A stretch of DNA of 64,000 nt from Kiritimatiellia bacterium (GTDB lineage: Bacteria; Verrucomicrobiota; Kiritimatiellia; RFP12; UBA1067): positions 1,355-65,354 of the forward strand of contig JAQUCE010000011.1 of the NCBI GenBank assembly GCA_028686345.1, written 5' to 3'. Below are positions 1-64,000 of the stretch, one piece after another. Below the pieces are notes generated by a model. That model did no database searches. It was given only the letters and a program-made list of their open reading frames with translations, and had not been told where the DNA came from. Positions within the stretch are counted from its first letter, which is position 1. Every line of letters begins with the position of its first letter. The position numbers and the translations under genes were made by a program.

Positions 1-71
1 GTGGAAGAATTCACCATCAATACGACGATATTTTGACATTTCACTAGTATTAACAACGCTCCAAACAGCCA
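1..71 (-). CDS. 5' end (23 codons, MAVWSVVNTSEMSKYRRIDGEFFH...) of a gene that continues past the window start. Possible partner or specificity subunit of the adjacent R-M enzyme
   Basis: ATG at 69-71 on the minus strand sits immediately after the stop (72-74) of the R-M gene, so the two are tightly coupled in the same orientation. Identity was not established from 23 residues. Confidence 0.3.
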
Positions 72-2801
72 TCACTCCACCTCCCAAAAATTAAAATTAT
101 TTTTCTGGGCAAAGCGGACAAAAGCCTCAGCAATGCAGAGCTGATCTTCGGGGATTTCCGATGCGACCTTCAAATCTTTGGCTGTCAGCCCATAATTCAC
201 CAGATCCTGATTGATAATCGGCTGACCTTCCTGTGGATGACCATCAGGAAACTCCATGAAATTGCCGTTTTCATCAGTCATGTGTTCATAGTCGCCAGAG
301 TTGTTTTTCCCGCCTTGCTCGCTGACTGCCATAAAGATTGGGTAATCGAGTTTCTTGGCAACTTCGGCATCTATCCACCGATTTTTTAATGAGCCAATCA
401 GTTCATTGTCTTCAAGGATGATTTGAAGTTTCCCTTTGGTTGTGAGTAGTTTTAAATTATATTCAGCCTCTGGTATAGCGTATTCAAGAGATTTTATGTT
501 GGCCTTTAACCGCTTCTGTGTGCTCTTTTGCTTCTCTTTCAGAGTCCTCTCTTCTTCCTTATAGCTTGCTCTTATGGCTTTTTTGTCATCTTTATCAGCG
601 ACTGCAAGCTCTTGGTTTCTCTTAAGAATAAGTGCTTCACGATCTGAATCAAGATCGATCAATTTTTGTTTCACCTTGATAAGCTCAGATTTTAGTGAGT
701 GTATCTTCTCCTGCGCTCCCTCAATCCGGTCTTCATTATCCAGGGTGCTGGCACGGTCAGCCGCCTGCAGCATCTCATCCTCGCTTTCTTCCGACTCCTC
801 AATCTCCGCATCTTCAGCTGCAAAAGTTTCCAACAGCAACTCTGCAATTGCATCCGGGATCTCTTCCTCCGGGATATCCGTGTCATACAGTTTGTTAGTT
901 ATCAACGCATGAATCATCTTCTCGTAATCAGGACAATTCGCCGCTACGGTTTGTTTGACCAATGTGATATTCGCCAGTTCCGCATCGGTATATTTCTGTA
1001 TAAAAAGGACCGATGTTTTAGTTCCGGTGTGCGGCTTGAAAGTGTTGCCATGCAAACCAACAACGGCAAGCAGACGAACCTTTCTTAAAATCCATTCGCG
1101 AATAAACGCGAGGGATGAGTTATTAAATTTTCCTTGGGGTAATACGATAGCAGCTCGACCGCCGGGTTTGAGGAATTTCAGAATCCGTTCAATAAATAAG
1201 ACATCGCGCTCTTCCTTTGCCTGCTTATCTTTCGCGCGTTTTAATGCCGGCTTTGCCAAATCGTAATAAGCGAGCATTTTCTTGTCTTTCATCTCTCCTG
1301 CAAATGGCGGATTAGCAAGGATTACATCAAACTTCAGTTCATCAAAATATTTCCATGCTAAATCCTGATCCCTCAACAAATTTGATTCATCAGCAGCTGT
1401 TACCTTCTTTTTCAACAATTTTGCATCCCTGAGCCCTTGCATCAGCTTTTGCCCTGACTGTGTGCTGTACCAGGTTTTAGGATCAAGACTGTTTACATCC
1501 GGGCCGAAGATATTGGTGTGGCCGTCTCCGGCAATTAGCATTAAGGCACGGGAGGTTTTAGCGGCTCTCATTTCAAAATCAACGCCCCAGAGATATTTCG
1601 CTGCATATCTATGCTTCCGAGATTCACGCTGTTCGCTGGTCACCGCAGGGTAGCACCAGTCTATTGCATGTAGCAGGAATCCTCCAGAACCACACGCGGG
1701 ATCCATCACAAATTCATTTGTTTTTGGATTCAGCATCCGAACACACATCTCCACCACATGGCGCGGAGTAAAAAATTGTCCCTTTTTCTTTTTTGCCTCT
1801 GTTGGCAATAGATATTCAAAAGCATCGTCCATAATGCGAAGATTTGAGCCCATCAGGCGTACGCCTTCAATTGGACCAACACAAACGGCGAGATGGTCCT
1901 TTCTGAGTTTTATATCTTCGTTTTCATCAAATATTCCCGACCACTCCTCCGAAGCCTTGTGAAAAAGTTTGTTAATGCGGTCATAGGTAATTTCAGGGTC
2001 GATAGATTTTCTAAACTCAACCTCTTGGTTTTTACGGTTACGATTTTCGAGAGCTTCTTTTTCATCCCAGATCTTTGCAAATATCAGTTTGAATATTTCA
2101 TTGAACTCGTCCACACCACTGTCAGCAAGCACCAGCTCTTCTAAATCCTGAACAATTTTCTTGAAATTAAAGTTATTTTTGAGGTGGGCTAATGTTTTTT
2201 TAGCTTCCAGCACATCTTTAGGTAGCTGTCCACGCTTGGGAATATCAACAAGAGTATCATCAAAATCTTTTGGATAAGGCCGATATAGAATAATGCTGTC
2301 ACTGCCGTTTGACCAAACAGCAACAGGCGCGCCTTTTGACATCATATAGCTTTTTAATTGCTCAATACCATCTTTGCGTTTCGGTTTTTTAACCTCCACA
2401 ATAATTTTTGGTGTTTGCTTTGTAGAATCCGTGTAAACAACAATATCCGCCACCTTTGCATTGACCTGAGTTCCGAAATGGACATTTGTTTCAACATCAA
2501 TTTCTTCCGTTTTGTATTCATAAACATGGAGGAGTTTATATAACCACAGCTGACGGACAATCTCTTCTGGATTTGATTTGCCATCTTCTGAAAAAACTTG
2601 CACTTCCTCCTTGCCGCTGGAAAAAGGAACAAAACTTTTCACGAAATATTTAGTTTTTCCCGCGTCACGCCCGAAATCAAGGGTTTTCGGAAAGATGTTG
2701 ATGATTTCATGGACTGGTTTGCCCAATGTTCCAAACTCGGTCAATTCATACTGTGTTGCCGGATCTTTAAATATTCGTTCAATTATCTCTTTTGTCTTCA
2801 T
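72..2801 (-). CDS. Restriction-modification enzyme: N-terminal PD-(D/E)xK nuclease (type I HsdR N-terminal-like) fused to a gamma-class N6-adenine DNA methyltransferase, with a long charged coiled-coil C-terminal region (Type IIG/IIB-like)
   Basis: 909-aa ORF. Motifs: ADIVVY...KIIVEVKKP (nuclease D...EVK), FFTPRHVVEMCVRM, DPACGSGGFL (SAM-binding motif I), NPPFAG (motif IV). GC is about 40%, against about 58% for the window. Confidence 0.8.
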   Translation of the reverse strand: MKTKEIIERIFKDPATQYELTEFGTLGKPVHEIINIFPKTLDFGRDAGKTKYFVKSFVPFSSGKEEVQVFSEDGKSNPEEIVRQLWLYKLLHVYEYKTEEIDVETNVHFGTQVNAKVADIVVYTDSTKQTPKIIVEVKKPKRKDGIEQLKSYMMSKGAPVAVWSNGSDSIILYRPYPKDFDDTLVDIPKRGQLPKDVLEAKKTLAHLKNNFNFKKIVQDLEELVLADSGVDEFNEIFKLIFAKIWDEKEALENRNRKNQEVEFRKSIDPEITYDRINKLFHKASEEWSGIFDENEDIKLRKDHLAVCVGPIEGVRLMGSNLRIMDDAFEYLLPTEAKKKKGQFFTPRHVVEMCVRMLNPKTNEFVMDPACGSGGFLLHAIDWCYPAVTSEQRESRKHRYAAKYLWGVDFEMRAAKTSRALMLIAGDGHTNIFGPDVNSLDPKTWYSTQSGQKLMQGLRDAKLLKKKVTAADESNLLRDQDLAWKYFDELKFDVILANPPFAGEMKDKKMLAYYDLAKPALKRAKDKQAKEERDVLFIERILKFLKPGGRAAIVLPQGKFNNSSLAFIREWILRKVRLLAVVGLHGNTFKPHTGTKTSVLFIQKYTDAELANITLVKQTVAANCPDYEKMIHALITNKLYDTDIPEEEIPDAIAELLLETFAAEDAEIEESEESEDEMLQAADRASTLDNEDRIEGAQEKIHSLKSELIKVKQKLIDLDSDREALILKRNQELAVADKDDKKAIRASYKEEERTLKEKQKSTQKRLKANIKSLEYAIPEAEYNLKLLTTKGKLQIILEDNELIGSLKNRWIDAEVAKKLDYPIFMAVSEQGGKNNSGDYEHMTDENGNFMEFPDGHPQEGQPIINQDLVNYGLTAKDLKVASEIPEDQLCIAEAFVRFAQKNNFNFWEVE

Positions 2802-3329
2802 GTAAGCTTTTCCCTCTCTGTTCTCTTATATTAACAACAGCATGATTTAGTTTACTGATCTCTACCGTATTCGACATCCCAGCAATGTACCAAGAGCACG
2901 CCGTCGATTGTGACTTCATCAATACAGATCTCGACTTCCTCTTCATCATAGTCAAAATAGATGTCGTCGCATTAAAGCCATGTCATCTTTGACAGCGTCA
3001 CATCGGAAAGTGTTTGCCCACAGGCTGAGTATGTCTTGCAGCAAATTGTTTCTCCTGTTTAAAAGATGTATAGATAATCTACTGTTTTGATGATTATGTC
3101 AATTGTTTTGATGCGGTAATTGTTGTCGGGCGCGAAGGATCGCCATAGTTTGCGACGTAAAAGCTGCGTGCCATAAAATGCTGGCCAAGGCTTGCCGTAT
3201 ATTGGTATTGTAGCTTGAACTTTAGCGAAGTCGGAACTAGGGGTCATTTTATGCGCTTCTTGATGCCGATTCCGATAGCGAGTTATAAGCAAAGGAAAAA
3301 ATCCGGTTGACGATAGCGGCGACGATGCT

Positions 3330-3900
3330 GGTGGACGATTTCCCGCGTGATCCCAACCGTCCACCAACATCGTCGCACAACATGGTCGGTCGTGTTATGA
3401 TTTAGTTCGTGAAAGGCGCGCCATGGGATTTCATGATCTTTGATTGGCTCTGAGAGCCAACCCTACAGTTTCAACTTGAGTTAAGCTTGCAAGTCGCACG
3501 ACATGCGGAAGTGCGTGAGCAACGTAGGTCCGATTTCCAATCGGACATCGCCGGTTGCCAACCATATCACTGGACATAGGGGGTCAAAACGATTGCACTT
3601 TAATTTTCGAAACCACAAGGAACCTAGCGCAACATAGCCGCCTGTCTGCGTGCAACGCACAGGCAGGCAACCAATTTTTTGCCACTGAGACACTGAGGGG
3701 CACAGAGGGTACGCTGGTTATTTTTTAGGTAGAAAAACAGAGGGGTAGAAAAATGGAGAGCGTAATAATTTTTTGCCCGCGAATTAGAGTGCGTGCCCTG
3801 CTGATCACTCGCGTGCCACCCGCCGCCGCCCGCATAGCGAACGACTGCCTGCTCCGCACCTTGCGGAGCAAAGTCAACGCGATACAAAAAAAGCGCATCA
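3330..3900. repeat. Composite intergenic repeat, copy A, inverted relative to the copy at 7250-7900
   Basis: Segments read in the window: ...gtggacgat..cgcgtgatcccaa.cgtccaccaacatcgtcgc (3340-3395), ccatgggatttcatgatctttg (reverse complement of 7436-7457), cactggacatagggggtcaaaacgattgcactttaattttcgaaaccacaaggaacctagcgcaacatagccgc (also 20715-20772 and 30633-30690 inverted), gccgcccgcatagcgaacgac. Confidence 0.5.
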
Positions 3901-3927
3901 CCGGGAGGTGACACGCTATGCTGATAA

Positions 3928-4002
3928 TGGCTCCGGCGACTGGATTCGAACCAGTGACCAAGTGGTTAACAGCCACCTACTCTACCGCTGAGCTACGCCG
4001 GA
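3928..4002 (-). tRNA. tRNA-Asn (anticodon GTT), 75 nt including 3' CCA
   Basis: Reverse complement reads TCCGGCGTAGCTCAGCGGTAGAGTAGGTGGCTGTTAACCACTTGGTCACTGGTTCGAATCCAGTCGCCGGAGCCA. This gives a 7-bp acceptor stem, D arm, anticodon loop CTGTTAA, T-loop TTCGAATCC and a CCA end. The 135-aa plus-strand ORF 3918..4325 over it is spurious. Confidence 0.85.
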
Positions 4003-4035
4003 TTAAAATTCTATTCCTGTTCAAAAAAGGAAAAG

Positions 4036-4068
4036 ACAATTTACTATATCAGATGCACTCTGTCAACG
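4036..4068 (-). promoter_or_regulatory. Candidate sigma70-type promoter for tRNA-Asn in the AT-rich spacer (minus strand TTGACA-17nt-TAAATT)
   Basis: Minus-strand reading cgTTGACAgagtgcatctgatatagTAAATTgtc lies about 30-60 nt upstream of the tRNA 5' end. The spacer 4003-4112 is AT-rich. Confidence 0.3.
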
Positions 4069-4112
4069 TTGATCTTGCAAAAATCTTTTTTTGTTGTGGT
4101 AATCATCAATTC

Positions 4113-6053
4113 TCAATAATACGGCATCCCGTGCCGGGTGCGCATCAGCTCCGGGCGGATCTCCTTGATAAACCGGGAGACATCGCAGGGCATGACTCCT
4201 CCATCGTACAAACGGCGCATGCGGGGCGACATCAAAACCAGCTCATTCTGTGCGCGGGTGACCGCCACATAAAACAGCCGCCGCTCTTCACGGTCATCTT
4301 CACAGTCGCCAATTGCCCGGGCTGAGGGAAACATCCCCTCCACCACCCAGATAACAAAGACCACCGGCCACTCCAGCCCCTTGGCTTGGTGAATTGTGCT
4401 CAGGTGAATCTTGTCCTCACTGCTGCGCGCGTTTTTATCAAACTGGTGATCCACATTGGTCAGCAACGCCACCTCTTGCAAAAAATCCTCCAACTTGGGC
4501 GCACTCGCAATCTGCACGGTCAGCTCTTCAATATCCTCCCCGCGCTTATCAGCATTTTCATAGGTAAGGTTGAGATACTCCGTGTAAAAGGCGTCGCAAA
4601 AGCCCTCAATGGCTGCGCGTCCTTGCTCAGCCAGACCCTGATCATAGATTTGCGTCAGAAATGCGTCGATCGGCGCCCACTGCCGGAGAGCGGCAGGGCG
4701 CAGATTTTTCATGAGAGTCGCGCGCTGGACAGGATCTCCCAACTGGAACGAGTGCCCTAGTTTTTCCCACAGCCGCTCGGATGTTTTCGTACCGACCCCG
4801 CTCAACAGACAAAGCAGGCGCGTGAAAGCGATGAAATCCCGCTGATTAACAATCAACTGCAGCAGGGCCAGGACATCCTTGATATGCGCCTGTTCAAAAA
4901 CACTGATGCCCGAGGTGATGGAGTAGGGAATCCCGTTGCGTCCCAGGGTCAGTTGCAGCTCAATGGAATGAAAGTGGGCGCGGTAGAGTACCACCATATC
5001 GCGCAGCTTATAGCCGTCGTCCTGATAGCGGTGAATCATTGAGAGCACCCCTCCGGCCTGCTCATTGCCATCACGCAGGAAGAAAACCTGCGGCTTATTT
5101 TTTGAGGCGCGCGTGGGCCGCAGCGTTTTTTGAAATTGATCGGGGTTGCCCTTGATGCTCTCATTGGCCACACTCAAAATCTCAGGCACACTGCGGTAAT
5201 TCTGCTCCAACTTCACTATGGCGCAACCAGGCCAGCGGTTTGGAAAATTCATGATGTTTTTAAAGTCAGCGCCGCGCCAGGAGTAGATGCACTGAAAATC
5301 ATCGCCGACTGCCATCACATTCTTATAACCAGCGGCCAGAATATCGACGATCTTGGCTTGCAGCCGGTTGGTGTCCTGATACTCATCCACCAGCACATGT
5401 TGAAACTGCTGCTGATAAAGGGCGCGCACATCCGCGCACTCGGTCAACAGGCGCAGTCCATTCACCAGCAGATCATCAAAATCCATGACCTCCATCTCGC
5501 GCTTGCGTTGGATATAGAGCTTGACCACCTCCACGGCCTCGCCTCTCAAATCAACGGGTAACGCGGCAGCTGCCTCAACCACCTCTTCAATCTCCGCCTC
5601 GGAGTTGGCTGCCTCGCTGATCCATCCGCCGACCACATCCTTTTTCGGAAACTCCTTCACATCCTTGACGCACTCTTTGATACAGCTGTCGATCAAGGTG
5701 CGCGAGTCATCCTGATCCAGGATTCGGAACCAAGGTTTATAGCCCAGCTTGTGGCAGAAGCGACGTAAAAAGCGGTTACAGATATGGTGGAAGGTGCCGC
5801 TCCAAAGAGCGCCCACATTGCCGCCAGCTATTGCACGCGCGCGCTCAATCATCTCGTTGGCAGCGCGATTGGTGAAGGTCAGCAACAGGATATTCTCAGG
5901 ATCCACCCCCCGCTCCATGAGATAGGCAACCCGGTAAACCAGCGTGCGGGTCTTGCCTGTGCCAGCCGCGGCCAGCACCAGCAAGGGGCCGTCTTTGGCG
6001 GTCGCCGCCTCACACTGCTCCGCGTTTAAAAGTTCTGCATAGTCAATCATCAA
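4113..6053 (-). CDS. Superfamily-1 ATP-dependent DNA helicase, UvrD/Rep/PcrA family
   Basis: 646 aa. Walker A AAAGTGKT, LLLTFTNRAA, VDEYQDTN, and a C-terminal UvrD-like helicase region (QAKGLEWPVVFV). Confidence 0.85.
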   Translation of the reverse strand: MMIDYAELLNAEQCEAATAKDGPLLVLAAAGTGKTRTLVYRVAYLMERGVDPENILLLTFTNRAANEMIERARAIAGGNVGALWSGTFHHICNRFLRRFCHKLGYKPWFRILDQDDSRTLIDSCIKECVKDVKEFPKKDVVGGWISEAANSEAEIEEVVEAAAALPVDLRGEAVEVVKLYIQRKREMEVMDFDDLLVNGLRLLTECADVRALYQQQFQHVLVDEYQDTNRLQAKIVDILAAGYKNVMAVGDDFQCIYSWRGADFKNIMNFPNRWPGCAIVKLEQNYRSVPEILSVANESIKGNPDQFQKTLRPTRASKNKPQVFFLRDGNEQAGGVLSMIHRYQDDGYKLRDMVVLYRAHFHSIELQLTLGRNGIPYSITSGISVFEQAHIKDVLALLQLIVNQRDFIAFTRLLCLLSGVGTKTSERLWEKLGHSFQLGDPVQRATLMKNLRPAALRQWAPIDAFLTQIYDQGLAEQGRAAIEGFCDAFYTEYLNLTYENADKRGEDIEELTVQIASAPKLEDFLQEVALLTNVDHQFDKNARSSEDKIHLSTIHQAKGLEWPVVFVIWVVEGMFPSARAIGDCEDDREERRLFYVAVTRAQNELVLMSPRMRRLYDGGVMPCDVSRFIKEIRPELMRTRHGMPYY

Positions 6054-6158
6054 TATTTTTCCAATCTGCTGTCAGGCATTGAACGTACAGCTCACTCCGC
6101 TTGTGCCGTCAAAAGCGTAACAAGGATAGCATGACAGCTGAACTTAGTGAATGCCGAA

Positions 6159-7094
6159 TTACCGCAAATTAAAGATAATGGTCAGGCCGGCGGAAGATTC
6201 GACCGGCTTGGAGCCGATCTTTCCAGCTGCGAACTGCGCCTTTTGCACAGCCTGTTTGGCTGCCTGGTCCAACTCCGGAAATCCGCTGGATTTTGTGATC
6301 TCCACCCTCAGCGCCTCGCCCTCCACGCTGATGCGAACACTGAGGGTCACGGCACCCTCTTCCCCGCGCCGGCGGGCGCCGGCCGGATACACAGGTTTAA
6401 TGGTTTTGCGTGGCCGGGGGGGCACATCAATCCGGGCTGAGGCCGCGCCGCTCTCCGGAGTATCCGATGCCAGTATCTCGGGCACTGGCGCGCGCGGCAG
6501 AGGGCGCTGTTCCGGGGTTTCTGCGATATCTGCCTGGCCCCTCTCCGCTGCTACCTCATGGTTTGGCTGAGCCTTCTCCGGGGCTGGTTTAGGCTCTGGT
6601 TTAGGTTCAAGCTTAGGTGCGGGCTCAGGTGCAGGCTTGGGCTCTGGCGGCGGCTCTGGCGGCGGAATTGGTTCTGGCTCGGGCTCGGGCTCGGGCATTG
6701 GCGGCGGCAGCTCGGGTAACGGTTCGGGCTGCGGCAGCTCAGGCGGCAGCTCAGGCGGCAGCTCAGGTAACGGTTCGGGCGGCGGCAGCTCGGGTGGCGG
6801 CGGCACTACCGGAGGCTCCGGCGTCGGCTTCTCCGGTTCCGGTTTTACCTCGGGTTCCGGTTTAGCTTCAGGCTCCGGGTTCTCTGGTTCAGGAGACGCG
6901 GGGATGTGCTGCGGTGGCGGAGATGGCCGGGAAGCTTGATCAGCGTTTGAGAGGTTTAGCTCAACTGCGCTCACCTCCAACTCCGCCAAGGTGATTATAG
7001 TCGGCGAAGTCGTCTGATTGGCGATCATCAGTATGCCGATTACATGCAGCAGAAGGGTCAGTATAAAAAATGGTGTGTGGTTGGCGAAAAACAT
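6159..7094 (-). CDS. TonB-family energy transducer (N-terminal TM anchor, Pro/Glu-rich spacer with PEPEP/PELPPELP tandem repeats, TonB C-terminal domain)
   Basis: 311 aa. N-terminal hydrophobic helix, about 130 residues of PE/PK-rich repeats, and a C-terminus VYPAGARRRGEEGAVTLSVRISVEGEA...ITKSSGFPELDQAA typical of TonB_C. Confidence 0.7.
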   Translation of the reverse strand: MFFANHTPFFILTLLLHVIGILMIANQTTSPTIITLAELEVSAVELNLSNADQASRPSPPPQHIPASPEPENPEPEAKPEPEVKPEPEKPTPEPPVVPPPPELPPPEPLPELPPELPPELPQPEPLPELPPPMPEPEPEPEPIPPPEPPPEPKPAPEPAPKLEPKPEPKPAPEKAQPNHEVAAERGQADIAETPEQRPLPRAPVPEILASDTPESGAASARIDVPPRPRKTIKPVYPAGARRRGEEGAVTLSVRISVEGEALRVEITKSSGFPELDQAAKQAVQKAQFAAGKIGSKPVESSAGLTIIFNLR

Positions 7095-7249
7095 AGTGCT
7101 ACGTTAATTTTCGTGTTTTTGTACATGTGTGGTCTCTAAAAACATGTTGTCAATGGGCCAATCCTAATCTTTATCGCATGTAATTCGCTGTAGTCGAATT
7201 ATCACTAGGCCCTTGCGGGATGGAAAGAACAATTAATTGTTCTTTCCAC

Positions 7250-7900
7250 AAAGTTGTCTATCGGGTGACAGCTCATAGCCTCTGGCGTATTCGCATCTGC
7301 CGCATGACCTTCAAACTTCACTCAGTTGAAAATGCAGGGTTGGCGGAACTTGTCCGGCGTAGTTCCGCCATGCAACTGCATAGCCCCGCTTGCGGGCGAA
7401 GCCGGGTTGCGGAACGAAGACGGATGAGCCAAACAAAGATTATGAAATCCCATGGCAAGCCTTTGACGACCAATCGCCCGGCATCCGCTAATTGCTTCAT
7501 CCTCCTTCGCCAAGGCTACGGCGGACACGATGGAAGCAACACTACACCCCGGGGCGCGCCTTTCATGAGACTGTTGCAAAATGCCGCTGGTAGAGCGGCT
7601 ACTACGCTGAACGACAACCCTTGCACTCCGCAGTGCAGCGCGTTTGTAGTAGTCGCTCTGCCAGCGACATCGGTTGACGACGATGTTGACCGACGATTGG
7701 GATCATGCGGGGGCTCGTCCACCAGCATCGTCGCCGCTATCGTAAACCGAAGACGCGGCTGACCATACTGCGTGACTTGATCAATCGCATGCCGCCCGCA
7801 GTCGCCCGCATAGCGGACGACTTCCTTGACCCGCGCCTTGGTTTCCAACCGCTAATTTCTCAGCCAGGACGACGACCTTCCGCACGCCACACAAACTCTT
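7250..7900. repeat. Composite intergenic repeat, copy B, between tonB and the pseudopilin operon
   Basis: Modules shared with other intergenic gaps: cttgcgggcgaagccgggttgcgg...gatgagccaaacaaagattatgaaatcccatggc...gccgctggtagagcggct...aacccttgcactccgcagtgcagcgcg...gcgacgatgttgaccgacgattgggatcatgcg..gctcgtccaccagcatcgtcgc...gtcgcccgcatagcggacgacttcc. The same modules recur at 30690-31230, 23460-23700, 42950-43170 and 30205-30290, and inverted at 3330-3450. Confidence 0.55.
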
Positions 7901-7921
7901 TTGGTTGCCCGGCCAGCTGCT

Positions 7922-10900
7922 TTAGTTCTCAAGGTATTTGAAGTAAAGAACCTTCTGCTCAAAGTAGTCATTGGAGCGTCCCAGGCTATCAGGATCATCA
8001 TCATAGGGCTCCCTGGAGCGGTCATCAACTCCCCTATGATGCTGATACCAGGGAGAGATACGGGTGTTGGTTTTTGTTCCGTCATTATACATGTTGGACG
8101 GCTTCACCACCTTTCCAGCCTTATCAGTCTTGGGGTAGGGGTCGCGCCACACCAGAGCAATGGCCTTGCCGCCAGCCAAAGACTTGACCGAGTCGCCAAG
8201 TGAGGGGGCGGTCGCCTCAGCACTGATGATATAGAGAAAGAGCTGCTGACGATCAGAGAAAGAGTCAAGCGTAAAGGAGTAGAGCATCTTGCGATCAACC
8301 TCATGCAGCGCCTTGCTGAGGTTAACAGGTGTGCCTCCTGCTGGCGGCGGATTGGCGGCAGGATCAAGTACCTTATCCGGGTCAGTGGCAGAGTACCAGC
8401 CAAAGTAATTATTGGAGTTATACTCATCTTTGAGGCTTTTGGTGAGGTCGGTGTTGATAGCGGTTGCATTGCGGACATTCATCAGGCAATTAGCCCATCC
8501 ATTGGTGAAGTTTTTCCAGTCGCTACCCTCCATCAGTTTACTGAAGTTACCATCCCGGATTTTGGGCGGAACCGCATTGCCTTTCTCGACTGCATCTGTA
8601 ATCTGGTATGAGACCCAGTAATCCAGAGGAACACGTTCAACAGCAGCCCCCAGCACCAGCGGGATATCGGAGAGCGGGTTGACGCGCGCGCCGATTAACG
8701 AGCCATCCTCATTGGCTGCAATAAAATTCTGGTAGATCGCATCGTGCCGTCGCTTAATCTGATCGCCTGGATCGCCGTGATCATAGAGCCGGATAGTTCT
8801 GAACATGGCATCATAATCATGACATTTATCTGGATCCTTGTGCTCTCTGAAATCAACCACCGGGCCGGTAGGTTGATACGCGAACGGGCGGATAATATAG
8901 CCCAACTCGCCCGGTGACTGCATTTTACCGGCATTGGAAACCGACATAAAAACATCCGCATCCCGTCCGTCATTCAGTGCCAGAATGTCTCTGGTGGATT
9001 TATTCAACCTGCCATCCGCCTCCGGCACATCACTTTTGATCCAGTTACTGACCTTCCAGTTAAAACGCGGGTCCGGTGTTTCAAGGCATGTCCACGCATA
9101 AGTCAGGTCAATCGGAACCGCCATGTTTTTCCCCAGCGCGGGCGATGGAACACTCTGGAAAAAGATTTTTTGGCTTGCTTGAAACTCATCCGCCTCAGTG
9201 ATTCTGTTCGCGCCGGGGAACCTGATCATTGTCGGCACGCAATCGACATATTTGTTATTGGTATTGTTTTTAATCCGGACGTAACCCAGCACCAGCGAAA
9301 CACTGATCAGGCTATCCGCGGCAAATCCGTTGTAAGGGACGCCATCGCTGTCAATAAGATCAAGATTGGGGGTTCCGCCGGGAGTGTTAAAAATGGCAGT
9401 CAGGGGGATATTAACGACTCGGCAGGTCTGTTCCTGATCAATGATATTACTGTTCCACTGATTAGGCGCAGCTGCATTGCCTTTTAATTCTATCAGGTAG
9501 TCAGAGGCTGGACCAGGAGCCTGGCCGATAAAACTGCCTGAATTCTGATCTGCGTGCACCTTATTCACCTTGAGGTAAGCGAGCACCTCAACCGTGTAAC
9601 CCGGTGTACTGGTGCGCAGCGATGTGTTTTTAAAGGGCCACATCACTTCAACATTGATAAAGGTGGTTGGAAGAAGGCGGGTAAAATCCAGGGTGTAGAT
9701 TAAGATATCCTCATTATCAGCATTTTTAGCGGCACGTGTGGTTATAAACGCCTGCGCCAGAGGCGGAACCGAGATCTGGGAGATCATGGGAGCAAGCTCA
9801 ACCGACGGCATATTAAGCGCCTTGGGAACATCATCCTCATCAAGATAGTCGGCCAGCAGGGTCGGCAGAATATCATTGAAGCTTCGGGTAACATCCACCC
9901 CTGCGCTGACATTGTCTTTCAAGGCCTCCTTCAAAGTGGCGCCGAAAGTTCCCTGAAACTCCACATCTTTATCAGGCTGAAGAGTGGTCAGATAGGCATC
10001 CGAAACAGGGGGATGGGTCAGGATGTTATGGGGCTCAGGGTTTTTCACTGGCTCGGCCATCGCCACGCCATCTGTGATTAAGATCTGCTTTGAAGCGTTT
10101 CGAAACGGTTCATAATCATAACCTGTGTTAAGGTAATCATGCCAAGGGCTGCGGAAAAGGGTGCTGTCCGCCATCTCAAACATACAGGAGTAAAAATCCT
10201 GCAGGGTTGTGTAGTTGATATCACTCTCTTTGACCCGCTTGTCAAATGCCTTTCTCTGGGCATCATCCCTAAAGAGGTGGCCTATACTGACCCGGTTTTC
10301 CGCGCCATCGCGCACCTCGGCCTTACAGTAGTTGACATTCAGCATATCCGAAACATTGATGCAGATATACGCGTAGCGCCCGATCACCGCCTCTTCATAA
10401 GCATTCAACCCCTCCATTGTGATCAGCGGCATGCTGAGCGGCCGCCACTTGGCACCGAGGTGCCCCATGCCGGCATTCGGAGCGCCGGCTGGCCGCGGCA
10501 GCGCGTAGTAGCGCACATCATTGAGCAGAATGCCGGGGATATAGGCGAGCGCGCCCAGGGTCAGCACGCGCGCGTTAGCACTGTTGTCAGCACTGTTGAC
10601 CACCGCCGAGGTACGGACGCGTCCGGGCCAGGTCGGAAATTTACGTGGATTGGGAGCACCGGCGATCGTTGTGGCGCGCAGATCGCTATCGACCTCATCC
10701 ATGGCGCGGTAGAGGGCCGCGTTCAGCATATGGCGGGCACTGGCAGCGTGGCGGTAGTTAGAGGAGGCCTGGCGTTCGATACGCATATAGATGGCGAACG
10801 CTACTGCACTGATCATCATAAAACTCAAAAAACCGAGTACAATCAAGAGTGCGGAGCCGCGTTGACCCCGGCCTGGTAAAGGATTTGTGTTGTTTCTCAT
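7922..10900 (-). CDS. Giant GspK-like minor pseudopilin (992 aa), last gene of the T2SS/type-IV-pilus-like operon
   Basis: N-terminus ...RGQRGSALLIVLGFLSFMMISAVAFAIY matches the GspK leader consensus (RGxALLxVL..). It is about 3 times longer than a canonical GspK, and the rest has no domain I can name. Confidence 0.6.
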   Translation of the reverse strand: MRNNTNPLPGRGQRGSALLIVLGFLSFMMISAVAFAIYMRIERQASSNYRHAASARHMLNAALYRAMDEVDSDLRATTIAGAPNPRKFPTWPGRVRTSAVVNSADNSANARVLTLGALAYIPGILLNDVRYYALPRPAGAPNAGMGHLGAKWRPLSMPLITMEGLNAYEEAVIGRYAYICINVSDMLNVNYCKAEVRDGAENRVSIGHLFRDDAQRKAFDKRVKESDINYTTLQDFYSCMFEMADSTLFRSPWHDYLNTGYDYEPFRNASKQILITDGVAMAEPVKNPEPHNILTHPPVSDAYLTTLQPDKDVEFQGTFGATLKEALKDNVSAGVDVTRSFNDILPTLLADYLDEDDVPKALNMPSVELAPMISQISVPPLAQAFITTRAAKNADNEDILIYTLDFTRLLPTTFINVEVMWPFKNTSLRTSTPGYTVEVLAYLKVNKVHADQNSGSFIGQAPGPASDYLIELKGNAAAPNQWNSNIIDQEQTCRVVNIPLTAIFNTPGGTPNLDLIDSDGVPYNGFAADSLISVSLVLGYVRIKNNTNNKYVDCVPTMIRFPGANRITEADEFQASQKIFFQSVPSPALGKNMAVPIDLTYAWTCLETPDPRFNWKVSNWIKSDVPEADGRLNKSTRDILALNDGRDADVFMSVSNAGKMQSPGELGYIIRPFAYQPTGPVVDFREHKDPDKCHDYDAMFRTIRLYDHGDPGDQIKRRHDAIYQNFIAANEDGSLIGARVNPLSDIPLVLGAAVERVPLDYWVSYQITDAVEKGNAVPPKIRDGNFSKLMEGSDWKNFTNGWANCLMNVRNATAINTDLTKSLKDEYNSNNYFGWYSATDPDKVLDPAANPPPAGGTPVNLSKALHEVDRKMLYSFTLDSFSDRQQLFLYIISAEATAPSLGDSVKSLAGGKAIALVWRDPYPKTDKAGKVVKPSNMYNDGTKTNTRISPWYQHHRGVDDRSREPYDDDPDSLGRSNDYFEQKVLYFKYLEN

Positions 10901-10920
10901 TCTACTTTCCTCTAAATAGG

Positions 10921-11370
10921 TTAAGGTGCCACGGCGGCGCGCATGCGGTTGGGGAAGGTCACTGCGGAACCAAAGTAATCTGTGGTCTTATTGTCACCAC
11001 CGCTGTCGCTCAGCAGCCTGAAGCGGTAGGGTGTGCCCCACGGGTCACGAAAGGCGCCGTTGATCAGCTGCACGTTCAAAAAAACCGTCTTAGAGTCGTT
11101 CTTGCCCAGCAGCTCGGATATGTTGCCTTCAGTTGCTTCAACCACGTCGCCCTGCACTGCAACTGGCCAGTCATCATAGGAGGCCTCATAAGAGAGCCAG
11201 GCGTTCATCAGGGAGCGCACCTCGGAGTTGGCTTTGGCGACCCGCGCCGCAGTGCGCGCCCGACCGATGCCGGTAAAGGTGACACCCATCAGAATACTGA
11301 TCATGCCCAGCACCACCAGCATCTCCACCAATGTGAAGGCATTGCTCGTATTGTCTTTAAATCTTTTCAT
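10921..11370 (-). CDS. gspG: Type II secretion / type IV pilus major pseudopilin, GspG family
   Basis: Prepilin leader MKRFKDNTSNA|FTLVEMLVVLGMISIL, and GspG C-terminal motif RDPWGTPYRFRLLSDSGGD. Start moved to the internal ATG at 11370 with a GGAGG RBS. Confidence 0.7.
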   Translation of the reverse strand: MKRFKDNTSNAFTLVEMLVVLGMISILMGVTFTGIGRARTAARVAKANSEVRSLMNAWLSYEASYDDWPVAVQGDVVEATEGNISELLGKNDSKTVFLNVQLINGAFRDPWGTPYRFRLLSDSGGDNKTTDYFGSAVTFPNRMRAAVAP

Positions 11371-11441
11371 ACTCTTTTTCAAACCTCCAAAGGCGCATAA
11401 ACTCACGCACCTTAGAACTTTAGAACTCTAGAACTTCTCCC

Positions 11442-12098
11442 TCACTCCGCCCAGGTGCGGATATCATCCTTGGTGCCCCAGACACCGTCGGGTCCGGCTG
11501 AGGCGGCGCCAATCTCCAGGTTATACCCCAGTGATTCGACTTTGGCTTTCAGGCGCACTGATAAAGGCAGCCCATCCGTGGGGTTTGTGCCGAACTCAGC
11601 CTCAAAACTCTGCAGGTCAGTGGTCGGTGTGTTCTGACTGCCGCTGCTCTCAAAAAACTTCTTAACATCTGAAGTAATCGTCTCTTTACCGCCTCGGGCG
11701 AGCAGGATGGTCTCAATTCTTTTTCCCTCTGTATTATACTGAATAAAAGAGAGGCTGCGGCGGGCGGAGTTACCAAAATCATCCCCTTCAAAACCGCTGG
11801 ATGAAAGAGTATAAAACCTGAGTTCACTGCCTTTAAAACTCTGCGAGCCGGGGAGTTGATCACGCAGCTCCTTTGGGATGGAGCGCGCATCAACAGCCTT
11901 GGCCGCATCGCGCTGGATCGAGCCGATCAGCGAGCGGATCTGCATAAAGGCATCCGCCCGCCGCACGCCGGTGCGCCAGGCCATGCTGGTCTGTTGAAAG
12001 AGCATGGCCAGCATCATCACAATCACCACCAGGATCGAGGATGCAACAAGCACCTCAATCATGGAAAATCCCGCGTTTTTATTGGTTCTGTAGTTCAT
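11442..12098 (-). CDS. Minor pseudopilin (GspJ/PulJ-like), prepilin-type N-terminal cleavage/methylation domain
   Basis: MNYRTNKNAG|FSMIEVLVASSILVVIVMMLA leader plus hydrophobic helix. Confidence 0.6.
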   Translation of the reverse strand: MNYRTNKNAGFSMIEVLVASSILVVIVMMLAMLFQQTSMAWRTGVRRADAFMQIRSLIGSIQRDAAKAVDARSIPKELRDQLPGSQSFKGSELRFYTLSSSGFEGDDFGNSARRSLSFIQYNTEGKRIETILLARGGKETITSDVKKFFESSGSQNTPTTDLQSFEAEFGTNPTDGLPLSVRLKAKVESLGYNLEIGAASAGPDGVWGTKDDIRTWAE

Positions 12099-12142
12099 GG
12101 TCGCTTTTCACCCTCAAGTGTTGATGCGCATCAGGGGCGCTG

Positions 12143-12667
12143 TTACGGCGTGCCCTGGAACATCGCCTCCGCATAGTAGATCGGGTTGTTGGAGTATTGG
12201 TTATAGTTGTTCAAATTTTTCAGCTCGGTTGACTGCACCATAATGCCCATAATCCGACCAGAGAAGCCGGGCACAATCGTGCAGACAACCCGGTAGCGTC
12301 CGCCCAGCTTGGGCGCATCGCTCCAATCGGTCTCTTTAATTTGGCTCCCCATAAACCCTGGCCACACGTTACCGGAATTGCCTTTGACAGAGTCAGCCTT
12401 GGGAACCTGGGCGGACCATTGAGCCCAGGTGATATTGGTCTGCGAGGCAGCGGCCACGGCCTGGTTGAGCACGTAATCGGCCAGCATGCTCTGCTTTAGA
12501 TCAGCCTGTCCCTGAGTACTCTCACGCAGACCAAGGGGATAGAGCACTACCATGCTGAGAATGCCGACTGACATGACAAAGACCGCCATGTTGACCTCCA
12601 TCAGGGAGAAGGCTGCCCGTTGCTCTTTTTTCTTGCATAATTTCATACGATCACCACTTGCTGTCAT
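12143..12667 (-). CDS. Minor pseudopilin (GspI-like), prepilin-type N-terminal domain
   Basis: ...KEQRAAFSLMEVNMAVFVMSVGILSMVVLYP. The track ORF starts with GTG at 12694; ATG starts at 12667 or 12646 are more likely. The start is uncertain. Confidence 0.5.
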   Translation of the reverse strand: MTASGDRMKLCKKKEQRAAFSLMEVNMAVFVMSVGILSMVVLYPLGLRESTQGQADLKQSMLADYVLNQAVAAASQTNITWAQWSAQVPKADSVKGNSGNVWPGFMGSQIKETDWSDAPKLGGRYRVVCTIVPGFSGRIMGIMVQSTELKNLNNYNQYSNNPIYYAEAMFQGTP

Positions 12668-13496
12668 ACTCGACTTTACCCTCTTTTGTGACACGAACAG
12701 TTGTGCTTTTATATGGAGGAGAGGTTTCAGCGATTGCGATTGTAACCCTTTTCAGTGCGCGGCCATCCGGCAGGAAGGTGAGCACCTGAATCCTTTTCTC
12801 ATCCTCCTTCAGATCTTTAAACTCGAATAATTTCGGCAGAGTCTGAACAGGCGCGGCTTCAACCCCGTACGAATCGCCAACGCGCCAAACATCCCCGCCA
12901 GCCCGGACAGGCACATTGCGGTTGATCTCAAAACACCAGGCATTGATCACATCCTCTTTGGGCCCTGTGCGGGGTTTATACGCTGACTGCCGCCCGGAAA
13001 TCATATCCTTTGAGCTGACCACCCATGGATAGACAAAGGAGAAGCCGCCCTCAGTGTTGGTCAGATTGTACAGACGGAAGCCGCCTTTATAGCTTGAGGC
13101 GTTCTCCAACGCAACAGTGCTGAACATGGTGTCCAGCGAGTTGAACTCGTCAATCAGGTATTGGTTGCCCGGCGGTATAAACGAGATCTTGCCGACCTCT
13201 TTACAAACAACATAGGAGGGGATCACCGCCTTCTTGCTGCCGCCGAGATCCGCGTCAACAATGCCGCTGACCTCATTGTAAAGCACCACACTAACGCGCG
13301 CGTTGTCCATGCAGGCGCGCTGCCTGGCCAGTGTCAGAGTGTTGGCCAGATGCTTGACAGCACCACGCCGCGCCATGCCGCGTGCCGCGCCAAAATAACT
13401 GGTGACCGCCAGGGTGGTCAGCAGCCCCATGATCGACAGCACTGCCAGCAACTCCAGCAAAGAAAAGCCAAACTCGGTTTTTTTTCTCGCACCCAT
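12651..13496 (-). CDS. Minor pseudopilin (GspH-like), prepilin-type N-terminal domain
   Basis: MGARKKTEFG|FSLLELLAVLSIMGLLTTLAV. The internal ATG at 13496 was chosen. Confidence 0.6.
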   Translation of the reverse strand: MGARKKTEFGFSLLELLAVLSIMGLLTTLAVTSYFGAARGMARRGAVKHLANTLTLARQRACMDNARVSVVLYNEVSGIVDADLGGSKKAVIPSYVVCKEVGKISFIPPGNQYLIDEFNSLDTMFSTVALENASSYKGGFRLYNLTNTEGGFSFVYPWVVSSKDMISGRQSAYKPRTGPKEDVINAWCFEINRNVPVRAGGDVWRVGDSYGVEAAPVQTLPKLFEFKDLKEDEKRIQVLTFLPDGRALKRVTIAIAETSPPYKSTTVRVTKEGKVEYDSKW

Positions 13497-13519
13497 ACTC
13501 TCTCTCACCCCCCTGCAAA

Positions 13520-14011
13520 TCATCGGGCCACCCTGACCGAATCAGTTGCCAGATTATACTCCACCGTGAAAAACTTGAACTCCCTGGTGTTGCGCGGGTC
13601 AGCGTAGCCCAGCGGCAGATCGGTCTTGCCCTGCTCCAATGCCTGCCTAACCGACATCCGGGAACCATCGACTCTGGTTAAAATCGCCGAAGGGTCGACA
13701 TAGTTGTTCTTGGACTTGAACATCTTCTTGAAAGCCTTCTGATTGTTCTCGCCTTCCACCTTGTAAAGTGTCTGTGAATTGCCAACCCTTTTCATATCAG
13801 AGAGCTCAAACGGCCACTCATTCTGCTGCGCCCGGTAGTTGTTGAGCGCCATCTGCAGACCGCTGACCATCGCGTCGACCCTCTTTTCGCGCATGGTGCG
13901 CATTGACCTCATCACCGCGCCGGTTGCCAAGGTGGTAATCATCGCCATCACCGCCACAACCACCAGCATCTCCACAATGGTAAAGCCTTTTCGATTATTT
14001 TTTTTATTCAT
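13520..14011 (-). CDS. Pseudopilin, GspG family (prepilin-type N-terminal cleavage/methylation)
   Basis: MNKKNNRKG|FTIVEMLVVVAVMAMITTLA, with an AGGAGA RBS 8 nt upstream of the ATG. Confidence 0.7.
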   Translation of the reverse strand: MNKKNNRKGFTIVEMLVVVAVMAMITTLATGAVMRSMRTMREKRVDAMVSGLQMALNNYRAQQNEWPFELSDMKRVGNSQTLYKVEGENNQKAFKKMFKSKNNYVDPSAILTRVDGSRMSVRQALEQGKTDLPLGYADPRNTREFKFFTVEYNLATDSVRVAR

Positions 14012-14270
14012 ACGTCTCCTTTGGTCTCGTACCTATAACTCGTTCACTTGGCCGCGGTTGCGTGACTATAACTCAGGGGCGGGGTCGGGGTCGAAAAGCG
14101 AAACAATCGACTTGGCGATATCACGACTTCACGACTTCCGATTTCCAGGCTGCCGAACTTCGAGTTATCTCCTCGTTTTTTCGCAGCGCGCTGCGCACCC
14201 GGTTTGCCGCCTGCCTTCGATGCCGATGCCGACTCCGATGTTCTCCGCCCCTAACCTCTAACCCCTGGCA

Positions 14271-14912
14271 CTACTGCTCTGATATCACCTGCGCGTGATT
14301 CCAGCTGATCAGATCATCGTAGGGATAGCGGTTCCTGGCCTTGGGGTTTCTGCTCTCAAAATCATCCTGTCCGTCAGGGCCGCGCGACCAGACAATAACA
14401 TTGGCGCGGATGGTCAGTCCTTTGGGCGAACCCTCTTTGGCATCAACATAGCCGTCATTGTCAATATCCAGCCGGAACTGGATTCTGCGATCCTCAATCT
14501 TCACTCCGTCAAATCCAACCTGGGCGGCGGTGGAGAGCGACGGGTTGCGCCGCAGAGCATCGCGCCCCCACTCATCGAGAAAGCCAAAGCGGTCAAGGCT
14601 GGTGCTGTTGAGGTTGCCAAGATCAACCTTAACGTCCAGCAGGTGGTTCTGCGCCAACACCTGGCAGACCTTCTCATCCATCTCCAGCGCGTTGATCATA
14701 GTCTGATGCCACCGCCGCTCCTTCTGCAAGTAGAGGTTCAAGGCTGTGTGGGCATCGCTCACCGCGCCCTGCGCTTTGGCGCGCTTGGCGCTTCTTTTCA
14801 AGTGGCCCACCGAGGTCATCATGGCAGCGGAGATCATACCGATTATGCCGATCACCACCAGCAACTCCACCAGCGTAAAGCCGCCCCGCCCGTTATTTTC
14901 AAATTTTTTCAT
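14271..14912 (-). CDS. Pseudopilin, GspG family
   Basis: MKKFENNGRGG|FTLVELLVVIGIIGMISAAMM, and C-terminal ...VIVWSRGPDGQDDF. The track ORF begins with TTG at 14939; the ATG at 14912 was used. Confidence 0.65.
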   Translation of the reverse strand: MKKFENNGRGGFTLVELLVVIGIIGMISAAMMTSVGHLKRSAKRAKAQGAVSDAHTALNLYLQKERRWHQTMINALEMDEKVCQVLAQNHLLDVKVDLGNLNSTSLDRFGFLDEWGRDALRRNPSLSTAAQVGFDGVKIEDRRIQFRLDIDNDGYVDAKEGSPKGLTIRANVIVWSRGPDGQDDFESRNPKARNRYPYDDLISWNHAQVISEQ

Positions 14913-14939
14913 ACTGTGAATCATCCTACTCGCCTTCAA

Positions 14940-15254
14940 TCCTGATCCCGACTCTGGCGGAGCACTTACCGCTTAAAACTTACCACTTACCGCTTAAAAC
15001 TCGCCTTCGATCCCGACCCCGACTCCGCTGGCCGCTGGCCACTGGCCGCTAGCCGCTGGCTGCCTTGTAGGGCGCGACTGCGAACGTGCAGTGCTTCGCA
15101 AGCCTCAGCTAGCAATCGTCTGGTCAGAAAAGCACCATCCCGAGGTCATGGCCCTCGGCTACAATGCTTCGCAAGCAACTTCCAACCTCCAACTTGCCGT
15201 CGATACCGACCCCGACCCCGAGTCGCACCAACCCCCTAAACCCTAAACCCCGGC
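14940..15254. repeat. Low-complexity spacer packed with short direct repeats and G/C-tract motifs between pseudopilin genes
   Basis: Segments read: cttaccgcttaaaact twice, gctggccgctggccactggccgctagccgctggc, tgcttcgcaagc twice, ccctaaaccctaaacccc. The motif cgccttcgatcccgaccccgactcc also occurs at 14215-14245 and 15197-15232, and the related ggggcggggtcggggtcg at 14084-14101. Confidence 0.5.
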
Positions 15255-16313
15255 CTAGCGGTCAAAGCCGACAATGTCATCCTTAGTCCACCCGGAGACC
15301 AGCTTCAGGTCGTCCGAGCTGAGCGACTCAAGCGGTATCCAAGGAGGGAAGGTATTTCCATCTGAGCCTGCTGACCAGATCCGGTAGCTCTGGTAGGGCG
15401 GGGCAGAGTAGTAGAAAAAGTCATTGCCCCAGCCATCCACAACCGTGGTGCAAAACAGAATGGTTTTTTGTCCATCTTTGGAGTACGCACCCCTGAATTG
15501 ATGAGAGCCGCCCATGGAGTCCTGCACATCTCCGCCGCCTTGAAGCACAGTGTTCATAATGGTCGGCGCATGACCGCTCAAAATGCCCTCAAGGTTGGGG
15601 AGCCACTTGGCGCACTCGCGCATCTCCAGCTCGCGCTGGCCTTTGAGCGCATTGCGCAGTTTGTCCTTGTTGCCAGCACCGATGCGTGAGCTCTTGTTAT
15701 GAAGCCCCCACTGTTTACTGTGATAAAACCCTTCGATCGGCTGATCCCTGCTAAAAGCACTGGTTTCCGGGGGAATCCCTACCAGCTCCACACGGGGCAG
15801 TAGAAAAGAGAGCAAGCCGAACTTGAACATCTTCACTTCCTCCCACATGGCATTTGGTATGGTTGCCGCATTGTTGTAAACTTCGTTCACGGTTCGAATC
15901 TGCTGATCGCGAAACTTCTCGTTGACAAACTCATCATAGGTCTGGGGATAGGGGTACTCAAAGGAGACCGGCTGAGCGCGCGCCGCCCAGCGCGCGGCAG
16001 CCGTTTTTTGACCGCCGCTCCAGGGGATTTTCTCGCCACCCTGCGCCCCGCGGTCATCCGAAGCGTTCATGGGATCCGGGTTGGCATACAACGGCACTGG
16101 AGGGTAGGTGCCGTAGGAGGAGTAAAACCCTGAGATCGCATTCTGCAACCGCTCCATACGCGCCTTGGTCTGGGCTGTTTTGGAGTTTTCAGAGACCGCG
16201 CTGAACAGCTTGAAGACTGATGCAATCAAGATGCCGATAATCACCAGCACCACCATCAGCTCCAGCAAGGTGAAAGCGCGCTTACTGTTAAATTTATTAA
16301 CCTTTGCACTCAT
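15255..16313 (-). CDS. gspG: Large GspG-family pseudopilin (352 aa)
   Basis: KRAFTLLELMVVLVIIGILIASVF, and C-terminal GspG signature DGWGNDFFYYSAPPYQSYRIWSAGSDGN. GGAGGA RBS. Confidence 0.7.
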   Translation of the reverse strand: MSAKVNKFNSKRAFTLLELMVVLVIIGILIASVFKLFSAVSENSKTAQTKARMERLQNAISGFYSSYGTYPPVPLYANPDPMNASDDRGAQGGEKIPWSGGQKTAAARWAARAQPVSFEYPYPQTYDEFVNEKFRDQQIRTVNEVYNNAATIPNAMWEEVKMFKFGLLSFLLPRVELVGIPPETSAFSRDQPIEGFYHSKQWGLHNKSSRIGAGNKDKLRNALKGQRELEMRECAKWLPNLEGILSGHAPTIMNTVLQGGGDVQDSMGGSHQFRGAYSKDGQKTILFCTTVVDGWGNDFFYYSAPPYQSYRIWSAGSDGNTFPPWIPLESLSSDDLKLVSGWTKDDIVGFDR

Positions 16314-16327
16314 AAATATCCTCCATG

Positions 16328-16346
16328 AGCAAGCAGGATGCTTGCT
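16328..16346. promoter_or_regulatory. 19-bp perfect palindrome AGCAAGCAGGATGCTTGCT immediately upstream of the RBS of the 352-aa gspG-like gene
   Basis: 8-bp arms with a 3-bp centre. Related copies at 23749-23767 and 30088-30106. Confidence 0.35.
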
Positions 16347-16481
16347 CTACTTCAAACTTGATTTCTCCAAACGCGCAGCGTTTGTGACTAAAGCAGCGGG
16401 CCCATAACCATGAACTTTTCAGTGAGAGCGAATGCCGTCCGCACATCGCTCAGCCGCATTTGGTTTCCGCAGCTAGCTGCT

Positions 16482-17786
16482 TTAGCTCGATGATCCGAGT
16501 GTATTGATAATCTGAATCATAGGCATGAACATCGCGATCACAATCGTTCCGACCACCACAGCCAGCACAATGATCATCAGCGGCTCAATCACGGATGTCA
16601 AACCAGCGACAGCGTTGTCCACCTCATCGTCGTAGGTTTCCGCAACACGTCCAAGCATGTCAGGCAGCGCGCCGGTCTCCTCGCCCACCTCTACCATCGA
16701 GATCACCATCGGGGGGAAAACCTTACAGGCTGAGAGCGGCGTGGTCATGCTCTCACCCTCTTTGACGCTGTCGTGCACCGACTGAATCGCGCGGGAGATC
16801 ACCGCGTTACCGGTGGTGTCGCGCACAATTGTCAGCGCCTGCAGTACCGGAACACCCGAGGAGAGCAGAGTTCCCAAGGTGCGGGTCATGCGGGAAATCG
16901 CGGTTTTCCTGATCAATCCGCCGAAGAGCGGCATATTGATTTTGGCAACATCAAGGATATAAGAGCCGTTTTTTGTTTTGGCAAAGACTTTAAACAGCGT
17001 GACAAAGACCGCAATGCCAATCAGTACGACTATCCAGTTGGCAACCACCAGATTACTGGCGTCCATCACAAACTGTGTGATCGCCGGCAGCGGCTGACCA
17101 GCCAGCAGATCATTAAAAATGTCGCTGAACTTAGGAATCACCGCGACCAGCAAGAACCCGGTGATACCCACCGCGGCGATCAGCACCACAACCGGATAAA
17201 CCATGGCGCCCTTGACCTTGTTCTTGATCTTCTCCGCTTTTTCCGCGAATTCGGCGAGACGGTTGAGCACCACCTCCAGCACACCGCCAGCCTCACCGGC
17301 ACGCACCATGTTGATGTAGAGATTGTCGAAAATTTTGGGGTAGTTGGCGAGCGACTCGGAGAAGGTGCTGCCGCTCTCAACCGCCTCACCCATGCCGCCC
17401 AACGCATCACGCAGGGTCGGATGAGCGGTCTGGCGCTTGAGCACGTTTAATCCACGCAGCAACGGCAGACCCGCGTCCACCAGCGTGGCGAGCTGCCGGG
17501 TCAACACTGTCAGGTCTTTTTGCTTTACCCTGGGCCGCAGAAATTTCGGCATCTTAAACTCAATGTTGGTCTTGCCTAAGCTCTTCTTTTTGGCACCCCC
17601 GGCGGCTGCTCTGGGCGCGGCTTTCTTAGCCGCTGTGCCGCTTCCGCCACCAGCCTCGCCGATCGCGGTTGGAAACAACCCCATGCCGCGGACAGCCGCA
17701 ACGGCCTGCGCCTGGGTCGCGGCTTCCACCGTGCCGCGGCTCTCTTTACCTGTCGAATCTTTAGCAATATACGCAAACTTGGGCAT
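16482..17786 (-). CDS. gspF: Type II secretion / type IV pilus inner-membrane platform protein (GspF/PilC family)
   Basis: MPKFAYIAKDSTGKESRGTVEAATQAQAVAAVRGMGLFP is a typical PilC/GspF N-terminus. Two GspF domains and a polytopic membrane region. The start was trimmed from 17846 to the internal ATG at 17786 (GGAG RBS). Confidence 0.8.
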   Translation of the reverse strand: MPKFAYIAKDSTGKESRGTVEAATQAQAVAAVRGMGLFPTAIGEAGGGSGTAAKKAAPRAAAGGAKKKSLGKTNIEFKMPKFLRPRVKQKDLTVLTRQLATLVDAGLPLLRGLNVLKRQTAHPTLRDALGGMGEAVESGSTFSESLANYPKIFDNLYINMVRAGEAGGVLEVVLNRLAEFAEKAEKIKNKVKGAMVYPVVVLIAAVGITGFLLVAVIPKFSDIFNDLLAGQPLPAITQFVMDASNLVVANWIVVLIGIAVFVTLFKVFAKTKNGSYILDVAKINMPLFGGLIRKTAISRMTRTLGTLLSSGVPVLQALTIVRDTTGNAVISRAIQSVHDSVKEGESMTTPLSACKVFPPMVISMVEVGEETGALPDMLGRVAETYDDEVDNAVAGLTSVIEPLMIIVLAVVVGTIVIAMFMPMIQIINTLGSSS

Positions 17787-17994
17787 AATCAGCTCCGAAA
17801 ATAGTATGTTATCTCTTATGTCTCCGCCCGGCTTCACGCTGTTCAACAGCTACAAAAACAGACAAAAACACCCCTTCTCAAATTTCATGCTTACAGCATA
17901 CCACAGTATGCACCTGACAGTAAATAGCTGTTTTTGCTTTAAAATGCGGTGGTAAGTAATTGAAACCTTAGCCTCTCTGTGTCATAATACGGCA

Positions 17995-19557
17995 ATGAAA
18001 AAAACAAGTGCCCTTTTTAGTGCCCTCCTGATGAGCGTTGTACTCGCCGCCGTTGGGGCAACGCCCTCGCCCGCAACCATTTTTAAAACCGGGTTCGAAG
18101 GGAAATCCGAGCGCGAGCTGTTCAAACTCTGCCCCTCTGCAAGCTTTCCGAGCCAGGACAAAGAGACTTTTCTGAAGGTTAGCGCCACCAGCCGTCAAGC
18201 TAACAACACTTCGTCGATACAGCTTGATCTCGCGCCGTATAAAGGAAAGATGATCGCTGTGAGCGCCCGCGTCAAAGCCGACGAGGTTTCAGAGCCAGAT
18301 CAAAGATGGAACGGTGTCAAGCTGATGCTGCACTTTGAAACCGAATCCAAGGGCAAGGAGTGGCCAGGGGCCAACATTGATAGCGGCTCTTTTGATTGGA
18401 AAACCATCAGCTTCACCACCGTCTTGCCCGAGGATATCAGCGCTGCGACTTTGAACCTCGGGTTGCAGGACAGCACAGGCACTGTCTGCTTTGATGATAT
18501 CCGAATAGTTATAACCAAACGCCAGCGCATCCAGCACCCACCCCCAGGGAGCTTTACGCAGAAGGCATTCAAAGGCCACCCTCTACCGCGCCTGCGCGGC
18601 GCCATGACCGGCTCTAAGCTGGAGGAGGAGGACATCCGCACCTTTGCACAGGATTGGGGCGGCAATCTCCTGCGCTTCCAGATCAACCGCAACTGGCACG
18701 CCTCCAATGATAACCGCGACCTGGCAGAGTACAACCTTTGGATCGACTCGCAGCTTGATCTGCTTGAACGTGTCCTGCCGCTCTGCCGAAAATACGGGGT
18801 GTATGTCGCGCTTGACCTGCACGCCCTGCCTGGCGGTCGCTATACAGACCGCTCCATGGCAATGTTCTACGAGCCGGTTTATGCCGCTGCGTTCATCGAG
18901 GTGTGGGAGAAAATTGCCCGCCGATGCAAGGGCAACCCTGTGATCTGGGCCTATGACCTGGTCAATGAACCAGTGCACGCGCACCTCATCCCGGAGGGCA
19001 TGGCTGATTTCTGGGAGTTGCAAACTGCCGCTGCGCGCGCTATCCGCGCGATTGAACCGGACAAGCCCATTATTTTCGAGGTGTTTATGTGGGATTCACC
19101 CGAGGGCTTCAACTACGTGCGCCCGGTAGAGCTGCCAAACATCATCTACCAGGCCCACATGTATGAGCCTGGACGTTTCACACATCAGGGCATATCCGGG
19201 AATCCATTTGATATCCGCTACCCTGGGGTGATCAATGGCCGGGAGGAAAATCAGGCGACCCTGCGGGAGTACCTAAAGCCTGTGCGCGACTTTCAACTGG
19301 CCTACAACCAGCATATCTATCTCGGCGAATTCAGCGCAGCCCGCTGGGCGCCTGGCGCGGAGCGCTACCTGAGCGATGTGATTGAAATCTTTGAGGAATA
19401 TGGCTGGGACTGGAGCTACCACGCCTACCGTGAGGCTCAGTGCTGGAGCCTGGAACACACAGAGGATAAAAACAAAACTGAACTGGCCCGTGAACCAACC
19501 CAGCGGTTGCAAATCATTAAAAAATGGTTTTCACAAAACAAGAGGGCCTTCCAATGA
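17995..19557 (+). CDS. Secreted glycoside hydrolase family 5 (cellulase/mannanase-type) with an N-terminal extra domain
   Basis: Signal peptide. GH5 catalytic motifs: IWAYDLVNEP (acid/base) and YLGEFSA (nucleophile). Confidence 0.8.
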   Translation: MKKTSALFSALLMSVVLAAVGATPSPATIFKTGFEGKSERELFKLCPSASFPSQDKETFLKVSATSRQANNTSSIQLDLAPYKGKMIAVSARVKADEVSEPDQRWNGVKLMLHFETESKGKEWPGANIDSGSFDWKTISFTTVLPEDISAATLNLGLQDSTGTVCFDDIRIVITKRQRIQHPPPGSFTQKAFKGHPLPRLRGAMTGSKLEEEDIRTFAQDWGGNLLRFQINRNWHASNDNRDLAEYNLWIDSQLDLLERVLPLCRKYGVYVALDLHALPGGRYTDRSMAMFYEPVYAAAFIEVWEKIARRCKGNPVIWAYDLVNEPVHAHLIPEGMADFWELQTAAARAIRAIEPDKPIIFEVFMWDSPEGFNYVRPVELPNIIYQAHMYEPGRFTHQGISGNPFDIRYPGVINGREENQATLREYLKPVRDFQLAYNQHIYLGEFSAARWAPGAERYLSDVIEIFEEYGWDWSYHAYREAQCWSLEHTEDKNKTELAREPTQRLQIIKKWFSQNKRAFQ

Positions 19558-20609
19558 CCACCCGGCTTTTATGGTGGGGACACTTTGATCCCCTGTACTC
19601 GCGCAACGGAGTGCTGCGCGAACAGATGCGCGCGCTCAGGATTGAGATTACGGATTTCCATCCGGTTTTTTCCCGCTGCGCTGATCTCGAGGCCGCGCTC
19701 CGCCGCCTGCCGCGTCCGGACGCTGTGTGGCTGCCCTGCTTCCGCCAGCGTGATGTCGTTGCCGCGCGGCGCTGGTGCGACAGCCAAGGTCTGCCGCTGA
19801 TCTTCGACCCCTTAATCAGCGCCTATGACAAACAGCTTTTCGAACGCTGTAAGCTGAAACAGAGTAACCGCGCAGCCCTCCGACTGCTGCGCTGGGAACA
19901 AAGGGTATTCAGCATGGCTGATCTTGTGATTGCCGACACCACCTGCCACGCGCAATTTTTCCAAGAGAGTTTAGGGGTAGACGCAAACAAGACCTCCATC
20001 ATCTATGTTGGCGCAGAGGAGAGACTCTTCCGTCCGCAGATCAAAGCCGCACCCTCTGATCCGATTGATGTGCTCTTCTATGGCAGCTACATCCCCCTGC
20101 ACGGAGCACAGACCATTGTTGAGGCAGCGCGCTGTTACAACGGGCCGCCCGCGCGCTGGCATATGCTCGGCAACGGCCCTGCACGGCAGAGGTGCGAAAA
20201 GAGCGCGCAAGGTTTGGTAAATCTCTGTTTTGAATCGTACCTGCCCTACAGCGAACTGCCGCAGCGCATCCACCAGGCTGACATTTTACTCGGAGTTTTC
20301 GGCACCACAGCCAAAGCCGGGCGCGTGATGCCCAACAAGGTTTTTCAGGCGCTGGCCGCAGGGCGACCAGTGATCACCCGCGCCTGCGAGGCCTATCCAA
20401 CTGCGCTGCACAATTCGCACGCCCTCCAGTTTATTGAACCTGGCTCGCCTGTGGCACTGGCGCAAGCAGTTAAAAAGTGGGCTGAAAATCCAGAGTCTCT
20501 CCAGTCGCGCGGCACCGCAGCCGCTGAAATTTACCGGCAACATCTCTCCGCAGCTGTCATCCAAGAGCAGATCCGCCACGCGTTTGAACGTTTGACGTTT
20601 GACGTTTGA
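19554..20609 (+). CDS. Glycosyltransferase, family 1/GT4-like
   Basis: ATGA overlap with the GH5 stop. The C-terminal half has the GT-B fold pattern (...FGTTAKAGRVMPNKVFQALAAGRPVIT...). The first ATG (19524) overlaps GH5 by 34 nt, so the start at 19554 is preferred. Confidence 0.6.
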   Translation: MTTRLLWWGHFDPLYSRNGVLREQMRALRIEITDFHPVFSRCADLEAALRRLPRPDAVWLPCFRQRDVVAARRWCDSQGLPLIFDPLISAYDKQLFERCKLKQSNRAALRLLRWEQRVFSMADLVIADTTCHAQFFQESLGVDANKTSIIYVGAEERLFRPQIKAAPSDPIDVLFYGSYIPLHGAQTIVEAARCYNGPPARWHMLGNGPARQRCEKSAQGLVNLCFESYLPYSELPQRIHQADILLGVFGTTAKAGRVMPNKVFQALAAGRPVITRACEAYPTALHNSHALQFIEPGSPVALAQAVKKWAENPESLQSRGTAAAEIYRQHLSAAVIQEQIRHAFERLTFDV

Positions 20610-20670
20610 GCGTTTGAGCGTTTGACGTTTGACGTTTGAACGTTTGAGCGTTTGAACGTTTGACGTTTGA
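20581..20670. repeat. Tandem array of about 12 copies of CGTTTGA heptamers, with occasional 1-nt A/G spacers, spanning the last 9 codons of the glycosyltransferase and about 60 bp downstream
   Basis: cgtttgaacgtttgacgtttgacgtttgagcgtttgagcgtttgacgtttgacgtttgaacgtttgagcgtttgaacgtttgacgtttga. Confidence 0.85.
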
Positions 20671-20689
20671 GGGGCGCGGTTTTGCGGTT

Positions 20690-21125
20690 GAAACTTTTAG
20701 GGCAGCTGTAGATCCACTGGACATATGGGTCAAAACAGTTGCACTTTATTTTTGGAAACCGCAAAGAACACATAGACCACAAAGGGTTTTACCGAATAAC
20801 ACGAATTTGCGCGAATAGCGTGTAGCTGCATAACATTCGTGTCATTCGCGTTATTCGTAGTTTAAAAAAAGGTGGGGAAGATTTTGCGCCTTTTGCGTTT
20901 TTTTGCGGCTAAATATAGCGCAGTAAAAGAGAGAAGTAGTAGCCGCAAAAAGGCACAGAAAGCGCAAAAGAAGGAACTTTATTATTTTGAGGTGAAAAAT
21001 GGGGGTCCACCGCATAGCGGCGGACATACTTAAAGCAACACAGTATATCCGCCGCTATGCGGTGGATGATTGCGCAACAAGCCGCAGTAAGGAGCGCTAA
21101 ACAACTTTTCGGAAAGAACAATCAG
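20690..21125. repeat. Composite intergenic repeat, copy C
   Basis: cactggacatatgggtcaaaacagttgcactttatttttggaaaccgcaaagaaca (module also at 3563-3622 and 30633-30690 inverted). The 20780-20950 module (..gcgccttttgcgtttttttgcggctaaatatagcgcagtaaaagagagaagtagtagccgcaaaa) is the reverse complement of 30350-30470. There is a long palindrome ccaccgcatagcggcgga...tccgccgctatgcggtgg at about 21005-21070. Confidence 0.55.
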
Positions 21126-21178
21126 TTGCCAGCAACTCGGAGTCGCGGCCTACACCCCCACATACAGCTTCCCGCAAT

Positions 21179-22312
21179 TCACGGAGCGCGGTGACCCTTC
21201 CGCACTGCCGCCACCACGGCCTCCATGGCGTCAGACTGCTGCTCCATGCTGCGCACCATCTGGAACTGCACCCGGCAGCGATCCAAATTCTGGCCCGCAC
21301 GATGGGTTCTGAAGTAAACATCGCCACACAGATAGTCGGTCAGAAACCTGATTCCAATGGTCATGGTAATCACCCGCCCTGAGAATACCAGCTCATCCAG
21401 CTCAGCCTCATTCAGGAAGCCGGCCTCTGAGAGATACCCCCGCGCTAACGCCTCAAACACATCAATCCGAGTGCCTGCCAGGGAGAGGTCTTGCTCATCC
21501 TCGGCTGAAGCCGCTGCGGCGGAGCGCACCATGTCGCCGAAATCATAGAGCGCTAGACCAGGCATGACTGTGTCGAGATCAATCACACAAACCCCTTTGC
21601 CGCTGGCATCATCCAACATCACGTTGTTGATCTTAGTGTCGTTGTGCGTGATCCGCTCGGGAATTTCGCCAGCCTCAAAACGCCGGATCAGGCGACCGCA
21701 CTCCTCGCGCCGCTGATTGACAAACTCAATCTCAGCCTGCACCTCGGCTGCGCGGCCATGCGCATCCTCGGCAATCGCCCGGTCGAGCGTCTCAATCCTT
21801 TTGGGAGTGTGGTGAAAATCAGGGATAGTTTCGTGCAGACGCGGCAACGGCAGATCCGCCAACTGATTTTGAAAAACAGCAAAGGCGCGCGCCGCCTCAT
21901 AGGCAAAGCTATTATCATCAATTTGATCCCAGGTGCGGGCCTTTTCAATAAAGAGATAGCCGCGCCACCAGTTGCCATCCTCATCACGCACATAGGGCAG
22001 GCCCTCGTTCGACATCAAAACTGTCAGACATCTGCGGCTGGCATCCAGGTCATCGGGATCAGCTATTTTCGTCCATTGATGCTCAGTCACCCGCAGGATA
22101 TTCTCCATCAACTGCGCGGGGTTTTTAAAGATCGAATGGTTAATGCGCTGCAGAAGATAGTTTAAGGGGGTGCCAGCCAGATTCATGGCAACCTTATAGG
22201 TGTCATTGATATGCCCGGAGCCATAGCGCTCCGCTGCAACCACATCACCCAGCAAAGGAAACTGCCGCACCACCGCACGCAGCCTCGCAAAATCAAATTC
22301 AACTCTTTTCAT
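21179..22312 (-). CDS. Phosphotransferase-family kinase (APH/choline-kinase-like fold), possibly an amino-sugar (N-acetylhexosamine/glucosamine) kinase
   Basis: Nucleotide-binding region YGSGHINDTY, catalytic HNDTKINNVMLD (Brenner motif), DxD (VIDLD). The internal ATG at 22312 was chosen. Confidence 0.6.
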   Translation of the reverse strand: MKRVEFDFARLRAVVRQFPLLGDVVAAERYGSGHINDTYKVAMNLAGTPLNYLLQRINHSIFKNPAQLMENILRVTEHQWTKIADPDDLDASRRCLTVLMSNEGLPYVRDEDGNWWRGYLFIEKARTWDQIDDNSFAYEAARAFAVFQNQLADLPLPRLHETIPDFHHTPKRIETLDRAIAEDAHGRAAEVQAEIEFVNQRREECGRLIRRFEAGEIPERITHNDTKINNVMLDDASGKGVCVIDLDTVMPGLALYDFGDMVRSAAAASAEDEQDLSLAGTRIDVFEALARGYLSEAGFLNEAELDELVFSGRVITMTIGIRFLTDYLCGDVYFRTHRAGQNLDRCRVQFQMVRSMEQQSDAMEAVVAAVRKGHRAP

Positions 22313-22509
22313 ATTTTTCCTTAAATTGCGTTCGTGTTGCGCACGAACAACATATTTCATAAACCGCCTTTGGCACATTTGCACCAGACGCGCGACTCCC
22401 GAGCTTCATCAAAGTGTACAGTGTAGGGTTGGCTCTATGAGCCAACCAAAGGCGCAGCCGACCTCAGTAAGCTCCGGTTTCCAACCGGACAGTCCGATAA
22501 AGTTATGGC

Positions 22510-23349
22510 TTACAGCTGCGCCAGCACCTCTGCCTTAAACTGCTCGATCAAATCGGAGACAAACGCCGCAACTGAGAGAGTGTCATCCTTGATCAGCGGT
22601 GTCATATCCATAGCAAAGCTCAACGCATCCGACTGATCCACATTGTGGGATTCAAAGAAAGTCGCGTGCGCACTACGGCGTCCAGCCACTGCCAGATCAT
22701 AGCGCTTGCCGCCGGTGATCTGCGAATCAAAGATTCCAGAGAGCGCGGCGGAGATATTGGTGCGCTCGCTGACATCCAGCACCACCTTGAGCGAGTCTGG
22801 CAGCCAATCCAGATCGCGCCAAATTTCACACCCTAATACCTGGGCAGGGCGCTGGGCAGGCTCCATCTTGCGCAGTGCTTTGATCAGCGCGCGGCTGACC
22901 CCCACGTGGGTGGCGTGTTTATCCGCGGGATTGTGCGTATAAACCACCTGCGGCCGCGCAGCGATCAAGATGTTATAGAGATCCTCAACAACCTCGCTCT
23001 GATCCTCCCCTTTGACAGCGGAGCTGGGATAATCGAGCTGCAACTGAGCCGAGTATTGACCCAGGATCGCCGCATTCCGCTGCTCTTTGCAACGTATAAC
23101 GCGCATCTCTTCGTCGGTACAGGCAGCGTAGATGCCGGAGCGTGAACTTCCGGCACCATCGGTGACAGTCACACCGCTGAACCACTGATCCTGCAGGCCG
23201 AAACACCTCAGAATTCCATGCATGGCCATAAACTCCAGGTCATCCTGATGGGCGCCGACACCCAGATGGGTGGTGCGTGACAGCGCCGCAACCGGCTCCA
23301 TGCCATCCGGCACAAAAAAATCCGCACTTTTCCGAAATAATTTAATCAT
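22510..23349 (-). CDS. PIG-L/LmbE-family N-acetylglucosaminyl deacetylase
   Basis: LGVGAHQDDLEF (compare the GAHPDDE zinc-binding motif) and downstream His/Asp motifs VYTHNPADKHATH. 279 aa. Confidence 0.7.
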   Translation of the reverse strand: MIKLFRKSADFFVPDGMEPVAALSRTTHLGVGAHQDDLEFMAMHGILRCFGLQDQWFSGVTVTDGAGSSRSGIYAACTDEEMRVIRCKEQRNAAILGQYSAQLQLDYPSSAVKGEDQSEVVEDLYNILIAARPQVVYTHNPADKHATHVGVSRALIKALRKMEPAQRPAQVLGCEIWRDLDWLPDSLKVVLDVSERTNISAALSGIFDSQITGGKRYDLAVAGRRSAHATFFESHNVDQSDALSFAMDMTPLIKDDTLSVAAFVSDLIEQFKAEVLAQL

Positions 23350-23399
23350 GTCTCAATCTCCTTTTAGGTTTAAATTCTAGGGGGTTACAAGCTATACGC

Positions 23400-23700
23400 C
23401 ACGGAATTGGGGATAATCGTAACCTGCCGTACAGATTATGCCAAGCAAAAACGTTCGGCAAACTGCCACAGGGCTAAAATTTCCCAACCCCGCCATTTTC
23501 TTGCCTCAAAATGCAATGCCGCTGGTAGAGCGGCTGCTACACCGAACGACAACCCTTGCATTTCACAGTGCAGCGCATGTGTAGCAGTCGCTATATGAGC
23601 GGCATAAACACGTGTGAAGCGGCTTCGGTTGACGATGACGTGCGACAATGTTAACCGACGATTGGGATCATGCGGGGCTCGTTACAATTATAGTTGCTGA
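23400..23700. repeat. Composite intergenic repeat, copy D
   Basis: gccgctggtagagcggctgctacaccgaacgacaacccttgcatttcacagtgcagcgcatgtgtagcagtcgct...gacaatgttaaccgacgattgggatcatgcggggctcg, shared with 7580-7720, 31120-31200 and 43060-43160. Confidence 0.55.
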
Positions 23701-23748
23701 ATCCCTTGCTTTTCAGCTATGCTTTATAGGAAGCACATAAAAAAGTAG

Positions 23749-23767
23749 AGTAAGCATCCTGCTTGCT
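23749..23767. promoter_or_regulatory. Near-perfect palindrome AGTAAGCATCCTGCTTGCT about 40 bp upstream of the znuA start codon; candidate operator
   Basis: The same palindrome family is seen at 16328-16346 (AGCAAGCAGGATGCTTGCT, 15-33 nt upstream of the gspG ATG) and at 30088-30106 (TGCAAGCATCTTGCTTGCA). Confidence 0.35.
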
Positions 23768-23804
23768 ATGGAATTCCATTCAAAGTGGAGTTAAAGAAAG
23801 TTGC

Positions 23805-24734
23805 ATGACATCGATGTTTTTAAAATTAATTGTAATACACGCCTTTTCAGCCATCTTATGCACGTTGGCTGCATTGGGCGGGAGCGCGCAGCTGAGTGTC
23901 GCCTCTCTCAACCCGGTTCTAACTGATCTGGCACGCCAGATCGGCGGCGAGCGGGTGACAGTAATCGAGCTGATGCGGACGGACGAGAACCCCCATGCCT
24001 ATAACCCCACCCCCCGGCAGCTGCAGGCAGCCGGCCAGGCCCAACTCATTCTAGCCTCTGGTAAAGGGCTGGAGAGTTATCTGCAGGACATCCGCGACAA
24101 CCTGACCCAAGGGCAGCGGCTGCTAGAGGTCGGCGCAACTATTCCCTCATTAATCGCGGAGCACAGCGACTGCGGCCATGATCACCACCATCACGACGCT
24201 GTTGACCCCCACTGGTGGCACAGCATCAAAAACATAAAACGCGCTGGGCGCATCATCGCAGCAGCCTTAGCCGAATTAGCCCCGCAGAGCTCGGATTATT
24301 TTCATACGCGACGGGACGAATATAATCGCAAGCTGGATCAACTGGAGCGCTGGGCCAGAAAAGAGCTCGCTACAATCCCCCGTTCAGAGCGAGTTCTAAC
24401 AACCGCGCACAACTCATTTGGCTACTTTTGCCGTGACTTCGGCTTTGAGACCGCCCCTATTCTGGGCCTCTCCTCTGAAACAACCCCTGAGCCGCGGCAG
24501 ATCACCGAGATTGTCAAAACCGTGAAACTGAAGAACATCAAGGCGGTTTTCCCTGAAAAAAATGTCAACCCAAAAACAGTTGAGACCATTGCGCGCGAGA
24601 CAGGCATCCAGCTCGGCGGCTATCTCCTGGCCGGCAGCCCGGAAAAGGAGAACCCCACCTATGAAGCCATGTTCCGTCACAATGTTTCAACCATCACCAA
24701 AGCACTCGCGCCAATGAAAACCCAGGCGCAGTGA
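23805..24734 (+). CDS. znuA: Metal (zinc-type) ABC transporter periplasmic substrate-binding protein, ZnuA/TroA family
   Basis: Signal peptide MTSMFLKLIVIHAFSAILCTLAALGGSA. His-rich loop SDCGHDHHHHDAVDPHWWH characteristic of ZnuA. The track ORF starts with TTG at 23763; the ATG at 23805 is preferred. Confidence 0.75.
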   Translation: MTSMFLKLIVIHAFSAILCTLAALGGSAQLSVASLNPVLTDLARQIGGERVTVIELMRTDENPHAYNPTPRQLQAAGQAQLILASGKGLESYLQDIRDNLTQGQRLLEVGATIPSLIAEHSDCGHDHHHHDAVDPHWWHSIKNIKRAGRIIAAALAELAPQSSDYFHTRRDEYNRKLDQLERWARKELATIPRSERVLTTAHNSFGYFCRDFGFETAPILGLSSETTPEPRQITEIVKTVKLKNIKAVFPEKNVNPKTVETIARETGIQLGGYLLAGSPEKENPTYEAMFRHNVSTITKALAPMKTQAQ

Positions 24735-24752
24735 TGAAGAAAGCGTAAAACT

Positions 24753-25187
24753 GTGAGAGGCAGCCCGGTAAAAGAGTGGATCGTGTTTTCAATGCTCTGG
24801 CTTCTGCTGGCTGTACCTGCCGTTAAGCTGACCCAGGGACGAAGCCAGCCGCAGCCCACCCCCGCCTTGCAGACAAGCGCATCCGCGGCTGAGCGCTCTG
24901 CGCCGGCAACTGCCGTATTCCGCTATACAGGTGGCCCCTCCGGGTTCAGAGTGCTCCAGCAGGGCAAGGTGCTGTGCGAGAGCATTGCCCCCCCGCCGGG
25001 CGGGATTGAATGCCAGTTCACCCTGCAGCTGAACAGGAACAGCGCGGAGCTCAACCTGCAGGCTAGCTGGCCCGATGATCAGGAACATGTGTTTGAGATT
25101 GAACTCATCGTCGATAACCTTGAGGAGCAGCGCGCCCTGCGCTGGGCACAGGCAAAACTCGATGATATTGTAAGCTTCGAATGGTAA
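24753..25187 (+). CDS. Small secreted hypothetical protein (144 aa) encoded between znuA and znuC
   Basis: Signal-peptide-like N-terminus (WIVFSMLWLLLAVPAVKL) in an operon position. No recognisable domain. Confidence 0.4.
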   Translation: MRGSPVKEWIVFSMLWLLLAVPAVKLTQGRSQPQPTPALQTSASAAERSAPATAVFRYTGGPSGFRVLQQGKVLCESIAPPPGGIECQFTLQLNRNSAELNLQASWPDDQEHVFEIELIVDNLEEQRALRWAQAKLDDIVSFEW

Positions 25188-25199
25188 CTGCACAATAAC

Positions 25200-25400
25200 C
25201 GGCCGGAGAACAAAAAGCCTAGCGCAGCATAGCCACAACCAATTTTTTATCTCTCACAGAGGCACAGAGTTCTCTGAGCAATACAACTGCCACTCTCTGT
25301 GTCCTCTGTGCCTCTGTGAGAGCTAAAGCGTGCAAAAAGCACGAGAATGAATGATAGTAGCACGCTAAAGCGTGAACAACAAACAGCTGCTGCTTGTTGA
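25200..25400. repeat. Hairpin-rich intergenic repeat modules upstream of znuC
   Basis: cctagcgcagcatagccacaaccaattttttatctctcacagagg is the reverse complement of the module at 27018-27058 and 30589-30630. There is a nested long hairpin ctctcacagaggcacagag ... ctctgtgcctctgtgagag. gcacgctaaagcgtgaacaacaaacagctgctgcttgttg is related to 29955-30000 and 38745-38775. Confidence 0.55.
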
Positions 25401-25414
25401 GAGGGTAATAATCA

Positions 25415-26128
25415 GTGAACCACGCTGAACATAAATTAACAGTCAAGAACGTGCATGTGCATTACGGTGCGGTATGCGCGCTGCGCGATATCAGCTTTGA
25501 GATCTCCTGTGGCAGCGCACTGGCGCTGATCGGAGCCAATGGCTCTGGCAAAAGCACGCTGCTAAAAACCATTATCGGGCTTGTAACCGCACAGCAAGGC
25601 GAGGTTCTCTGGTGCGGCAACCGGGTGACGCGTCACCGCTATGAGATCGCCTACCTGCCGCAGAAAGAGGATATTGACTGGAACTTTCCACTGAGTGTGC
25701 GCGCCCTGGTTGAGATGGGGCGCTACTCGCGTCTGGGCTCATTCAAACCCTTTGCCGCGCATGATCACGCAATTGTTGATCAGGCGCTGGAAGAGATGCA
25801 GGTCACGCAGCTGGGCAAAAGACAGATTAACTCGCTCTCCGGCGGGCAGCAGCAGCGGGTCTTTATCGCTCGGGCACTGGCGCAGGAGCCGCATGTGCTG
25901 TTGCTGGACGAGCCCTTGAATGGTCTCGACCGCCCCTCGCGCGAAACACTCGCGGGACTGATGCGAAATTTGGTGAGTAAAGGCAAACTGATCATCGCCG
26001 CGCACCACGATATTGCCGAGACCGCGGGGATCTTCGACTCGGTTCTGTTGCTCAAGCGCCATGTTGTGGCCTATGGGGCGGTGGCCGAGGTCTTGACACC
26101 TGAAAATTTAACCCGAGTTTTCTCATGA
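25415..26128 (+). CDS. znuC: Metal ABC transporter ATP-binding protein (ZnuC-like)
   Basis: Walker A GANGSGKSTLLK, ABC signature LSGGQQQRV, Walker B LLLDEP. Confidence 0.8.
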   Translation: MNHAEHKLTVKNVHVHYGAVCALRDISFEISCGSALALIGANGSGKSTLLKTIIGLVTAQQGEVLWCGNRVTRHRYEIAYLPQKEDIDWNFPLSVRALVEMGRYSRLGSFKPFAAHDHAIVDQALEEMQVTQLGKRQINSLSGGQQQRVFIARALAQEPHVLLLDEPLNGLDRPSRETLAGLMRNLVSKGKLIIAAHHDIAETAGIFDSVLLLKRHVVAYGAVAEVLTPENLTRVFS

Positions 26129-26979
26129 TTGCGGATATTGTCGATGTTCTGAGCTACAGTTTCAACCAGCGGGCGCTGCTAGCCGCGGCCATGATCGGCT
26201 TTCTAAACGGCTTCTTCGGTGCCTACATTGTCCTGCGCAAAGCCTCTCTTTTCGCGGGCGCACTCTCGCACACCCTCTTTCCAGGCATCGCTCTGGCCGC
26301 TCTGATCAGCGGGATCAACCCCTTGAGCGCGCTGATCGGATCGGTCTTTACCGCCCTGGTTGTCGGGGTGGGAGCGCAGCGTCTCTCCCGGCTGACCCGC
26401 GTTGATATCAACACCGTACTGGCCATCCTCTGGACCACCGCCTTTGCCGGCGGATTGCTGCTCCTCAAATCGTTGAATCAGTACGTGAATATCGAGCACT
26501 ATCTCTTTGGCGACATTCTCAGTGTCTCCAATTTTGACATCTGGTTTATTCTGATTGTCGGCTACCTGGCGGCATCCATCATCATTCTCCTGCAGCGCAA
26601 GATCATCATTATGGCGTTCTCCACTGATGGGGCCACGGCCCAGGGGATCGATGTCCGCACCCTTGACTATCTGATGGCAGGCGTTCTGGTAATCGTGATG
26701 ATCACCTCGCTGCAGGCAGTCGGCACCATTCTGACACTTGGACTGCTGGTCGCCCCCTCGGCCATCATCTCCCTCTTTGTCAACTCGCCGCGCCGCATGC
26801 TCTGGGGCGGCGGGGTGCTGGGCGGGGTGCTGGCCTCAGCTTGCATCTTTCTCTCCAACATCTTTAATATCCAAACCGGCGCACTGATTGTGCTGCTGCT
26901 GGGCGGTGTGTTTTTAGGCGCGGCCCTGTTCAAAACAGCGTTCACCTTGCGTGACCATACAAAACAATGCGAGACATAG
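26125..26979 (+). CDS. znuB: Metal ABC transporter permease (ZnuB-like)
   Basis: 284-aa polytopic membrane protein. The 4-nt overlap with znuC indicates translational coupling. Confidence 0.8.
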   Translation: MIADIVDVLSYSFNQRALLAAAMIGFLNGFFGAYIVLRKASLFAGALSHTLFPGIALAALISGINPLSALIGSVFTALVVGVGAQRLSRLTRVDINTVLAILWTTAFAGGLLLLKSLNQYVNIEHYLFGDILSVSNFDIWFILIVGYLAASIIILLQRKIIIMAFSTDGATAQGIDVRTLDYLMAGVLVIVMITSLQAVGTILTLGLLVAPSAIISLFVNSPRRMLWGGGVLGGVLASACIFLSNIFNIQTGALIVLLLGGVFLGAALFKTAFTLRDHTKQCET

Positions 26980-26989
26980 AGAGTAGCGG

Positions 26990-27075
26990 AGCTCTTCGCC
27001 ACTCTGGGAACTCTGTGACTCTGTGAGAGATAAATTGGGTTGCGGCTATGCTATGCTGTGCTGTGTTTTTTTAAG
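26990..27075. repeat. Intergenic repeat module downstream of znuB, the inverted partner of 25216-25262
   Basis: ctctgtgagagataaattgggttgcggctatgctatgctgtgctg. Confidence 0.5.
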
Positions 27076-27083
27076 GAGAAATT

Positions 27084-29741
27084 ATGAAGCGAATATTATG
27101 CTTAGTGCTCGGAATGACAGCTGGTCTCTGCCTAGGGGCAGAGCTTGAGACACTGGTTGACTTCACGCAAGCTGATCATGGTTGGCGCGGTAATCACTTC
27201 ACACGGGTGGTAGAACCAAAGAGCCCCATGACCGTGGAACTGATTGGCGAAGATCCGTGGATCGAGGGGCCGGCCATAGCTGTATCCTCTTCCGCTGATG
27301 CCAAAAAACTTTTGCTAACACTCCACGCAGAGTCGCCTCGTGATGGAGCCTGCCAGCTCTTTTACGCCGCGCCGGGCCAGCACTTTTCGGAGGGCGCGGC
27401 AGTATACTTACGTCAGCTCCCTGAATCGCGCTCAACCTATCAAGGCATCATTCCGTTGGTCACCGACACCTTGCGCTTCCGTATTGATCCGCCTGGCAGC
27501 TCAGGCATTTTCACCCTGCGCTCCCTCCAAGCACTGCCCCTGACTCCACTGACAGCACTGCCATTTACTGGGCCGTCACCTGTCTTGCTCTCGGAGCTTG
27601 CGCCCATGATTGAGGCGGGCAACACCAAGGTGATCCATGATGCCACCCGCTGGAATACATTCGCGGTTTTCATCAATGGCCACAAGATGGCTGAATCCAA
27701 TCCAGCGGAGAGCGTGGTTTATTGGGACAATCAGCAGGCCATGACTGTGTTGCTCTCTGAAACAACTGTTGAGCAACGCGCCGACGGATTCACCGTAAGC
27801 GCCCGCGGCCAGGATCAAGGGGGAGCCCTGTGGCAAATCTCCCGTGTTTTCACTGTTGACCGCAATGCCGTGCGCATAGAGACTACGCTCTCTGTGAGTG
27901 AGCCCCGTCAGGTTGTCCACCTGCCATGGCTGACTCTCTTTGCCGGAGTCGGCTCCTTTGGCGAATCAAAGAGCCAGGCACTGCTGCCCGGCGTGGAGTA
28001 TCTTGCCAACGAGCCCTCCAGCAACGAGAAAGAGATTCGCGGCACGGCGGCCAACCGGCGGATCACAGCAGCCTACAAGAGCTGCTTTCCCATGATGGCG
28101 ATCGCCGCTGACGGGCACTGGCTGGCGGTTGACTGGCAGCAGGGCGAGCTGCCGGCTTCGCCGCTCTTCGACTCCCCTGACCGCCTGTTCCACTCCGGCG
28201 GCCATGTGTTCGGACTCTGGTCGCCCGCGGTTGGCGAGCATCGTTTTGAGGGCGAGACAGCTGTCTACGGGAGCATCCACCTGGCAGCTGGCCACCCATA
28301 CCACTGTGCCGCAGCGGTGCGCGGCGGCCAGGGCGATGTTGTAACCGAGGCGATCGGCGGTTATGTGGCGCGCTTTGGCTTGCCGCCTCTGCCAGAGTAC
28401 ACACCCGGGTTTGAGGGCGCGGTGCGACTGCTGGCAGGGGGCTGGCTCGATTCATCGGCGCGCCACAACACAAAGTGGAGGCATGCGGTGTGGGGCGAAG
28501 CCTTCCCGTCAGCGCTCGCAGAGGATGTTCCCGCCTATCTGCTGTGGCTGGCGGCTCATGCGCCGGAGGCGGCTCTCAAACAGCGGCTGCAAGCGAGCGC
28601 GCGCGAGGTGATCGCGGCGCTGCCCCCGGGGAATCCCGGCATCAACGGCGTCTCGCATGTCAACCGCATCACCGGCGCCCTGCTTTACGGCGGCCTGGAA
28701 CGGCTGGTGGCCGGAGCGGCTGGACGGGTCAAAGCGCGCGCAGCGCAACTCGCACAAACCGGAGGTGTCGCGCGTTACACCGCAACCCCTGGCAAGCCTG
28801 ACTATGCCTCCACTCTGGGAAGTGACCACTGCAACGGATTCACGGCCATGTCGGTGGAGAAGCTGATGCAGGACGCAAGCCTGACCGGCGATCAAACGGC
28901 GATTGCCGCGGCCTTGTCAGCCCTGGATCAAATGACCGCTCACTATGCCGGAGAGGTTCCGCGCGGTGCCCAACCTTGGGAAATGCCGCTGCACACGCCG
29001 GATATCGTGGCAGCGGCGCGCCTGCTCCGCTGCTATGTCCTGGGCTACCAGCTGAGCAACAACACGCGCTATCTGGAACAAGCCCGCTACTGGGCATGGA
29101 GCGGGGTGTCAATGGTTTACCTCGCCCCTCCGACCGCTGGCCCGGTGGGGCTTTACGGGACAATCGGTGTGATTGGCGCCACCAACTGGCACTCCCCTAA
29201 CTGGATTGGGCAGCCAGTGCAGTGGTGCGGTTTGGTCTACCGCTCGGCACTGGCTGATCTGGCGCGGGTTGACGCCGCGCAGGGCGCTCTCTGGCAGCAA
29301 TTGGCGGGTGGCATCACAATCAGCGGCTTACAAATGTGTTTTCCATTGGATGACCCTGAGCAGCGCGGCGGCTTGCTGCCCGACTATTTTTTGTTACAGG
29401 CGCAAAAACGCGATGGACCGGCCATCAACCCAGGGACGCTGCAAGCCCACTTGGCGGAGGCGTATGGCAAGACCCCCATGTACACCCTGACGCGTCTCGC
29501 CAACGGAGTGCTGGTGCATGCGCCCGGCACAGTGGTTCAAGAGCAAGAGGCCGAGACTAGCACTAGGATTACCATCACAGCCTGGCCCGAAGAGGAGTAT
29601 CGCATTTTAATCACAGGCATTGCCGGGCCGCCAGCTAAGATAATGTGGAACAACGCGCCTGTTGCACCCCGCTTTTTAAACGAGGCTTGCGCGATGATTG
29701 TTCCTCTAAAAGGATGCGGCACGCTGGAGCTAGAACAGTAG
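27084..29741 (+). CDS. Large secreted hypothetical protein (885 aa), no domain recognised
   Basis: Strong RBS (aaGGAGaaattATG), signal peptide MKRILCLVLGMTAGLCLGA, and a long uninterrupted high-GC ORF. Confidence 0.6.
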   Translation: MKRILCLVLGMTAGLCLGAELETLVDFTQADHGWRGNHFTRVVEPKSPMTVELIGEDPWIEGPAIAVSSSADAKKLLLTLHAESPRDGACQLFYAAPGQHFSEGAAVYLRQLPESRSTYQGIIPLVTDTLRFRIDPPGSSGIFTLRSLQALPLTPLTALPFTGPSPVLLSELAPMIEAGNTKVIHDATRWNTFAVFINGHKMAESNPAESVVYWDNQQAMTVLLSETTVEQRADGFTVSARGQDQGGALWQISRVFTVDRNAVRIETTLSVSEPRQVVHLPWLTLFAGVGSFGESKSQALLPGVEYLANEPSSNEKEIRGTAANRRITAAYKSCFPMMAIAADGHWLAVDWQQGELPASPLFDSPDRLFHSGGHVFGLWSPAVGEHRFEGETAVYGSIHLAAGHPYHCAAAVRGGQGDVVTEAIGGYVARFGLPPLPEYTPGFEGAVRLLAGGWLDSSARHNTKWRHAVWGEAFPSALAEDVPAYLLWLAAHAPEAALKQRLQASAREVIAALPPGNPGINGVSHVNRITGALLYGGLERLVAGAAGRVKARAAQLAQTGGVARYTATPGKPDYASTLGSDHCNGFTAMSVEKLMQDASLTGDQTAIAAALSALDQMTAHYAGEVPRGAQPWEMPLHTPDIVAAARLLRCYVLGYQLSNNTRYLEQARYWAWSGVSMVYLAPPTAGPVGLYGTIGVIGATNWHSPNWIGQPVQWCGLVYRSALADLARVDAAQGALWQQLAGGITISGLQMCFPLDDPEQRGGLLPDYFLLQAQKRDGPAINPGTLQAHLAEAYGKTPMYTLTRLANGVLVHAPGTVVQEQEAETSTRITITAWPEEEYRILITGIAGPPAKIMWNNAPVAPRFLNEACAMIVPLKGCGTLELEQ

Positions 29742-29749
29742 TTTCAGTG

Positions 29750-31245
29750 CACAGCTAAAGCAGCTAGTCGGGCCACCAAAAGAATTTGTGTGGTGTGCGG
29801 AAAGTCCTCGCTCTCATTCAGAAGTTTGTGATTGAGAGCCCGCTGCTACAGTAACAAACGCTGCGCGGTTGGGGAAACGAAGACAAATTTTCAAGAACCA
29901 ATCAGAGAACAAAGAGCACGCTTCCGGCTCCGAGCTTCGCTTTTACGCCGTGACAGGGAAGCGTGAACAACAAACGGCTGCTACGTAAGGTTTGTTGTTC
30001 AGCCTTTCCGTGTCCGGCGTAAAAGCGAAGCGCGAAGACGGAAGGCTGCTCCAAAGCGGATTATTGAGACGTTACTGTAAAAGTGATAATGGAGTAGTGC
30101 AAGCATCTTGCTTGCAGAAAACATTTTCATTCAAGCTATAGGTGTTTAGGCTGTAGGGGTTTAGGGTTCCTAATCACAATCCTAATCGTAATCCTCGTCT
30201 CTTTCGGCAGACGATGCTGTGCGACGATGTTGACCGACGATTGGGATCATGCGTGGGCTCGTCCACCAACATCGTCGGCACTATCGTCAACCAAAGGCGA
30301 AGCCGATATCCAGTAGGTCCGGTTTCCAACCGGACATCTTTGATTGAAAATCGGAGCTACGTTTTTGCGGCTATTACTTCTCTCTTTTACTGCGCTATAT
30401 TTAGCCGCAAAAAAGCGCAAAAGGCGCAAAATCTTCCCCAACCTTTTTTAACTACGAAACACACGGAAAACACGAAAGGGGGTACGCTTTGTAGGGGTTT
30501 CTCACAGAGGCTCAGAGAACACAGAGCGCAAAGTATGTTACTCTGAGAACTCTGCATGGCACGCCGTAGCCTTGGCGTAGGAGGGTGCCTCTGTGAGAGA
30601 TAAAAAAATTGGTTGCGGCTATGCTGCGCTAGGTTCCTTGTGGTTTCAAAAATTAAAGTGCAACCATTTTGACCCCCTATGTCCAGTGATCTGTCATTCG
30701 CGTGTCGCCCGCATAGCGGACGACTTCCTCCTCCGCGTCTTGTCAAATGGAGTAGGCGCGGAAGGAGGTCAGTCGCTATGCGGCTGACTATACCGCGCAC
30801 CTGATGGCTCGAATGTCACCCGCAGTCGCCCACGACTTCCTTGCTTCGCGCCTACCGTGCAACCTGCAAGCTTCATGACAGTGGAAACGTGTAGGGTTGG
30901 CGGCCCTTGTCCGGCATAGTTCCGCCATGCCACGGCGTAGCCCCGCTTGCGGGCAAAGCCGGGTTGCGGGCAAAGCCGGGTTGCGGGACGACGACGGATG
31001 AGCCAAACAAAGATTATGAAACCCCATGGCGCGCCTTTGACGAACAAGCGCCGGGCATACGCTAATTGCTTCTGAGAAGCAACCCTACACCCCATGGCGC
31101 GCCTTTCACATGCCTGTGCAGTGCCGCTGGTAGAGCGGCTGCTACACCGAACGATAACCCTTGCATTCCGCAGTGCAGCGCATGTGCGGTAGTCGCTCTG
31201 CCAGTGACATTGGTTGGTCATAATAATTATCACTGTTTGACAGCC
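29750..31245. repeat. About 1.5-kb compound block of stacked intergenic repeat modules with no convincing coding gene
   Basis: It contains the 29915-30050 long imperfect palindrome (gcttcgcttttacgccg..gaacaacaaac / gtttgttgttc..cggcgtaaaagcgaagc), the TGCAAGCATCTTGCTTGCA palindrome (30088-30106), gcgacgatgttgaccgacgattgggatcatgcg..gctcgtccaccaacatcgtcg (30225-30285), ccagtaggtccggtttccaaccggacatc, the inverted copy of 20780-20950, the ctctgtgagagataaa..ggttgcggctatgctgcgctagg module, the inverted cactggacat...gcactttaa module, the tandem gcaaagccgggttgcggg pair, and the ccgctggtagagcggctgctacaccgaacga module. All ORFs here are inside multi-copy DNA. Confidence 0.6.
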
Positions 31246-31248
31246 TGC

Positions 31249-32370
31249 TCACAGCACCCGCTGTATGCCAACCGGAACTGATGCCGGACGCGGGGGAACG
31301 CCGGTTGTATGGCAGTCAGCACACTGCAGCCGATGGATGTTATGCTGGCTGGTGCGGGAGCGGTAGGTGGTGTCCATGGCCATGACATCCTGATTGCAGG
31401 AGGTAAAGCGGGGATGACAGGTGACACAACTCCCGCGCGTATCGTTGGAATGCGGCTTGTGACAGGCAGCACAGCTGATCCCCTCATGCACACCGATCGG
31501 TGTACGGTCGTCGCAGCTACCAGCGTGACCATGGGAGTTGGGTGCATGACACTGCATGCACAGGCGCTGACGCGGGTCGCTTGAAACCGTAACCAGACGC
31601 TCCCCGTCAACAATGCGCGGTATGCTTAGCCCGTCAATCGGCAAGGCGCATTTTTCCTGACGCACATAGAATGCAAGCACATCACGGCGGAGTGACGGAG
31701 CATTGGTTGCGCCAACGTCAGTTGTCTGCGCGGGTTCCCGGCTCCGCTGGTACGGCGACCCCTGTGCGTGCAAATTGTGGCACGCCTGACACGGTATGGT
31801 GGGCTGGAGAGCCATCGCCGGATTCACCAACTGCCACGGTCCGGTAATATTCAGCGGTGTGACAATATCTTTGATCCGGTTCTCATTAAACATCGCGTGA
31901 CACCGCAGGCAATCTTCCGCCATCTGCTCAGCCTGATTATGCTTTTCATCCAGGAATATACCGGCATAGTTGATGCCATGTCCGCCGCTTTGCCAGTGAG
32001 CAAACTCCTTGGCGTGGCAGCTCTGGCAGTTATTCATCACCCGCAGGTTCTGTTCCTCGGTCAATCGGATCTCATCATGCCGCTGGTCAGCAAGGTGATA
32101 AAAGATGCGTTTGGTGTTCTCCTTTAAGGCGTGCCAGGAGTCAGCTGAGCCGCCATGACAATCTTTACAGGAGACATTGCGATGCGCAGAGTTGGTCCAG
32201 CTCATGTATGACCCATTCATCTCATGACAGGAGACGCATGTTTTCTCTGCCGGAGTAAACTCAAAATAACCCACTCCTCCCAGAAATGAACAGACCAGAA
32301 AAACAGTCATGAGTGCCAGCGGCAGAATATACCAAGCTCGCTCTCTTCGATTTTCACTCATCTCTTTCAT
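31249..32370 (-). CDS. Membrane-anchored multihaem c-type cytochrome (9 CxxCH motifs; NapC/NirT/NrfH-like N-terminal module extended to a nonahaem), cytochrome subunit of the adjacent flavoprotein dehydrogenase
   Basis: N-terminal TM helix (WYILPLALMTVFLVCSFLGG). Haem motifs CVSCH, CKDCH, CQSCH, CLRCH, CQACH, CMQCH, CAACH, CVTCH, CADCH. Confidence 0.8.
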   Translation of the reverse strand: MKEMSENRRERAWYILPLALMTVFLVCSFLGGVGYFEFTPAEKTCVSCHEMNGSYMSWTNSAHRNVSCKDCHGGSADSWHALKENTKRIFYHLADQRHDEIRLTEEQNLRVMNNCQSCHAKEFAHWQSGGHGINYAGIFLDEKHNQAEQMAEDCLRCHAMFNENRIKDIVTPLNITGPWQLVNPAMALQPTIPCQACHNLHAQGSPYQRSREPAQTTDVGATNAPSLRRDVLAFYVRQEKCALPIDGLSIPRIVDGERLVTVSSDPRQRLCMQCHAPNSHGHAGSCDDRTPIGVHEGISCAACHKPHSNDTRGSCVTCHPRFTSCNQDVMAMDTTYRSRTSQHNIHRLQCADCHTTGVPPRPASVPVGIQRVL

Positions 32371-32387
32371 CCATTAACCCTTCAATT

Positions 32388-34040
32388 TTAAGTACGGAAA
32401 CGCCCGCCGCCCCGCCACTCCCGCGCAATATACTCGCCGACCCAGAACCCCAATGCCATGATTGTTAGCACAGGGTTAAAACCGCCGTTGGCCACATTCA
32501 GACTGCCGTCTGCCACAAAGAGGTTATCAATTCCATGGAGCTGCCCATAGCGGTTGGTGACAGAGCTCTTGGGGTCATCACCCATCCGGCAGGTGCCAGC
32601 CTGGTGCTGACCACCGCCCGCCGAACGTCGGGAGGCGGGCGAAGGGGCGCTGCGCTGGATACTCTTGGCGCCGACCTCCTGCAGCAACTGCTCAGCCTTA
32701 CCGGCGATAAACTGCCCAATCTCCGCATCGTGCGGATGCTTGGTGCCTGAGGTGCGCAGCAGCGGGATGCCCCAGTAATCTCTCTTTTGCGGATCCAGCA
32801 TCACTCGGTTATCAAAAACCGGCATCTCCTGCACCGGCCCCACTACCCGGATAAAGTGTTTATACTGCTCCCGCTGAAACTTTTTGTGCGCGATCCCCCA
32901 GCGGGCTGCCCCGGCCGGGCGCTGATGTGTAAAGGAATAGGGCATGATGATAAAATCATTGGCCAGCATGCCGCCTCCATGCAGTCCGGGATTGCCATGA
33001 TTAAAGTCACAAAAAGCCACGCTCGCGCCTGGACCGGCCTCCTCATAGACCTGCTCATTCATCAAGCCAAAGGCCCCCACATAGCAGTGCCCCTGGAGGT
33101 TACGCCCCACCCAGTCGTTATTATTTCCAGCCCCGCCGGGAAAGAGCTTTGACTTGGAGCTGAGCAGGATTCGCGCTGTCCCGCTGGCACTGGCTGAGAG
33201 CACCACCAGATCGGCGCTCTGCTCCTGCAAGCGGTCATTGATATCAAAATATTTGACACCGCTGGCACGCCCCTGATCGTCAACCATCACTTCACTCACA
33301 ACCGCATCGGTGCGCAACTCACACAATCCAGTTGCCAAGGCAGCGGGAATGACCGTATTCTGCGTGCCACACTTGGCATTAACCGGGCAGGCATAGCCGC
33401 AGCAAGTACGCATATGAATGCACTGAGGCCGCCCTCCATACGGAATGGAGTTCCTGAGCATGGGAATTGGAAATGGATGCCAACCCAGCCGCTGCATACC
33501 GGGAATCAGTAGCTGCGCCTCACGGTCGTAAGGAAATGCCGGCATGGGCCGCGACCGCGCGCGCTGGCCAGCAAAGGGATTGGCTGTATCGTCGCCCGCC
33601 ACACCCACCTCCCACTCAGCACGATCATAGCAATGCTCCAAATCTTCGTAAGAAATTGGCCAGTCATCCAGGGTCGATCCATCCAGCGCGCCATAAATCG
33701 ATTTCATCCGGAAATCCTGCGGCATAAACCGCCAGGCCTGCGCCCCGTAAGTCACTGTGCCGCTGCCGACGCACGCCACGTTGTTGGGGGTCACCACTCC
33801 ATAGCTGCCATTATCAAATTCATGCGCCTTGCGCGAGGGCTTATTCTCCGGCCCCGGCGCCCGGGTCAACTTGGGCGAGCGCTGCGAGATCAGCTCGTCA
33901 TCGCCGGTATCGTGAAAGTTCTGCCACCGACCCCGCTCCAGCAGCACGACCGACAAACCAGCCTCTGCAAGCACCTTTGCCACCACGCCGCCTCCGGCGC
34001 CGGCACCAACAACAATTGCGTTCACATGCTTATTGGACAT
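32388..34040 (-). CDS. GMC-family FAD-dependent oxidoreductase (gluconate 2-dehydrogenase flavoprotein subunit-like)
   Basis: N-terminal FAD Rossmann motif NAIVVGAGAGGGVVAKVLAEAGLSVVLLERG. 550 aa with a GMC-like C-terminal region. Confidence 0.8.
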   Translation of the reverse strand: MSNKHVNAIVVGAGAGGGVVAKVLAEAGLSVVLLERGRWQNFHDTGDDELISQRSPKLTRAPGPENKPSRKAHEFDNGSYGVVTPNNVACVGSGTVTYGAQAWRFMPQDFRMKSIYGALDGSTLDDWPISYEDLEHCYDRAEWEVGVAGDDTANPFAGQRARSRPMPAFPYDREAQLLIPGMQRLGWHPFPIPMLRNSIPYGGRPQCIHMRTCCGYACPVNAKCGTQNTVIPAALATGLCELRTDAVVSEVMVDDQGRASGVKYFDINDRLQEQSADLVVLSASASGTARILLSSKSKLFPGGAGNNNDWVGRNLQGHCYVGAFGLMNEQVYEEAGPGASVAFCDFNHGNPGLHGGGMLANDFIIMPYSFTHQRPAGAARWGIAHKKFQREQYKHFIRVVGPVQEMPVFDNRVMLDPQKRDYWGIPLLRTSGTKHPHDAEIGQFIAGKAEQLLQEVGAKSIQRSAPSPASRRSAGGGQHQAGTCRMGDDPKSSVTNRYGQLHGIDNLFVADGSLNVANGGFNPVLTIMALGFWVGEYIAREWRGGGRFRT

Positions 34041-34236
34041 CTGTCCTCCTCCTGGTTTTAATCACCTATACTCTAGAACGTGCTTTCTAAAAACATATTA
34101 TCAGAGGTCAATCTTTGTCCCAATCCTAATCTCAATCCTTATCTCTTTCAGCCAGCCACAGGCAGCCGTTGTTTGATTAAGATTGAGATTAGGAACCCTA
34201 ACGCATACAGCTAAAAACCTAAACCCCGACAGGGCG

Positions 34237-34854
34237 CTAGACGCTATCATAGCGGTTCTGTCCGATCACCCGCGGATACTCAAGGCCCATCATCCGATAA
34301 CTGACATAGTTTCTGTTACCGCCATGTTTAGGGCTGCCGTAATAACCCTGCATTGTGTGGTCGCAGACCATCCGGAAAAAGCCGGCCGCATCCTGATCCG
34401 ACCAGATTTTTTTAGAAGCCTTGCCCGACTCCAGAGCTTGCAGCACCCTTGTCTGCTCATCCCATTGCAATGCTTCGAAAACTCTTCCGAACATCTCCCT
34501 GCTCGTTTCCTCAATCCGTTTGAGCCCCGCGCGGTAGCTCTGCGTCTGCTCCCGATAAGGCCCGCTCAACTGCTGGTCAATAAAGTTGACCACGCCCGCC
34601 GCACTGGCGCCGCCAAACTCATCAGCCGGGATGATCTGCTCTGTTACCAGGTCAACCAGATCGGCCTCCGACTGCGTCAGCACCAGCCAGGGACCACTCG
34701 GTGGTGCTCCCAGCCGTCCCACCAGCTTAGCTCCGCCGACTCCAGCCGCCACGCCACCCGCGGCCGCAGCCAGGATCTTAAGGCAATCACGGCGCGACGA
34801 ACCTGCTTCTTTTTTACGCTTCATCTCGGGCTCCTTCGATTTGACGCTTCGCAT
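34237..34854 (-). CDS. Gluconate 2-dehydrogenase subunit-3-like small subunit with twin-arginine (Tat) signal
   Basis: Tat motif SSRRDCLKILAAAAGGVAAG. Length and position (first gene of a gamma - flavoprotein - cytochrome trio) match the GADH gamma subunit. The alternative start at 34824 is also possible. Confidence 0.65.
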   Translation of the reverse strand: MRSVKSKEPEMKRKKEAGSSRRDCLKILAAAAGGVAAGVGGAKLVGRLGAPPSGPWLVLTQSEADLVDLVTEQIIPADEFGGASAAGVVNFIDQQLSGPYREQTQSYRAGLKRIEETSREMFGRVFEALQWDEQTRVLQALESGKASKKIWSDQDAAGFFRMVCDHTMQGYYGSPKHGGNRNYVSYRMMGLEYPRVIGQNRYDSV

Positions 34855-34939
34855 CTATAAACTGCAAGATATGTATTAGATCGAGACATGACAATATGGT
34901 ATCATGTTTGAAGTTTCCTTAAAACCTCAAAAGGATATT

Positions 34940-37900
34940 ATGATAAAATTATTCAAGAAAATCACGCTGTGTACCGCTGTGCTACTCTCTATTTCAGCCA
35001 GTGCTTTCAACCCGCCTACCGATGAAAACGCGGGCATGACACTGCAGATCGAAGGGGTCAAAGCCAACGAGCCGGTTGATCAACCGCTGCGCTTTGAGGT
35101 TCAGCTGATCAACAACACCTCTACGGATGCGCAGGGCACGATCAAGGTCTGGCTGAACGATGACTGGGATGCCACGCCATCCGAGAGCGCAGCCCTCACA
35201 GTCGTTGCCGGCAAAAGTCACACCTTGCAGTGCACGGCAACCGCTAAAGGACGCGCCCTCGCAGCACTCTATCCGGTTCACGCCTCATACACCACTCCCG
35301 ACGGCCACCTGCTCCATCCAATCGCTATTTTTAAAGCCGAGCGCTCCCCTGACACCCAAGCATACACTGTCAAGCCGCAGGAGGTTAAAGCCGGCTTTCT
35401 GCGTCTTGATCAGACCCCCCACCGCCTCTCGTTCTACCAGCAGAAGGGCACTGTGACCGCGCTGGGGCCGAACTTCAGCGGCACAGATCCGGCCAGTCGC
35501 ACTGCCATTCAAACCCGCGCGGAGAGCCGTGGCGGAGTCACCCGCGGATCTTTCAACGTGCACCCCCCCTATCAAGGCGGCGCCGGCACAACCTGGAACG
35601 ACTTCCCGCTCTCCCTGCCGGCTGACACAAAAATTGAGCTCGCCTTCCACACCGCGATCCGCGACTCCGCGCCTACCGAAGGAAGCGGCAGCGACGGGGT
35701 TGAATTCAAGGTGTTTGTGATCCGTGACAACAACACACCGCAGCAGCTCTTCACCCGCTTCAGTGCAGCCAAAATCTGGGAAAAGGCAATTGTTGACCTG
35801 AGCGCCTACGCTGGACAAACCATTACCCTGCGTCTCTGGACCGGCCCCGGGCCGCAAAACAACACCTCCTGCGACAGCAGCTTCTGGGGCGATCCGGTTG
35901 TTTTTGCGGGCGACACTCAGCCATCCGCTCCGACACCGGAGATATGGGCAGCCCGCGGAAAGAGCGCAGCAACTCTTGCCCGCCAGGCCCTGGCAGAGGG
36001 TGGTCGCCCCTCCCGGGGTTGCTTTGTGCTGAATGTACGCGGCGAAAAATTCGGCGTGGCTGTCGTGCCTGGCACCCAGGGGCTGACCGATGGCGTAATT
36101 GTTTTCACGGACGGGAAAAATGAGCTGCTCTACCGCGGGTTTCTCTGTCAGATCGACAAACTGCCGGTGGGCGCGGTCGAGATGGGCGCGCCTGTGGTTG
36201 AAACTAAACATCGATCTTTTCTCGGGAAGTTTTATCTCACCCATTATGTCGCAACACCGGGCGGCATAGTTGAGGCCCGCGCCACACTCTATGCTGACCG
36301 TGGGGCGCTGCGCATTGCCTGGGACATGCCGGGTGTCAGCCGCGATGCCCGCGGCACCCCGCGCTACACCCGCCTGGGAATCGGCCCCTGCGTCACACCG
36401 CTCAAACGCGCCTATGCCGGACTTGGCAATGTAATTGAGGAGCCCCAATCCTTCTCGCTGCGCGGCGGCGGCTTCACGCTCGCGACCCGCCACGTGGGCG
36501 CTGACTACACGAATAAGCTCAGTCTGCTGCAAGCCGCTGATGTTTTTCCGGATGCGGCTGTTTATGAAAAAGAGAGCGAACGCTTTGCCCTGGAGTGCCC
36601 GCATGACACCTCTTTCTACTTTATTCCCTCAGCGCAAGGCGCCTTTGCAGCTGCCCGCGCCTACCGCGATATCAACGGCTTCAAGCAGAGCCCGGGCTTC
36701 AAAAACACGGTTGGCAAAATGTGCCTTGATCAATGGGGCGGCGACTACGCTGATGCGGCGAAAAGTTTGGCGCTGGCAGGCAAGTACGGGGTAAACGACG
36801 CGATCTTTGTCAAGCACGTCTGGCAGCGCTGGGGCTATGACTACCGCCTGCCTGAGATTTTCCCGCCCAGCGGCAACATGGATGACTTTATGCGGATGCG
36901 CCAGGCAGCCAAAGACGCGGGTATGATCTTCGCGCCGCACGATAATTATATCGACTTTTACCCCGATGCCGCAGAGTACAGCTATGATCACATTGTCTTT
37001 AATGCAGACGGAAGCCCACAGCTCGCCTGGATCAACGAGGGACGTCAGGCGCAGAGCTACCGCTGGCTGCCGCACGCCTTTCAGCCCTGGATGGAAGCGA
37101 ACATGCGCGCCATGCGCCGGTCATTCCAGCCTGACGGACTCTTCATCGATGTCTTTACCGCCATGCCGCCAATCGACTACTACGACCGGGAGGGGCGTTA
37201 TTTCACCCGCAACCAGACAGCTAAACTATGGGGCGAAGCCTTTAACACATGCCGCCGCATACTCCAGCGCGGGGCCCCCATGATCAGCGAGGCAGGCACC
37301 GACGCATTGATCGGCGCGGTTGATGCGGCCCAGTCGGATCACATGGCTGCCAGCCGCTGGATGAAAGATTTCGGCGTGGCTGTCCGAACTCCATGGCACG
37401 ATATGGCCAGTCATGGGCGGATGGTACTGCTGGCAGGCGGGCTCGGCCCCCGCTACAGCGCCCTTGATTGGAGGGCAGCCGACCGGCCGATGCACGGTTA
37501 CGGCAGTGATGACTACCTCTCCAACACCGTGATCGGCGGGCGCAACCCCATGTGTGACGGCCCCTTCTCCCGGCGGGCGGTGATGACTTATTGGCTGCTG
37601 CACGATGTCTGCGCTGAGCTGGGCCGTCAGGACTTTGAGAGCCACGCATTTGGCGCCACCATCCTGCAGCAACGCACCACCTTTGGCAAGAGCGGGCGTG
37701 TATGGAGCAACCGCGGCGTTGAACCGTGGCGCGTGGCAGATGCGCACACACTCCCGCAGTACGGCTTCTACGCCGAGTGCGGCGACACGCGCGCTGGCGT
37801 TGTACTGCTGGATGGTCAACGGGCCGCCTTTGCTCAAAGCAAAACCGCTGTTTTTGTGGATGCGCGTCCGTTACATGACCCTGGAGTAAACATCAAAGTG

Positions 37901-38620
37901 GCGGCCGAGGTGACCGGCGGCAAGTATCTTGGCGCAGGGCGGTTCGCCTTCACTGTCAAGTGGGAGGTTTTCGATCCCGTTCCCGCGAGCTACAAGCCAT
38001 TCCTGCACTTTGACCGGGCAGACCACGAGCTTGACCAAGGCGAGAACATCGCTTTTCAGGCCACGCTCAATCTGCCGGTCGAGCGGCTGGCCCGCACCGG
38101 AATCTTTGAGACCACCACCGAGTTCTCGATCCCAAGGGAGGCGGCAGCTGGCGACTATGCCATCCGCTTCGGGATGTACAACCCCGCCAACCGACTGCAG
38201 ATCTCCGGTTTGACTGGCTCTGGCGGGCGGATCAAAGGGGGGCGGATCTCGATCAGCAAAGAGGAGAGTCAGTTTACGCAAGGTGCCTATAACATCGAAA
38301 ACAGCGATGACCTCAACGCGCTTCTGGAGTACAACATTGCCGGTAAATCGCTTGATTTTGGCGCAATTCAGACCGCAGGCGCCTTTCGTCTGCTGTACGG
38401 GAACACTCGCAGCTGGAGCCTGGTTCCGCTGCCTGGCAGCCGCCCCTTCTCCGCGGTCATTGACCTGACCCAGCTCGGCGCAGGAGAGCGTACAGTCAAA
38501 GGTGTGATCGCAGTTGAGCCCAAGGGCGAATATGGTCAAGAGGTTGAATGGAGCCAGAGGGAGGGAGCACTCAGAGTGCAACTCAACGGGCGCGCCTTTG
38601 CCTATGAGATCCAGTTCTGA
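34940..38620 (+). CDS. Very large secreted hypothetical protein (about 1226 aa), possible carbohydrate-active enzyme (unassigned)
   Basis: RBS aaAGGAtattATG, signal peptide MIKLFKKITLCTAVLLSISASA. The 439-aa antisense ORF 35285..36604 inside it is judged spurious. Confidence 0.6.
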   Translation: MIKLFKKITLCTAVLLSISASAFNPPTDENAGMTLQIEGVKANEPVDQPLRFEVQLINNTSTDAQGTIKVWLNDDWDATPSESAALTVVAGKSHTLQCTATAKGRALAALYPVHASYTTPDGHLLHPIAIFKAERSPDTQAYTVKPQEVKAGFLRLDQTPHRLSFYQQKGTVTALGPNFSGTDPASRTAIQTRAESRGGVTRGSFNVHPPYQGGAGTTWNDFPLSLPADTKIELAFHTAIRDSAPTEGSGSDGVEFKVFVIRDNNTPQQLFTRFSAAKIWEKAIVDLSAYAGQTITLRLWTGPGPQNNTSCDSSFWGDPVVFAGDTQPSAPTPEIWAARGKSAATLARQALAEGGRPSRGCFVLNVRGEKFGVAVVPGTQGLTDGVIVFTDGKNELLYRGFLCQIDKLPVGAVEMGAPVVETKHRSFLGKFYLTHYVATPGGIVEARATLYADRGALRIAWDMPGVSRDARGTPRYTRLGIGPCVTPLKRAYAGLGNVIEEPQSFSLRGGGFTLATRHVGADYTNKLSLLQAADVFPDAAVYEKESERFALECPHDTSFYFIPSAQGAFAAARAYRDINGFKQSPGFKNTVGKMCLDQWGGDYADAAKSLALAGKYGVNDAIFVKHVWQRWGYDYRLPEIFPPSGNMDDFMRMRQAAKDAGMIFAPHDNYIDFYPDAAEYSYDHIVFNADGSPQLAWINEGRQAQSYRWLPHAFQPWMEANMRAMRRSFQPDGLFIDVFTAMPPIDYYDREGRYFTRNQTAKLWGEAFNTCRRILQRGAPMISEAGTDALIGAVDAAQSDHMAASRWMKDFGVAVRTPWHDMASHGRMVLLAGGLGPRYSALDWRAADRPMHGYGSDDYLSNTVIGGRNPMCDGPFSRRAVMTYWLLHDVCAELGRQDFESHAFGATILQQRTTFGKSGRVWSNRGVEPWRVADAHTLPQYGFYAECGDTRAGVVLLDGQRAAFAQSKTAVFVDARPLHDPGVNIKVAAEVTGGKYLGAGRFAFTVKWEVFDPVPASYKPFLHFDRADHELDQGENIAFQATLNLPVERLARTGIFETTTEFSIPREAAAGDYAIRFGMYNPANRLQISGLTGSGGRIKGGRISISKEESQFTQGAYNIENSDDLNALLEYNIAGKSLDFGAIQTAGAFRLLYGNTRSWSLVPLPGSRPFSAVIDLTQLGAGERTVKGVIAVEPKGEYGQEVEWSQREGALRVQLNGRAFAYEIQF

Positions 38621-38789
38621 GACAACGAGCCTAGCCCAACTTTACCTATTCGGACAAAAAGCCGTGGTAAAACAATGTGTTTTGTCATGAAGGAGGAATT
38701 TAAAATGATTACTCAATCGAGAAACCCTTTTTGGAAGCAAAGAGCACGCTGAAGCGTGAACAACAAACCTTACGCAGCAGGCGTTTTCC

Positions 38790-39779
38790 TTACTGGCTTT
38801 CGCTGATCAGCTTATAAAGTCCGGGTTTCCAAACTTTCTCAAACTGCTGGGGAATTCGCTCGCGGGCCAATTCCCGGAATGGTTCAGAATCAATGGCAAC
38901 AAACTCAGCCCCGTCAGCCTCAAGTTTCTGGCGGTAACCAGCTTCAGCCCGCTCGACCTCGAGGTTGTGCCAGCGGGTTGTGTCTTCCAACGCCCGTAAC
39001 AGGAGCCCGCGCTCCTCCGGGGTAAAACGACGCTCCAGGTTGGGTCCGATGGAGGGCACATAAAAGCTGATCAGATGGCGCGTCTCCATGATGTATTTCT
39101 GGACCTCCTGCAGATGGTTGGCGTAGATGGTGGCGAGCGGGTTCTCCTGCCCCTCCACCACCCCGAGCTTGAGCGCCATAAAGATATCGGTGAAGGGAAT
39201 CGGAGTGACATTGGCTCCGAAGGCCTGCCATGATTTCATGTAGATCTCGAGTTCAGGAACGCGCAGCTTGAGCCCTTTGAGATCATCCAGGGTCAGCACC
39301 TTGCGTGAGGTGGTCGTGAGGTAGCGCGGTCCACGGAACCAGGGCTGCATGAGCCGGGCACCCGATTTTTTTTGCATGACGCGTCGGACCTCTTCGCCAA
39401 TAGCCCCATTCCAAACATGTTCGACATGCGCGTAGTCGCGCCAGAGGAAAGGTGCCTCAAAGGCGCCGTACTGGGGCGCATACCAGCCGATAATCGCCAA
39501 TCCGGTCACAATCATATCAACGCTGCCGAGCTTCAATCCCTCGATCAGCTCCCGCTCATTACCCAGCTGACCGCTGGGATAGAGGCGCACCGCCATTTTG
39601 CCGTTGGATTCGGTTTTGACCTGCTCCGCAAAACGAACCGAGGCCTGATGCAGCAGCTCAGAGGGTCCTGGCACATACGCAACCCGCAAAATCTTGGGCT
39701 TTACCTCAGTGGGTCCACAGCCGCATAGCCACAGGGCTCCCAACACCGCCATTACTGTCAATCGATTATTTGCATTCAT
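38790..39779 (-). CDS. dctP: TRAP transporter substrate-binding protein, DctP family (lipoprotein)
   Basis: Lipobox ALWLCGCG, DctP-family sequence pattern (..RVAYVPGPSELLHQASVRFAEQVKTESNGKMAV..YPSGQLGNERELIEGLKLGSVDM..). Confidence 0.75.
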   Translation of the reverse strand: MNANNRLTVMAVLGALWLCGCGPTEVKPKILRVAYVPGPSELLHQASVRFAEQVKTESNGKMAVRLYPSGQLGNERELIEGLKLGSVDMIVTGLAIIGWYAPQYGAFEAPFLWRDYAHVEHVWNGAIGEEVRRVMQKKSGARLMQPWFRGPRYLTTTSRKVLTLDDLKGLKLRVPELEIYMKSWQAFGANVTPIPFTDIFMALKLGVVEGQENPLATIYANHLQEVQKYIMETRHLISFYVPSIGPNLERRFTPEERGLLLRALEDTTRWHNLEVERAEAGYRQKLEADGAEFVAIDSEPFRELARERIPQQFEKVWKPGLYKLISESQ

Positions 39780-39781
39780 AT

Positions 39782-40389
39782 TTATTCAAGCCTGGGGCTG
39801 TGTCCCCCTCGGGTCGGGACAGGTTTAAGAGTTATCAGATAGACCGCTTTGTCAGAGAGGTCATCCTGATTGAAGAACTCGGCGACAATGAACGAGTCAC
39901 CCTTGAAAGCATGGATGCCGGTAATCACACCAGGTGCATATCGCATTGTACCCGCAGGCACGACCTCATCGGTATGTGCGACTCGTGTGGATTTCAGTTT
40001 CAGCATGTTCGACTTCCCGCAAAGAAATCATACCGTTTTTTCTGTACGCCCTCCGCTGCTTTAGATTAAACATCGTACGCTCCCAGGAATCGGCTACCAT
40101 TAAAATGAATCAGATGTGAGGGTGCATCGGCAACCCACACCTCGGTCTCCCATGCAATCTCCCCCAGATAACGGCTCATAATAGAGCGGTTGGGAAATGC
40201 TGTCACAAACACGAGTCCGGCTTTGGTACTGTTTACAGGACGTTCCGGCCTGTCTGGATTATACAAAGCAATCCCGGCGGCAACAAACTGGTGCATTGTT
40301 TGCCGTCTGATTGTTTCACGTGTGTTCGGTGCATAGTTCTTACCGTAATGGTTTCGAATCCAGTCCATTATCGGCGTTATCCCTATCAA
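39782..40389 (-). pseudogene. Degraded gene remnant (107-aa plus 74-aa ORFs separated by an in-frame stop/frameshift) in a low-GC islet; possibly a restriction-endonuclease-like N-terminal fragment
   Basis: ORFs 40066..40389 (..WIRNHYGKNYAPNTRETIRRQTMHQFVAAGIALYNPD..) and 39782..40006 are collinear and split by about 60 nt. The region 39780-40560 is markedly lower in GC than its flanks. The family assignment is not secure. Confidence 0.3.
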
Positions 40390-40562
40390 CGGAGACTCGG
40401 CATTCTCCCAGCTTTTACGAGGTGTTGGGTAGCGTATTCAATGTTATTAACCTTATTAAACTTGATTCCTGTTGCGGGAGGTCATTCCTTAGCCCACCCA
40501 CTTTGAACGCTCACTATTATACGACAAACCGCTGCTGCGGGCTAGACTATTCTGTTTTTGGC

Positions 40563-42920
40563 TCATTTCATTTGTTTAAGTTGGATGCGGGTTTGGAGGG
40601 AGGCGATGTCGATCACGAAAGCGGTGTCGGCAATTGGCGGAGTGCCGGAACGAAAACCCTCACCGAGGTAGAACCAGGTAGCCTCAGGGGTGTGCCGGAG
40701 TTCAACTGGAGGGTTGCTGTTAAGCGTGACGTGTGTAACATCGCCATGCGTCAAGAGCGCCAGCTGCTGCCACGTACCAGGTGTGACTTTGCCGCAGGGA
40801 TGGCTCTGGCCGTTGCCGACGAGCAGGATATCATCGCCCTGCAAAACAACACGGGCGGGCTGATTGGCATCTCCCATCGTGCATAATGTCTGTTCTTTTC
40901 CACGTTCCACCATAAAGCTGAATTTCAATTCAACGCTATCACCGGCAGCGCGTTCGTTGGCAGCCAGCTCCACACCGGCGGAGGCCCCGCCGGTGATACG
41001 CACAACCTGCCTGCCATCTATCTCAGCGCTTGTTATCGATTCAGCTGCAGCAGCTGGTGCGGCAGGCAACACAAAACTGCGCGCCAGTGCGGCTGGGTCT
41101 GATGGATCAAGCAGCAAGGTCGGTGTCATCTTTGCAAGGGTCACCTGCTGCGACTCGAAAAGTTTTCGGTGATCAGCCACCGAAAGCTGATGGGTACCAT
41201 AGAGAGCCAGCGAACGAAATGAACCTTCGATAGATGTCAGAGCGCTGGCGGCAAGATTAGGCCCGCCAATGGTAAAACTGCTGCCCTGCATTGAACGTTT
41301 GCCTGGCTTGAAGGAGACGCACTCGTGTTCGCTGTTCACAAAGAAGTGCGCCTCTCCGAGTGCATAATTGATGGTCAGGCCAACGTAGTTCCAACGGTCA
41401 CGCAGCACCGGGAGTGCTGAGACGATGTTTTGGGCCGGGTCACCGAGATGAGCAAAACAGGTGCCGGAAATCCCCCAGACAAAACCGCCCTTCTGGCTCC
41501 GGTTATCAAAAATGACTCCCTCGTCGTCCGGATTGATCCAGGCGGCGCAGCTAATTCCATCCGGTGATACCGCCGGCGCTGCACGGCCCTTCAGCGCCAG
41601 GCCGCCGCTAAGCACCAGTGCGTTATCCTCCACCGCGCAGCGGGGTGGCGACGGAAGGTTGGCACGCGGGTAGATGTAGAATTGCCTTGGATCAGGCAGC
41701 GGTGAAACGCTGACAACCTTGATGCTGCGCATCGCGCAGGCTCCCTGACTGTAAGAGGCGAGCAGTTGATCGCCACGTAGAAACATCTGCGGGTAGGCCA
41801 CCTGCGGTTCACGGTCAGTCAAACCAATGCCGGCAACAAAATCGATGCCACTGCCGCGGTTAAAAAAGAGCGCCAGATTCCGGCGGTCAGTACCGAATGT
41901 ACCTGAGAGCCAGTCATTATGAATCATGATCAGGCGGTCGGTGCTTGCGGGGTGGGGCGCCGGGCTTTGATTTAGGACATGCATCCGTGAGATAACCGTT
42001 TGCAGCGGAACAAAGGCGTGCGGCGACCAGGTTGCCCCGTGATCGTGCGAGCGAGACCAAGTCAGGGTTTCGGCGGTAACGGGTGTACACTCCTCTGTTC
42101 CGGGGATGATATTGTTGCGGGCGAACATCAGTACCGATCCATCCGGCTGTTCGAAAACCGTCGGCTCCCACTGCCGCCAATCCAGAGCAGGCAGGATGGC
42201 ACCAGAGGATATCTGCCAGGTTGCGCCACTATCGTCGCTGTAAATCACGCTGTTGCGTTTTTCCAGCCAGGCCCAGCCGGTTTTGCCGGGCGGAGCCAGG
42301 GCGGAGAGAGGGCCCATCATAGTCACAGGCGCCAACACTCGGCCTGTGCTTAGTTGAACCGGATTCTGGGTTGGAAAAACGCGGAAGGGTTTGCCGTCAA
42401 TGATTGGGTCAAGCTCACCGCTCCAACTCAGCTGGCGGTTGGACCATCTGGCATCCGGGTTATCCAGCACCGAGAGGTAACACCCTTTATGGTTGTCTTT
42501 AGATGCCTGACTCCAAAGCGCCCACAGGGTGTCTTCAACCACGATCAGATTGGGCTGCCACTGCGTACCTTTAGGACATGGAACAGGATTAACGCAGAAC
42601 TCCGAATCTGAGAATGCCGGTTTCGGCGCCGACCAGTTTCTCCCATCACGGCTGGTACTGAAATAGTTAAGCTGTCCCGGTGCGCCTTCACTTGGAATAG
42701 TATTGGCGTTCCAGACGCAGAACCAGCGGTCACGAAACCAGGCAATGGAGCTGTCATGGTTGTAGCGCAGCGACTGAGCCGCTGCATCAACAACGAACGA
42801 GCGTTCGATGCGCGGCTGATAGACAGTATAGTGCTGCCAGCTTTGCGTCGTATCGGAAAAAGCGACCGTACCACCCAAAACAAATATCACCAGAGCACAG
42901 ATTTTTAAACTACATTGCAT
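40563..42920 (-). CDS. Secreted BNR/Asp-box (sialidase-like, GH33-like) glycoside hydrolase with C-terminal LamG/concanavalin-like domain
   Basis: Signal peptide. Asp-box motifs SRDGRNWS, SDDSGATWQ, SHDHGATWSP. 785 aa. Confidence 0.7.
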   Translation of the reverse strand: MQCSLKICALVIFVLGGTVAFSDTTQSWQHYTVYQPRIERSFVVDAAAQSLRYNHDSSIAWFRDRWFCVWNANTIPSEGAPGQLNYFSTSRDGRNWSAPKPAFSDSEFCVNPVPCPKGTQWQPNLIVVEDTLWALWSQASKDNHKGCYLSVLDNPDARWSNRQLSWSGELDPIIDGKPFRVFPTQNPVQLSTGRVLAPVTMMGPLSALAPPGKTGWAWLEKRNSVIYSDDSGATWQISSGAILPALDWRQWEPTVFEQPDGSVLMFARNNIIPGTEECTPVTAETLTWSRSHDHGATWSPHAFVPLQTVISRMHVLNQSPAPHPASTDRLIMIHNDWLSGTFGTDRRNLALFFNRGSGIDFVAGIGLTDREPQVAYPQMFLRGDQLLASYSQGACAMRSIKVVSVSPLPDPRQFYIYPRANLPSPPRCAVEDNALVLSGGLALKGRAAPAVSPDGISCAAWINPDDEGVIFDNRSQKGGFVWGISGTCFAHLGDPAQNIVSALPVLRDRWNYVGLTINYALGEAHFFVNSEHECVSFKPGKRSMQGSSFTIGGPNLAASALTSIEGSFRSLALYGTHQLSVADHRKLFESQQVTLAKMTPTLLLDPSDPAALARSFVLPAAPAAAAESITSAEIDGRQVVRITGGASAGVELAANERAAGDSVELKFSFMVERGKEQTLCTMGDANQPARVVLQGDDILLVGNGQSHPCGKVTPGTWQQLALLTHGDVTHVTLNSNPPVELRHTPEATWFYLGEGFRSGTPPIADTAFVIDIASLQTRIQLKQMK

Positions 42921-42939
42921 TACAATACCCTTTTGTTAT

Positions 42940-43190
42940 CCACACTTTAGCCTGCCTTTGACGAACAACCATCCGGTGTCCGCAATTGCTTCATCCTCCT
43001 TCGCCAAGGCTACGGCGGACACGGTAGAAGCAACACTACACCCCGGGGCGCGCCTTTCACGAGCCTGCGGCAAAATGCCGCTCGTAGCGCGGCAGCGGGT
43101 GACGATGGTGTGCGACGATGTTGACCGACGACTGATATCATGCGGAGCTCGTCCACCAGCAGCGTTGTTATTTGGCGTGTTCTAATTCGG
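42940..43190. repeat. Composite intergenic repeat, copy E
   Basis: ccgcaattgcttcatcctccttcgccaaggctacggcggacacggtagaagcaacactacaccccggggcgcgcctttcacgag...ccgctcgtagcgcggc...gtgcgacgatgttgaccgacgactgatatcatgcggagctcgtccaccagc. Near-identical to 7480-7740. Confidence 0.55.
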
Positions 43191-43199
43191 TTCGCCGAA

Positions 43200-44585
43200 T
43201 TATTTTGTCGTTGGAATTATTTTACCCAGCAGGAAAAATTTACGCTCAGGGTACCAGAGAACAGGCACGCCATTGCGAACCGTGAAGCTGGCATAGAGGG
43301 CCAGATCAGTGCGTCCTCTGGTGCCGGGCTTACCAAGGCTGACGCCATCGTGGTCCATAAACAATTCAGGCTCGTTAAACCAGACCGGCTGATCAGCGCC
43401 GGCTTTAAAATAGCCGTGCACAATGTGAATGGGGCGGCGGTGATTGCTGCTATCCCTTGGTCCGAAGTTTTTGTAGTGTCCGTCGTGGTTGTGGATAAAG
43501 AGCACGTAATTTCCGCTGCCAGCGGTGTTGCCGCCAACATCATACATGGGACAGGGCGAGAGTGGATGCAGCAGCGGCGCGCCGCCATCCTGACGCAGCA
43601 GAGGACGCGGCTGGCTCCAGGTTTCGCCGATGTCGTCACTCACGCTCCAGTACGGGCTGCCGGATGCAGTGCGCATTGTACAGAAGAGACGTCCATCCGG
43701 AAGTTTGACAACCGAGGGTTCCTGGCAGGCGCTGACCTGAGGAGCTTCCGGATAGGGAACGGAGAGGGCCTTCTCATTAAATGCGAACCAGGAGATCCTG
43801 ATATCTTTTGGCTCAGGGTTGTCGTCAATATTTTCAAAGCGCATGAACTCAACCCGCGCGTCGGCGGACATCCACGATTTAGTCGGGTTTTCAGTCACTG
43901 CGAAACTAGTCCAGCGGGTGATGCCTGCAAAATATTTTCCATCCCGGCCGAGGCGGTTCGGTTTCTGCCAGCAAAGAACATTGGGCGGCATGGTGGTGTC
44001 GGGGTTGTCATAGATGCTGCGGCGCAGCGTGACATTCTGGGGTTTGGACCAGGTTTCGCCGTTATCATCACTGTAGATGCCGTGCAGCCAGCCAGTGTGA
44101 TGTTTGAATTGATCGGTCTTGCCGATGTTCTGGCTGTAGAGGATATAGATGCGCCCTGATTTGCTGACCAGCGGATAGCCCCAGCTGGCCATATGGCCGT
44201 CGCCCGGTTTTTTAGGTCCTGCAACAATGCGGGGTTTAGTCCAGGTTTTTCCCTCGTCATCGCTGCGTGCAAAGGCCTGATGCTGATCAGGCTGCGACTC
44301 GGCGGAGCTTTGGGTCCAGACCGCCATCAGCGACCCATCCGGACCGTCGAAGACGAGGAAGTGTTCGTTGCCAGTATCGCTGACACCGCTATCGGTGACC
44401 TCTGGCACGAAGACGATGAAGTCGGGTTTAGTGATGTGCAGCTGTTTGGGAATACGCGCTTTGAGGTCAGCGGGTGTTTCGATAAAATTTGGATCAGGCT
44501 CCGCGACTGTTGGAAAGCAAAGTGAAACAAGGCAGGCCGCAACTGCAATCACCTTTAAATATGTCCTGATTCTGCTGACAATCAT
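43200..44585 (-). CDS. Secreted exo-alpha-sialidase-like BNR-repeat glycoside hydrolase
   Basis: Signal peptide. Asp boxes SDDEGKTWT, SDDNGETWS, SDDIGETWS. 461 aa. Confidence 0.75.
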   Translation of the reverse strand: MIVSRIRTYLKVIAVAACLVSLCFPTVAEPDPNFIETPADLKARIPKQLHITKPDFIVFVPEVTDSGVSDTGNEHFLVFDGPDGSLMAVWTQSSAESQPDQHQAFARSDDEGKTWTKPRIVAGPKKPGDGHMASWGYPLVSKSGRIYILYSQNIGKTDQFKHHTGWLHGIYSDDNGETWSKPQNVTLRRSIYDNPDTTMPPNVLCWQKPNRLGRDGKYFAGITRWTSFAVTENPTKSWMSADARVEFMRFENIDDNPEPKDIRISWFAFNEKALSVPYPEAPQVSACQEPSVVKLPDGRLFCTMRTASGSPYWSVSDDIGETWSQPRPLLRQDGGAPLLHPLSPCPMYDVGGNTAGSGNYVLFIHNHDGHYKNFGPRDSSNHRRPIHIVHGYFKAGADQPVWFNEPELFMDHDGVSLGKPGTRGRTDLALYASFTVRNGVPVLWYPERKFFLLGKIIPTTK

Positions 44586-44609
44586 AATGTATCTCCTTGA
44601 TTTATGGTT

Positions 44610-45701
44610 TTATTGCTCATTAAAATATCTCTTCCACAGCTGTTCGGCCTGGGAAGCATCTTTGACCACTTTAATTATAGCAAGTCCCTGCAGAGGAAGC
44701 TTGCCGAAAATCCAGTCAAGATCAGCCGTTGAAATATCCCCCCAGATCAGCAGCGGGCAGCGCTTCAGGATTGCCGCGTGACGCTCATAGAGATCGCGGG
44801 CAGCGGGCCCCCCTTTGTCAATATGCAGCTCCAGCACACTCATGCCCATTGCAAGATATTTGTCGGTCGGCACAAATCCGGTTGAGTGCTGATGCATCAC
44901 CACATGCGGGAAGGAGGTAACAATCCGGCGGTCGAACGGCTCGATAAACTGCGCATAGAGCTCGGGCGAGAGCAGAGCTGCGGCATCCTCCTGATGCCAC
45001 ACCGTCCCTTTTGGAGCCCACATGTGATAATAAAAGGAACCTATGCCTCCGTAAAAATCAGGGATGTGCTGCAGCTGCAGGTTGCCGCACTGAATAAAGA
45101 GATCGGTCACCCGACGGCAAACCTCCATAACTTCATCGGGTTTGTCAAACATTGCATAGACAAATGCATCGGCTCCATACAGCGCAGAGAGCAGATCCGC
45201 TACGCCGCGCATACGGGTGGTGGCCAGCGGAAAACGTCCTGCCGCTCTCTCGGCCAGAGCATGGAGCATCTCGACCATCAGGCGCATCCATGGATTATCA
45301 CGCTCAAAGGCAGGCAATGAATCAACAGAAAAACCCGGTGGCGGTTCGCTGTGAATTGAGCCTGTACTGTGATTGGCAAAAACCGGACACCCGAGGGCTG
45401 CCTCAAGCCAGGGAATACCCCAGAAGGCGCTGGCACTGTAAATGAAGTCTCCACCGCAGGCTTCATGCTCCAGAAAAAGCTGTTCACTGTCATTCACAAA
45501 AGCAGCCACATCAAAATCCGCGGGCAGCAGGGCGCGCGATTCCGGCAGAGTGCGGCTGAAGGGATAACGCGTCAGCGGGTATTCGCTCCCCTTGAAAAAA
45601 CCAAACAACGGCCGTGTGTTCTGGCGGCAATGAAAGTGCTGAAACATTTTCACGCGGTCGTCCATAGGTTTTTGCCAGGCGTTATCAAAAACAACTTCCA
45701 T
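44610..45701 (-). CDS. Hypothetical protein (363 aa), cytoplasmic, embedded in the glycan-degradation cluster
   Basis: Uninterrupted ORF between two sialidase-like genes. No confident domain. Confidence 0.5.
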   Translation of the reverse strand: MEVVFDNAWQKPMDDRVKMFQHFHCRQNTRPLFGFFKGSEYPLTRYPFSRTLPESRALLPADFDVAAFVNDSEQLFLEHEACGGDFIYSASAFWGIPWLEAALGCPVFANHSTGSIHSEPPPGFSVDSLPAFERDNPWMRLMVEMLHALAERAAGRFPLATTRMRGVADLLSALYGADAFVYAMFDKPDEVMEVCRRVTDLFIQCGNLQLQHIPDFYGGIGSFYYHMWAPKGTVWHQEDAAALLSPELYAQFIEPFDRRIVTSFPHVVMHQHSTGFVPTDKYLAMGMSVLELHIDKGGPAARDLYERHAAILKRCPLLIWGDISTADLDWIFGKLPLQGLAIIKVVKDASQAEQLWKRYFNEQ

Positions 45702-45707
45702 AAAACG

Positions 45708-48197
45708 CTACCTTATTTCAATTATGCCCCAGGTCGTGATCTGCGGCAAAGTCAGCCGGATTGACCCTGCGTGTCGTTCCGGAGTTATGACAACAGCCTC
45801 CTGCCCGGGCTCATGCCAGAGTACTCTGTTGATGTTGTCCCATCGTTGCGGCTTGAGCAGACTGACGGTCACATAACAATATGTTTCCATGGATTCAGGC
45901 GCAGGCGTGAGGTTCCAGTTCACCACATGGATGGCGAGCGCATGGTCAGCACAGTTGCTCCGGGGGAACAGATACAGATTTTCCGGTCCTTCAAGGCGCA
46001 AAACATCTGCTTCCATTGATTGGATGCGTGCGATCAGATCAACGGAAGCGGGAACAAATCGAAGGAGCGATTTCGCCTGCGCGCTCTGCAACACAGCCTG
46101 ATCCTCGGCGCAGAAAGACTCAACTGGGCTGAACATAATGAGCAGACGCAGCTTTTTTAAATCTTCGGCACGCACTGAAACACGGGCATAGCGGCTAGCG
46201 CCGAGAATGATATGATAGGGAATCTGCTGCCTGGCCAGCTTCTGACATAGTGGCTGCAGATTGTCACACGGCTGATCTCCGTTAACCAGAATACCAACCT
46301 CAGCTATTGACACAAATTTATCCAGCAGGTTACGCTGCTTATCAATAAAATCATAGAGGTCACCATATTGCTCGCGGGAGCCGAAGTAGCGCGGCTGACT
46401 GCCGCTCTCATCACTACCCATGTAAAGATCCCAGGGCACGAGATGGGGCTGACCAAGCGCGTAAGTGGTTGCGATCGCAGCACGGGTGCGTGCTGTACTA
46501 CGTGGAATCGGAGATATCACCTGTGTAATGCCAGCCGCCTCCGCAGCTTTAGCCCCGAAAATATATTGCCTGGCGCTCTGATTGGCGACAATTTGCGAAG
46601 ACTCCCCATGCAGGAAATCAACGATATCCACCCCGTAGAGTACGCGGTCGCTACGTAACGGGGCCAGCAGTCCGTTCACGGAGACGGGGATATATTTATC
46701 AGGGGAGCAGGCGTCGAGTTTTCGGCGAAATTCCTTATAAAAATTCCGCATGCTGTCAATTTGAAAATCGGCAAACTGCGGGGTCAACGGAAGTTCGCAA
46801 TACATCTGACGATACGTTGCGGCATCAGGCACGCCGTTGGCTTTGAGGTGAAGACGATAGTCAAAGGATTTTAGATCGTCGATGCCAAGCTCCTTCAGCT
46901 CCGCGGAAGAGTATCGCAGGGCAAGCCACTCTCGAAAACCCCTGCGGCATGTTTCGCAGAAGCAGAGACCTGCATTGCGTACCCAACTGGCATTCATCTC
47001 CCAGTCATCCACGTGGATGGAGTCCACTCCGCTTGCGACAAGGTGCTGCGCGTCAGCAAAAAAGAGTTTACGGAAGGCAGGATGATTGCAGCAGCCGGTG
47101 AAGGTTCTGGGCCCGAATGTCACCATCCATCGCGGTGTGTTCTTGTTGCCATCCAGATCCTCATGGCGCCCTGAGGCATCGCCGCGCGCTATGGTATTGG
47201 TAGTGGCATGGCTCTGGCCTTGCAGACCATTGAGTGTACCCTGATAAAAGCGTCCGGATCTTTTAACGCTGTTAATAAAATTAGTTTCCGAGCCGTAAAC
47301 CCAGAGACAGTGTGTTGCATGAAAAGACTCCATAACCTCAAATGCATTTGTGCGCCTCTGCCAGCGGGTCGAAAAGGGAATGGCAGAGGCAGGCAGATGA
47401 AAGGCGTGATTGGTGGAGGGGAGTCGGCCCAGCTCAACGACCGAAGCAACAGCGGTTTCCCGGCCAGCGGCGAGGTCGGCGTTAAAAACAGAGCGCAGCG
47501 CGGGTTCATCAAGTGCTCCGCGATAGATGCGCAGCTGATCCAGCCATCCGTTGAAAGGGCGAATGCCGCTGAAGTTACCGAGGATGAGATCCCCAGCGGC
47601 TGCTTTGAAGGAATCGCGACGTTCCTCGCTGCCGATAAAAGTGAGCGGTTGTTGTCGGTTTCCAGTATAAGCACAGATCATTTGCGGCGCAACCGTTACA
47701 GCAACAAAACACCAGTTTGCGCAGAGATCTAATCTGTCCCGGCCTCTGAATGTATAATTTACCTTGGAGGCTCCGGGGCCAAGGGCCAGCGATAGCCCAG
47801 AGGGGTGCGCCATCAGATCCCAGGCATTGATTTTCTGGAGCAGTCGGGCGCTCTCACCTTGAACCAGTGGATTCTGGCGCATCCAGAGCAGCAGCGTGAA
47901 ACTCTCCAGCGAATCCAATGCGCTGTCATGAAATATCACCCCTCCCCCGGATGGTTGATCCTGCGGGGAGAGGCCGCCGTGACGCGCTGCGGCGGTTAAA
48001 TCCAGCGAGTGTCCGAAAGGACCAAATCCGAACAAGGGATCCTCATGCGGTGCGTAGGTGTGAAAACGCCCTTGCCCGCCAAGAGATCCACGATTCACAA
48101 GATTTGTTTCAAAATCAAATGAGAGCAGGGGCGGTGCGCTGGCAAAAGCAGTTGTAGCGAGTGCCAGCCAGATCAGCACCGAAGCAGAGATGAGCAT
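45708..48197 (-). CDS. Secreted protein with N-terminal LamG/concanavalin-like domain and a large C-terminal putative glycoside-hydrolase domain
   Basis: Signal peptide MLISASVLIWLALATTAFASA. LamG-like first 250 residues. The ORF may start at 48233. Confidence 0.6.
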   Translation of the reverse strand: MLISASVLIWLALATTAFASAPPLLSFDFETNLVNRGSLGGQGRFHTYAPHEDPLFGFGPFGHSLDLTAAARHGGLSPQDQPSGGGVIFHDSALDSLESFTLLLWMRQNPLVQGESARLLQKINAWDLMAHPSGLSLALGPGASKVNYTFRGRDRLDLCANWCFVAVTVAPQMICAYTGNRQQPLTFIGSEERRDSFKAAAGDLILGNFSGIRPFNGWLDQLRIYRGALDEPALRSVFNADLAAGRETAVASVVELGRLPSTNHAFHLPASAIPFSTRWQRRTNAFEVMESFHATHCLWVYGSETNFINSVKRSGRFYQGTLNGLQGQSHATTNTIARGDASGRHEDLDGNKNTPRWMVTFGPRTFTGCCNHPAFRKLFFADAQHLVASGVDSIHVDDWEMNASWVRNAGLCFCETCRRGFREWLALRYSSAELKELGIDDLKSFDYRLHLKANGVPDAATYRQMYCELPLTPQFADFQIDSMRNFYKEFRRKLDACSPDKYIPVSVNGLLAPLRSDRVLYGVDIVDFLHGESSQIVANQSARQYIFGAKAAEAAGITQVISPIPRSTARTRAAIATTYALGQPHLVPWDLYMGSDESGSQPRYFGSREQYGDLYDFIDKQRNLLDKFVSIAEVGILVNGDQPCDNLQPLCQKLARQQIPYHIILGASRYARVSVRAEDLKKLRLLIMFSPVESFCAEDQAVLQSAQAKSLLRFVPASVDLIARIQSMEADVLRLEGPENLYLFPRSNCADHALAIHVVNWNLTPAPESMETYCYVTVSLLKPQRWDNINRVLWHEPGQEAVVITPERHAGSIRLTLPQITTWGIIEIR

Positions 48198-48242
48198 GGA
48201 TTCTCCTCCAACAGAACTATTTATAATATGCATAAAAAAACC

Positions 48243-50204
48243 TCAATCAGGACATCCGGCCTTGAAATTACCGACGGCCTCACTGGTACGAATAGCACGC
48301 CCATAAACGCTCAGTGCTTGAACTGCAGGGGCTATTTTAATCATTGAGGCACCGTTGGGTGTGCGGAGATATGGGCTGAAATGTCCCCATCCGAACTGAC
48401 GCTGATTACCTCCGTCACAAAGAACTCCATCCACAACAAAGGTAATAATTTTCGGGCCGCCATCGACTGTAATGACTGCATGATGGGGCTTGCCGGCAGT
48501 CAGCAGGTTTTTGTCACTGGACCAGGTGCATTCACTGCGCCCGTCGTTGAGAGTGATCCGGAGCGAGCCCTCCTCCGCAATTGACACAAGGATACCCGTT
48601 GCATCGGTATCGCGGGAATCGAGTAAGGGCTGGCCTGGATTGAGGTTATCAGGCTTGAACCACACACCGATACTGAATCCGGCACGCAGATCCTGGCCGC
48701 GTTGATCCTCGGACTTTGGATCGCGTCTGTTCAGGAGCGGCAGACGCGGCATCGCGACTTGCGCAGGCAGCGGTTTTTTGTCTGCCAGGTCCAGGATTAG
48801 CCCCTTGGTGGCAGCGCTCTTAGCATCCCACTGATTGAAGAGTCCCTGGAGCAGATCAGCTGCAATTTCATGGGTGTGGCCGATGGTTTTCTGAGTTTCT
48901 GTAACAAAAAATTTGCCATCCTGCTCAACAAGATCAGGGTAGCTCATGCGGATATAGGGGTCATCATCATAGAGAAGGATCTCTGGCTGCGACCACTGGA
49001 TCATGCGGCCCTCAGGGGTATCGGTTTCGCGACCAGCCATAAGCCAGACCGGGTTGCGGTCATCGTAAGGGCTGCGTCCAGCCTTTCCTCCGGCACCCAG
49101 TTCACCTATAAAGCGGCCGCCGTGATTGTGGAACCAGTAGAGAAACTTGCCGTTGGAGCATTTCCAGACAAAATTGGCAGCCCGCGGATGTTTGACCCTT
49201 TTGCCGCCTGGCGTAAAAGTTTTATATGCCGGTGTGCTCCAGCTGCGGGCGCCATCGCGGCTGTACGAACAGGCAGGCCAGCCGTCGATGGTCCGGTAGA
49301 CGCAGTAGATTGAGCCGTCACTGAGCGACACAATACTCTGCTCCTCGGCAACACGTCCGCCACCAGGCGGGGTGCGCAAGCCGATAGTGCCCTCGGGCAG
49401 GGTGATGAAGCTGACCTTGGCCGGATCACGTTCGGTCAGGATGTTTTCGCTCTTCAGAAAAGCCCCCTCAGAGCGGGCGAAGAATCCCGCGCCCATGGCA
49501 CCCACTTTATGCATCACGCAGATAGCGGCGTTATCATGAATCAGCGGACGGCCCACGTTCCAGAAAAACTTGAGTTTACCTCCATAGACATTCTCAGTGT
49601 CGCAATCAAAGGCGCGCATGGGAATGTCGTAGCGCTCTGTTGACCAGGAACGTCCGTGGTCATCCGAGTATTTGAAGACATAATGGCCGAGTGAGTCGAC
49701 GCGTGTGTAGACCCCCTTGTCCTCACGTTTGACCTCTTTGACAAGGTCGGTATTATGGTTGTAAAAGCAGTAGATGCGGCCATAGGGCACTTTCAGCATA
49801 ACTGCGTAAGAGGCTTCGGTCTTACCAGAGGGTTCCACATCCACGGGTTCAGACCATGTTTTGCCTTGATCCGTGCTGCGCATTGAGACCACATGCTGAC
49901 CAGGTGCACCTTCGCGCCCGGTTCCAGTGGTGATACAGCAGAGCCAGGCATTATCATCTGTTTGAACAATGTAGGGCTGGTCAACGTAGTGCTTACTTGG
50001 AATCTCCCATCCAGTTGCAATATGCCGCATGTCGGGGATCGACGCGGGGTGGGAACTGATTGGCTGAGCTGCACCAGCGGCGGCGAGTGCGATGCCGACA
50101 AGTAGCAGGAGAGCTTCTGTTCTGTGGAAGATTCTATTTTGCAAGCCAGCGACCTGTGGAACAGGGTGACCCTTATCCTTGATGTTTCGTTGTGTTGTTT
50201 TCAT
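48243..50204 (-). CDS. BNR/Asp-box sialidase-like glycoside hydrolase with C-terminal LamG-like domain
   Basis: Asp boxes STDQGKTWS, SDDHGRSWS, SRDGARSWS. 653 aa with an N-terminal hydrophobic segment. Confidence 0.7.
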   Translation of the reverse strand: MKTTQRNIKDKGHPVPQVAGLQNRIFHRTEALLLLVGIALAAAGAAQPISSHPASIPDMRHIATGWEIPSKHYVDQPYIVQTDDNAWLCCITTGTGREGAPGQHVVSMRSTDQGKTWSEPVDVEPSGKTEASYAVMLKVPYGRIYCFYNHNTDLVKEVKREDKGVYTRVDSLGHYVFKYSDDHGRSWSTERYDIPMRAFDCDTENVYGGKLKFFWNVGRPLIHDNAAICVMHKVGAMGAGFFARSEGAFLKSENILTERDPAKVSFITLPEGTIGLRTPPGGGRVAEEQSIVSLSDGSIYCVYRTIDGWPACSYSRDGARSWSTPAYKTFTPGGKRVKHPRAANFVWKCSNGKFLYWFHNHGGRFIGELGAGGKAGRSPYDDRNPVWLMAGRETDTPEGRMIQWSQPEILLYDDDPYIRMSYPDLVEQDGKFFVTETQKTIGHTHEIAADLLQGLFNQWDAKSAATKGLILDLADKKPLPAQVAMPRLPLLNRRDPKSEDQRGQDLRAGFSIGVWFKPDNLNPGQPLLDSRDTDATGILVSIAEEGSLRITLNDGRSECTWSSDKNLLTAGKPHHAVITVDGGPKIITFVVDGVLCDGGNQRQFGWGHFSPYLRTPNGASMIKIAPAVQALSVYGRAIRTSEAVGNFKAGCPD

Positions 50205-50405
50205 ATCGTATTACCTTTCAAGACAGCCTTCAGCGGCTGTTATTTCACCTTTTTTACGGTTAAATATTGATCAAAATCATTTCTGCGTAACATTTAGTCC
50301 TCGCCTGGTTTGATGCGAGCAAAGGACTTGATTTCGTCAGGTGACAGCGCGCGAAGGTAAATCCGCAGGTCATCAATCATTCCGCCGAACCATGCTGGCG
50401 AACTT

Positions 50406-52256
50406 TCAAAAGGGCGGCGGCGGATATCCGCCGAACTCAGGCGGATAATTTGTCTGGACCCCAATCTCGGCATAGTTCATCCGTTCCTGATTGAAACCCT
50501 CTCTCCAACTCACATTTTGCATCACCGCTGAATCGGCATTGTCAGCGCCATTGGAGCGGAAGGGGTCTCCCTGAGTACGCACAATCTGGATGTCCCGGAA
50601 GATCTGATCCATCGCCATCTTCGGCCAGTCAAGAAATATTCCGTTGGGCGGAATATCCATCATGCTGTCAAGTGCGCGGGTGTCAGCGATAGTGATCTGC
50701 TCATAAGTATTAGTACAGCCTCCGCCGGAATTATTCAGATTGGCGGCATGTAGTGCCCCCATGTCACCGCTGTCCTGACCACAGTGATGGATACTCAGAT
50801 GGTGGATCCAATTCCGGCTGGCGGGCGGAACTCCCGTCGTAACCGGAGGTCCGTGCTGTGCACCGGTATTACCCCGCATCGTTATTGCGTAACGCGGAGA
50901 ATTAAACAACTCGGAGTGACAGATTTCATTGTAGCTGACATTCATCAACTCAATGCACGATGCGTAGAGGCCAAGCTGACCCACGTCATGGATACGGTTG
51001 TTACAGAGAAGATTCTGCTCTAGGCGGGCGACAGATGCGCCAAAGCCTTTTGCAGCCGGGAAGCGATTGCAGAGCGTAATCCCGCTGATGCCGATCTGTT
51101 CAATCAGAGAGCCGCTGACCGTATTGCCCACATTATGCTCCGTCATCAGCACACCGTGCCGACCGGAGTTGCGGAGCCAGCAGTTGCTGAGGGTTATTGC
51201 TTCAGTGTCTGACAGATGTATCAGCGCATAATCCCGGCGACCCCAGTCATGCGACCACCAGTGTAGCGAGGGTGAGATCGCTTCGGTTTCCTCAAACACA
51301 AGACCATCAAAGCGCAGATTACGCACACAGTTGTCGCGGCCACCACCCTGGATCTGCACCAGCGTCAGCACTACCGGTGCCGTGATGTTGAGCTTATCGG
51401 GATGACCATGATTGATAGGAATGCAGTAGAGCACGGCTGCACTCCGGTCGAGGTAGAACTCGCCGGGTGCATCCAGAAACGCAGGCTCATCTTCAAGAAA
51501 ATAGCGGGCACCGCCGAGAATCTCAGTACGATCACCCAGATTATCGAAATAAATCCTGCGGGCATCACGGTCTATTTTTGTAACCTGACAGGTCCAGCGG
51601 TGCCAGTCGCAGCTTCCCCACGGAAAAAGCACGACCTTCATCTGCGCTGGCGAGGCAGCGGCGGGCGGGGCATCATCTACGGCATATTCCAGCCAACTGA
51701 TCCGGTTGCCGCGTTCCAGATGAGGGCTGCCTGCCTCGCTGATGAGGTAGCAGCCAAAGGCCGATGATAGAGAGGTATCCGAAAGATAATTCGGAAAGCG
51801 CGCCTTGTGCAAACGGCGACTGTCTTCGTAAAGCGTCTGGAAGTCCGCGTCCTCCTTCAACTTCAGTTTCCAAATATTTCCTTTGTGCCGCTGCCAGCCT
51901 TTCAGCGGAGTGCTCCCGGAGAGGTGTGCCTGACCGATACCATCTACCGAACGCCATATCACTGCAACCCCTTCGCGGCCGGAGTCCTGCGGGGTGAGTG
52001 CGAAACTCCGGTCCAGATGCCAGGTGCCAGCATGAATCGAGACAATAATATCTTCTGTCGCATGCGGCAGTGCCTCGCGGACAGCGTTACGGGCCCGCTC
52101 CAGAGAAGCAAACGGCTCTGTCTCCGTGCCGGAATTTGTGTCGCGCCCGGTTGTTGCTACATGGAACTCCAGTGCCAGAACAGAGAGAGGAACAGCGCAA
52201 AGCAGCAAAAAAAGTGCCCGTGCGACTGCCGGATGATTATGGTTTATCAAATTCAT
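50406..52256 (-). CDS. Secreted right-handed parallel beta-helix (pectate-lyase-fold) protein, probable glycan hydrolase/lyase
   Basis: Signal peptide, then FHVATTGRDTNSGTETEPFASLERARNAV characteristic of the beta-helix repeat family. 616 aa. Confidence 0.55.
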   Translation of the reverse strand: MNLINHNHPAVARALFLLLCAVPLSVLALEFHVATTGRDTNSGTETEPFASLERARNAVREALPHATEDIIVSIHAGTWHLDRSFALTPQDSGREGVAVIWRSVDGIGQAHLSGSTPLKGWQRHKGNIWKLKLKEDADFQTLYEDSRRLHKARFPNYLSDTSLSSAFGCYLISEAGSPHLERGNRISWLEYAVDDAPPAAASPAQMKVVLFPWGSCDWHRWTCQVTKIDRDARRIYFDNLGDRTEILGGARYFLEDEPAFLDAPGEFYLDRSAAVLYCIPINHGHPDKLNITAPVVLTLVQIQGGGRDNCVRNLRFDGLVFEETEAISPSLHWWSHDWGRRDYALIHLSDTEAITLSNCWLRNSGRHGVLMTEHNVGNTVSGSLIEQIGISGITLCNRFPAAKGFGASVARLEQNLLCNNRIHDVGQLGLYASCIELMNVSYNEICHSELFNSPRYAITMRGNTGAQHGPPVTTGVPPASRNWIHHLSIHHCGQDSGDMGALHAANLNNSGGGCTNTYEQITIADTRALDSMMDIPPNGIFLDWPKMAMDQIFRDIQIVRTQGDPFRSNGADNADSAVMQNVSWREGFNQERMNYAEIGVQTNYPPEFGGYPPPPF

Positions 52257-52294
52257 TGATGATGATATGCAAGGAAGGGAGCGTCCCTGCTCCT

Positions 52295-54592
52295 TTAATT
52301 CAGCAATATAAGTGTGCCGGATGGAACCGCGTTAATCTGCACAATCGCTGCGGACTGCTGTTCGCCATCTGTGGCGGAGAGCATGATCTCATAGCTACCT
52401 GTTTGCGTAAATGTTGCGGTCGTGCCGGGGTTGGCGGTGTCATCAAAAACTACAGCTGTTTCATCACCAGAGATGATACTCCAACCAGTGATAAGAGTAC
52501 CGCCAGCAGGTTGACCATCATCGGCAACCACCCCTTCGAGAGCAATTAGTTGGCCAACTTTAACCGTCCGCACAGTCGGGATTTCAATAACAGGGGCATG
52601 GTTGTTATCCGGATCAACTGCCAGCAACAGCGCCTCTTCATCTGTAATAAAACGGGAGTAGACCCGCATCTCATCGAGCACGCCGTCGAAGTTGCGGGTG
52701 CCGTTCGAGGCACCGGTGTTAGAGATGATAAAGGGGGCGGTGAAGGCGGCAGCACCGGGGAAAGCGATGTTTAAGTTACCCGACATAAACTTCCGGCCAT
52801 TCACATACATGACCTGCCGCGAACCGCTGGCAGCTGCGCGGCGGTCAAAGAGGACCGAGACATGGTACCATCTATTCGGAAGGAGTTCGGTGTTCCATGA
52901 CCATGTGTACTGGGTTGAACCAGTACCAATCCCCCGGGTGGATAGGTCCAGGTGATTGTTGGTTGTGTTATAGAGAATATAGAAGTTCGGGCCGCAGTTG
53001 AAGAGCCGCTGATACTTATTGTCACTGGCCCTCTGCACATAGGCGTTATCGAAAAAGAACCAGGCGCTAAAGGTCATTGTTTCGGCATTGGCGGGAAGGC
53101 TGGCTGCAATGCCCACAGCATCGAGTTTCGGGCCCCGATAGCCATTACCTGTTTTGCCTGGCTGCAGGAAAGCGCTGTTATTGAGGGAGAGCGTGTTGTC
53201 GGCGGCGCTGTCAAAGGCTTTCTTAAGCGCCGGGTCGTCATCCATCCGCCACCAGTGTTCAAGTCCGGATGTAAGGTCACCTGATGGCAGAGAAACAGTG
53301 ACCGTTACGTCGGCACTGCCTTGCAGGTCACCGTCATCGGCAGCCAACCTGAGGACATAGGTGCCATTGGTAGAGAAGAAGGCGGTGGTATTGCTGGTGA
53401 AGGCATTGTCAAAAAAGATGGCTCCAGGACCACTGACCTTACTCCAGCAAAGTCGCGCAGCACCGGGAATACCATCATCGGCAACGGTTGCCGCGAGAGG
53501 CGCGCCCGTGCCCAGCACACTGCTGATTGAGGCCGCCAACGGCGTGACAACAGGCGCGCTATTCCCGACCGGCGGGGTGCTGATATGACGAGTGATGGTG
53601 ACATCATCCGTCGCTGTACCAAGTTCAGTGGCTGTGGTCAGGCGGAAGGTGTAATCCCCCGCTTCCGGCAGTGTCACTGCTGTAGCAGGCAGCCAGGGTA
53701 TTTGGATAACCGGGGCATCACCAGCTGGTGCGGAAACAGTGCTCCATGTTATTTTAGAGGAGAGGTTACGCATAAAAGGATTCGTGTTGATCAAACGTCC
53801 CTGCAAAGAGGTCGTGTCACGGTATACTGTTTGGTCTTCACCTGCATCAACGGAGAGCGGTTTATTCTGATAGAGCTCCAGGATCTCCTTATCAGATAGG
53901 GGCGCGTCATAGAGGCGCACATCATCCATCAGCCCCTTGAGTGGCCGTACCCCGCCGCTCCCGTAGCTGTTGTTACCAAAGAAAGCTGATCCTCCGGCAG
54001 GAACGGCGGCTAGAAAGGCTTTCTTGGCAAGCGGATCGCAGCAGCGTACTCCGTTGATATAGAAGGTCGGCCAGACAACGGCCTCGGTTGCATTGGTATA
54101 TTCCATGCGGTGCACCACAGCAGCGTGAAACCACGTGTTGGTCTGATATTTGAAGGGTGGCTGTGCGTTCGTGCCCCAGCCGTTTTTTTCAACGCCGAGA
54201 GTGAACTGACCAAGAGAGTTGGTCTGCATGTAAAAATAAGTATTCTCTCCGATCTGCATGATCCGCGGAAGGGGATTACTCTGCGCACCATCAACATAGA
54301 CCCAGGCTGCAATGGTCAGATTCGTGAGTGCAGGATTGCTGAATTGTGCCCAAGCACTGCTGGTGCCGTCAAAGCGGGCTGCCCGACCAAAGCGTCCGTC
54401 CTCGATAATTTCGACCCCACTGCCAATGGTCGCATGGCGCCCGTATCCGGATGAATCCGCAAGCACAGTGGCATTGGTGGCATCATCAATCTTCCACCAG
54501 CCGATTAATCGGTCAGACGCTTGAAGCTGCAGAGCAAAAACCGAAAGGGCCACGCTTACTGCAACAGCGCAAAAACTCATATTGTATTTCAT
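52295..54592 (-). CDS. Secreted LamG (concanavalin-A-like lectin/glucanase) domain protein with internal Ig-like repeats; paralogue of 58021..60303
   Basis: N-terminal DRLIGWWKIDDATNATVLADSSGYGRHATIGSGVEIIEDGRFGRAARFDG, a second LamG domain near the C-terminus, and a signal peptide. Confidence 0.65.
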   Translation of the reverse strand: MKYNMSFCAVAVSVALSVFALQLQASDRLIGWWKIDDATNATVLADSSGYGRHATIGSGVEIIEDGRFGRAARFDGTSSAWAQFSNPALTNLTIAAWVYVDGAQSNPLPRIMQIGENTYFYMQTNSLGQFTLGVEKNGWGTNAQPPFKYQTNTWFHAAVVHRMEYTNATEAVVWPTFYINGVRCCDPLAKKAFLAAVPAGGSAFFGNNSYGSGGVRPLKGLMDDVRLYDAPLSDKEILELYQNKPLSVDAGEDQTVYRDTTSLQGRLINTNPFMRNLSSKITWSTVSAPAGDAPVIQIPWLPATAVTLPEAGDYTFRLTTATELGTATDDVTITRHISTPPVGNSAPVVTPLAASISSVLGTGAPLAATVADDGIPGAARLCWSKVSGPGAIFFDNAFTSNTTAFFSTNGTYVLRLAADDGDLQGSADVTVTVSLPSGDLTSGLEHWWRMDDDPALKKAFDSAADNTLSLNNSAFLQPGKTGNGYRGPKLDAVGIAASLPANAETMTFSAWFFFDNAYVQRASDNKYQRLFNCGPNFYILYNTTNNHLDLSTRGIGTGSTQYTWSWNTELLPNRWYHVSVLFDRRAAASGSRQVMYVNGRKFMSGNLNIAFPGAAAFTAPFIISNTGASNGTRNFDGVLDEMRVYSRFITDEEALLLAVDPDNNHAPVIEIPTVRTVKVGQLIALEGVVADDGQPAGGTLITGWSIISGDETAVVFDDTANPGTTATFTQTGSYEIMLSATDGEQQSAAIVQINAVPSGTLILLN

Positions 54593-54601
54593 AACGTCTC
54601 C

Positions 54602-57600
54602 TTACAAGTCGGGGGCAACCCCAATTGAATCCAGCCGTTCAAGCAGCTGCTGCCGTGCAGCGCTATAACTGGCGGCATTGTTCGCATACTCTGAACGGAT
54701 ATCTTTGTTGCGATAGTCCAGCACCATTGCATGGACAATGCTATCGGCGATTGCTGCGGCACAGTCGGGATCTTTGGCGCGCAGCATCTTCAATAGAGTG
54801 TAATCTTCGATGCCCTGCTGTAGCGCCACCATGCGCATCGACCCAGTAAGTCCCTTGGCAGTTGGATAAAACAGCCAGTTGTCGCCGGGCGGATGTCCGG
54901 GAGCGGTGGAGCCATTCGGCAGCGGGCCGATACTGGAGGTATAAGGGTCGGCGCCGCGGTAGCCATTGGCAGCCCAATGCAGAAGCCCGCTGGCGCGGCA
55001 GTAATCAACGACCCAGGGTAGAGCCCGGCTGCGCCAGAGTGGGACATCGAGATGACTGTTGGGGTGAGGCGGCGTGGGTGAGCAGGCGTAATAGACCCAG
55101 TTCTCTTTTCCGGCATCAATGCGCTGCTGAATCAGATCAGGCCAATCCTTTGAATATACATAACCAAACCACCAGGCAGGCACATCCACGAACTCCGAGA
55201 ATTGATCAAACTCATGATTCAGGGCCTCTGCAATACCAATGCCCGGCATATGTTTACGAAAGCTATGAACCATCTGCTGATAGCGCTGCAAGGCATCCAA
55301 GCGAGGTTCATCTGTAAGTGCCTGGATATAGCTGTCCTGCCAACCGCGCTGGCAGAGGTGTTTATAAAACGCGGCGTAAAAAGCTGGCAGAAAGTTTTGG
55401 TGATACTCCTCAAAAGAGAGGTTGAGTGGGCGCACTGCGCCTGTGGCCTGATCCCAGGTGAATACCGAACGATGATTATTGATATGCTTGCCGAAAAAGC
55501 GGGTGAAACCCAGCTCCTTGAAGGTTGTGACCCAGCGGTCGAAACGGGAAAAACCAAAGCTCCAGCTATGATCAGAGCCTGTGTCTGCAATGACCTGGAT
55601 CAAGGGCGTTTCCGTAGCAAAGAGAGGGGTGAAGAGAACTGTATCACCATAGTCGCGCAGGGTGCGCCCGGATGCCTCCAGGAGCTGCCAGTGAGGTTCA
55701 CTCCACCACTCAGGCGGAGCCTCATCCGTCAGATTCTGCGGCTCGGGCCAAAGCCAGTGGATCACATCCAGCGGCTGGCGTTCATGCAGGGTTGTTTGGT
55801 AGACCCGCAGGGCGAGCGGCGCAGATGCTGTTGCATCATCACCGAGCGCTGCGGTCAACACACCGTGGTACAAGCCCGGCTCCGCGTCGCGCGATACATC
55901 CACACGCGCGATGGCGGCATAGGTAGCACTTCCATCCAGAGAGATCGCGGTTTTATCGGTCACCACCTCATACACGTTAAAGGGAGCCTGGCGCACAATT
56001 GATTCCCGAACAGAGCCGGGAGGCACCTTATTGACTTGAGTTCTGGCGCAGCCGCCGTAGTTTGCCTCAACCTGCACAGCACGCAAAACCTGCACACAGG
56101 CGGCGTCTTTTAACACAGTCCCGTTTTCCTTCTGCAGCGATGCCGCGGATAGCCTTACGCTGCCAGCATGGGCAGTGGAGTGCAGCGCGAATTGAAAATA
56201 AGCCCGCCCCCCGCGCGGCAGATGAGCCGCCTGCTCTGAGGTGTAGGGTGTGAGGTCGGGGTAGATGCGATCAAGCGGATTAACAGCGCTCACCTCAAGC
56301 GTGGTGCCTTTAGGGAAAGCCCGTAAAAATGAGCGCGGCTGGAGAGCGCGCGGGGTAAAGCGCAGCTCATCAAGAGAGCCGTTCCACAAATTGCTGTTGA
56401 TCACAGGGGCCCCTTTGGTGCCGCTGATATTTCCCCCCAGGGCAAAGCGCTTGGCAAAGGTTGCATCGTCACCGAGATCCCCCGCTCCGGTGCTCTCGCC
56501 GGCAAAGTTGCCATCAACATAGAGCCGCATCTTCCCTGCAGCGCCATCTGCCGGCTCCCATACAGCCGCCAGATGGTGCGTACAGCCATCATCAAAACGC
56601 AGTGTGGTCAACACGTGCGCAACCTGCCCATTATTTGCAGTGGCAAAGAAGCGAATCTGGCCATTAATCATAATCACACGCCACCCGTAGTACTGCGACA
56701 TGGCAGAGCGGGTTCCTCCAATCACCTCATAGGCGGAGTGGGTTCCAACAGCGTTGTTTCTAAAGAACGCTTCAAAGGTCCATGGCTGATCCCGCATGTC
56801 CAGCGCGGCGTCATAGAGACGACGCATGCCATGACTGTTCATCAAGCTGCCTGGATTGACCTGCGGCGGGGTGCCATCAATAAACAGCGGCTTTGCCGGT
56901 TGCGAGGCGCGCTCGACCAGAGCTGGCGCGGGCGTGGCGGCGATCTGCTGATCAAGGTGATAAACTCCGACAACATCCAGAAGGTAAGCGGCATTGGAGG
57001 CTTCATCGAATTGCCAGTAGGCCAGTGAATGCGGTGGAGTGGAGCGTGGGATTTCAAGTCCGCGGTAACTCATACTTTGGGCTAGAAGCCTTCCGAGCCC
57101 GAGCTGTCCAGGAGTGTTGAAATGCACATTGTCGGTATGCACCCCCAACCCCTCGGTGTGAACCGTAAAGAGATGCGGTATCGCTGCGGGCGAACCAGAG
57201 TCCTGATCAATGTTGTCCAGTGCCTGGCGCACTGCAGCTGAGCCTGGCCGCACCTGATACGGCAGAATCCGGGCGCAGACAAAGGGCAGGTTCGGTGCAC
57301 TGAACTGCTCTCGGACGCGGGCGACCAAACGGGTGATATTCTGTTCATACGCAGCAGCGGCAGCAATGCTGGTTGAGTCAGCCTCGCCCTGCACCCAGAG
57401 CACACCGGAGAGAACAGGGGTATCGCCCTGCGCCCGCATTGCTGCCAGAGCATTGGTTACTGTGTGGATAAAGGCGGCAAACTCAGCACCGAATGAAGCG
57501 GAGTCGCTCGCACTTGCTCCCGGATGCCAGCTGGTGACCTCATAGTGCAGCGGTTCGGTGGTCAGTTTGGTGCCCCCTTTAGCATGCTTGATCAGCGCGA

Positions 57601-58000
57601 TATTCTGTTTGGGAAGCATCTCTGCCATGCAATAGGCAAAACTCAGCTCCGGGCCGAAGTTATTGGGGTTGGTGCCAGCCGGTGCCAGCGGGTTCCACTG
57701 GTTGGCTGGCAGAGCTGAACGCACACTGGGCGAGTGATACAGCTGGACATCTGGTTGCGCAATCAGATTTGGAGGGGCCTCGGCGGCAATGCCCACCCCC
57801 TCCATGTTGGATTGTCCCCCCATCAGAAACACGCGCCACTCCTTCGCGTACGCTGACTGAACCAAGATGCTTAAAAGCAAAGCCACAGCCAACACTTGTA
57901 AGAGGGGTAACACTTTATATGATGACTTGAGCAAATATTCTCCTGAAGGAATGTTCTGTTCTTCCCCACATCGCACAGGATGCAGGTGCGCACGCTGCAC
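54602..58000 (-). CDS. Multidomain carbohydrate esterase: N-terminal sialate O-acetylesterase (SASA/SGNH) domain + LamG-like domain + large C-terminal glycoside-hydrolase-like domain (1132 aa)
   Basis: WRVFLMGGQSNMEGVG (SGNH/SASA GQSNM catalytic Ser motif). The central region resembles the LamG paralogues. The true start is probably an internal or alternative start preceding the signal-like segment VLPLLQVLAVALLLSILVQSAYA. Confidence 0.65.
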   Translation of the reverse strand: MQRAHLHPVRCGEEQNIPSGEYLLKSSYKVLPLLQVLAVALLLSILVQSAYAKEWRVFLMGGQSNMEGVGIAAEAPPNLIAQPDVQLYHSPSVRSALPANQWNPLAPAGTNPNNFGPELSFAYCMAEMLPKQNIALIKHAKGGTKLTTEPLHYEVTSWHPGASASDSASFGAEFAAFIHTVTNALAAMRAQGDTPVLSGVLWVQGEADSTSIAAAAAYEQNITRLVARVREQFSAPNLPFVCARILPYQVRPGSAAVRQALDNIDQDSGSPAAIPHLFTVHTEGLGVHTDNVHFNTPGQLGLGRLLAQSMSYRGLEIPRSTPPHSLAYWQFDEASNAAYLLDVVGVYHLDQQIAATPAPALVERASQPAKPLFIDGTPPQVNPGSLMNSHGMRRLYDAALDMRDQPWTFEAFFRNNAVGTHSAYEVIGGTRSAMSQYYGWRVIMINGQIRFFATANNGQVAHVLTTLRFDDGCTHHLAAVWEPADGAAGKMRLYVDGNFAGESTGAGDLGDDATFAKRFALGGNISGTKGAPVINSNLWNGSLDELRFTPRALQPRSFLRAFPKGTTLEVSAVNPLDRIYPDLTPYTSEQAAHLPRGGRAYFQFALHSTAHAGSVRLSAASLQKENGTVLKDAACVQVLRAVQVEANYGGCARTQVNKVPPGSVRESIVRQAPFNVYEVVTDKTAISLDGSATYAAIARVDVSRDAEPGLYHGVLTAALGDDATASAPLALRVYQTTLHERQPLDVIHWLWPEPQNLTDEAPPEWWSEPHWQLLEASGRTLRDYGDTVLFTPLFATETPLIQVIADTGSDHSWSFGFSRFDRWVTTFKELGFTRFFGKHINNHRSVFTWDQATGAVRPLNLSFEEYHQNFLPAFYAAFYKHLCQRGWQDSYIQALTDEPRLDALQRYQQMVHSFRKHMPGIGIAEALNHEFDQFSEFVDVPAWWFGYVYSKDWPDLIQQRIDAGKENWVYYACSPTPPHPNSHLDVPLWRSRALPWVVDYCRASGLLHWAANGYRGADPYTSSIGPLPNGSTAPGHPPGDNWLFYPTAKGLTGSMRMVALQQGIEDYTLLKMLRAKDPDCAAAIADSIVHAMVLDYRNKDIRSEYANNAASYSAARQQLLERLDSIGVAPDL

Positions 58001-58020
58001 TCTACGGCAATAGGCGGTGC

Positions 58021-60303
58021 TTATTGCAGCATCAGTATGGTTCCGGAGGCCGCCGCGGTGACATGAATGTTAACGGCATTGGACAGCTCTCCGTCAGTTG
58101 CGAAGAGCCTCAGCAGATAGTCGCCGCTCCTTGTGATTGTGATGGTGGTAGCCGGATCACCTGGGTCATCGAACAGCACTTTAGCCGCATCGCCGGAGAC
58201 CACCGACCAGGATGTCGCAAGGCTCAGCCCACGGGGCTGCCCGTCATCATAAACCCTGGCCAGCGCGTCTACCGAGTGGCCGACCTGGATTGTTAACGCG
58301 GCTGCAGCCTCAATCACAGGGGCGTGGTTATTGTCCGGGTCGATTGCCAGAGTCTTGATCTCCTCATCAGAGAGCAGGCGGTCATAGATGCGCATCTCGT
58401 CAAAGACACCGTCGAAGTTGCGGATAGAACCGTTTCCACCAATACGCAAGTCGCCGGTCGTGAAAGCCTTTGATCCATCGCAGGCCGCACCCAGTGCGGA
58501 AGATCCTGTTGAGATGCCATTGATATAAAAAGCCTGCCGTTTTCCGGCGGAGACAGATGGACGGCGGTCATACAGAATTGCCAGATGAACCCACTGATTT
58601 TTGTCGTTCTCCAGCGAGTAGTTCTGCTGGGTCCATGAGTAATCACCTGTATCCGCTAAATTCCTTGTGGCAAGATAGATTTTGTCAGGATTGAAATAAA
58701 TAAAGAACCGCGAAGTTCCATAATCAAAAATCCGCTTGCCGATATTATTGGTGTAGGCCGCATCATAGTAGAGCCAGAGCGAGAAGGTAAAGCACTCAGC
58801 ATTGGTCAAAATCGTTGCCTGTGCATAAGAGTTCGTGGACGGAAAGCGGAGTCCATTGCCGATCTTACCGGGCTGCAGCAAAGTCTGGTTACGTAGAGTC
58901 AGCGTATTCGCGCCTGCAGAGTCGTAGGAACTTGTCAGAGCGGGGTCTTCATCCATCTGCCACCAGTGAAGCAGCCCGTCTGCCAGGTCGCCGGCCGGCA
59001 GGTTCACAGTAACAGTAACCTGATCAGCTCCGGTTGCCGCACCGTCATCGGCAGCCAGTTGCAGAACATAGATGCCATTGGTGGAGAAGTAGGCGACCGT
59101 GGTGTTGGTGAAGGCATTGTCAAAGAAAACGCCGCCCGGACCACTCAGCTTACTCCAGCGGAGAGATGGAACTGCGGAGGGGTTGGCATCATCTGTCACA
59201 AACCCTGTTAAAGCAAGGCCCTGTCCCAGCACTGAGCTCGTTGATGACCAGGGGAGAGTGACAACCGGCGCGCTATTACCCGACGGGGTTGTTGAATCAC
59301 GCACAACCGTCACATCATTTGATGTTGTTCCCAGCTCGCTAACAGCGGTCAGCCTGAGTACATGGACACCGTCCTCGGGCAAGGTCACGGTGGTTGCCGG
59401 CAAAAAGGGCGTTGCGAAAACAGGAAGAACTCCTATCGGAGAAGAGACCACACTCCAGTAGGAGGTTGCGTTTATGGCAGCGCTGTAGGGATTGGTGCTG
59501 ATCAACCGCCCTTGCAGTTGTGCAATGGCGCGGTGGCAGGTTTGATCCAGACCTGCATCCACAACAACCGGGCAGTTTTGATAAAGCTCCAGAATCTCTC
59601 TGTCGGTCAGGCACTCATCATAGATCCGCACGTCATCCATCGCGCCATCAAAAGCACGGGTGCCGTTGACTCCGGTATTGCCAAGATAACCAGATCCAGA
59701 TCCAGCAGCATCAGGCGAGTAAGTTTTAGGGGTTTGCAAGGTGCCGCAACGAACTCCGTTGATATAAAAGACGGGCTGGGTAACCCACTCCGTTGGAGAC
59801 GTATAACTGCGCTTGACAACTACAGCAGCATGCGTCCATTTGTCTGTTTCAACCATAAACGGCCCTGTCCCATTTGAATTCCACTCGCCACGGGTCGGTG
59901 TGCTGCCGATACCGAGGCTGAATTTTCCGGGCATGGATGTCGAAAACTGGAAGTAGCAATACCCCAGCTGAAACAGCTTAGGGTAGGAGTTAGCAAACGA
60001 AGTCACTTTAACCCAGGCGGCAAGCGTGAAATTTGTCAGATGTGCAGGGTTGGTGAATTGCGCCCAGGCATTGACACTGCCATCAAAGAGCACCGCTTTG
60101 CCGAACCGCCCGTCAATAATCGACACCCCCGACCCCAGCGCGGCATTGCGCCCGTAACCTGAAGAGTCAACAAGGGTTGAAGATCCCGGGGCATCGTCCA
60201 TCTTCCACCACCCAATCAAACGACCGGAGCCCTGCGCCGAGGCAGGAGCAACCGCAAGCAAAACACTTATCAGAGTGATTGTACAACACATAAAATGTTT
60301 CAT
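58021..60303 (-). CDS. Secreted LamG-domain protein, tandem paralogue of 52295..54592
   Basis: GRLIGWWKMDDAPGSSTLVDSSGYGRNAALGSGVSIIDGRFGKAVLFDG, and the same domain order as its paralogue. Confidence 0.65.
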   Translation of the reverse strand: MKHFMCCTITLISVLLAVAPASAQGSGRLIGWWKMDDAPGSSTLVDSSGYGRNAALGSGVSIIDGRFGKAVLFDGSVNAWAQFTNPAHLTNFTLAAWVKVTSFANSYPKLFQLGYCYFQFSTSMPGKFSLGIGSTPTRGEWNSNGTGPFMVETDKWTHAAVVVKRSYTSPTEWVTQPVFYINGVRCGTLQTPKTYSPDAAGSGSGYLGNTGVNGTRAFDGAMDDVRIYDECLTDREILELYQNCPVVVDAGLDQTCHRAIAQLQGRLISTNPYSAAINATSYWSVVSSPIGVLPVFATPFLPATTVTLPEDGVHVLRLTAVSELGTTSNDVTVVRDSTTPSGNSAPVVTLPWSSTSSVLGQGLALTGFVTDDANPSAVPSLRWSKLSGPGGVFFDNAFTNTTVAYFSTNGIYVLQLAADDGAATGADQVTVTVNLPAGDLADGLLHWWQMDEDPALTSSYDSAGANTLTLRNQTLLQPGKIGNGLRFPSTNSYAQATILTNAECFTFSLWLYYDAAYTNNIGKRIFDYGTSRFFIYFNPDKIYLATRNLADTGDYSWTQQNYSLENDKNQWVHLAILYDRRPSVSAGKRQAFYINGISTGSSALGAACDGSKAFTTGDLRIGGNGSIRNFDGVFDEMRIYDRLLSDEEIKTLAIDPDNNHAPVIEAAAALTIQVGHSVDALARVYDDGQPRGLSLATSWSVVSGDAAKVLFDDPGDPATTITITRSGDYLLRLFATDGELSNAVNIHVTAAASGTILMLQ

Positions 60304-60514
60304 GATCTCTCCTTCTGATTGAATACTCGTTTAAGATACAATACTACAAGTAATTGTCGCAAGTATGATATATCTTTTTTGAATTGTCAACTGTCAATCT
60401 TTTTTATTTTAAATTAAATTCATGCGTAATTTTATGGCTTATCTGATTCTTAAGCCCTTTATTAGCTTTTGTTTGTTGGGCTTTACGCGAGGCAGCGCGT
60501 TCTCCTGCCAGCAG

Positions 60515-60545
60515 TTGTCAAAAAAAAATATTTAGCTGTTTGACA
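60515..60545. promoter_or_regulatory. Candidate GntR-type operator: inverted repeat TTGTCAAA-N16-TTTGACA about 45-70 bp upstream of the gntR-like gene, plus a nearby direct repeat TTGTCAACTGTCAA (60384-60397)
   Basis: ttgtcaaaaaaaaatatttagctgtttgaca fits the GT-N-AC core pattern of GntR-family operators. It lies in the AT-rich divergent promoter region 60304-60586. Confidence 0.35.
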
Positions 60546-60586
60546 CAAAAACACATATTTTGATATATTAAAAACAAAGGAGACAA

Positions 60587-61300
60587 ATGGCCAATTATTC
60601 AACCATGAAAGTTCCCAAAGAGGGGAAGAACACGCTGTCGCGCCGGGTGTACGGTGTTTTACGGGATAATATTTTGGAGGGTCAGCTGAAGCCCGGCGAA
60701 CGACTGGTACGCAAAGAGATTGCGAAGCGGTTCGGAGTCAGCCAATTGCCCGTGATTGAAGCTCTTTATATGCTGGAGATCGACGGTTATGTGAAAAATC
60801 GACCGCTGGCAGGATGTCGGGTATCCACAATGACCATGGAGGATATCTCTGACAACCTGATGCTGCGCGAGGCCTTGGAGTGCCAGATTGCACGCTTGTG
60901 CGCGACAACCATAAAACCGAAAGAGGGTGAGCAGCTGATGAAGCTGGCCCGGCAGGTGGACCAGTTCACGCGGGCCGACACGCCCGACCCAACGCTGGGC
61001 AAGCAGATGCACCTTGAGTTCCATCTAAAGCTGGCTCTTTTAAGCGGGTGTAATATTTTTGTAAAAATGCTGAAAGAGGTCTGGTTTAAAAAATACATGA
61101 GCTTTAACAGTCTCAAATCCATTAAGATGCTGGATATCCCGGAGGAGTGGCACCAGCTCCTGGTACGTCAGATTTTAACCGGCGATCCTGAGACAGCGGA
61201 GCAGGCAATGCGTAAACATGTGCAGTTCGGCTCGCAGATTGACCGCAATGCACTGGAGGCTTACCTGCTGGAGGAGAGTGCGCAGCAGAACCGCGATTAA
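60587..61300 (+). CDS. GntR-family transcriptional regulator (FadR/FCD-type C-terminal domain)
   Basis: N-terminal wHTH VYGVLRDNILEGQLKPGERLVRKEIAKRFGVSQLPVIEALYMLEIDGYV. RBS AAGGAG. Confidence 0.8.
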   Translation: MANYSTMKVPKEGKNTLSRRVYGVLRDNILEGQLKPGERLVRKEIAKRFGVSQLPVIEALYMLEIDGYVKNRPLAGCRVSTMTMEDISDNLMLREALECQIARLCATTIKPKEGEQLMKLARQVDQFTRADTPDPTLGKQMHLEFHLKLALLSGCNIFVKMLKEVWFKKYMSFNSLKSIKMLDIPEEWHQLLVRQILTGDPETAEQAMRKHVQFGSQIDRNALEAYLLEESAQQNRD

Positions 61301-61388
61301 GCAACTATGAATAATTCGGCTACGCCGAATGATCTTCAAAAGCGGTGTTTTAATCGTCATCCGCTTTTTGGAAAAGGCTTATAACCCT

Positions 61389-61952
61389 ATGAGAGAAAAA
61401 ACAAAACAAAACATCTCAAAAAAGAGCTGCGCGGGCACGGCGTTTATGGATCGCGCGGCGGATACCCTGCTGGCTACTCTCAGCGCGGTAATTATCTGTA
61501 TCGTGCTGGCAGCGGTATTCTTCCGCTATGTGCTGAACCACTCACTATCCTGGAGCGATGAAATGGTGCGTTATCTGTTTGTCTGGTTTACGATGCTGGG
61601 CGCCGCTGTAACTCTGCGTGAACGTGAGCATATCCGCGTGGATTTCTTTGTCGAAAAACTATCTGCACGCCACCGACGCTGGGCAGAGGTCGCGATGCTT
61701 GCCTGCGTGTCAATCTTTCATGCGGTGCTGATCGTGCTGGGTGCCTGCTGGGTGTGGTCCACGCGCGGGTCATACACATCAGCACTGCAATGGCCGCTGA
61801 ATCTTCTCTTTTATGCAGCCTTGCCGTGCTCCGCGACCCTGGGTCTCTGGTACGCGGTGCGCAGAATGATCCACGGTGAATTCACCGAGGGTAACGGGAT
61901 CGACGATAAACCAACCGCGCCGGAGCATGGAGGTGATGCATGCAACTCCTGA
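61389..61952 (+). CDS. dctQ: TRAP transporter small permease (DctQ family)
   Basis: 4-TM pattern, ...VRYLFVWFTMLGAAVTLREREHIRVDFF. The start is uncertain (61329, 61389 or 61446). The 13-nt overlap with dctM is typical. Confidence 0.7.
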   Translation: MREKTKQNISKKSCAGTAFMDRAADTLLATLSAVIICIVLAAVFFRYVLNHSLSWSDEMVRYLFVWFTMLGAAVTLREREHIRVDFFVEKLSARHRRWAEVAMLACVSIFHAVLIVLGACWVWSTRGSYTSALQWPLNLLFYAALPCSATLGLWYAVRRMIHGEFTEGNGIDDKPTAPEHGGDACNS

Positions 61953-63223
61953 TCGGAGGGATGCTGCTGTTTCTGGTGCTGGGTATGCCGATTGCCTATG
62001 CTCTCGGACTCAGCTCACTCATTTATGTGCTGGCGTGCCCTGACCTGTCACCCATGATCGTCGCCCAGCGGCTCTGCGTGGGCGCTGATTCACTGGTGCT
62101 GCTGGCGCTGCCGTTCTTCCTGCTGGCAGGCGAGATCATGAACGCATCGGGGATAACCCGGCGCTTGACACGTCTGGCGCTGGCCATTATCGGACCGCCG
62201 CGCGGTGGACTATCCTACGTAGTGGTAGCTGTAAACATGCTGGTGGCAATGGTCTCGGGCGCAGCGATTGCCAGCGCGGCCGCGGTTGGCTCCACCATGA
62301 TCCCCATGATGGAGCGCAAGGGCTATCCGCGCGGATATGCCGCCGCGCTGAACGCCGCCGCTGCCACGATGGGGCCGATCATCCCGCCCAGCGTGGGCTT
62401 TATCATCTACGCCTCGGTCTCTGGCGCCTCGGTCGGCAAGCTGTTCCTGGCCGGGGCTGTTCCCGGCGTGCTGCTGGCTGCGGCAACTCTGGCGGTCTGT
62501 GCCTGGACAGCTTATCAACACGGCTACCCCGGCGGTGACCGTCACACCCGGAAAGAGCTGTGGGAGAGTCTGTACAGCGCGCTGCCCGCCCTGCTGATGC
62601 CGGTCATAATTCTGGGAGGTATCTTCGGCGGACTGGTCACGCCCACCGAGGCCGGCGCGCTGGCGGTGGGATACGGCCTGCTGGCTGGTTTCTGTTTCTA
62701 CCGCTCGCTGCATCTGCGCGACCTGCCAGGTATTCTGCTGGTTACCGCACGACGCACTGCATCGATTATGATTATTATCGCCTGCGCCTCGTGTTTCGGT
62801 TTTCTGATCACCCGCGAAATCGACGCTGTGCAGTTCATCGGCGCCTTCCAATCGCTGACACAGAGCCGCAGTATCCTGCTGCTCCTGATTCTGGGGTTGA
62901 TCCTCATACTGGGCATGGTGATGGAGGGAGGCAGCATTATGATCATTCTCACCCCACTGCTGCTGCCAGTGTTAAAAGCTTACCAGATTGATATTGTACA
63001 CTTCGGGGTGGTTTTTCAGCTGGGCATCATGGTCGGGCTGCTCACACCGCCGGTCGGTATGCTGCTGTTTGTTATTTCCGGCATTAGCGGCGTTCCAGTG
63101 CGGAGTATTGTGCGCAATCTCCGCCCGTTTTATCTCATGCTGGCAGCGCTGTTGCTGATCATCACCTTTGTGCCCGAGATCTCGCTCTGGCTGGTGGAAC
63201 TCTCAGCCGCGCGGTTGAAATAA
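61940..63223 (+). CDS. dctM: TRAP transporter large permease (DctM family)
   Basis: 427-aa polytopic membrane protein with DctM-type motifs (LLALPFFLLAGEIMNASGIT...). Confidence 0.85.
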   Translation: MQLLIGGMLLFLVLGMPIAYALGLSSLIYVLACPDLSPMIVAQRLCVGADSLVLLALPFFLLAGEIMNASGITRRLTRLALAIIGPPRGGLSYVVVAVNMLVAMVSGAAIASAAAVGSTMIPMMERKGYPRGYAAALNAAAATMGPIIPPSVGFIIYASVSGASVGKLFLAGAVPGVLLAAATLAVCAWTAYQHGYPGGDRHTRKELWESLYSALPALLMPVIILGGIFGGLVTPTEAGALAVGYGLLAGFCFYRSLHLRDLPGILLVTARRTASIMIIIACASCFGFLITREIDAVQFIGAFQSLTQSRSILLLLILGLILILGMVMEGGSIMIILTPLLLPVLKAYQIDIVHFGVVFQLGIMVGLLTPPVGMLLFVISGISGVPVRSIVRNLRPFYLMLAALLLIITFVPEISLWLVELSAARLK

Positions 63224-63244
63224 GAGATGGTTAAAAGGAAACCC

Positions 63245-64000
63245 ATGGCTAATACAAAACAGAAAATACAAGATGGAGAGTGCGCCTTTGGCGGCTGGAT
63301 GCTGATTCCGCACCCAGCCATTGCCGAAATTATGGCTGGCGAAGGCTTTGACTGGATCGCAGTCGACATGGAACACGCGGCCGTTGAGCTCTCGCAGATC
63401 GAGCAGATTGAGCGGGCGTTGCGTCCCTCAGGCTGCGACCTTCTTGTGCGGCTGGACGGGATTAATCCCGTGCAAGCCAAACATGTTCTGGATGCCGGAG
63501 CCAAAGGCATTATTGTGCCAAGTGTAATCTCCCCCGAAGATGTCGACACCATGACCGCCGCTGTGCGCTACCCGCCGCAAGGCAACCGCGGCACATCGCT
63601 CTCAAGGGCACTGGACTACGGACGCAACTTTGACAGCTATATCCGCCGCCACAATGACGAAGTCTTTTTGGCAGTGATGCTGGAGCACACGCTGGCCGCC
63701 GATCGCGCCGATGAGATTCTCGCGCGTCCCGACATTGATGCTGCCTTTATCGGACCCTATGATCTCTCGGCCTCCATGGGCATCCCTGGTCAGCTCGACC
63801 ATCCCGAGGTGCTTGCCGCTGAGCAGAAGATCCTGGAAGCCTGCCGCCGCCATAACATCGCGCCTGGCTACCATGTTGTCCCCCCTGAAGCGCACCGCAT
63901 CCAGGAGCGAATTGATAATGGCTACCGGTTTATCGGCTGCAGCCTCGACACTCAGCTGATTATGAATGGCTGCCGGCAACTGCTAAAAAGTTTGAAAGGA
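63245..64000 (+). CDS. HpcH/HpaI-family (class II, metal-dependent) 2-keto-3-deoxy-acid aldolase, 3'-truncated by the window end
   Basis: RBS AAAGGAA. GGWMLIPHPAIAEIMAGEGFDWIAVDMEHA...RLDGINPVQAKHVLDAGAKGIIVP is the HpcH/HpaI aldolase fold signature. It is not in the ORF track because no stop is reached. Confidence 0.75.
   Translation, partial: MANTKQKIQDGECAFGGWMLIPHPAIAEIMAGEGFDWIAVDMEHAAVELSQIEQIERALRPSGCDLLVRLDGINPVQAKHVLDAGAKGIIVPSVISPEDVDTMTAAVRYPPQGNRGTSLSRALDYGRNFDSYIRRHNDEVFLAVMLEHTLAADRADEILARPDIDAAFIGPYDLSASMGIPGQLDHPEVLAAEQKILEACRRHNIAPGYHVVPPEAHRIQERIDNGYRFIGCSLDTQLIMNGCRQLLKSLKG

Follow-up and report, generated by a model that had tools for sequence, protein, structure and literature searches.

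Families of GTAG-headed stem-loops in modular intergenic repeats of an uncultured Kiritimatiellia bacterium

Described REP-type systems and the Kiritimatiellia locus

Systems of repetitive extragenic palindromes (REPs) or REPINs and their REP-associated tyrosine transposases (RAYTs) have, to our knowledge, been studied almost exclusively in Proteobacteria. In Escherichia coli, REPs and conserved spacer motifs of other kinds make up intergenic mosaic blocks with a preferred order and orientation, known as bacterial interspersed mosaic elements (BIMEs), RIP, and RIB; the insertion sequences IS1397 and ISKpn1 insert into the palindromic units of BIMEs. REPs headed by GTAG, their dimers, and their insertion within palindromes have been described, and hosts of GTAG REPs or REPINs together with a RAYT include Pseudomonas, Enterobacteriaceae, Stenotrophomonas, and, from the PVC group, Opitutus terrae (PMC3733652). 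Dimers of GTAG-15 lie within long palindromes in Anabaena, as do dimers of CGTC-1 in Halothiobacillus (PMC3733652). According to work cited in the relevant part of the same paper (PMC3733652), Neisseria has mosaic intergenic regions in which dRS3/CGTC-1 repeats are interleaved with Correia and other elements. The searchable literature did not cover the host phylum of the present locus, Kiritimatiellota, for REP-type repeats.

The DNA that we analyzed is a stretch of 64,000 nucleotides (nt) from a Kiritimatiellia bacterium (GenBank contig JAQUCE010000011.1), referred to below as the window. Its repeats resemble GTAG REPs and REPINs in several respects: they are short stem-loops whose 5' GTAG is unpaired, and they are extragenic, multicopy, and divided into several families per genome; the likeness extends to inverted dimers with short spacers, to the presence in the lineage of a RAYT with REP arrays on its flanks, and to breaks in contigs. 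They differ from the described systems in that the sequences are new, no RAYT was found paired with the families in the window, and the elements are unusually interleaved with longer palindromes that lack GTAG. As in the E. coli BIMEs, the REPs occur together with conserved non-REP motifs whose order and orientation show a preference, and an inverted REP pair around a conserved spacer of ~60 nt (REP5-M4-REP5b) recalls RIP; unlike the BIMEs, the window has many more REP families, true nesting within loops, and blocks of 0.7 to 1.5 kb. The loops of palindromes serve as landing sites, with intact and interrupted copies coexisting, as in the cases of IS1397/ISKpn1, GTAG-15, and CGTC-1, but the inserts are REP-like (31 to 100 nt) rather than insertion sequences such as IS1397 or ISKpn1, and, within a single unit, two different host hairpins are occupied. 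Large intergenic mosaics of several unrelated small repeat families are a feature shared with Neisseria; there, however, the Correia elements are MITEs with terminal inverted repeats (TIRs) and target-site duplications and the dRS3 repeats are phage integration sites, properties not seen for the window modules.

Organization of the repeat mosaics

Comparison of the window with itself by BLAST recovered modules of 25 to 250 nt that are common to eight regions (positions 3304 to 3863, 7221 to 7928, 20715 to 21128, 22376 to 22491, 23512 to 23682, 25209 to 25391 with 27002 to 27069, 29753 to 31216, and 42954 to 43165), in which they occur in varying combinations and orientations. This bears out the sharing of modules by eight regions reported in an initial annotation of this DNA, all of whose quoted module sequences are present; additional smaller pieces were found at 16357 to 16488, 34118 to 34221, and 38743 to 38786. 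Repeats account for 4.35 of the 8.67 kb of intergenic DNA in the window (~50%) and occur in 13 of the 20 gaps that measure 100 bp or more, with no repeat past 43.2 kb; thus, the impression that almost every large gap is filled with repeats is true of the window's first two thirds only. The REP families each gave 5 to 200 real matches, compared with ~0 for controls with shuffled patterns. The description of the modules as palindromic stands for most of them, which fold strongly as DNA: z scores range from -3 to -11 for M1, the hairpin at 7342 to 7369, M6, M8, REP2, and J, and those of REP1 (-2.7), REP2, and an interrupted REP5b (-2.05) fall between -2.05 and -3.5. The window copies of REP4 (z = +0.44), which folds no better than shuffled sequences, and M7 (7672 to 7762; z = -0.4) are not distinguished in this way. 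The ORFs that span the repeats look spurious, as had been proposed: they have no Pfam match, they run on opposite strands in the homologous segments 7290 to 7676 and 30845 to 31216, and the one database relative of the ORF at 7220 to 7762 is itself an ORF spanning the same repeat.

The organization is best followed along the block at 7221 to 7928. Its first module, M1 (7221 to 7263), consists of a 28-nt perfect palindrome (7221 to 7248; core GGAAAGAACAATTAATTGTTCTTTCC) and a 15-nt tail (z = -6.85) and lies 127 nt upstream of the start of a TonB-family gene (7094); 43 copies at ≥60% coverage were found in the window and the related loci together, another copy being at 21095 to 21128. A REP5-type hairpin on the plus strand (7334 to 7432) has a degenerate head, GCAG instead of GTAG, and its arms, GGGTTGGC (7337 to 7344) and GAGCCAA (7426 to 7432), enclose a block of ~80 nt (7345 to 7422) that occupies the loop. 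REP5 is interrupted also at 30893 to 31010 and is intact (GTAGGGTTGGCTCTCAGAGCCAA) at 3466 on the minus strand and 22423 on the plus strand. The nested block contains the REP3 hairpin (7342 to 7369, plus strand; GGCGGAAC...GTTCCGCC; z = -4.2; 5 copies), downstream of which is REP4 (7380 to 7397, plus strand; (A/G)TAGCCCCGCTTGCGGGC), a short GC hairpin whose GTAG-type head reads ATAG here and GTAG in the copy at 30937; all 12 copies of REP4 lie outside ORFs. M4 (7433 to 7491, plus strand) is the conserved spacer of ~60 nt that separates REP5 from the inverted REP5b hairpin (7492 to 7545), which has the form GTAGTGTTGCTTC...GAAGCAA on the minus strand and holds in its loop a 34-nt unit of REP7 (7499 to 7532; CGTGTCCGCCGTAGCCTTGGCGAAGGAGGAT on the minus strand; 12 copies). 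The insert in REP5b is found again at 42993 to 43026 and in a related contig (L010), and the copy at 31070 has an uninterrupted loop (TGA). Much of the modularity between 7334 and 7545 is nesting, with one REP-like unit placed within the loop of another, and intact and interrupted loops are both observed for REP5 and for REP5b.

The remainder of the block is composed of units placed side by side. M6 (7583 to 7668) is a head-to-head dimer of REP6, in which 40 nt separate GTAGTAGCCGCTCTACCAGCGGC (minus strand, 7583 to 7605) from GTAGTAGTCGCTCTGCCAGCGAC (plus strand, 7646 to 7668); it folds as a single long hairpin (z = -5.3) and recurs at 23512 to 23605 and 31117 to 31210, and REP6 copies lie outside ORFs in 27 of 27 cases. 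The M7 hairpin (7677 to 7734, plus strand) has consensus arms of 20 bp (7677 to 7696 and 7715 to 7734) formed of GACGAT-type 13-mers around a nearly invariant loop, TTGGGATCATGCGG; the copy here is degenerate, and others are located at 3304 to 3392 (minus strand), 23619 to 23682, 30205 to 30306, and 43096 to 43165. The M7 loop is more conserved than the M7 stem, which is unusual in a REP. M7 was considered as an integron attC site or an IS200/IS605 end and rejected, there being no cassette organization, matching core sites, or nearby transposase, and a scan of genomes with an M7 19-mer gave 8 matches, none in a genome otherwise similar to the window, which we attribute to chance. M8 (7801 to 7821, plus strand; GTCGCCCGCATAGCGGACGAC; z = -3.1) has further copies at 3802 to 3863 and 30704 to 30742. 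It is followed by a REP1 remnant (7840 to 7851, plus strand; GGTTTCCAACCG) that matches the REP1 core at 12 of 12 positions, intact window copies of REP1 being found at 3519 to 3549 and 30312 to 30360. M9 (7846 to 7928, minus strand) begins at the stop codon of the gene at 7922 to 10900 (minus strand); it adjoins the 3' end of a gene in 7 of 10 copies (median distance, -3), has paralogues at 16357 to 16488 and 29753 to 29882, and is kept in an orthologous contig (L122).

The same units are combined differently elsewhere in the window. A second near-complete chain of M2 to M6 (30845 to 31216, plus strand) is colinear with 7290 to 7676 (72% identity over 389 nt, with indels). At 42954 to 43165 (plus strand), M4/M5 with a nested REP7 is followed directly by M7, and the segment 42954 to 43093 is 89% identical to 7459 to 7599. 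The mosaic beside a tRNA-Asn gene (3304 to 3863) contains M7 and an intact REP5 with its spacer, both on the minus strand, together with REP1 and modules D, S, and M8. The REP1 copy at 30312 to 30360 (plus strand) is a tail-to-tail, REPIN-like doublet composed of GTAGGTCCGGTTTCCAACCGGAC, AT, and a degenerate inverted partner with a terminal CTAC. Module J (29885 to 30137) contains a 138-nt palindrome (29914 to 30051; z = -10.7), terminates in REP2 (GTAGTGCAAGCATCTTGCTTGCA; 30094 to 30116), and matches L010 over 207 nt at 89% identity. In the intercistronic spacer between gspF and a pseudopilin gene (16322 to 16488, minus strand), M9 is followed by REP2, which represents the "empty" state for module J; three occupancy states were seen at the junction of M9, J, and REP2. 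Oriented adjacency counts (M7 to REP1, 28; M6 to M7, 11; M4 to M5, 16 for 18 M4 sites) point to a neighbor preference of the remaining modules like that in enterobacterial BIMEs. Instead of the single repeat family that had been proposed, we thus find at least eight GTAG-headed REP families and other palindromes, brought together by nesting and preferred adjacency.

GTAG-headed REPs, RAYT transposases, and related populations

The core of the modules is formed by at least eight families of GTAG-headed stem-loops, which are REPs of the GTAG superfamily. REP1, REP2, REP4, REP5, REP5b, REP6, and REP7 have stems of 6 to 9 bp and loops of 3 to 7 nt, and the window contains 16 intergenic sites with GTAG and a hairpin in ~8.6 kb. 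Among the 4-mers located directly 5' of perfect hairpins in 244 kb of intergenic DNA, GTAG shows the strongest enrichment (644 observed and 20.5 expected, or 31-fold), although part of this enrichment, like the copy numbers, is biased toward REP1 because the loci were gathered by REP1 matching. The value was 27-fold after a filter that removed REP1 only partly, and GTAG heads 96 distinct stem/loop types, the most of any 4-mer. For the seven window REP families, 96 to 100% of the copies lie outside long ORFs, compared with 24% of the bases; for REP1 the figure is 193 of 200 copies, with ORFs making up 76% of the bases. The REP1 pattern matched at least 120 metagenome stretches. Its one variable stem pair is G-C in 113 copies, A-T in 48, G-T in 4, and A-C in 2, such that the hairpin is preserved; the covariation may stem from two subfamilies that were inherited and not from selection still in progress. 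An inverted partner is located 1 to 2 nt away in 74 of 198 REP1 copies. Modules M1, M7, M8, D, H, I, S, and P lack a GTAG head and are only associated with REPs.

GTAG heads, hairpins, extragenic location, and multiple copies agree with the REP-like class that the initial annotation had put forward, and the repeats, which it could not assign to any described element, belong to the GTAG-tagged REP superfamily with a BIME-like organization (PMC3733652). We consider it probable that the intergenic mosaic as a whole is built of REP/REPIN-type elements of at least eight families and longer palindromes (M1, M7, J, R, and Q).

There is no Y1 transposase ORF in the window. A related 115-kb contig (L100), which also bears REP1, M6, M7, and J, encodes a protein that scores above the threshold for the NCBIfam model REP_Tyr_transpos (NF047646; 85.8, threshold 80) and also matches Pfam Y1_Tnp (PF01797). 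This RAYT, the one clear case, lies between arrays of its own REP, a hairpin (GGGAGCGCCGACGTCCTCGTCGGC) that does not occur in the window. In L082, a second Y1_Tnp gene adjoins a 3-kb gap packed with modules and is itself flanked by an inverted hairpin of the GACGCTTCGCGTC type that has only ~3 copies; the surroundings of the gene in L063 contain no flanking pair of window modules, and the flanks in L023 were covered at the level of the module and REP map. In the search for RAYT pairing, the closest database homologue (81%) was found within a type I R-M operon from unrelated samples and another (76%) between leuS and an ABC-F gene from Antarctic-lake-type samples. Look-ups of the exact products of three window proteins, or of an identical database entry, gave no result. 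In the window and the related contigs, no RAYT was found flanked by the window's own REP families, and their link to such an enzyme is therefore an inference. By analogy with established GTAG REPs, the elements would move as hairpins of single-stranded DNA, with cutting and rejoining by an HUH/Y1 RAYT whose gene would be present in one or a few copies at other places in the genome. Palindromes already present would be favored landing sites, and segments bounded by two REPs may be mobile as larger units, which would generate recurrent super-modules such as M4-M5 and M7-REP1; host-level effects (mRNA 3'-end protection, intercistronic hairpins, and protein binding) would, on the same analogy, be secondary, if there are any.

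Every module recurs in ~1 Mb of related metagenome contigs, and the same modules are found in the intergenic gaps of related Kiritimatiellae populations from independent metagenomes (JGI and ENA assemblies). The modules are noncoding and intergenic only; they are not gene-carrying segmental duplications, and they have copies in other genomes, so neither of the two outcomes that the initial annotation had named as fatal to its proposal was observed. At orthologous sites, relatives differ by precisely one element, an indication of insertion or excision: a 48-nt REP1 doublet in L122 (2984 to 3031) is absent at window position ~14152 to 14173, and a 97-nt J fragment in L122 (824 to 920) is absent at window position ~16354. 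Between two relatives, a 160-bp TIR element (20-bp TIRs, duplicated ATTTT, and two GTAG hairpins) is present in L099 (6122 to 6281) and absent in L041, which has one extra REP copy relative to L099. For the gap at 7095 to 7921, the helicase orthologues (L136 and L137) showed no synteny past the helicase gene.

Alternative readings and implications

A more elaborate account of the mosaics, which we regard as tentative and on balance unlikely, is a self-nesting REP system in which several RAYT/REP pairs would have the loops of one another's hairpins as preferred targets. A segment between two GTAG hairpins, even of differing families, would be mobile as a unit, and multilevel "Russian-doll" mosaics of 0.7 to 1.5 kb with super-modules such as REP5-M4-REP5b and M7-REP1 would be the outcome. 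In addition, M7, given the near invariance of its 14-nt loop and its iteron-like arms, would be not a REP but a distinct element and a candidate binding site for a host or transposase-accessory protein.

It is improbable that the modules are deletion derivatives of one nonautonomous composite of ~650 to 700 bp, bounded by M1 and REP1 and of the MITE or IS200/IS605 palindrome-associated type. The order M1-R-M2-M3-M4-M5-M6-M7-REP1 is colinear in many loci (for example, L046, L054, L121, and L087), adjacency counts are high (M7 to REP1, M4 to M5, and M6 to M7), and 7221 to 7928 is a near-full chain; however, the units are also found singly and in either orientation, the intact and interrupted loops show nesting that was built up in steps and not loss of parts from a master copy, and the differences seen at orthologous sites involve single small elements and not the composite. 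The elements do share with MITEs their small size, lack of coding capacity, intergenic location, and mobility, and MITEs had been suggested in the initial annotation. Since neither the composite at 7221 to 7928 nor the M2-to-M6 chain has an inverted match linking its ends, this reading of the composite fails; the main modules likewise lack TIRs matching the end of an insertion sequence, and one genuine example, unrelated to the window modules, is the 160-bp element of the relative L099. A search of IMG/VR with REP1 and the M7 loop gave no match and thus no support for a viral origin.

Selection of the structures at the RNA level, as small RNAs, 3'-untranslated-region stabilizers, attenuators, or other cis-elements, is very unlikely, even though the hairpins are strong, M9 starts at a stop codon in 7 of its 10 copies, and REP2 is located just upstream of a ribosome-binding site within the gsp operon. 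The small-RNA family that had been offered as an option found no support in Rfam, in which the tRNA-Asn was the sole gathering match and scans at E ≤ 1 of 7100 to 7950 and 29700 to 31260 gave only chance matches to microRNA hairpins. M7, the best-sampled hairpin, has an almost unchanging loop and retains one U.G pair in 23 of 25 copies, but in the alignment of these copies (83% column identity) there are 0 compensatory changes, pairing is 89.8% versus 90.0% in shuffled alignments, and the G.T and A.C mismatches are equally frequent (17 versus 18), so that neither strand is favored. The modules occur in both orientations to genes, with no consistent polarity except that M9 adjoins stop codons, and their frequency in tandem, convergent, and divergent gaps follows the length of the gaps, with no preference for a gap type. 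Terminator-like sites in the region show no excess (1 versus 1.0 in shuffled sequences); promoter-like matches amount to two weak ones versus 0.5.

The E. coli BIMEs bind IHF and gyrase, with Pol I as a further host protein bound by BIMEs, and the modules might by comparison be host-recruited binding sites (for nucleoid proteins, gyrase, an IHF-like protein, or a regulator at M1) spread by recombination. M1, a perfect AT-rich palindrome of 26 to 28 nt often located 26 to 160 nt from a gene start, and M7, with arms of three 13-nt GACGAT iterons and an invariant loop, would suit such a role. We give this explanation little credence, as M1 is just as near to 3' ends, ~20 to 40 copies in each Mb of sampled DNA are many for a specific operator, and presence/absence at orthologous sites affects discrete small units. 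That the repeats arose as an artefact in assembly or binning, or are decayed protein-coding genes, as the metagenome-assembled source and the long ORFs crossing them might suggest, is essentially refuted by the independent recovery of the same sequence in the NCBI metagenome-assembled genome and a Logan contig, by the same modules in JGI and ENA assemblies from other samples, and by the properties of the repeat ORFs described above.

We return to the preferred reading of the mosaics as REP/REPIN-type elements combined with longer palindromes, which overturns nothing known: the kind of element is known, although it had yet to be described in this phylum, and the sequences are new. For uncultured Kiritimatiellae of the PVC group, from landfill and other metagenomes, it adds a system that has diversified into at least eight GTAG families and in which insertions are nested. 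The repeats have practical consequences in that they break short-read assemblies (the Logan contig that independently covers this sequence stops at window position 43039, inside the mosaic at 42954 to 43165) and yield spurious ORFs, up to 180 aa long, which find their way into protein databases. They also mark places at which gene order differs between relatives. Units that are present or absent between populations of 80 to 90% identity, together with hairpins in both intact and interrupted states, offer material for studies of how REP clusters grow.

Intergenic repeats of the window and their copies in related DNA

Self-BLAST at two sensitivities recovered modular repeats in all of the gaps reported by the initial annotation, together with a few small extra pieces. 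Region 7290-7676 is colinear with 30845-31216 (72% identity, with indels), 7459-7599 matches 42954-43093 at 89%, and the long hairpin module has five copies in the window. Repeats make up 4349 of the 8666 intergenic bases, about half. The claim that almost every large gap is filled holds in part: 13 of the 20 gaps of at least 100 bp contain repeats, whereas none is found past 43.2 kb. The ORFs spanning the repeats are spurious, as proposed: a Pfam search with them recovered no family, the single relative of ORF 7220-7762 among 5.8 billion proteins is an ORF over the same repeat in another metagenome, and the DNA homologous to 7290-7676 at 30845-31216 has its ORF on the opposite strand.

This protein match led to contigs from JGI metagenome 3300028602 (Ga0265294, municipal landfill) and ENA, in which the same modules lie between quite different genes. 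Each module of the window was found again in ~1 Mb of related contig DNA, with 43 (M1), 16 (M4), 16 (M6), and 38 (M7) copies at ≥60% coverage. Scanning metagenomes for the short hairpin GTAGGTCCGRTTTCCAAYCGGAC recovered at least 120 stretches; of the matches listed, most belong to Ga0265294 and Ga0307990 and a few to other samples. Contigs L122 (corresponding to 12070-17171) and L121 (22516-23464) are truly orthologous to parts of the window, at 79 to 89% nucleotide identity. GTAG hairpins, including REP1-like ones, also occur with helicase orthologues from a further NCBI MAG (L136) and Ga0307990 (L137). Searches of viral contigs (IMG/VR) with REP1 and the M7 loop gave no matches.

The host is an uncultured member of the Kiritimatiellae (PVC group), and by gene content the window is ordinary chromosomal DNA. 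It encodes a UvrD/PcrA-type helicase (4113-6053, minus strand; 100% identical to a UvrD-helicase domain-containing protein of an NCBI Kiritimatiellae MAG), a TonB-family protein, a type II secretion/pilus operon, transporters, BNR/Laminin_G proteins, and one tRNA-Asn (3928-4002, minus strand). A Logan contig (run SRR11702755), an independent assembly of part of the window, ends within a repeat at 43039. Separately, a 909-aa protein encoded at 72-2801 (minus strand; GC, 0.39 to 0.45) has a below-cutoff match to the methylation-associated defence system methyltransferase MAD2 (E = 1.6e-79); its low-GC stretch adjoins tRNA-Asn and the repeat mosaic and may be a horizontally acquired defence island. 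Two large paralogous genes (52295-54603, annotated on contig L009 as a PKD/Laminin_G_3 protein, and 58021-60314, which falls outside L009) share ~58% nucleotide identity across 1.5 kb.

GTAG-headed hairpins and other modules

Many modules are short stem-loops with an unpaired GTAG in front. We distinguished seven such families in the window: REP1 (GTAGGTCCGGTTTCCAACCGGAC), REP2 (GTAGTGCAAGCATCTTGCTTGCA), REP4 (GTAGCCCCGCTTGCGGGC), REP5 (GTAGGGTTGGCTCTCAGAGCCAA), REP5b (GTAGGGTTGCTTCTCAGAAGCAA), REP6 (GTAGTAGCCGCTCTACCAGCGGC), and REP7 (GTAGCCTTGGCGAAGGAGG); further families occur in the related loci (e.g., GTAGATCCCGATTTTATCGGGAT, GTAGCACAGGCGTCCCGCCTGTG, and GTAGGGCGGGGGCCGTGACCCCGCC). GTAG is the most enriched tetranucleotide directly 5' of perfect hairpins (644 versus 20.5 expected in 244 kb of intergenic DNA) and is still 27-fold enriched after a filter that removed REP1 only partly, these figures being biased towards REP1 because the loci were picked by a REP1 match. 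It also heads more distinct stem/loop types than other tetranucleotides. With 76% of the DNA in ORFs, 193 of 200 REP1 and all 27 REP6 copies lie outside long ORFs, and shuffled REP patterns give approximately no matches. At one variable stem pair, REP1 has G-C in 113 copies, A-T in 48, and a mismatch in only 6, which could reflect two inherited subfamilies. An inverted partner 1 to 2 nt away, the arrangement of a REPIN (inverted REP doublet), is present in 74 of 198 REP1 copies, and module M6 is a head-to-head REP6 dimer with a 40-nt spacer that folds as one hairpin.

Together, the GTAG head, hairpin, extragenic position, and doublets define the GTAG superfamily of repetitive extragenic palindromes (REPs), bearing out the REP-like class initially suggested. 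The elements thus belong to a known class, GTAG-type REPs/REPINs in partly nested mosaics like bacterial interspersed mosaic elements (BIMEs), and their sequences are new. The superfamily is known from many Proteobacteria and, within the PVC group, from Opitutus terrae and Planctomycetes (PMC3733652); our literature search found no paper pairing Kiritimatiell- with extragenic palindromes.

The further claim that most modules are palindromic was evaluated by single-strand folding against shuffled sequence. Most fold far better than shuffles (z: M1, -6.9; M6, -5.3; J, -10.7; REP2, -3.5; M8, -3.1), whereas REP4 (+0.44) and the window's own M7 copy (-0.4) do no better. A GTAG head is lacking in modules M1, M7, M8, D, H, I, and S and in P, which is rich in heptamers. 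The AT-rich M1 palindrome is perfect; it often occurs near gene starts but comes equally close to gene ends. In M7, the loop is more conserved than the stem and the arms are three GACGAT-type 13-mers, features that could point to a putative protein-binding role.

Several other repeats were observed alongside these. Modules I, Q, and S (30480-30600 and 3680-3700; 5640-5680 on contig L082) contain CTCTGTG/CACAGAG-rich and TTTTGCG-rich stretches (e.g., ctcacagaggctcagagaacacagag) and have palindromes of their own (25246-25327) without a GTAG head. Tandem repeats with a period of 8 nt (GACGTTTGA/GCGTTTGA; 20580-20671) cross the 3' end of a glycosyltransferase-like gene (19524-20609) into the intergenic gap. 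G-rich or C-rich heptamer-type runs (GGGTTTA, CCTAATC, GGGGTCG, and GGCTAGT) lie just past gene ends (30139-30200, 34118-34221, ~15180-15250, and 14012-14270), sometimes bracketing a gene with G-rich and C-rich versions; the L122 orthologue has another heptamer in the same places.

Nesting, turnover, and alternative origins

The modular appearance is explained by nesting and by preferred neighbours. REP5 is intact at 3466 (minus) and 22423 (plus) and interrupted at 7334-7432 and 30893-31010, where its loop is filled by an 80- to 100-nt block itself bearing hairpins; REP5b is intact at ~31070 and interrupted at 7492-7545, at 42985-43040, and on contig L010 by a 31- to 34-nt REP7 unit within its loop. 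Since intact and interrupted copies of one hairpin coexist, M3 and part of M5 in the main chain (7221-7928) are insertions within other REPs. One unit consists of REP5, a 60-nt spacer (M4), and an inverted REP5b, with M5 following M4 in 16 instances across 18 M4 sites. REP1 comes after M7 in the same orientation 28 times across 55 M7 sites, and M7 after M6 11 times. Whole chains (M1-R-M2-...-M7-REP1) recur with some members absent, an organization similar to that of BIMEs in enterobacteria and of the intergenic mosaics in Neisseria.

Corresponding sites provide evidence that units come and go, each two-way comparison being compatible with insertion or deletion. A 48-nt REP1 doublet on L122 (2984-3031) is missing from the window, where its flanks are joined at ~14152-14173. 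In the gspF-pseudopilin spacer, 97 nt of module J separates M9 from REP2 on L122, whereas the two are directly joined in the window (~16354); J is complete (250 nt) at the paralogous site 29753-30118. Near-identical contigs L010 and L011, from two samples, differ by one 69-bp REP1-containing tandem unit. Of two 91% identical orthologous contigs, L041 has one additional REP copy, and L099 alone has a 160-bp element (6122-6281; L041 site, ~3760) with 20-bp terminal inverted repeats (GGTAACYGTTAAGCTTAGAC), two internal GTAG hairpins, and an apparent 5-bp target duplication (ATTTT); this is a true MITE-like element bearing REPs. The conserved promoter-proximal sequence upstream of gene 22510-23349 stops exactly at the repeat start (window, 23430-23470; L121, ~8916), beyond which the module sets, and farther on the gene order, differ; as the neighbouring gene differs between the two, the mosaic lies at a gene-order break.

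Derivation of the modules from a single composite transposon would fit the recurrent module order; it is at odds with the evidence for nesting, with units that stand alone, with polymorphic units being small, and with the absence of terminal inverted repeats. The small-RNA reading, also raised initially, lacks support: Rfam gave no match, and in M7, the long hairpin sampled best (25 copies at 83% column identity, with the loop TTGGGATCATGCGG almost invariant), compensatory changes are absent, pairing is no better than in the shuffled control, and G.T and A.C mismatches occur in equal measure (17 versus 18), so that no strand is favoured, a pattern with the look of a decaying DNA palindrome. 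Modules occur in both orientations, and their spread among tandem, convergent, and divergent gaps follows the length of the gaps, M9 excepted (7 of 10 copies abut stop codons). The main-chain region has one terminator-like site, the number found in shuffles, and two weak promoter-like matches (0.5 expected).

REP-associated tyrosine transposases and significance

Candidates were picked out from all ORFs of the window and loci with the sequence of an Escherichia coli REP-associated tyrosine transposase (RAYT), used purely as a starting point, and were then tested against curated models (NCBIfam and Pfam). A protein of the 115-kb contig L100 matches the NCBIfam REP-associated tyrosine transposase model (85.8 bits; cutoff, 80) and passes Pfam Y1_Tnp. 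Its gene (3824-5131, minus strand), between genes read from translation as sufS-like and sufU-like, has arrays of its own hairpin (GGGAGCGCCGACGTCCTCGTCGGC) on both sides in both orientations, the classic RAYT arrangement. It is preceded by ~6 copies of a 69-nt tandem unit bearing this REP, so that, in the stop-to-stop ORF, a repeated peptide (...SKADVSGLTDVHGSADVLVGIA...) appears joined to the transposase. The contig also has REP1, M6, M7, and J; the hairpin GGGAGCGCCGACGTCCTCGTCGGC is absent from the window. For two more Y1_Tnp proteins (L063 and L082), the match to the RAYT model falls short of the cutoff; the L082 gene adjoins a 3-kb gap crowded with modules of the window. No Y1 transposase gene was found among the window ORFs; the genes in its relatives indicate that the lineage has this enzyme class, and we infer that the window's REP families are paired with RAYTs. 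Judging from the element class and the RAYT of a relative, single-strand hairpins would be transposed by a RAYT into or next to existing palindromes.

The closest database homologue of the L100 RAYT (81% identity; L132, 5001-5762; also L133 to L135; Logan runs SRR14597295-99) lies, unexpectedly, within a type I restriction-modification operon (hsdR, Bro-N protein, hsdS, Y1_Tnp, and hsdM) in which start and stop codons overlap; in JGI, several homologues of this kind carry the name "type I restriction enzyme R subunit/putative DNA methylase."

The repeats first noted in the window are real and were well described. The data call for caution in the assembly and gene calling of such MAGs and provide a useful example of how REPs diversify and nest outside Proteobacteria.

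Follow-up and report, generated by a model that had tools for sequence, protein, structure and literature searches.

A run of nine genes on the minus strand of a Kiritimatiellae MAG contig raises the question of which kind of type IV filament machine it encodes, and what its last product, a protein of 992 aa, contributes to that machine. The window analysed is a 64-kb stretch of this contig, and between positions 7922 and 17786 it carries a gene for a GspF/PilC platform protein, seven prepilin-type genes and the gene for the 992-aa protein. All nine ORFs of the initial annotation are present, and the upper end that it gave, 17786, is the likely gspF start (M21), the ORF itself opening with TTG at 17846. 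It had also described gspF as the first gene with a divergent GH5 gene upstream, and that gene is indeed there. In the direction of the run the features are as follows.

17995-19557, plus strand: divergent upstream gene, GH5 (Pfam Cellulase, 2.6e-23)
16482-17786 (ORF to 17846), minus strand: gspF, GspF/PilC-type inner-membrane platform protein (Pfam T2SSF, E 3.8e-63)
15255-16313, minus strand: 352-aa prepilin, GspG-like at its N- and C-terminus, with about 200 residues inserted
14213-15216, minus strand: GTCGGNNTCNGNATYGAMGGC motif, four copies, in two long intergenic gaps 3′ of the 352-aa and 222-aa genes
14271-14939, minus strand: 222-aa prepilin, GspG-like, likely start the ATG at 14924
13520-14011, minus strand: 163-aa prepilin, GspG likeness in the alpha-1 helix only
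12651-13523, minus strand: 290-aa minor pilin, GspH/FimU position, counterpart of Verru_Chthon cassette protein D
12143-12694, minus strand: 183-aa minor pilin, GspI/PilV position, counterpart of Verru_Chthon cassette protein B
11442-12098, minus strand: 218-aa minor pilin, GspJ/PilW position, counterpart of Verru_Chthon cassette protein C
10921-11406, minus strand: 161-aa pseudopilin between the 'J' and 'K' genes, likely start M13 at 11370
7922-10900, minus strand: 992-aa GspK/PilX-class cap candidate, with a prepilin-like leader without Glu5 and a 59-residue alpha-1

Glycan-degrading genes are abundant in the window as a whole.

The layout had been taken for an oddity of one locus. It is instead the invariant arrangement of the whole phylum Kiritimatiellota: the same nine genes stand in the same order in 50/50 complete loci from other genomes, and the other 25 loci, which are cut by contig ends, all carry suffixes of that order with no exception. 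The 992-aa protein shows 24 to 73% identity across these loci. Each genome has a single locus, genes being split at contig ends only, and on a complete 6.1-Mb chromosome that one copy encodes a 941-aa orthologue of the 992-aa protein. Conservation does not extend to the flanking genes; the nine thus act as a unit of their own.

That the unit is a platform and pseudopilin operon of a T2SS-like type IV filament, as first proposed, is borne out by its products. GspF matches Pfam T2SSF as two repeats, and its NCBIfam scores of 400 bits with PilC, 396.5 bits with GspF (cut-off 424) and 264 bits with XpsF therefore permit no assignment to T2SS or T4P. Prepilin leaders had been ascribed to all eight proteins that follow. 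In seven of them the class III signal is canonical, [G/A]|F[T/S]xxE, and is detected in each by Pfam N_methyl or TIGR02532, the weakest match being that of the 183-aa protein (N_methyl E 0.048), but the eighth, the 992-aa protein, has a GspK-type variant, RG|SALLIVL, with no Glu at +5.

The likeness to GspG over full length is greatest in the 161-aa pseudopilin, whose residues 23-131 match TIGR01710 (7.8e-9) and include a DPWGTPY motif, and whose family profile aligns with PulG 5wda, positions 14-119 on 1-99 (E 9.7e-6). The 352-aa prepilin matches Pfam N_methyl (8.6e-8), TIGR01710 GspG over residues 12-71 (49 bits) and Pfam T2SSG at residues 290-320; its family profile matches pilin alpha-1 helices in the PDB and its gene is kept in all 50 complete loci. 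In the 222-aa prepilin a G|FTLVE leader (Pfam N_methyl 9.2e-7) and an N-terminal GspG match (6.8e-7) are accompanied by a C-terminal motif, DEWG...SRGPDG...DDLISW, that can be seen directly in the sequence. Among the proteins labelled gspG these three alone have the GspG-specific C-terminal motifs (DxWG, SxGxDG...DDIxxW); the 163-aa prepilin, with leader G|FTIVE (Pfam N_methyl 1.4e-7) and a GspG match of 2e-8 over residues 8-74, is GspG-like in its N-terminal helix alone. The initial annotation spoke of five GspG-type pseudopilins, though its own list holds four.

The N-terminus of the 290-aa minor pilin matches TIGR01708 GspH (2.1e-9), with further matches to Pfam GspH at residues 200-279 (0.0024) and to TIGR02596 (1.6e-5). 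The 183-aa minor pilin, which probably starts downstream of the GTG, has the leader A|FSLMEV, of which F, L and E are invariant in the family alignment, and matches TIGR02523 PilV (1.8e-5) and TIGR02598 (5.7e-5). In NCBIfam the 218-aa family matches TIGR02599 (43/44), and also GspJ (8) and HpsC (10), and in comparison with the PDB the SAGPDG..DDIxTW at its C-terminus finds the Ca-loop region of GspG, so that a protein labelled gspJ-like also ends in a GspG-type loop. Gene order and N-terminal profile matches, themselves weak, tentatively suggest the H, I and J assignments of the 290-, 183- and 218-aa proteins, in line with the labels first given.

The 992-aa protein had been described as very large, GspK-class and for the most part unassigned, and the some 900 residues beyond alpha-1 indeed found no match in Pfam, PDB sequence searches or Foldseek. 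Full-length homologues number at least 459, and cluster representatives 1462; hundreds of independent assemblies encode homologues of 900-1160 aa with 99-100% query coverage. Its leader is invariant in the family from G15 to F24 (RG|SALLIVLGF) and 55% identical over 22 residues to the GspK leader QRG|VALLIVL. When the family was aligned with 48 GspK sequences by hhalign the match (probability 76%, E 2.2e-5) was confined to alpha-1, and a motif common to the family, ADY[LI]DxDDxP, aligns as ADYLDxDDxP with the DWxDxD motif of GspK (motif window 330-380, probability 65%); the likeness is limited to 67 N-terminal residues and one short motif. T2SS_GspK (16/46) and Verru_Chthon_A (8/46) are the only NCBIfam models matched recurrently by family members, but Pfam T2SSK or T2SSK_1st is matched by 0/46, and a Foldseek search with the model had no GspK structure among its best 50 PDB matches and none at E <= 0.001. 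The alpha-1 helix and the one motif window lend homology to GspK weak support.

The AlphaFold check that had been suggested gave a confident single-chain AF2 model (pLDDT 87.2, pTM 0.86), in which the 59-residue alpha-1 is followed by about 800 residues of unassigned globular domains and a highly conserved C-terminal beta-hairpin. Conservation has its maxima at residues 1-80, 641-680 and 881-920, and the central beta-rich region is variable with many indels. That alpha-1 and the final beta-hairpin are the most conserved parts is as expected of an assembly interface.

A leader without Glu5 and a long alpha-1 are shared with the tip complexes of proteobacterial T2SS (GspK with GspI-GspJ) and T4aP (PilX with FimU/PilV/PilW), and as with GspK and PilX the gene is last and largest in the minor-pilin run, after the GspH/I/J-position genes. 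GspK has about 330 residues whereas the protein here has about 990 and reaches 22 bits with NF037980, whose cut-off is 130; unlike T2SS there is an extra GspG-like gene between 'J' and 'K', and the operon lacks the GspC/D/E/L/M/O genes. The Verru_Chthon cassette (TIGR02596, TIGR02598, TIGR02599, TIGR02600), a four-gene minor-pilin set of the PVC group described from Verrucomicrobia, also ends in a GspK-like giant, protein A (profile length 1296), and the 290-, 183-, 218- and 992-aa proteins each match one of its members, in the order D, B, C and A. The scores, 25, 23, 24 and 19 bits over N-terminal helices only, are far below the cut-offs of 70, 51, 257 and 332, which sets the Kiritimatiellota proteins apart as a family of their own. 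Verru_Chthon cassettes are multi-copy according to their TIGRFAMs description, whereas here the cassette is fused into an operon, present once in each genome, that also includes gspF and four more GspG-like genes. Oversized or modular tips of type IV filaments are known in Thermus ComZ with PilA2, in PilY1 and in the modular pilins of Streptococcus sanguinis, and the 992-aa protein has in common with them the concept of a large functional module at the tip, on or beside the minor-pilin complex; PDB sequence search and Foldseek found no sequence or fold similarity between it and any of them.

The reported absence of ATPase and secretin genes in cis holds for the 64-kb window, where Pfam scans of all large ORFs and phmmer searches of every window ORF with E. 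coli Gsp queries revealed no homologue of GspE, GspD, GspO, GspC, GspL or GspM. Related genomes encode GspE and a secretin elsewhere than within the nine-gene operon, and in three relatives such partners are near it: a lone GspE in one and an Amuc_1098-type secretin in two. The GspE gene (TIGR02533, 575 bits) is 5.5 kb downstream of the operon of a gut species, but GspE fits PilB, and GspF fits PilC, equally well, with all scores below curated cut-offs. In the second relative, L058, the order is Amuc_1098-type secretin, coaE, rho, gspF, which matches the synteny of secretin, dephospho-CoA kinase and rho that is reported to adjoin MUL2 in Akkermansiaceae (PMC13174399). In the third, L076, a distant relative (28% identity), five homologues stand immediately after the K-like gene and make up the complete Amuc_1102/1101/1100/1099/1098 set, the MUL2 of Akkermansia muciniphila, with its PilQ-like secretin, PilM-like Amuc_1101 and PilO/N-like Amuc_1100. 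The MUL2 genes are absent from the window and from most related loci, such linkage being seen at 2 of the roughly 55 loci whose flanks were usable, and the MUL2 literature describes no gspF-pseudopilin operon or giant cap protein. Going by gene neighbourhood in these two genomes only, the Amuc_1098-1102 homologues are plausible outer-membrane and alignment partners of the operon.

On balance the nine genes probably supply the platform and full filament subunit set of the one type IV filament machine of Kiritimatiellota, T2SS-like and with its parts dispersed over the chromosome; secretion is the function that we prefer for it. The leaders of the eight proteins would be cleaved by a prepilin peptidase encoded elsewhere, and the 290-, 183- and 218-aa minor pilins would form a priming complex with the 992-aa protein, equivalent to GspH/I/J/K, to FimU/PilV/PilW/PilX and to Verru_Chthon cassette D/B/C/A. 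As it has no Glu5, the 992-aa protein could only cap the filament, as its topmost subunit. The GspG-like subunits (161, 352, 222 and possibly 163 aa) would then be added below the cap at the GspF platform, powered by a GspE-type ATPase, and this would take place beneath an Amuc_1098-type secretin and a PilM/GspL-like protein, with all three encoded at other loci. As output we favour the export, by type II secretion, of the numerous exo-glycosidases and sulfatases that these bacteria have, and the oversized cap would then be the piston face or the surface that contacts the substrate. At about 110 kDa the cap far exceeds any characterised T2SS tip that we know of and may not fit the secretin vestibule, which counts against secretion. 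In its favour, a T2SS has been inferred from the genome of Kiritimatiella glycovorans, in which no TonB-dependent uptake receptors were found (PMC5148204).

The lack of detected glycan receptors of that type, and the abundance of glycan-degrading genes in the window, would also suit a different and less probable proposal, that the product is a surface type IV-like pilus, the same machine as PVC MUL2/Amuc_1098-1102, with the 992-aa protein as tip adhesin for polysaccharide or particles. Such a pilus might serve for attachment or, by extension and retraction, pull glycans to or through the secretin. [quoted passage not shown] The central module of the 992-aa protein, variable, rich in indels and all-beta, has, moreover, the look of a ligand-facing tip; a role as tip adhesin or in enzyme display, as first suggested, is a hypothesis. 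Yet Pfam, NCBIfam, PDB sequence and Foldseek searches found no lectin, CBM, enzyme or adhesin domain in the protein, nor any lectin or CBM fold (the best Foldseek E-value was 5.6e-3, with TM <= 0.21), the linkage to MUL2 genes is as rare as stated above and in one of the two cases comes from a distant relative, no PilT-type retraction ATPase has come to light, and the GspG-type motifs of the subunits are typical of pseudopilins. We know of no report of piliation in cultured Kiritimatiellota, which likewise counts against a surface pilus.

Both the secretion machine and the surface pilus take the 992-aa protein to be a filament subunit. It is improbable that it is instead a bitopic inner-membrane or periplasmic accessory, such as a factor for assembly or substrate recruitment, or a peptidoglycan spacer, with a helix that is GspK-like merely as a hydrophobic anchor. 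The restricted extent of the GspK similarity would be explained, as would the lack of any pilin-fold match in Foldseek and a mass ten times that of a normal pilin head domain, but the invariance of the leader and its identity to that of GspK would not, and the recurrent curated-family matches are to GspK and Verru_Chthon_A only. Furthermore, the gene invariably lies where GspK or PilX would, downstream of the I- and J-like genes; the modelled alpha-1 is as long as that of a pilin, and a pilin-type sheet could be completed by the conserved beta-hairpin at the C-terminus. The earlier worry that the large ORF is an artefact, two genes joined by a sequencing frameshift or MAG mis-assembly, is refuted by the full-length homologues in hundreds of independent assemblies, the orthologue on the complete chromosome and the confident single-chain model.

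The two long intergenic gaps 3′ of the 352-aa and 222-aa genes are not kept in the relative L002; an Rfam search with them gave no match and their folding energy shows no excess. The GTCGGNNTCNGNATYGAMGGC motif that they contain has four matches there against 0.03 expected, and 0 elsewhere in the window.

The feature is real and well delimited and of a known kind, a minor-pilin/pseudopilin operon; what is genuinely uncharacterised is its last product, one of a phylum-wide family of giant putative cap proteins for which neither a domain nor a relative in fold could be detected. The initial annotation placed a nine-gene pseudopilin operon on the minus strand at 7922-17786, and ORF listing, translation and Pfam/NCBIfam matches bear it out, with nine co-directional minus-strand ORFs spanning 7922-17846. 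The start of gspF is taken to be 17786 since profile alignments begin at M21 of its ORF. The divergent GH5 gene described upstream is also present.

17846 (TTG start of ORF), minus strand: GspF/PilC platform protein, first gene of the operon (Pfam T2SSF, 3.8e-63)
Upstream of gspF, divergent: GH5 enzyme gene (Pfam)

The seven genes that follow gspF encode, in order, proteins of 352, 222, 163, 290, 183, 218 and 161 aa, all with a class III signal, [G/A]↓F[T/S]xxE, by Pfam N_methyl or TIGR02532, the match of the 183-aa protein being weak (N_methyl E 0.048). The last gene encodes a 992-aa protein whose leader, GQRG↓SALLIVLGF, has Ile instead of Glu at +5, and lack of Glu at this position is a hallmark that it has in common with GspK/PilX-class subunits. 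The earlier claim of prepilin leaders on all eight proteins after gspF thus holds, with seven of class III and one of GspK type without Glu5.

A canonical type II secretion system (T2SS) has a single major pseudopilin, GspG, of about 140 aa, while here there are three or four GspG-like genes. Scores against TIGR01710 (GspG, cut-off 88.85) are 49, 29, 36 and 34 bits for the genes of 352, 222, 161 and 163 aa, all under the cut-off. The 161-aa protein is the most GspG-like across its full length (residues 14-119 of its family profile align with 1-99 of PulG, 5wda), and the 352-aa protein is GspG-like at both termini with about 200 additional residues between. C-terminal SxGPDG...DDIxxW loops of GspG type are present in the 222- and 218-aa proteins. 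The count of five GspG-type genes needs correction, as the list on which it was based itself shows four, and those that are GspG-like here are the genes of 352, 222, 161 and possibly 163 aa. For the 290-, 183- and 218-aa proteins the labels H, I and J have as their basis weak N-terminal matches together with gene order. Profile searches of the PDB with the I, J and H families and with those of the 352- and 161-aa proteins returned pilin alpha-1 helices and GspG fragments and nothing else.

There is a parallel in another PVC phylum, where the Verru_Chthon minor-pilin cassette of Verrucomicrobia also ends with a giant GspK-like gene, of a family that is named but unstudied. The 290-, 183-, 218- and 992-aa proteins match Verru_Chthon D, B, C and A (TIGR02596, TIGR02598, TIGR02599 and TIGR02600) one to one, with 25, 23, 24 and 19 bits against cut-offs of 70, 51, 257 and 332, the last of these matches being at the N-terminus, and cassette protein C is matched by 43/44 members of the J family. 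With scores so far under the cut-offs, the four are distant analogues of the cassette proteins, not members. The 290-aa protein also matches GspH, the 183-aa protein PilV, the 218-aa protein GspJ/HpsC and the 992-aa protein GspK.

The two intergenic gaps that follow the 352-aa and 222-aa pilin genes are unusually long and hold all four copies of the motif GTCGGNNTCNGNATYGAMGGC (minus strand, 14213-14233, 14932-14952, 15003-15023 and 15196-15216; 0.03 expected), with further short tandem-like repeats, GGTTTAGGG, GCGGCCAG and TAAGCGGTAAGTG, among them. The gaps are not in one relative checked (L002), and the repeats match no Rfam family and show no excess of folding energy.

The gene order is not the local oddity that it was taken for. 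A scan with one genome per species gave 75 distinct related loci, one per genome, almost all from Kiritimatiellota (NCBI labels vary) and including a complete 6.1-Mb chromosome (OW818680.1). All nine genes are present in 50 of them, in identical order in every case, and the other 25 are cut by contig ends, each holding a contiguous suffix of the nine-gene order without exception; the layout is therefore phylum-invariant. The flanking genes vary by lineage, and no neighbouring gene is conserved phylum-wide among these loci. An additional prepilin gene of 310-335 aa (DUF1559-like, with an H-x9-DG motif) is just downstream of the K gene, that for the 992-aa type of protein, in six loci from rumen and gut Kiritimatiellae (L046, L052, L057, L060, L062 and L070), and a conserved, cytoplasmic-looking ORF of about 190 aa occurs in 16 loci (13286-13873 in L069); neither is in the window.

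A Kiritimatiellae MAG encodes a hypothetical protein with 100% identity to the 992-aa protein. Homologues of 900-1160 aa number at least 459 and cover 99-100% of the window protein, all unannotated and none with a Pfam domain, and an exhaustive profile search gave 1,462 cluster representatives, of which 538 have E ≤ 1e-30. That it could be two ORFs fused by a sequencing frameshift, a caveat attached to the initial annotation, is excluded by the full-length homologues, the complete chromosome and a confident AlphaFold model of the single chain (pLDDT 87.2, pTM 0.86).

Its likeness to GspK is seen at the N-terminus, where a Glu5-less leader and a hydrophobic alpha-1 helix are features of both. 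The leader RG↓SALLIVL has 55% identity to that of E. coli GspK across 22 residues, and NCBIfam T2SS_GspK (NF037980) gives 22 bits against a cut-off of 130, over residues 13-76 only. T2SS_GspK (16/46 family members) and Verru_Chthon_A (8/46) are the sole recurrent curated families, and these N-terminal matches are all that Pfam and NCBIfam yielded with the 992-aa protein and 46 family members. Alignment of the K family to 48 GspK sequences by hhalign (probability 76%, E 2.2e-5) is restricted to the 67 columns of the alpha-1 helix. Further along, the motif ADY[IL]DxDDxP, noticed by eye, is common to the two (LADYLDEDDVPK in the window protein, IADYIDVDDSPR in E. coli GspK), and hhalign of residues 330-380, a stretch picked after the motif had been seen, aligned it with a probability of 65% and E of 6e-5. 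Regions 600-800 and 860-992 gave no significant alignment to GspK. In contrast to GspK, for which the family models (NF037980, PF21687 and PF03934) score above cut-off over the globular alpha-domain, the 992-aa protein does not reach these thresholds, and none of 46 family members matches Pfam T2SSK (PF03934) or T2SSK_1st (PF21687) even at E ≤ 1. Foldseek with the full model found no PDB match at E ≤ 0.001, no GspK chain among the best 50 matches, and no viral structure at E ≤ 0.001. Profile searching gives weak support to the proposed GspK likeness for the alpha-1 helix and one motif, and does not extend it to the T2SSK domains.

The statement that most of the protein is without assignment also stands, Pfam, Foldseek and a PDB sequence-profile search (which was empty) all being blank beyond the N-terminus. 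Conservation in the family peaks in alpha-1 (1-80), a GRDxD...SPGELG block (641-680) and a C-terminal hairpin (881-920), and the central modules are variable and indel-rich. A central beta-rich module, residues 365-610, is modelled well separately (pLDDT 91.9) and has no structural relative in the PDB (best E 5.6e-3, TM ≤ 0.21); its matches to legume lectins, alginate lyases and GH2 sandwiches are all too weak for a lectin or CBM identity. We take the 992-aa protein for a GspK/PilX-class subunit that has diverged strongly and, at the level of fold, we infer that its pilin core is interrupted or prolonged by about 800 residues of lineage-specific domains.

The rest of the machine would be encoded elsewhere. 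A canonical T2SS cluster has gspD and gspE together with gspF-K, plus gspC/L/M/O; the operon is without these, and searches of the 64-kb window found no gene for GspE, secretin, prepilin peptidase or GspC/L/M, in agreement with the earlier remark that ATPase and secretin are lacking in cis. Among type IVa pilus parts (PilB, PilT, PilC, PilMNOPQ, major pilin), the window has the PilC/GspF-like gene alone, and its product scores 396.5 bits with TIGR02120 (GspF, cut-off 424) and 400 and 399 bits with PilC models (cut-offs 700). The flanks of the 75 loci, a median of about 3.5 kb upstream of gspF and up to 10 kb downstream of K, gave matches to missing T2SS parts in only three loci: one GspE and two secretins. 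The GspE (MshEN and T2SSE domains) is solitary, 5.5 kb downstream of K with unrelated genes between, in a human-gut Kiritimatiellae species (L069), and scores 575 bits with TIGR02533 and 554 with PilB. Judged by such profiles, platform and ATPase do not appear to separate T2SS from type IV pili (T4P).

The two secretins are of the Amuc_1098 family. In one locus (L058) the secretin gene comes first, about 2.5 kb upstream of gspF, with coaE and then rho between it and the operon, a linkage found in no other related locus. In the second (L076, 3215-12810, a Verrucomicrobiota-labelled MAG), homologues of Amuc_1102, 1101, 1100, 1099 and 1098 come directly after the K-like gene, the same five-gene set as the Akkermansia 'pili-like' cluster, MUL2. 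All five families are present, two at or over cut-off (the PilM-like Amuc_1101 homologue scores 481 bits and the secretin, about 7 kb downstream of K, 505 bits). A gene for a 23S-rRNA-intervening-sequence protein is between the Amuc_1100 and Amuc_1099 homologues. Amuc_1098-1102 family genes are absent from the window and from all loci but these two, of which L058 has the secretin alone; among the relatives a PilM-like gene is seen only in L076 and PilQ-like genes only in L076 and L058. About 55 loci have flanks that could be used and only 2 of them show the linkage to MUL2, which is a lead, not a rule. To our knowledge, clear assignments of filament subunits to MUL2 are lacking. No outer-membrane protein of A. 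muciniphila is more abundant than Amuc_1098 (PilQ) (PMC4960237), and MUL2 is reported to be important for mucin acquisition, with a type IV-like pilus proposed for glycan attachment (PMC13174399; bioRxiv 10.64898/2025.12.30.696933). Synteny of secretin, dephospho-CoA kinase and rho has been reported next to MUL2 (PMC13174399).

The operon, as we read it with moderate confidence, encodes the platform and every filament subunit of a type IV filament machine of PVC type whose parts are dispersed, and defines the complete, invariant filament gene set of the single such machine of Kiritimatiellota. The four distal proteins would form a priming complex with the Glu5-less 992-aa protein as terminal cap, beneath which the GspG-like subunits would polymerise. 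A GspE would power this, with a PilM/GspL-like protein and an Amuc_1098-type secretin above it; the genes of all three would be elsewhere. The filament tip is the most likely position for the 992-aa family. For the output we lean toward exo-enzyme secretion, because the subunits are GspG-like, because these organisms secrete many glycan-degrading enzymes, with many of the genes in the window itself, and because a T2SS is inferred for the type species (PMC5148204). The main rival, less likely but a real possibility, is that the genes build a MUL2-like surface pilus at whose tip the 992-aa protein would bind glycan or particles; platform and ATPase profiles fit T4P as well as T2SS, and the sheer size of the cap speaks against a purely periplasmic piston. 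It is unlikely that the operon supplies the moving component of a machine for glycan capture and import. In that reading a short fibre with the 992-aa protein as its cap would bind polysaccharide at the cell surface and, together with a MUL2-like PilM/secretin assembly, would pull the polymer through the secretin into the periplasm, much as competence pili serve DNA uptake; Kiritimatiellota would then have a TonB-independent 'selfish' polysaccharide uptake, as by extension would other PVC bacteria without SusC/D. That the 992-aa protein is an accessory outside the filament is unlikely given its invariant GspK-type leader and fixed gene position.

In oceans, sediments, rumen and gut, Kiritimatiellota rank with their PVC relatives among the major degraders of glycans of sulfated and mucin type. 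Little is understood of the way in which they manage enzyme export or polymer uptake without systems of the Bacteroidota kind. The locus singles out a phylum-wide family of proteins of about 1,000 residues that numbers at least 1,462 cluster representatives, lacks Pfam domains and has no relative of solved structure in the PDB. Two relatives' neighbourhoods tie the operon to the Amuc_1098-1102 system, where filament subunits lack clear assignment, and studies of binding, localisation and structure thus have a concrete target in the cap protein.

Other features of the window include:

72-2801, minus strand: fused restriction-modification gene, 909 aa, with N6_Mtase, Eco57I and HSDR_N_2 domains
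7220-7762, plus strand: ORF of 180 aa, convergent with the K gene, no confident family
27084-29741, plus strand: ORF of 885 aa, no Pfam match
34904-38620, plus strand: ORF of 1238 aa, weak DUF6259 match only

The first of these is in a stretch (1-4002) with a GC content of 44%, against about 55%, next to tRNA-Asn (3928-4002, minus strand), and the whole is probably a genomic island that went in at the tRNA gene. About 0.8 kb downstream of K, on the same strand (6159-7094, minus), is the gene for a 311-aa protein whose C-terminal domain is that of TonB, a placement that is not conserved in the related loci. Genes for a NapC/NirT-like multihaem cytochrome c, a GMC oxidoreductase and a gluconate-2-dehydrogenase subunit-3-like protein are together at 31249-34854 (minus strand) and may be a periplasmic sugar-oxidising respiratory module. 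A large glycan-utilisation cluster at 38790-63223 encodes three BNR sialidase-like proteins, Laminin_G_3/PKD, GH42-like and beta-helix proteins, a 1132-aa fusion of GH123 and sialate O-acetylesterase (SASA), a GntR/FCD regulator and a TRAP transporter (DctP, DctQ, DctM), which suggests use of sialylated or amino-sugar glycans.

Follow-up and report, generated by a model that had tools for sequence, protein, structure and literature searches.

The window, by which we mean the whole stretch of 64,000 nucleotides analysed here, carries two convergent genes that enclose a 3′-to-3′ gap, referred to below as the block (Table 1). The upstream gene encodes a protein whose N-terminus, as read from the sequence, resembles a signal peptide; it is 100% identical to a protein of an NCBI Kiritimatiellae MAG and matched no family in a Pfam search. 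The downstream gene product has nine CXXCH motifs and matches to Pfam multihaem cytochrome families. The earlier note had described the 1.5-kb interval between them as gene-free, and indeed no conserved protein-coding gene was found there, the interval having neither a conserved reading frame nor a Pfam family. An Rfam search returned tRNA-Asn as the sole match across the window at the gathering score, and sub-threshold miRNA-hairpin look-alikes only within the block itself.

Almost the entire block is repetitive. At least one other copy, in the rest of the window or in ~0.9 Mb of related genome, exists for 96% of its bases, with a median of 9 copies per base, compared to 62% of all intergenic DNA of the window. 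It was proposed earlier that the block concatenates nearly all module types in both orientations and that the repeat families are densest here. Both proposals hold: 23 local matches connect the block with eleven other intergenic regions on both strands, and no denser stack of these families exists in the window. All window copies of block modules are intergenic. The order of the modules is irregular and differs among positions 7290-7925, the sister-genome locus L006 and the block. A CRISPR array was rejected from the layout, as the repeat-spacer pattern is not regular, and an integron attC array from the sequence, since head and tail of module T do not fit RYYYAAC/GTTRRRY. The idea of a common 'GTAGCAGC' head for several modules was dropped because only 6 matches were found against 1.8 expected.

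Table 1. Features of the block and its flanking genes (window coordinates).
Feature	Position	Strand	Description
Upstream flanking gene	27084-29741	+	885-aa secreted protein, 3′ end toward block
Gene-free interval	29742-31248		1507 nt, between ORF 27084-29741 (+) and ORF 31249-32370 (-)
Module T	29755-29885	+	Starts 13 nt past stop codon; invariant head CTAAAGCAGCTAG
Imperfect palindrome	29914-30051	.	138 nt; arms 29914-29975 and 29990-30051
R1, GTAG-tagged REP hairpin	30094-30118	+	GTAG TGCAAGCA TCT TGCTTGCA; from hairpin scan; 3′ end of T-hairpin-R1
Short-repeat module	30135-30203	+	GGTGTTTAGG/GTAGGGGTTTAGGG and TCCTAA type; TRF periods 15 and 12
Element A	30204-30363	+	160 nt; A1 hairpin and R2 REP doublet
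A1 long hairpin	30204-30300	+	Three GACGAT per arm
R2 REP doublet	30313-30363	R2a (+)/R2b (-)	Within element A
R2a	30313-30335	+	GTAGGTCCGGTTTCCAACCGGAC; GTAG tag
R2b	30338-30360	-	Decayed
Module C	30362-30476	+	TTTTTGCGGCTA...TAGCCGCAAAAA hairpin and A/C-rich tail; 12-bp perfect stem
Module D	30500-30598	.	99-nt hairpin closed by TCTCACAGAGGC/GCCTCTGTGAGA; encloses CGCCGTAGCCTTGGCG hairpin 30562-30587
Module E	30603-30693	+	7-17 copies
Module H	30704-30853	.	REPIN-like hairpin; arms 30704-30736 and 30756-30788; tail 30799-30853
Composite X	30845-31216	+	~370 nt; holds 17-nt tandem duplication 30947-30987
GTAG hairpin in X	30891-30930	+	
Direct repeat in X	31021 and 31089		ACCCCATGGCGCGCCTTT
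REP R6 in X	31066-31088	-	
R3 REP doublet in X	31122-31145 and 31189-31209	- and +	Folds as one long hairpin
Downstream flanking gene	31249-32370	-	373-aa nonahaem cytochrome c, 3′ end toward block

R1 (DNA fold z -3.8) recurs at 16328-16352 (-), at 23746-23767 (+) and about 20 times elsewhere. The short-repeat module has an inverted copy at 34175-34221 and occurs also at locus L132; its stretch 30168-30200 is present in about 30 copies. The ends of element A are sharp in 11 or more full copies, and it has no terminal inverted repeat. Despite its GACG/CGTC motifs, A1 was rejected as a CGTC-tagged REP, a class with a CGTC tag, an 8-9-bp stem starting with A-T, a 4-5-nt loop and a CCA tail: its hairpin is ~97 nt long and each arm ~31 nt. 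Module C is a low-copy element with a 90.5% inverted copy at 20836-20951 and 1-3 copies elsewhere. Copies of module D (DNA fold -23.5 kcal/mol, z -3.8) lie at 25246-25327, 27002-27034, 7498-7523 and 42992-43017, and inverted copies of module E, which showed no significant fold, at 3563-3641 (94%), 25210-25248 (90%) and 20715-20769. The core of module H, CCGCATAGCGG, is related to repeats around a RAYT-like gene (L098) and at window 21006-21066; the module folds at -28.9 kcal/mol as DNA (z -6.6) and has copies at 3827-3863 and 7775-7839. Composite X, in which the hairpin scan detected two CTAC-tagged hairpins, is found again at 7290-7676 (72%, 389 nt) and at L006 5492-5850 (84%). The tandem duplication previously placed at about 30950-30985 is genuine, with a period of 17, 2.4 copies and a 100% match, and the paralogue at 7333-7498 has one 17-nt unit fewer, as an offset of 17 nt between the repeat families D12 and D6 shows. 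The greater part of the block, namely T, A1, C, D, E and the inner part of X, has neither a GTAG tag nor a linked enzyme.

The hairpin of ~135 bp noticed at 29915-30050 was confirmed at a length of 138 nt, with arms of 62 nt that are 79% complementary and a loop of 14 nt. RNA folding, suggested in the earlier note, gave a minimum free energy of -86 kcal/mol (z -10.8, none of 200 shuffles equally good); the DNA fold reached -55.2 kcal/mol (z -11.1). Its core palindrome, 29958-30008 (51 nt), is present in 8-14 copies. Recurrence of the core GCGTGAACAACAAAC, reported at 25365 and 38752, was verified by exact copies at 25370 and 38754 (chance expectation 0.02). Among six aligned copies, the outer left arm 29923-29957 (35 nt) is an extra piece present in two, and both outer arms were found in the block copy only. 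Judged from this alignment, the 138-nt hairpin appears to be a version of the 51-nt core extended by inverted duplication within a composite, T-hairpin-R1 (29755-30118), which occurs a second time at the non-orthologous site L006. T and R1 are adjacent at 16328-16487 and lie ~209 nt apart in the block, the hairpin included; such comparison of copies reveals nesting and indels, in agreement with the nested insertion suspected before.

Four of the five perfect short hairpins of the block carry a GTAG/CTAC tag, compared to 0.07 ± 0.26 in simulations. The stems of R1, R2, R6 and R3 measure 6-8 bp and their loops 3-5 nt, and the folds of R1 and R2 are significant. Window-wide, the tag was found on 11 of 31 intergenic hairpins versus 4 of 92 coding ones, and GTAG ranks first among the 256 possible tetranucleotide tags on intergenic hairpins. 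Plain counting showed a 2-fold intergenic excess of GTAG, but CTAG (5-fold) and TAGG (2.3-fold) were enriched as well; because stop-codon words are depleted in coding DNA, this excess is confounded, and the hairpin-anchored tag test was used instead. The R2 family comprises 109 stretches in one metagenome and about 100 units in 0.98 Mb. Its variable stem position is Watson-Crick paired in 192 of 206 matches (A-T 141, G-C 51) and thus has two alleles. As the matches cover both strands, GTAG on 97 of the 206 means that nearly every unit is tagged. Two inverted doublets (REPINs) are present, R2 at 30313-30363 and R3 at 31122-31209, and between the doublet halves a G-C pair is exchanged for A-T in a compensated manner. 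The characteristics of GTAG-tagged REPs and REPINs, i.e. a short hairpin, a 5′ GTAG, high copy number, extragenic location and inverted doublets, are all observed here.

A tblastn search of the 64-kb window with an approximate E. coli query for RAYT, the REP-associated tyrosine transposase, found no such gene, and the first 18 loci were also blank. Only after a metagenome scan did this query yield leads, which were then verified with Pfam and NCBIfam. The gene product at L086 2204-2902 matches Pfam Y1_Tnp with 32.1 bits (cut-off 23). Its best NCBIfam match is REP_Tyr_transpos (E 5.7e-17, 61.9 bits; equivalog cut-off 80), and transpos_IS200 scored 18.9 bits. Homologues of this protein carry the annotation RayT, and among 32 of them the HUH histidine H144 and the tyrosine Y202 are invariant, with the other HUH histidine, H142, nearly so. 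A profile search matched the PDB entries 4er8 (TnpA-REP), 2xm3 and 2a6m, with IS200/IS605 TnpA among them; a PDB search with the single sequence gave no match. At L086, L132 and L133, the RAYT gene has R2 units on both sides and the same downstream neighbour, and the flanking units of L133 are 24/24 identical to window 30312-30335 (R2a). The sister genome contains two further RAYT-like genes, and one of these is bordered by repeats of the module-H-related family seen at window 21006-21066. R2 (GTAGGTCCGGTTTCCAACCGGAC) is the cognate repeat of a putative single-copy, syntenic RAYT in three related genomes, and at least one repeat family of the block is thus linked to a dedicated RAYT transposase. 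This association applies to relatives, the closest of which show 77-90% nucleotide identity in shared genes.

Module T, with about 21-25 copies in ~0.98 Mb, has a 10-bp terminal stem (CTAAAGCAGC/GCTGCTTTAG), partly decayed in the block copy, and a 7-bp hairpin at its 3′ end. The terminal inverted repeat is transposon-like, which counts against a REP reading of T. The multi-hairpin structure of T is conserved, with 83.5% of cells paired versus 33-40% for slid controls; compensatory changes are unconvincing because the copies are too similar. The 20-nt head is common to at least two otherwise different elements. An ORF of 100 codons or more ends no more than 20 nt before the module in 14 of 19 copies of T, compared to 1/27, 0/8 and 0/16 for other modules, and the TAA of T serves as stop codon in 14 of 26 copies. 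Such placement has precedent in REPs, whose termini often supply stop codons (PMC3733652). It is unlikely that T is a separate kind of element, so far undescribed, for which stop codons are either the insertion target or the site of selection. Were it true, an insertion coupled to gene ends, or a termination-coupled 3′-UTR function, would exceed ordinary REP biology. Module T also lends itself to studying whether repeats of this kind tune translation termination or the 3′ ends of mRNAs.

Comparison with relatives, as had been recommended, revealed that the sister genome departs from the window in its orthologous intergenic regions by whole modules, which were gained, lost or replaced. No target duplication longer than 2 nt was found at the turnover sites or at a clean insertion relative to the sister genome. 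A 2.1-kb block at sister-genome locus L006 has the same T-hairpin...A...X order. Loci of the nearest relatives of the 885-aa protein (69% and 63% identical) were discarded as orthologues of the block, as they are not syntenic and provide no insertion/empty-site pair for it; only in L001 did block modules find matches, three short and weak ones (E 1.6e-5 to 0.011). At the syntenic sister locus L115, the match ends right after the ABC permease, and no counterparts of the 885-aa, cytochrome and GMC genes were found in the loci examined.

The block is real and belongs to a known type of bacterial repeat cluster that had not been described before in this lineage. It is probably a BIME-like mosaic of about a dozen extragenic palindromic repeat families, several of them GTAG REPs. 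REP/REPIN units and carrier composites (element A, X-A, T-hairpin-R1) would be non-autonomous elements, which RAYT-type enzymes would move as single-stranded hairpins without target duplication. RAYT presumably catalyses the movement of the repeats, and some enzyme, if any, may move the untagged modules T, A1, C, D and E. Insertions would survive chiefly downstream of genes; REPs are known to favour such sites and those between convergent ORFs (PMC3733652). We propose that the convergent gap accumulates insertions because it contains no promoter to disrupt. Later nested insertion, deletion, the 17-nt tandem duplication and an inverted duplication that turned the 51-nt core into the 138-nt hairpin would have yielded the present mosaic.

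Compatible with this mosaic, but rather unlikely as the primary explanation, is a functional RNA, i.e. a long structured 3′ UTR, a terminator or stabiliser cassette, or sRNA genes in the service of the two convergent genes, with the repeats as a secondary trait. E. coli REPs work as 3′-UTR terminators and stabilisers, and REPs within 15 nt of a stop codon influence translation; by this likeness, the hairpins of the block, if transcribed, might act in the same way. The great stability of the hairpins would suit such a role, as would the position of T at stop codons, its fixed orientation relative to the upstream gene and the T-R1 unit that occupies the intercistronic gap between the type II secretion (T2SS) genes F and G. 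However, no Rfam family was matched, T shows little covariation beyond sequence identity, and a promoter/terminator scan of the block revealed a single weak terminator-like site, promoter-like sites not being enriched. Moreover, modules occur in both orientations, are present in the divergent promoter region 23350-23762 as well, and vary by gain and loss among close relatives.

The earlier note had called the long hairpin MITE-like, and this description did not stand. A classical MITE origin of all or some of the modules (for instance T and the long hairpin) is improbable; it would make them deletion derivatives of a DDE-type IS bounded by terminal inverted repeats and target-site duplications. 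The inverted repeat bounding T1 (CTAAAGCAGC/GCTGCTTTAG) and the long imperfect palindrome would fit this origin. But alignments of T stay conserved for ~30 nt beyond its second inverted repeat, terminal inverted repeats are absent from element A, and at the clean insertion any target duplication is limited to 2 nt. The hairpin itself is not delimited, its arms varying piecewise among copies, and shows no target-site duplication; an IS with matching ends was not noticed in an unsystematic look at ~1 Mb. GTAG-tagged REPs and REPINs with associated palindromic modules are the better classification.

An assembly artefact, by which the block or part of it would be a chimeric join of repeat-bearing contig ends, is highly improbable. 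Short-read contigs of other samples do break inside the block at 31157, and no other assembly was found to carry the 885-aa gene or the middle ORFs; exact-protein look-ups of the 885-aa, GMC, 137-aa, 110-aa and 50-aa ORFs gave no record. Window 30752-31439, however, is reproduced by ENA contig L136 with 1 mismatch and 31157-32819 by two Logan contigs, amounting to at least 99.9% identity in three independent assemblies (L134-L136). Because independent contigs agree, the right third of the block and the cytochrome junction are not artefacts; for the left ~1 kb, support comes from a single MAG contig. Copies of the modules differ by 7-28%, enough for assemblers to resolve, and the shared module order at L006 argues against a chimeric join. 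Finally, a protein-coding gene or pseudogene hidden in the block can practically be dismissed: the largest ORFs, of 154, 137 and 110 aa, matched no family in a Pfam search, their paralogous copies match in fragments only, interrupted by stops and frame changes, and the equivalent ORF 7220-7762 lies on the strand opposite to the block's.

Among known systems, the closest likeness is to REP/REPIN-RAYT as in E. coli (TnpA-REP) and Pseudomonas fluorescens (REPINs). Common to both are hairpins of 20-25 nt with a 5′ GTAG, inverted doublets with compensated stem differences, an extragenic main family of about a hundred copies and, here in relatives, a putative single-copy, syntenic Y1 HUH transposase between its own REPs. 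In contrast to those systems, the host belongs to the Kiritimatiellia, the RAYT is ~232 aa long with a long insertion and scores below the NCBIfam equivalog cut-off, at least three RAYT-like genes (sister genome) coexist with many repeat families, and the block consists mostly of untagged companion modules. While known RAYT genes are accompanied by one or two REPs, the sister-genome RAYT lies between head-to-tail arrays of 13 and ~21 REPs.

As in enterobacterial BIMEs, REPs in both orientations are combined with other conserved motifs in 3′ or intercistronic regions. In strict BIMEs, two REP types alternate regularly with fixed linkers. This pattern is absent from the block, which is also much longer (1.5 kb) and, with some 12 families, more heterogeneous. 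Kilobase stacks of unrelated repeat families are known from Neisseria, where intergenic repeat clusters are mosaic (PMC3733652) and combine dRS3/CGTC-1 with Correia elements and further repeats. The repeat sequences there are different: dRS3 is CGTC-tagged and has no dedicated transposase, and Correia elements are MITEs bounded by terminal inverted repeats and TA. GTAG REPs are known from the PVC superphylum (PMC3733652), and the repeats of Opitutus terrae (Di Nocera et al. 2013) share with ours the superphylum, the tag and termini that sometimes supply stop codons. By description rather than by sequence comparison, they form a different class; the PVC repeats give TAG from GTAG, whereas T gives TAA from a CTAAAG head. 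Streptococcus pneumoniae BOX, ERIC and other modular repeats resemble the block in their boxA/B/C-like modularity and strong secondary structure, but they are unrelated in sequence; the modules of BOX follow a fixed order, and no dedicated transposase is known for it.

Kiritimatiellia are not mentioned in the REP surveys consulted, nor did the taxon name occur in any paper retrieved by a combined text search. The range of REP/REPIN-RAYT is thus extended to a lineage known mostly from metagenomes, and with an unusually rich repertoire: about a dozen families, three or more RAYT-like genes in a close relative, and repeats in 62% of the window's intergenic DNA. In practical terms, the repeats mark fast-changing intergenic regions between close relatives and break short-read assemblies of this organism. 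They also yield spurious ORF calls, an example being the 154-aa ORF of the block, which is recorded as 'gene' in a public assembly.

No other intergenic gap in the window is as long as the gene-free block at positions 29742-31248 (1507 nt). It separates two convergent genes, a permissive position, and is a BIME-like cluster where REP/REPIN elements have accumulated together with companion palindromic modules. All of its stretches fall in dispersed repeat families, and 96% of its bases have another copy (median 9 copies). We class it among the known REP systems, because earlier work has documented mosaic clusters, REPs lying between convergent genes, and GTAG repeats from the PVC superphylum.

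The view of the earlier note that this interval holds no credible coding sequence was borne out. A Pfam search assigned no family to the block-internal ORFs of 154, 137 and 110 aa. Paralogous copies match these ORFs only piecewise, with different frames and with stops, and the counterpart ORF at 7220-7762 lies on the opposite strand. As Rfam returned nothing on the block but sub-threshold hairpin look-alikes, the block is non-coding on all these grounds. In a public assembly contig corresponding to 30752-31439 (ENA ERZ1761208, 688 nt), the spurious 154-aa ORF of composite module X was called as a gene. The 885-aa protein encoded upstream likewise has no family in a Pfam search and is 100% identical to an NCBI Kiritimatiellae MAG protein; its nearest homologues (69% and 63% identity) occur in non-syntenic contexts, and among their contigs only one (L001) matched block modules, with three weak short hits.

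Features of the block, its flanking genes and the related transposase loci (window positions unless a comparison locus is named)
Feature	Location	Strand	Description
Upstream ORF	27084-29741	+	885 aa, signal-peptide-like N-terminus
Module T	29755-29885		first module of the block
T copies in window	29755-29885, 16357-16487(-), 7846-7925(-)		about 23 more in fetched loci
Spacer and long hairpin	hairpin 29914-30051
Long palindrome	arms 29914-29975 and 29990-30051		62-nt arms, 79% complementary, 14-nt loop
Right flank and REP R1	30094-30118		flank conserved
GGTGTTTAGG/TCCTAA module	30135-30203
Element A	30204-30363		160 nt; long hairpin A1 and REP doublet R2; ends sharp in at least 11 full copies
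Module C	30362-30476		inverted copy 20836-20951
Hairpin D	30500-30598
Module E	30603-30693
Hairpin H and tail	30704-30853
Composite X	30845-31216		also 7290-7676 and L006
Tandem duplication	30947-30987		17-nt unit, perfect
Downstream ORF	31249-32370	-	373 aa, nine CXXCH motifs, multihaem cytochrome families
RAYT	L086 2204-2902		232 aa; Pfam Y1_Tnp 32.1 bits, cut-off 23
R2 arrays	L086 (JGI Ga0265294_10000406) 1737-3522		13 units 1803-2165; about 21 at 2900-3522; period 29-30 nt
Third Y1 transposase	L047 6019-6741		240 aa; 17-nt inverted repeats TTTGACGCTTCGCGTCT / AGATGCGAAGCGTCAAA bracket the gene (5883-6844)

Module copy number in about 0.98 Mb ranged from 1-3 (C) to 50-85 (A1). The hairpin core, R1, R2, D and H folded far better than shuffled sequences, which was not the case for module E, the 30150-30203 module and parts of X. 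A 2.1-kb block in comparison locus L006 carries the series from T-hairpin through A to X in the same order between two other convergent genes; composites, rather than single modules alone, are evidently propagated. The A1 hairpin (30204-30300 and copies) carries three GACGAT (ATCGTC) motifs per arm at 13-nt spacing, a pattern resembling an array of protein-binding sites. The GGTGTTTAGGCTGTAGG(G)GTTTAGG module (30135-30168) also occurs in a more distant Kiritimatiellia MAG (L132) as inverted pairs at 2747-3020 and 5182-5473, one enclosing a 250-nt stretch and the other a 23S_rRNA_IVP (four-helix-bundle) gene, in a small-cassette-like arrangement.

The REP nature of the short hairpins was assessed against the defining features of REPs and REPINs, namely a GTAG tag, a short palindrome, high copy number, an extragenic site and inverted doublets (PMC3733652, PMC3116915). 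Since depletion of stop-codon words in genes confounds plain GTAG counts, we used a hairpin-anchored test, in which perfect hairpins with stems of 6 bp or more and loops of 3-9 nt were scored for GTAG 5' or CTAC 3' of the stem within 0-2 nt. The block contains five perfect short hairpins, four of them tagged, against 0.07 +/- 0.26 in first-order Markov simulations of the block. Window-wide, 11 of 31 intergenic hairpins were GTAG-tagged as compared to 4 of 92 coding ones, and GTAG ranked first among all 256 possible tags. R2 and R3 are inverted doublets that can fold into longer hairpins. The one variable stem position of the R2 family is A-T in 141 and G-C in 51 matches (192/206 together); it stays paired, and the stem is therefore maintained.

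No REP-associated tyrosine transposase (RAYT, a Y1 HUH enzyme) was found within the 64-kb window. Loci fetched by the R2 pattern contained three Y1-transposase genes. The best NCBIfam match of the one in L086 is 'REP-associated tyrosine transposase' (E 5.7e-17; 61.9 bits, under the 80-bit equivalog cut-off), and its homologues are widely annotated as RayT. Aligning 32 homologues showed H144 and Y202 to be invariant and H142 nearly so, and the profile matches PDB 4er8 (E. coli TnpA-REP) and IS200/IS605 TnpA entries. On either side of the gene lie GTCCGATTTGGAAATCGGACCTAC units, the R2 repeat, arrayed head to tail with 6-nt spacers that are alternately GCAGCC-like and GTGATT-like. REP arrays of this length seem unusual next to a RAYT. 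Sister-genome locus L115 has a comparable tandem R2 array at 14131-14396, and in L086 a second copy of the final 22 RAYT codons lies upstream (1737-1802). Orthologues in two further genomes (L132, GCA_046482825.1, 64% identity; L133, an ENA contig, 72% identity) have retained the downstream neighbour, a gene of about 380 aa, and both are flanked by GTCCGGTT[A/G][A/G]AAACCGGACCTAC; the L133 units are identical to window 30312-30335 at 24/24 positions. The block's R2 is thus the cognate REP of a RAYT lineage that is syntenic and, it appears, vertically inherited. For this one family the relatives demonstrate a RAYT partner; we infer catalysis by this enzyme, as we do how the untagged modules would move and any part the block may play at the RNA level. 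The second RAYT-like gene (within L098 3850-5110), split by a stop into parts 4051-4578 and 4597-4839, is flanked by arrays of GTATATCCGCCGCTATGCGGTGGA repeats; this family also occurs at window 21006-21066 as an inverted doublet and is related to the module H core CCGCATAGCGG. The third, with its inverted repeats, recalls the 'TIR-associated' tyrosine transposases of Di Nocera et al.

A search of 185,579 genomes with the commonest-module pattern yielded a single species representative, the Kiritimatiellia MAG JBAYXX01, and nearly all of the 109 stretches with the R2 pattern came from the JGI metagenome that had yielded this MAG. About 0.92 Mb of non-redundant sequence from this sister genome was compared. 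Its syntenic genes share 77-90% nucleotide identity with the window, indicating a close relative but a different strain. Comparison of orthologous loci, proposed in the earlier note as a way to recognise insertions, was informative at sites other than the block: window segments have orthologues in three sister loci, where the intergenic regions differ by gain or loss of whole modules. An R3 doublet with partial A1 (23518-23685) is absent from L115, which in turn carries an X + A1 composite of about 330 nt absent at 22385-22509; at 25188-25414 a shared core has different modules upstream in the two genomes, and T is kept at an orthologous site (16357-16487 and L063). The junctions of 23518-23685 are clean, with no target duplication above 2 nt, which fits single-strand Y1 transposition and counts against DDE-type MITEs. 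Synteny with L115 11961-14975 (window 26972-38790) stops just past the ABC permease gene. Among the fetched sister loci there was no counterpart of the block, of the 885-aa and 1238-aa genes, of the cytochrome or of the GMC oxidoreductase; this segment of about 12 kb may have been inserted or rearranged between repeat-rich gaps.

The long hairpin had been described in the earlier note as MITE-like. Its palindrome folds strongly both as RNA (-86 kcal/mol, z -10.8) and as DNA (-55.2 kcal/mol, z -11.1), and its core GCGTGAACAACAAAC recurs exactly at 25370 and 38754. The tandem duplication of the note was likewise confirmed; it has one unit more than the paralogous stretch 7333-7498 (families D12, D6). 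The MITE-like label itself had to be abandoned, as the arms come and go separately among copies. At the non-orthologous site L006 the copy retains the 51-nt core palindrome and the right flank but lacks the 35-nt outer left arm. The L111 copy has that arm but not the outer right one; both occur together only in the block. Reverse-complementing the block's own right-arm variant (GTAAAAGCG, not GTAGCTGCG) gives the outer left arm, which therefore arose by inverted duplication; the long hairpin is not an independent element. R1 directly follows T at 16328-16487, and about 95 nt separate them in the sister orthologue. Given such arm and spacer variation from copy to copy, the term nested insertion/indel hotspot, close to that used previously, is a fair description. 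In L115 10128-10400 the parts of the hairpin element (window 29940-30130) are circularly permuted: the right arm, flank and R1 come first and the left arm follows about 250 nt later. A circular intermediate, or a tandem copy that was partly deleted, may have left this trace.

Module T begins with an invariant head, CTAAAGCAGCTAG, and starts within 20 nt after the end of a same-strand ORF (at least 100 codons) in 14 of 19 BLAST-defined copies, the corresponding values for the 5' ends of other modules being 1/27 (A), 0/8 (X) and 0/16 (R3). Among 26 regex-defined copies, 14 provide their own TAA stop, so that the CTAAAG head supplies it in about half, and 7 more begin 3-16 nt past the stop. Two or more elements that otherwise differ have the 20-nt head in common. 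The structure of T, a 10-bp terminal stem plus three more helices, is paired in 83.5% of cells as compared to 33-40% in slid controls, with little covariation. T-R1 occupies the entire gap between the T2SS F and G genes at about 16.4 kb. GTAG REP termini often supply TAG stops (PMC3733652), and in E. coli, according to work cited in PMC12306157, translation of the upstream gene is lowered by REPs lying no more than 15 nt from a stop codon. These are two precedents for the position of T, which may reflect target choice or selection; stop-codon anchoring is the one feature of the block that might be more unusual.

Three independent public assemblies reproduce 30752-31439 (1 mismatch) and 31157-32819 (1-2 mismatches), so that independent support covers the right part of the block (from 30752), the left 1 kb or so being represented by one MAG contig. 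Both Logan contigs end at 31157, within the R3 doublet, a stop to be expected where repeats interrupt short-read assembly. Read sets SRR30309667 and ERR13731081 likewise contain this organism.

Elsewhere in the window, 10921-17846 is a type II secretion/pseudopilin operon including T2SS F and G, in which five genes share an N-terminal methylation motif (repeat family D2). The 783-nt gap at 39780-40562, which has no long non-overlapping ORF, differs from almost every other long gap in being free of any repeat module. The 909-aa ORF at 1-2801 has a GC content of 39-45% as compared to about 55% in the remaining window and may be of foreign origin.
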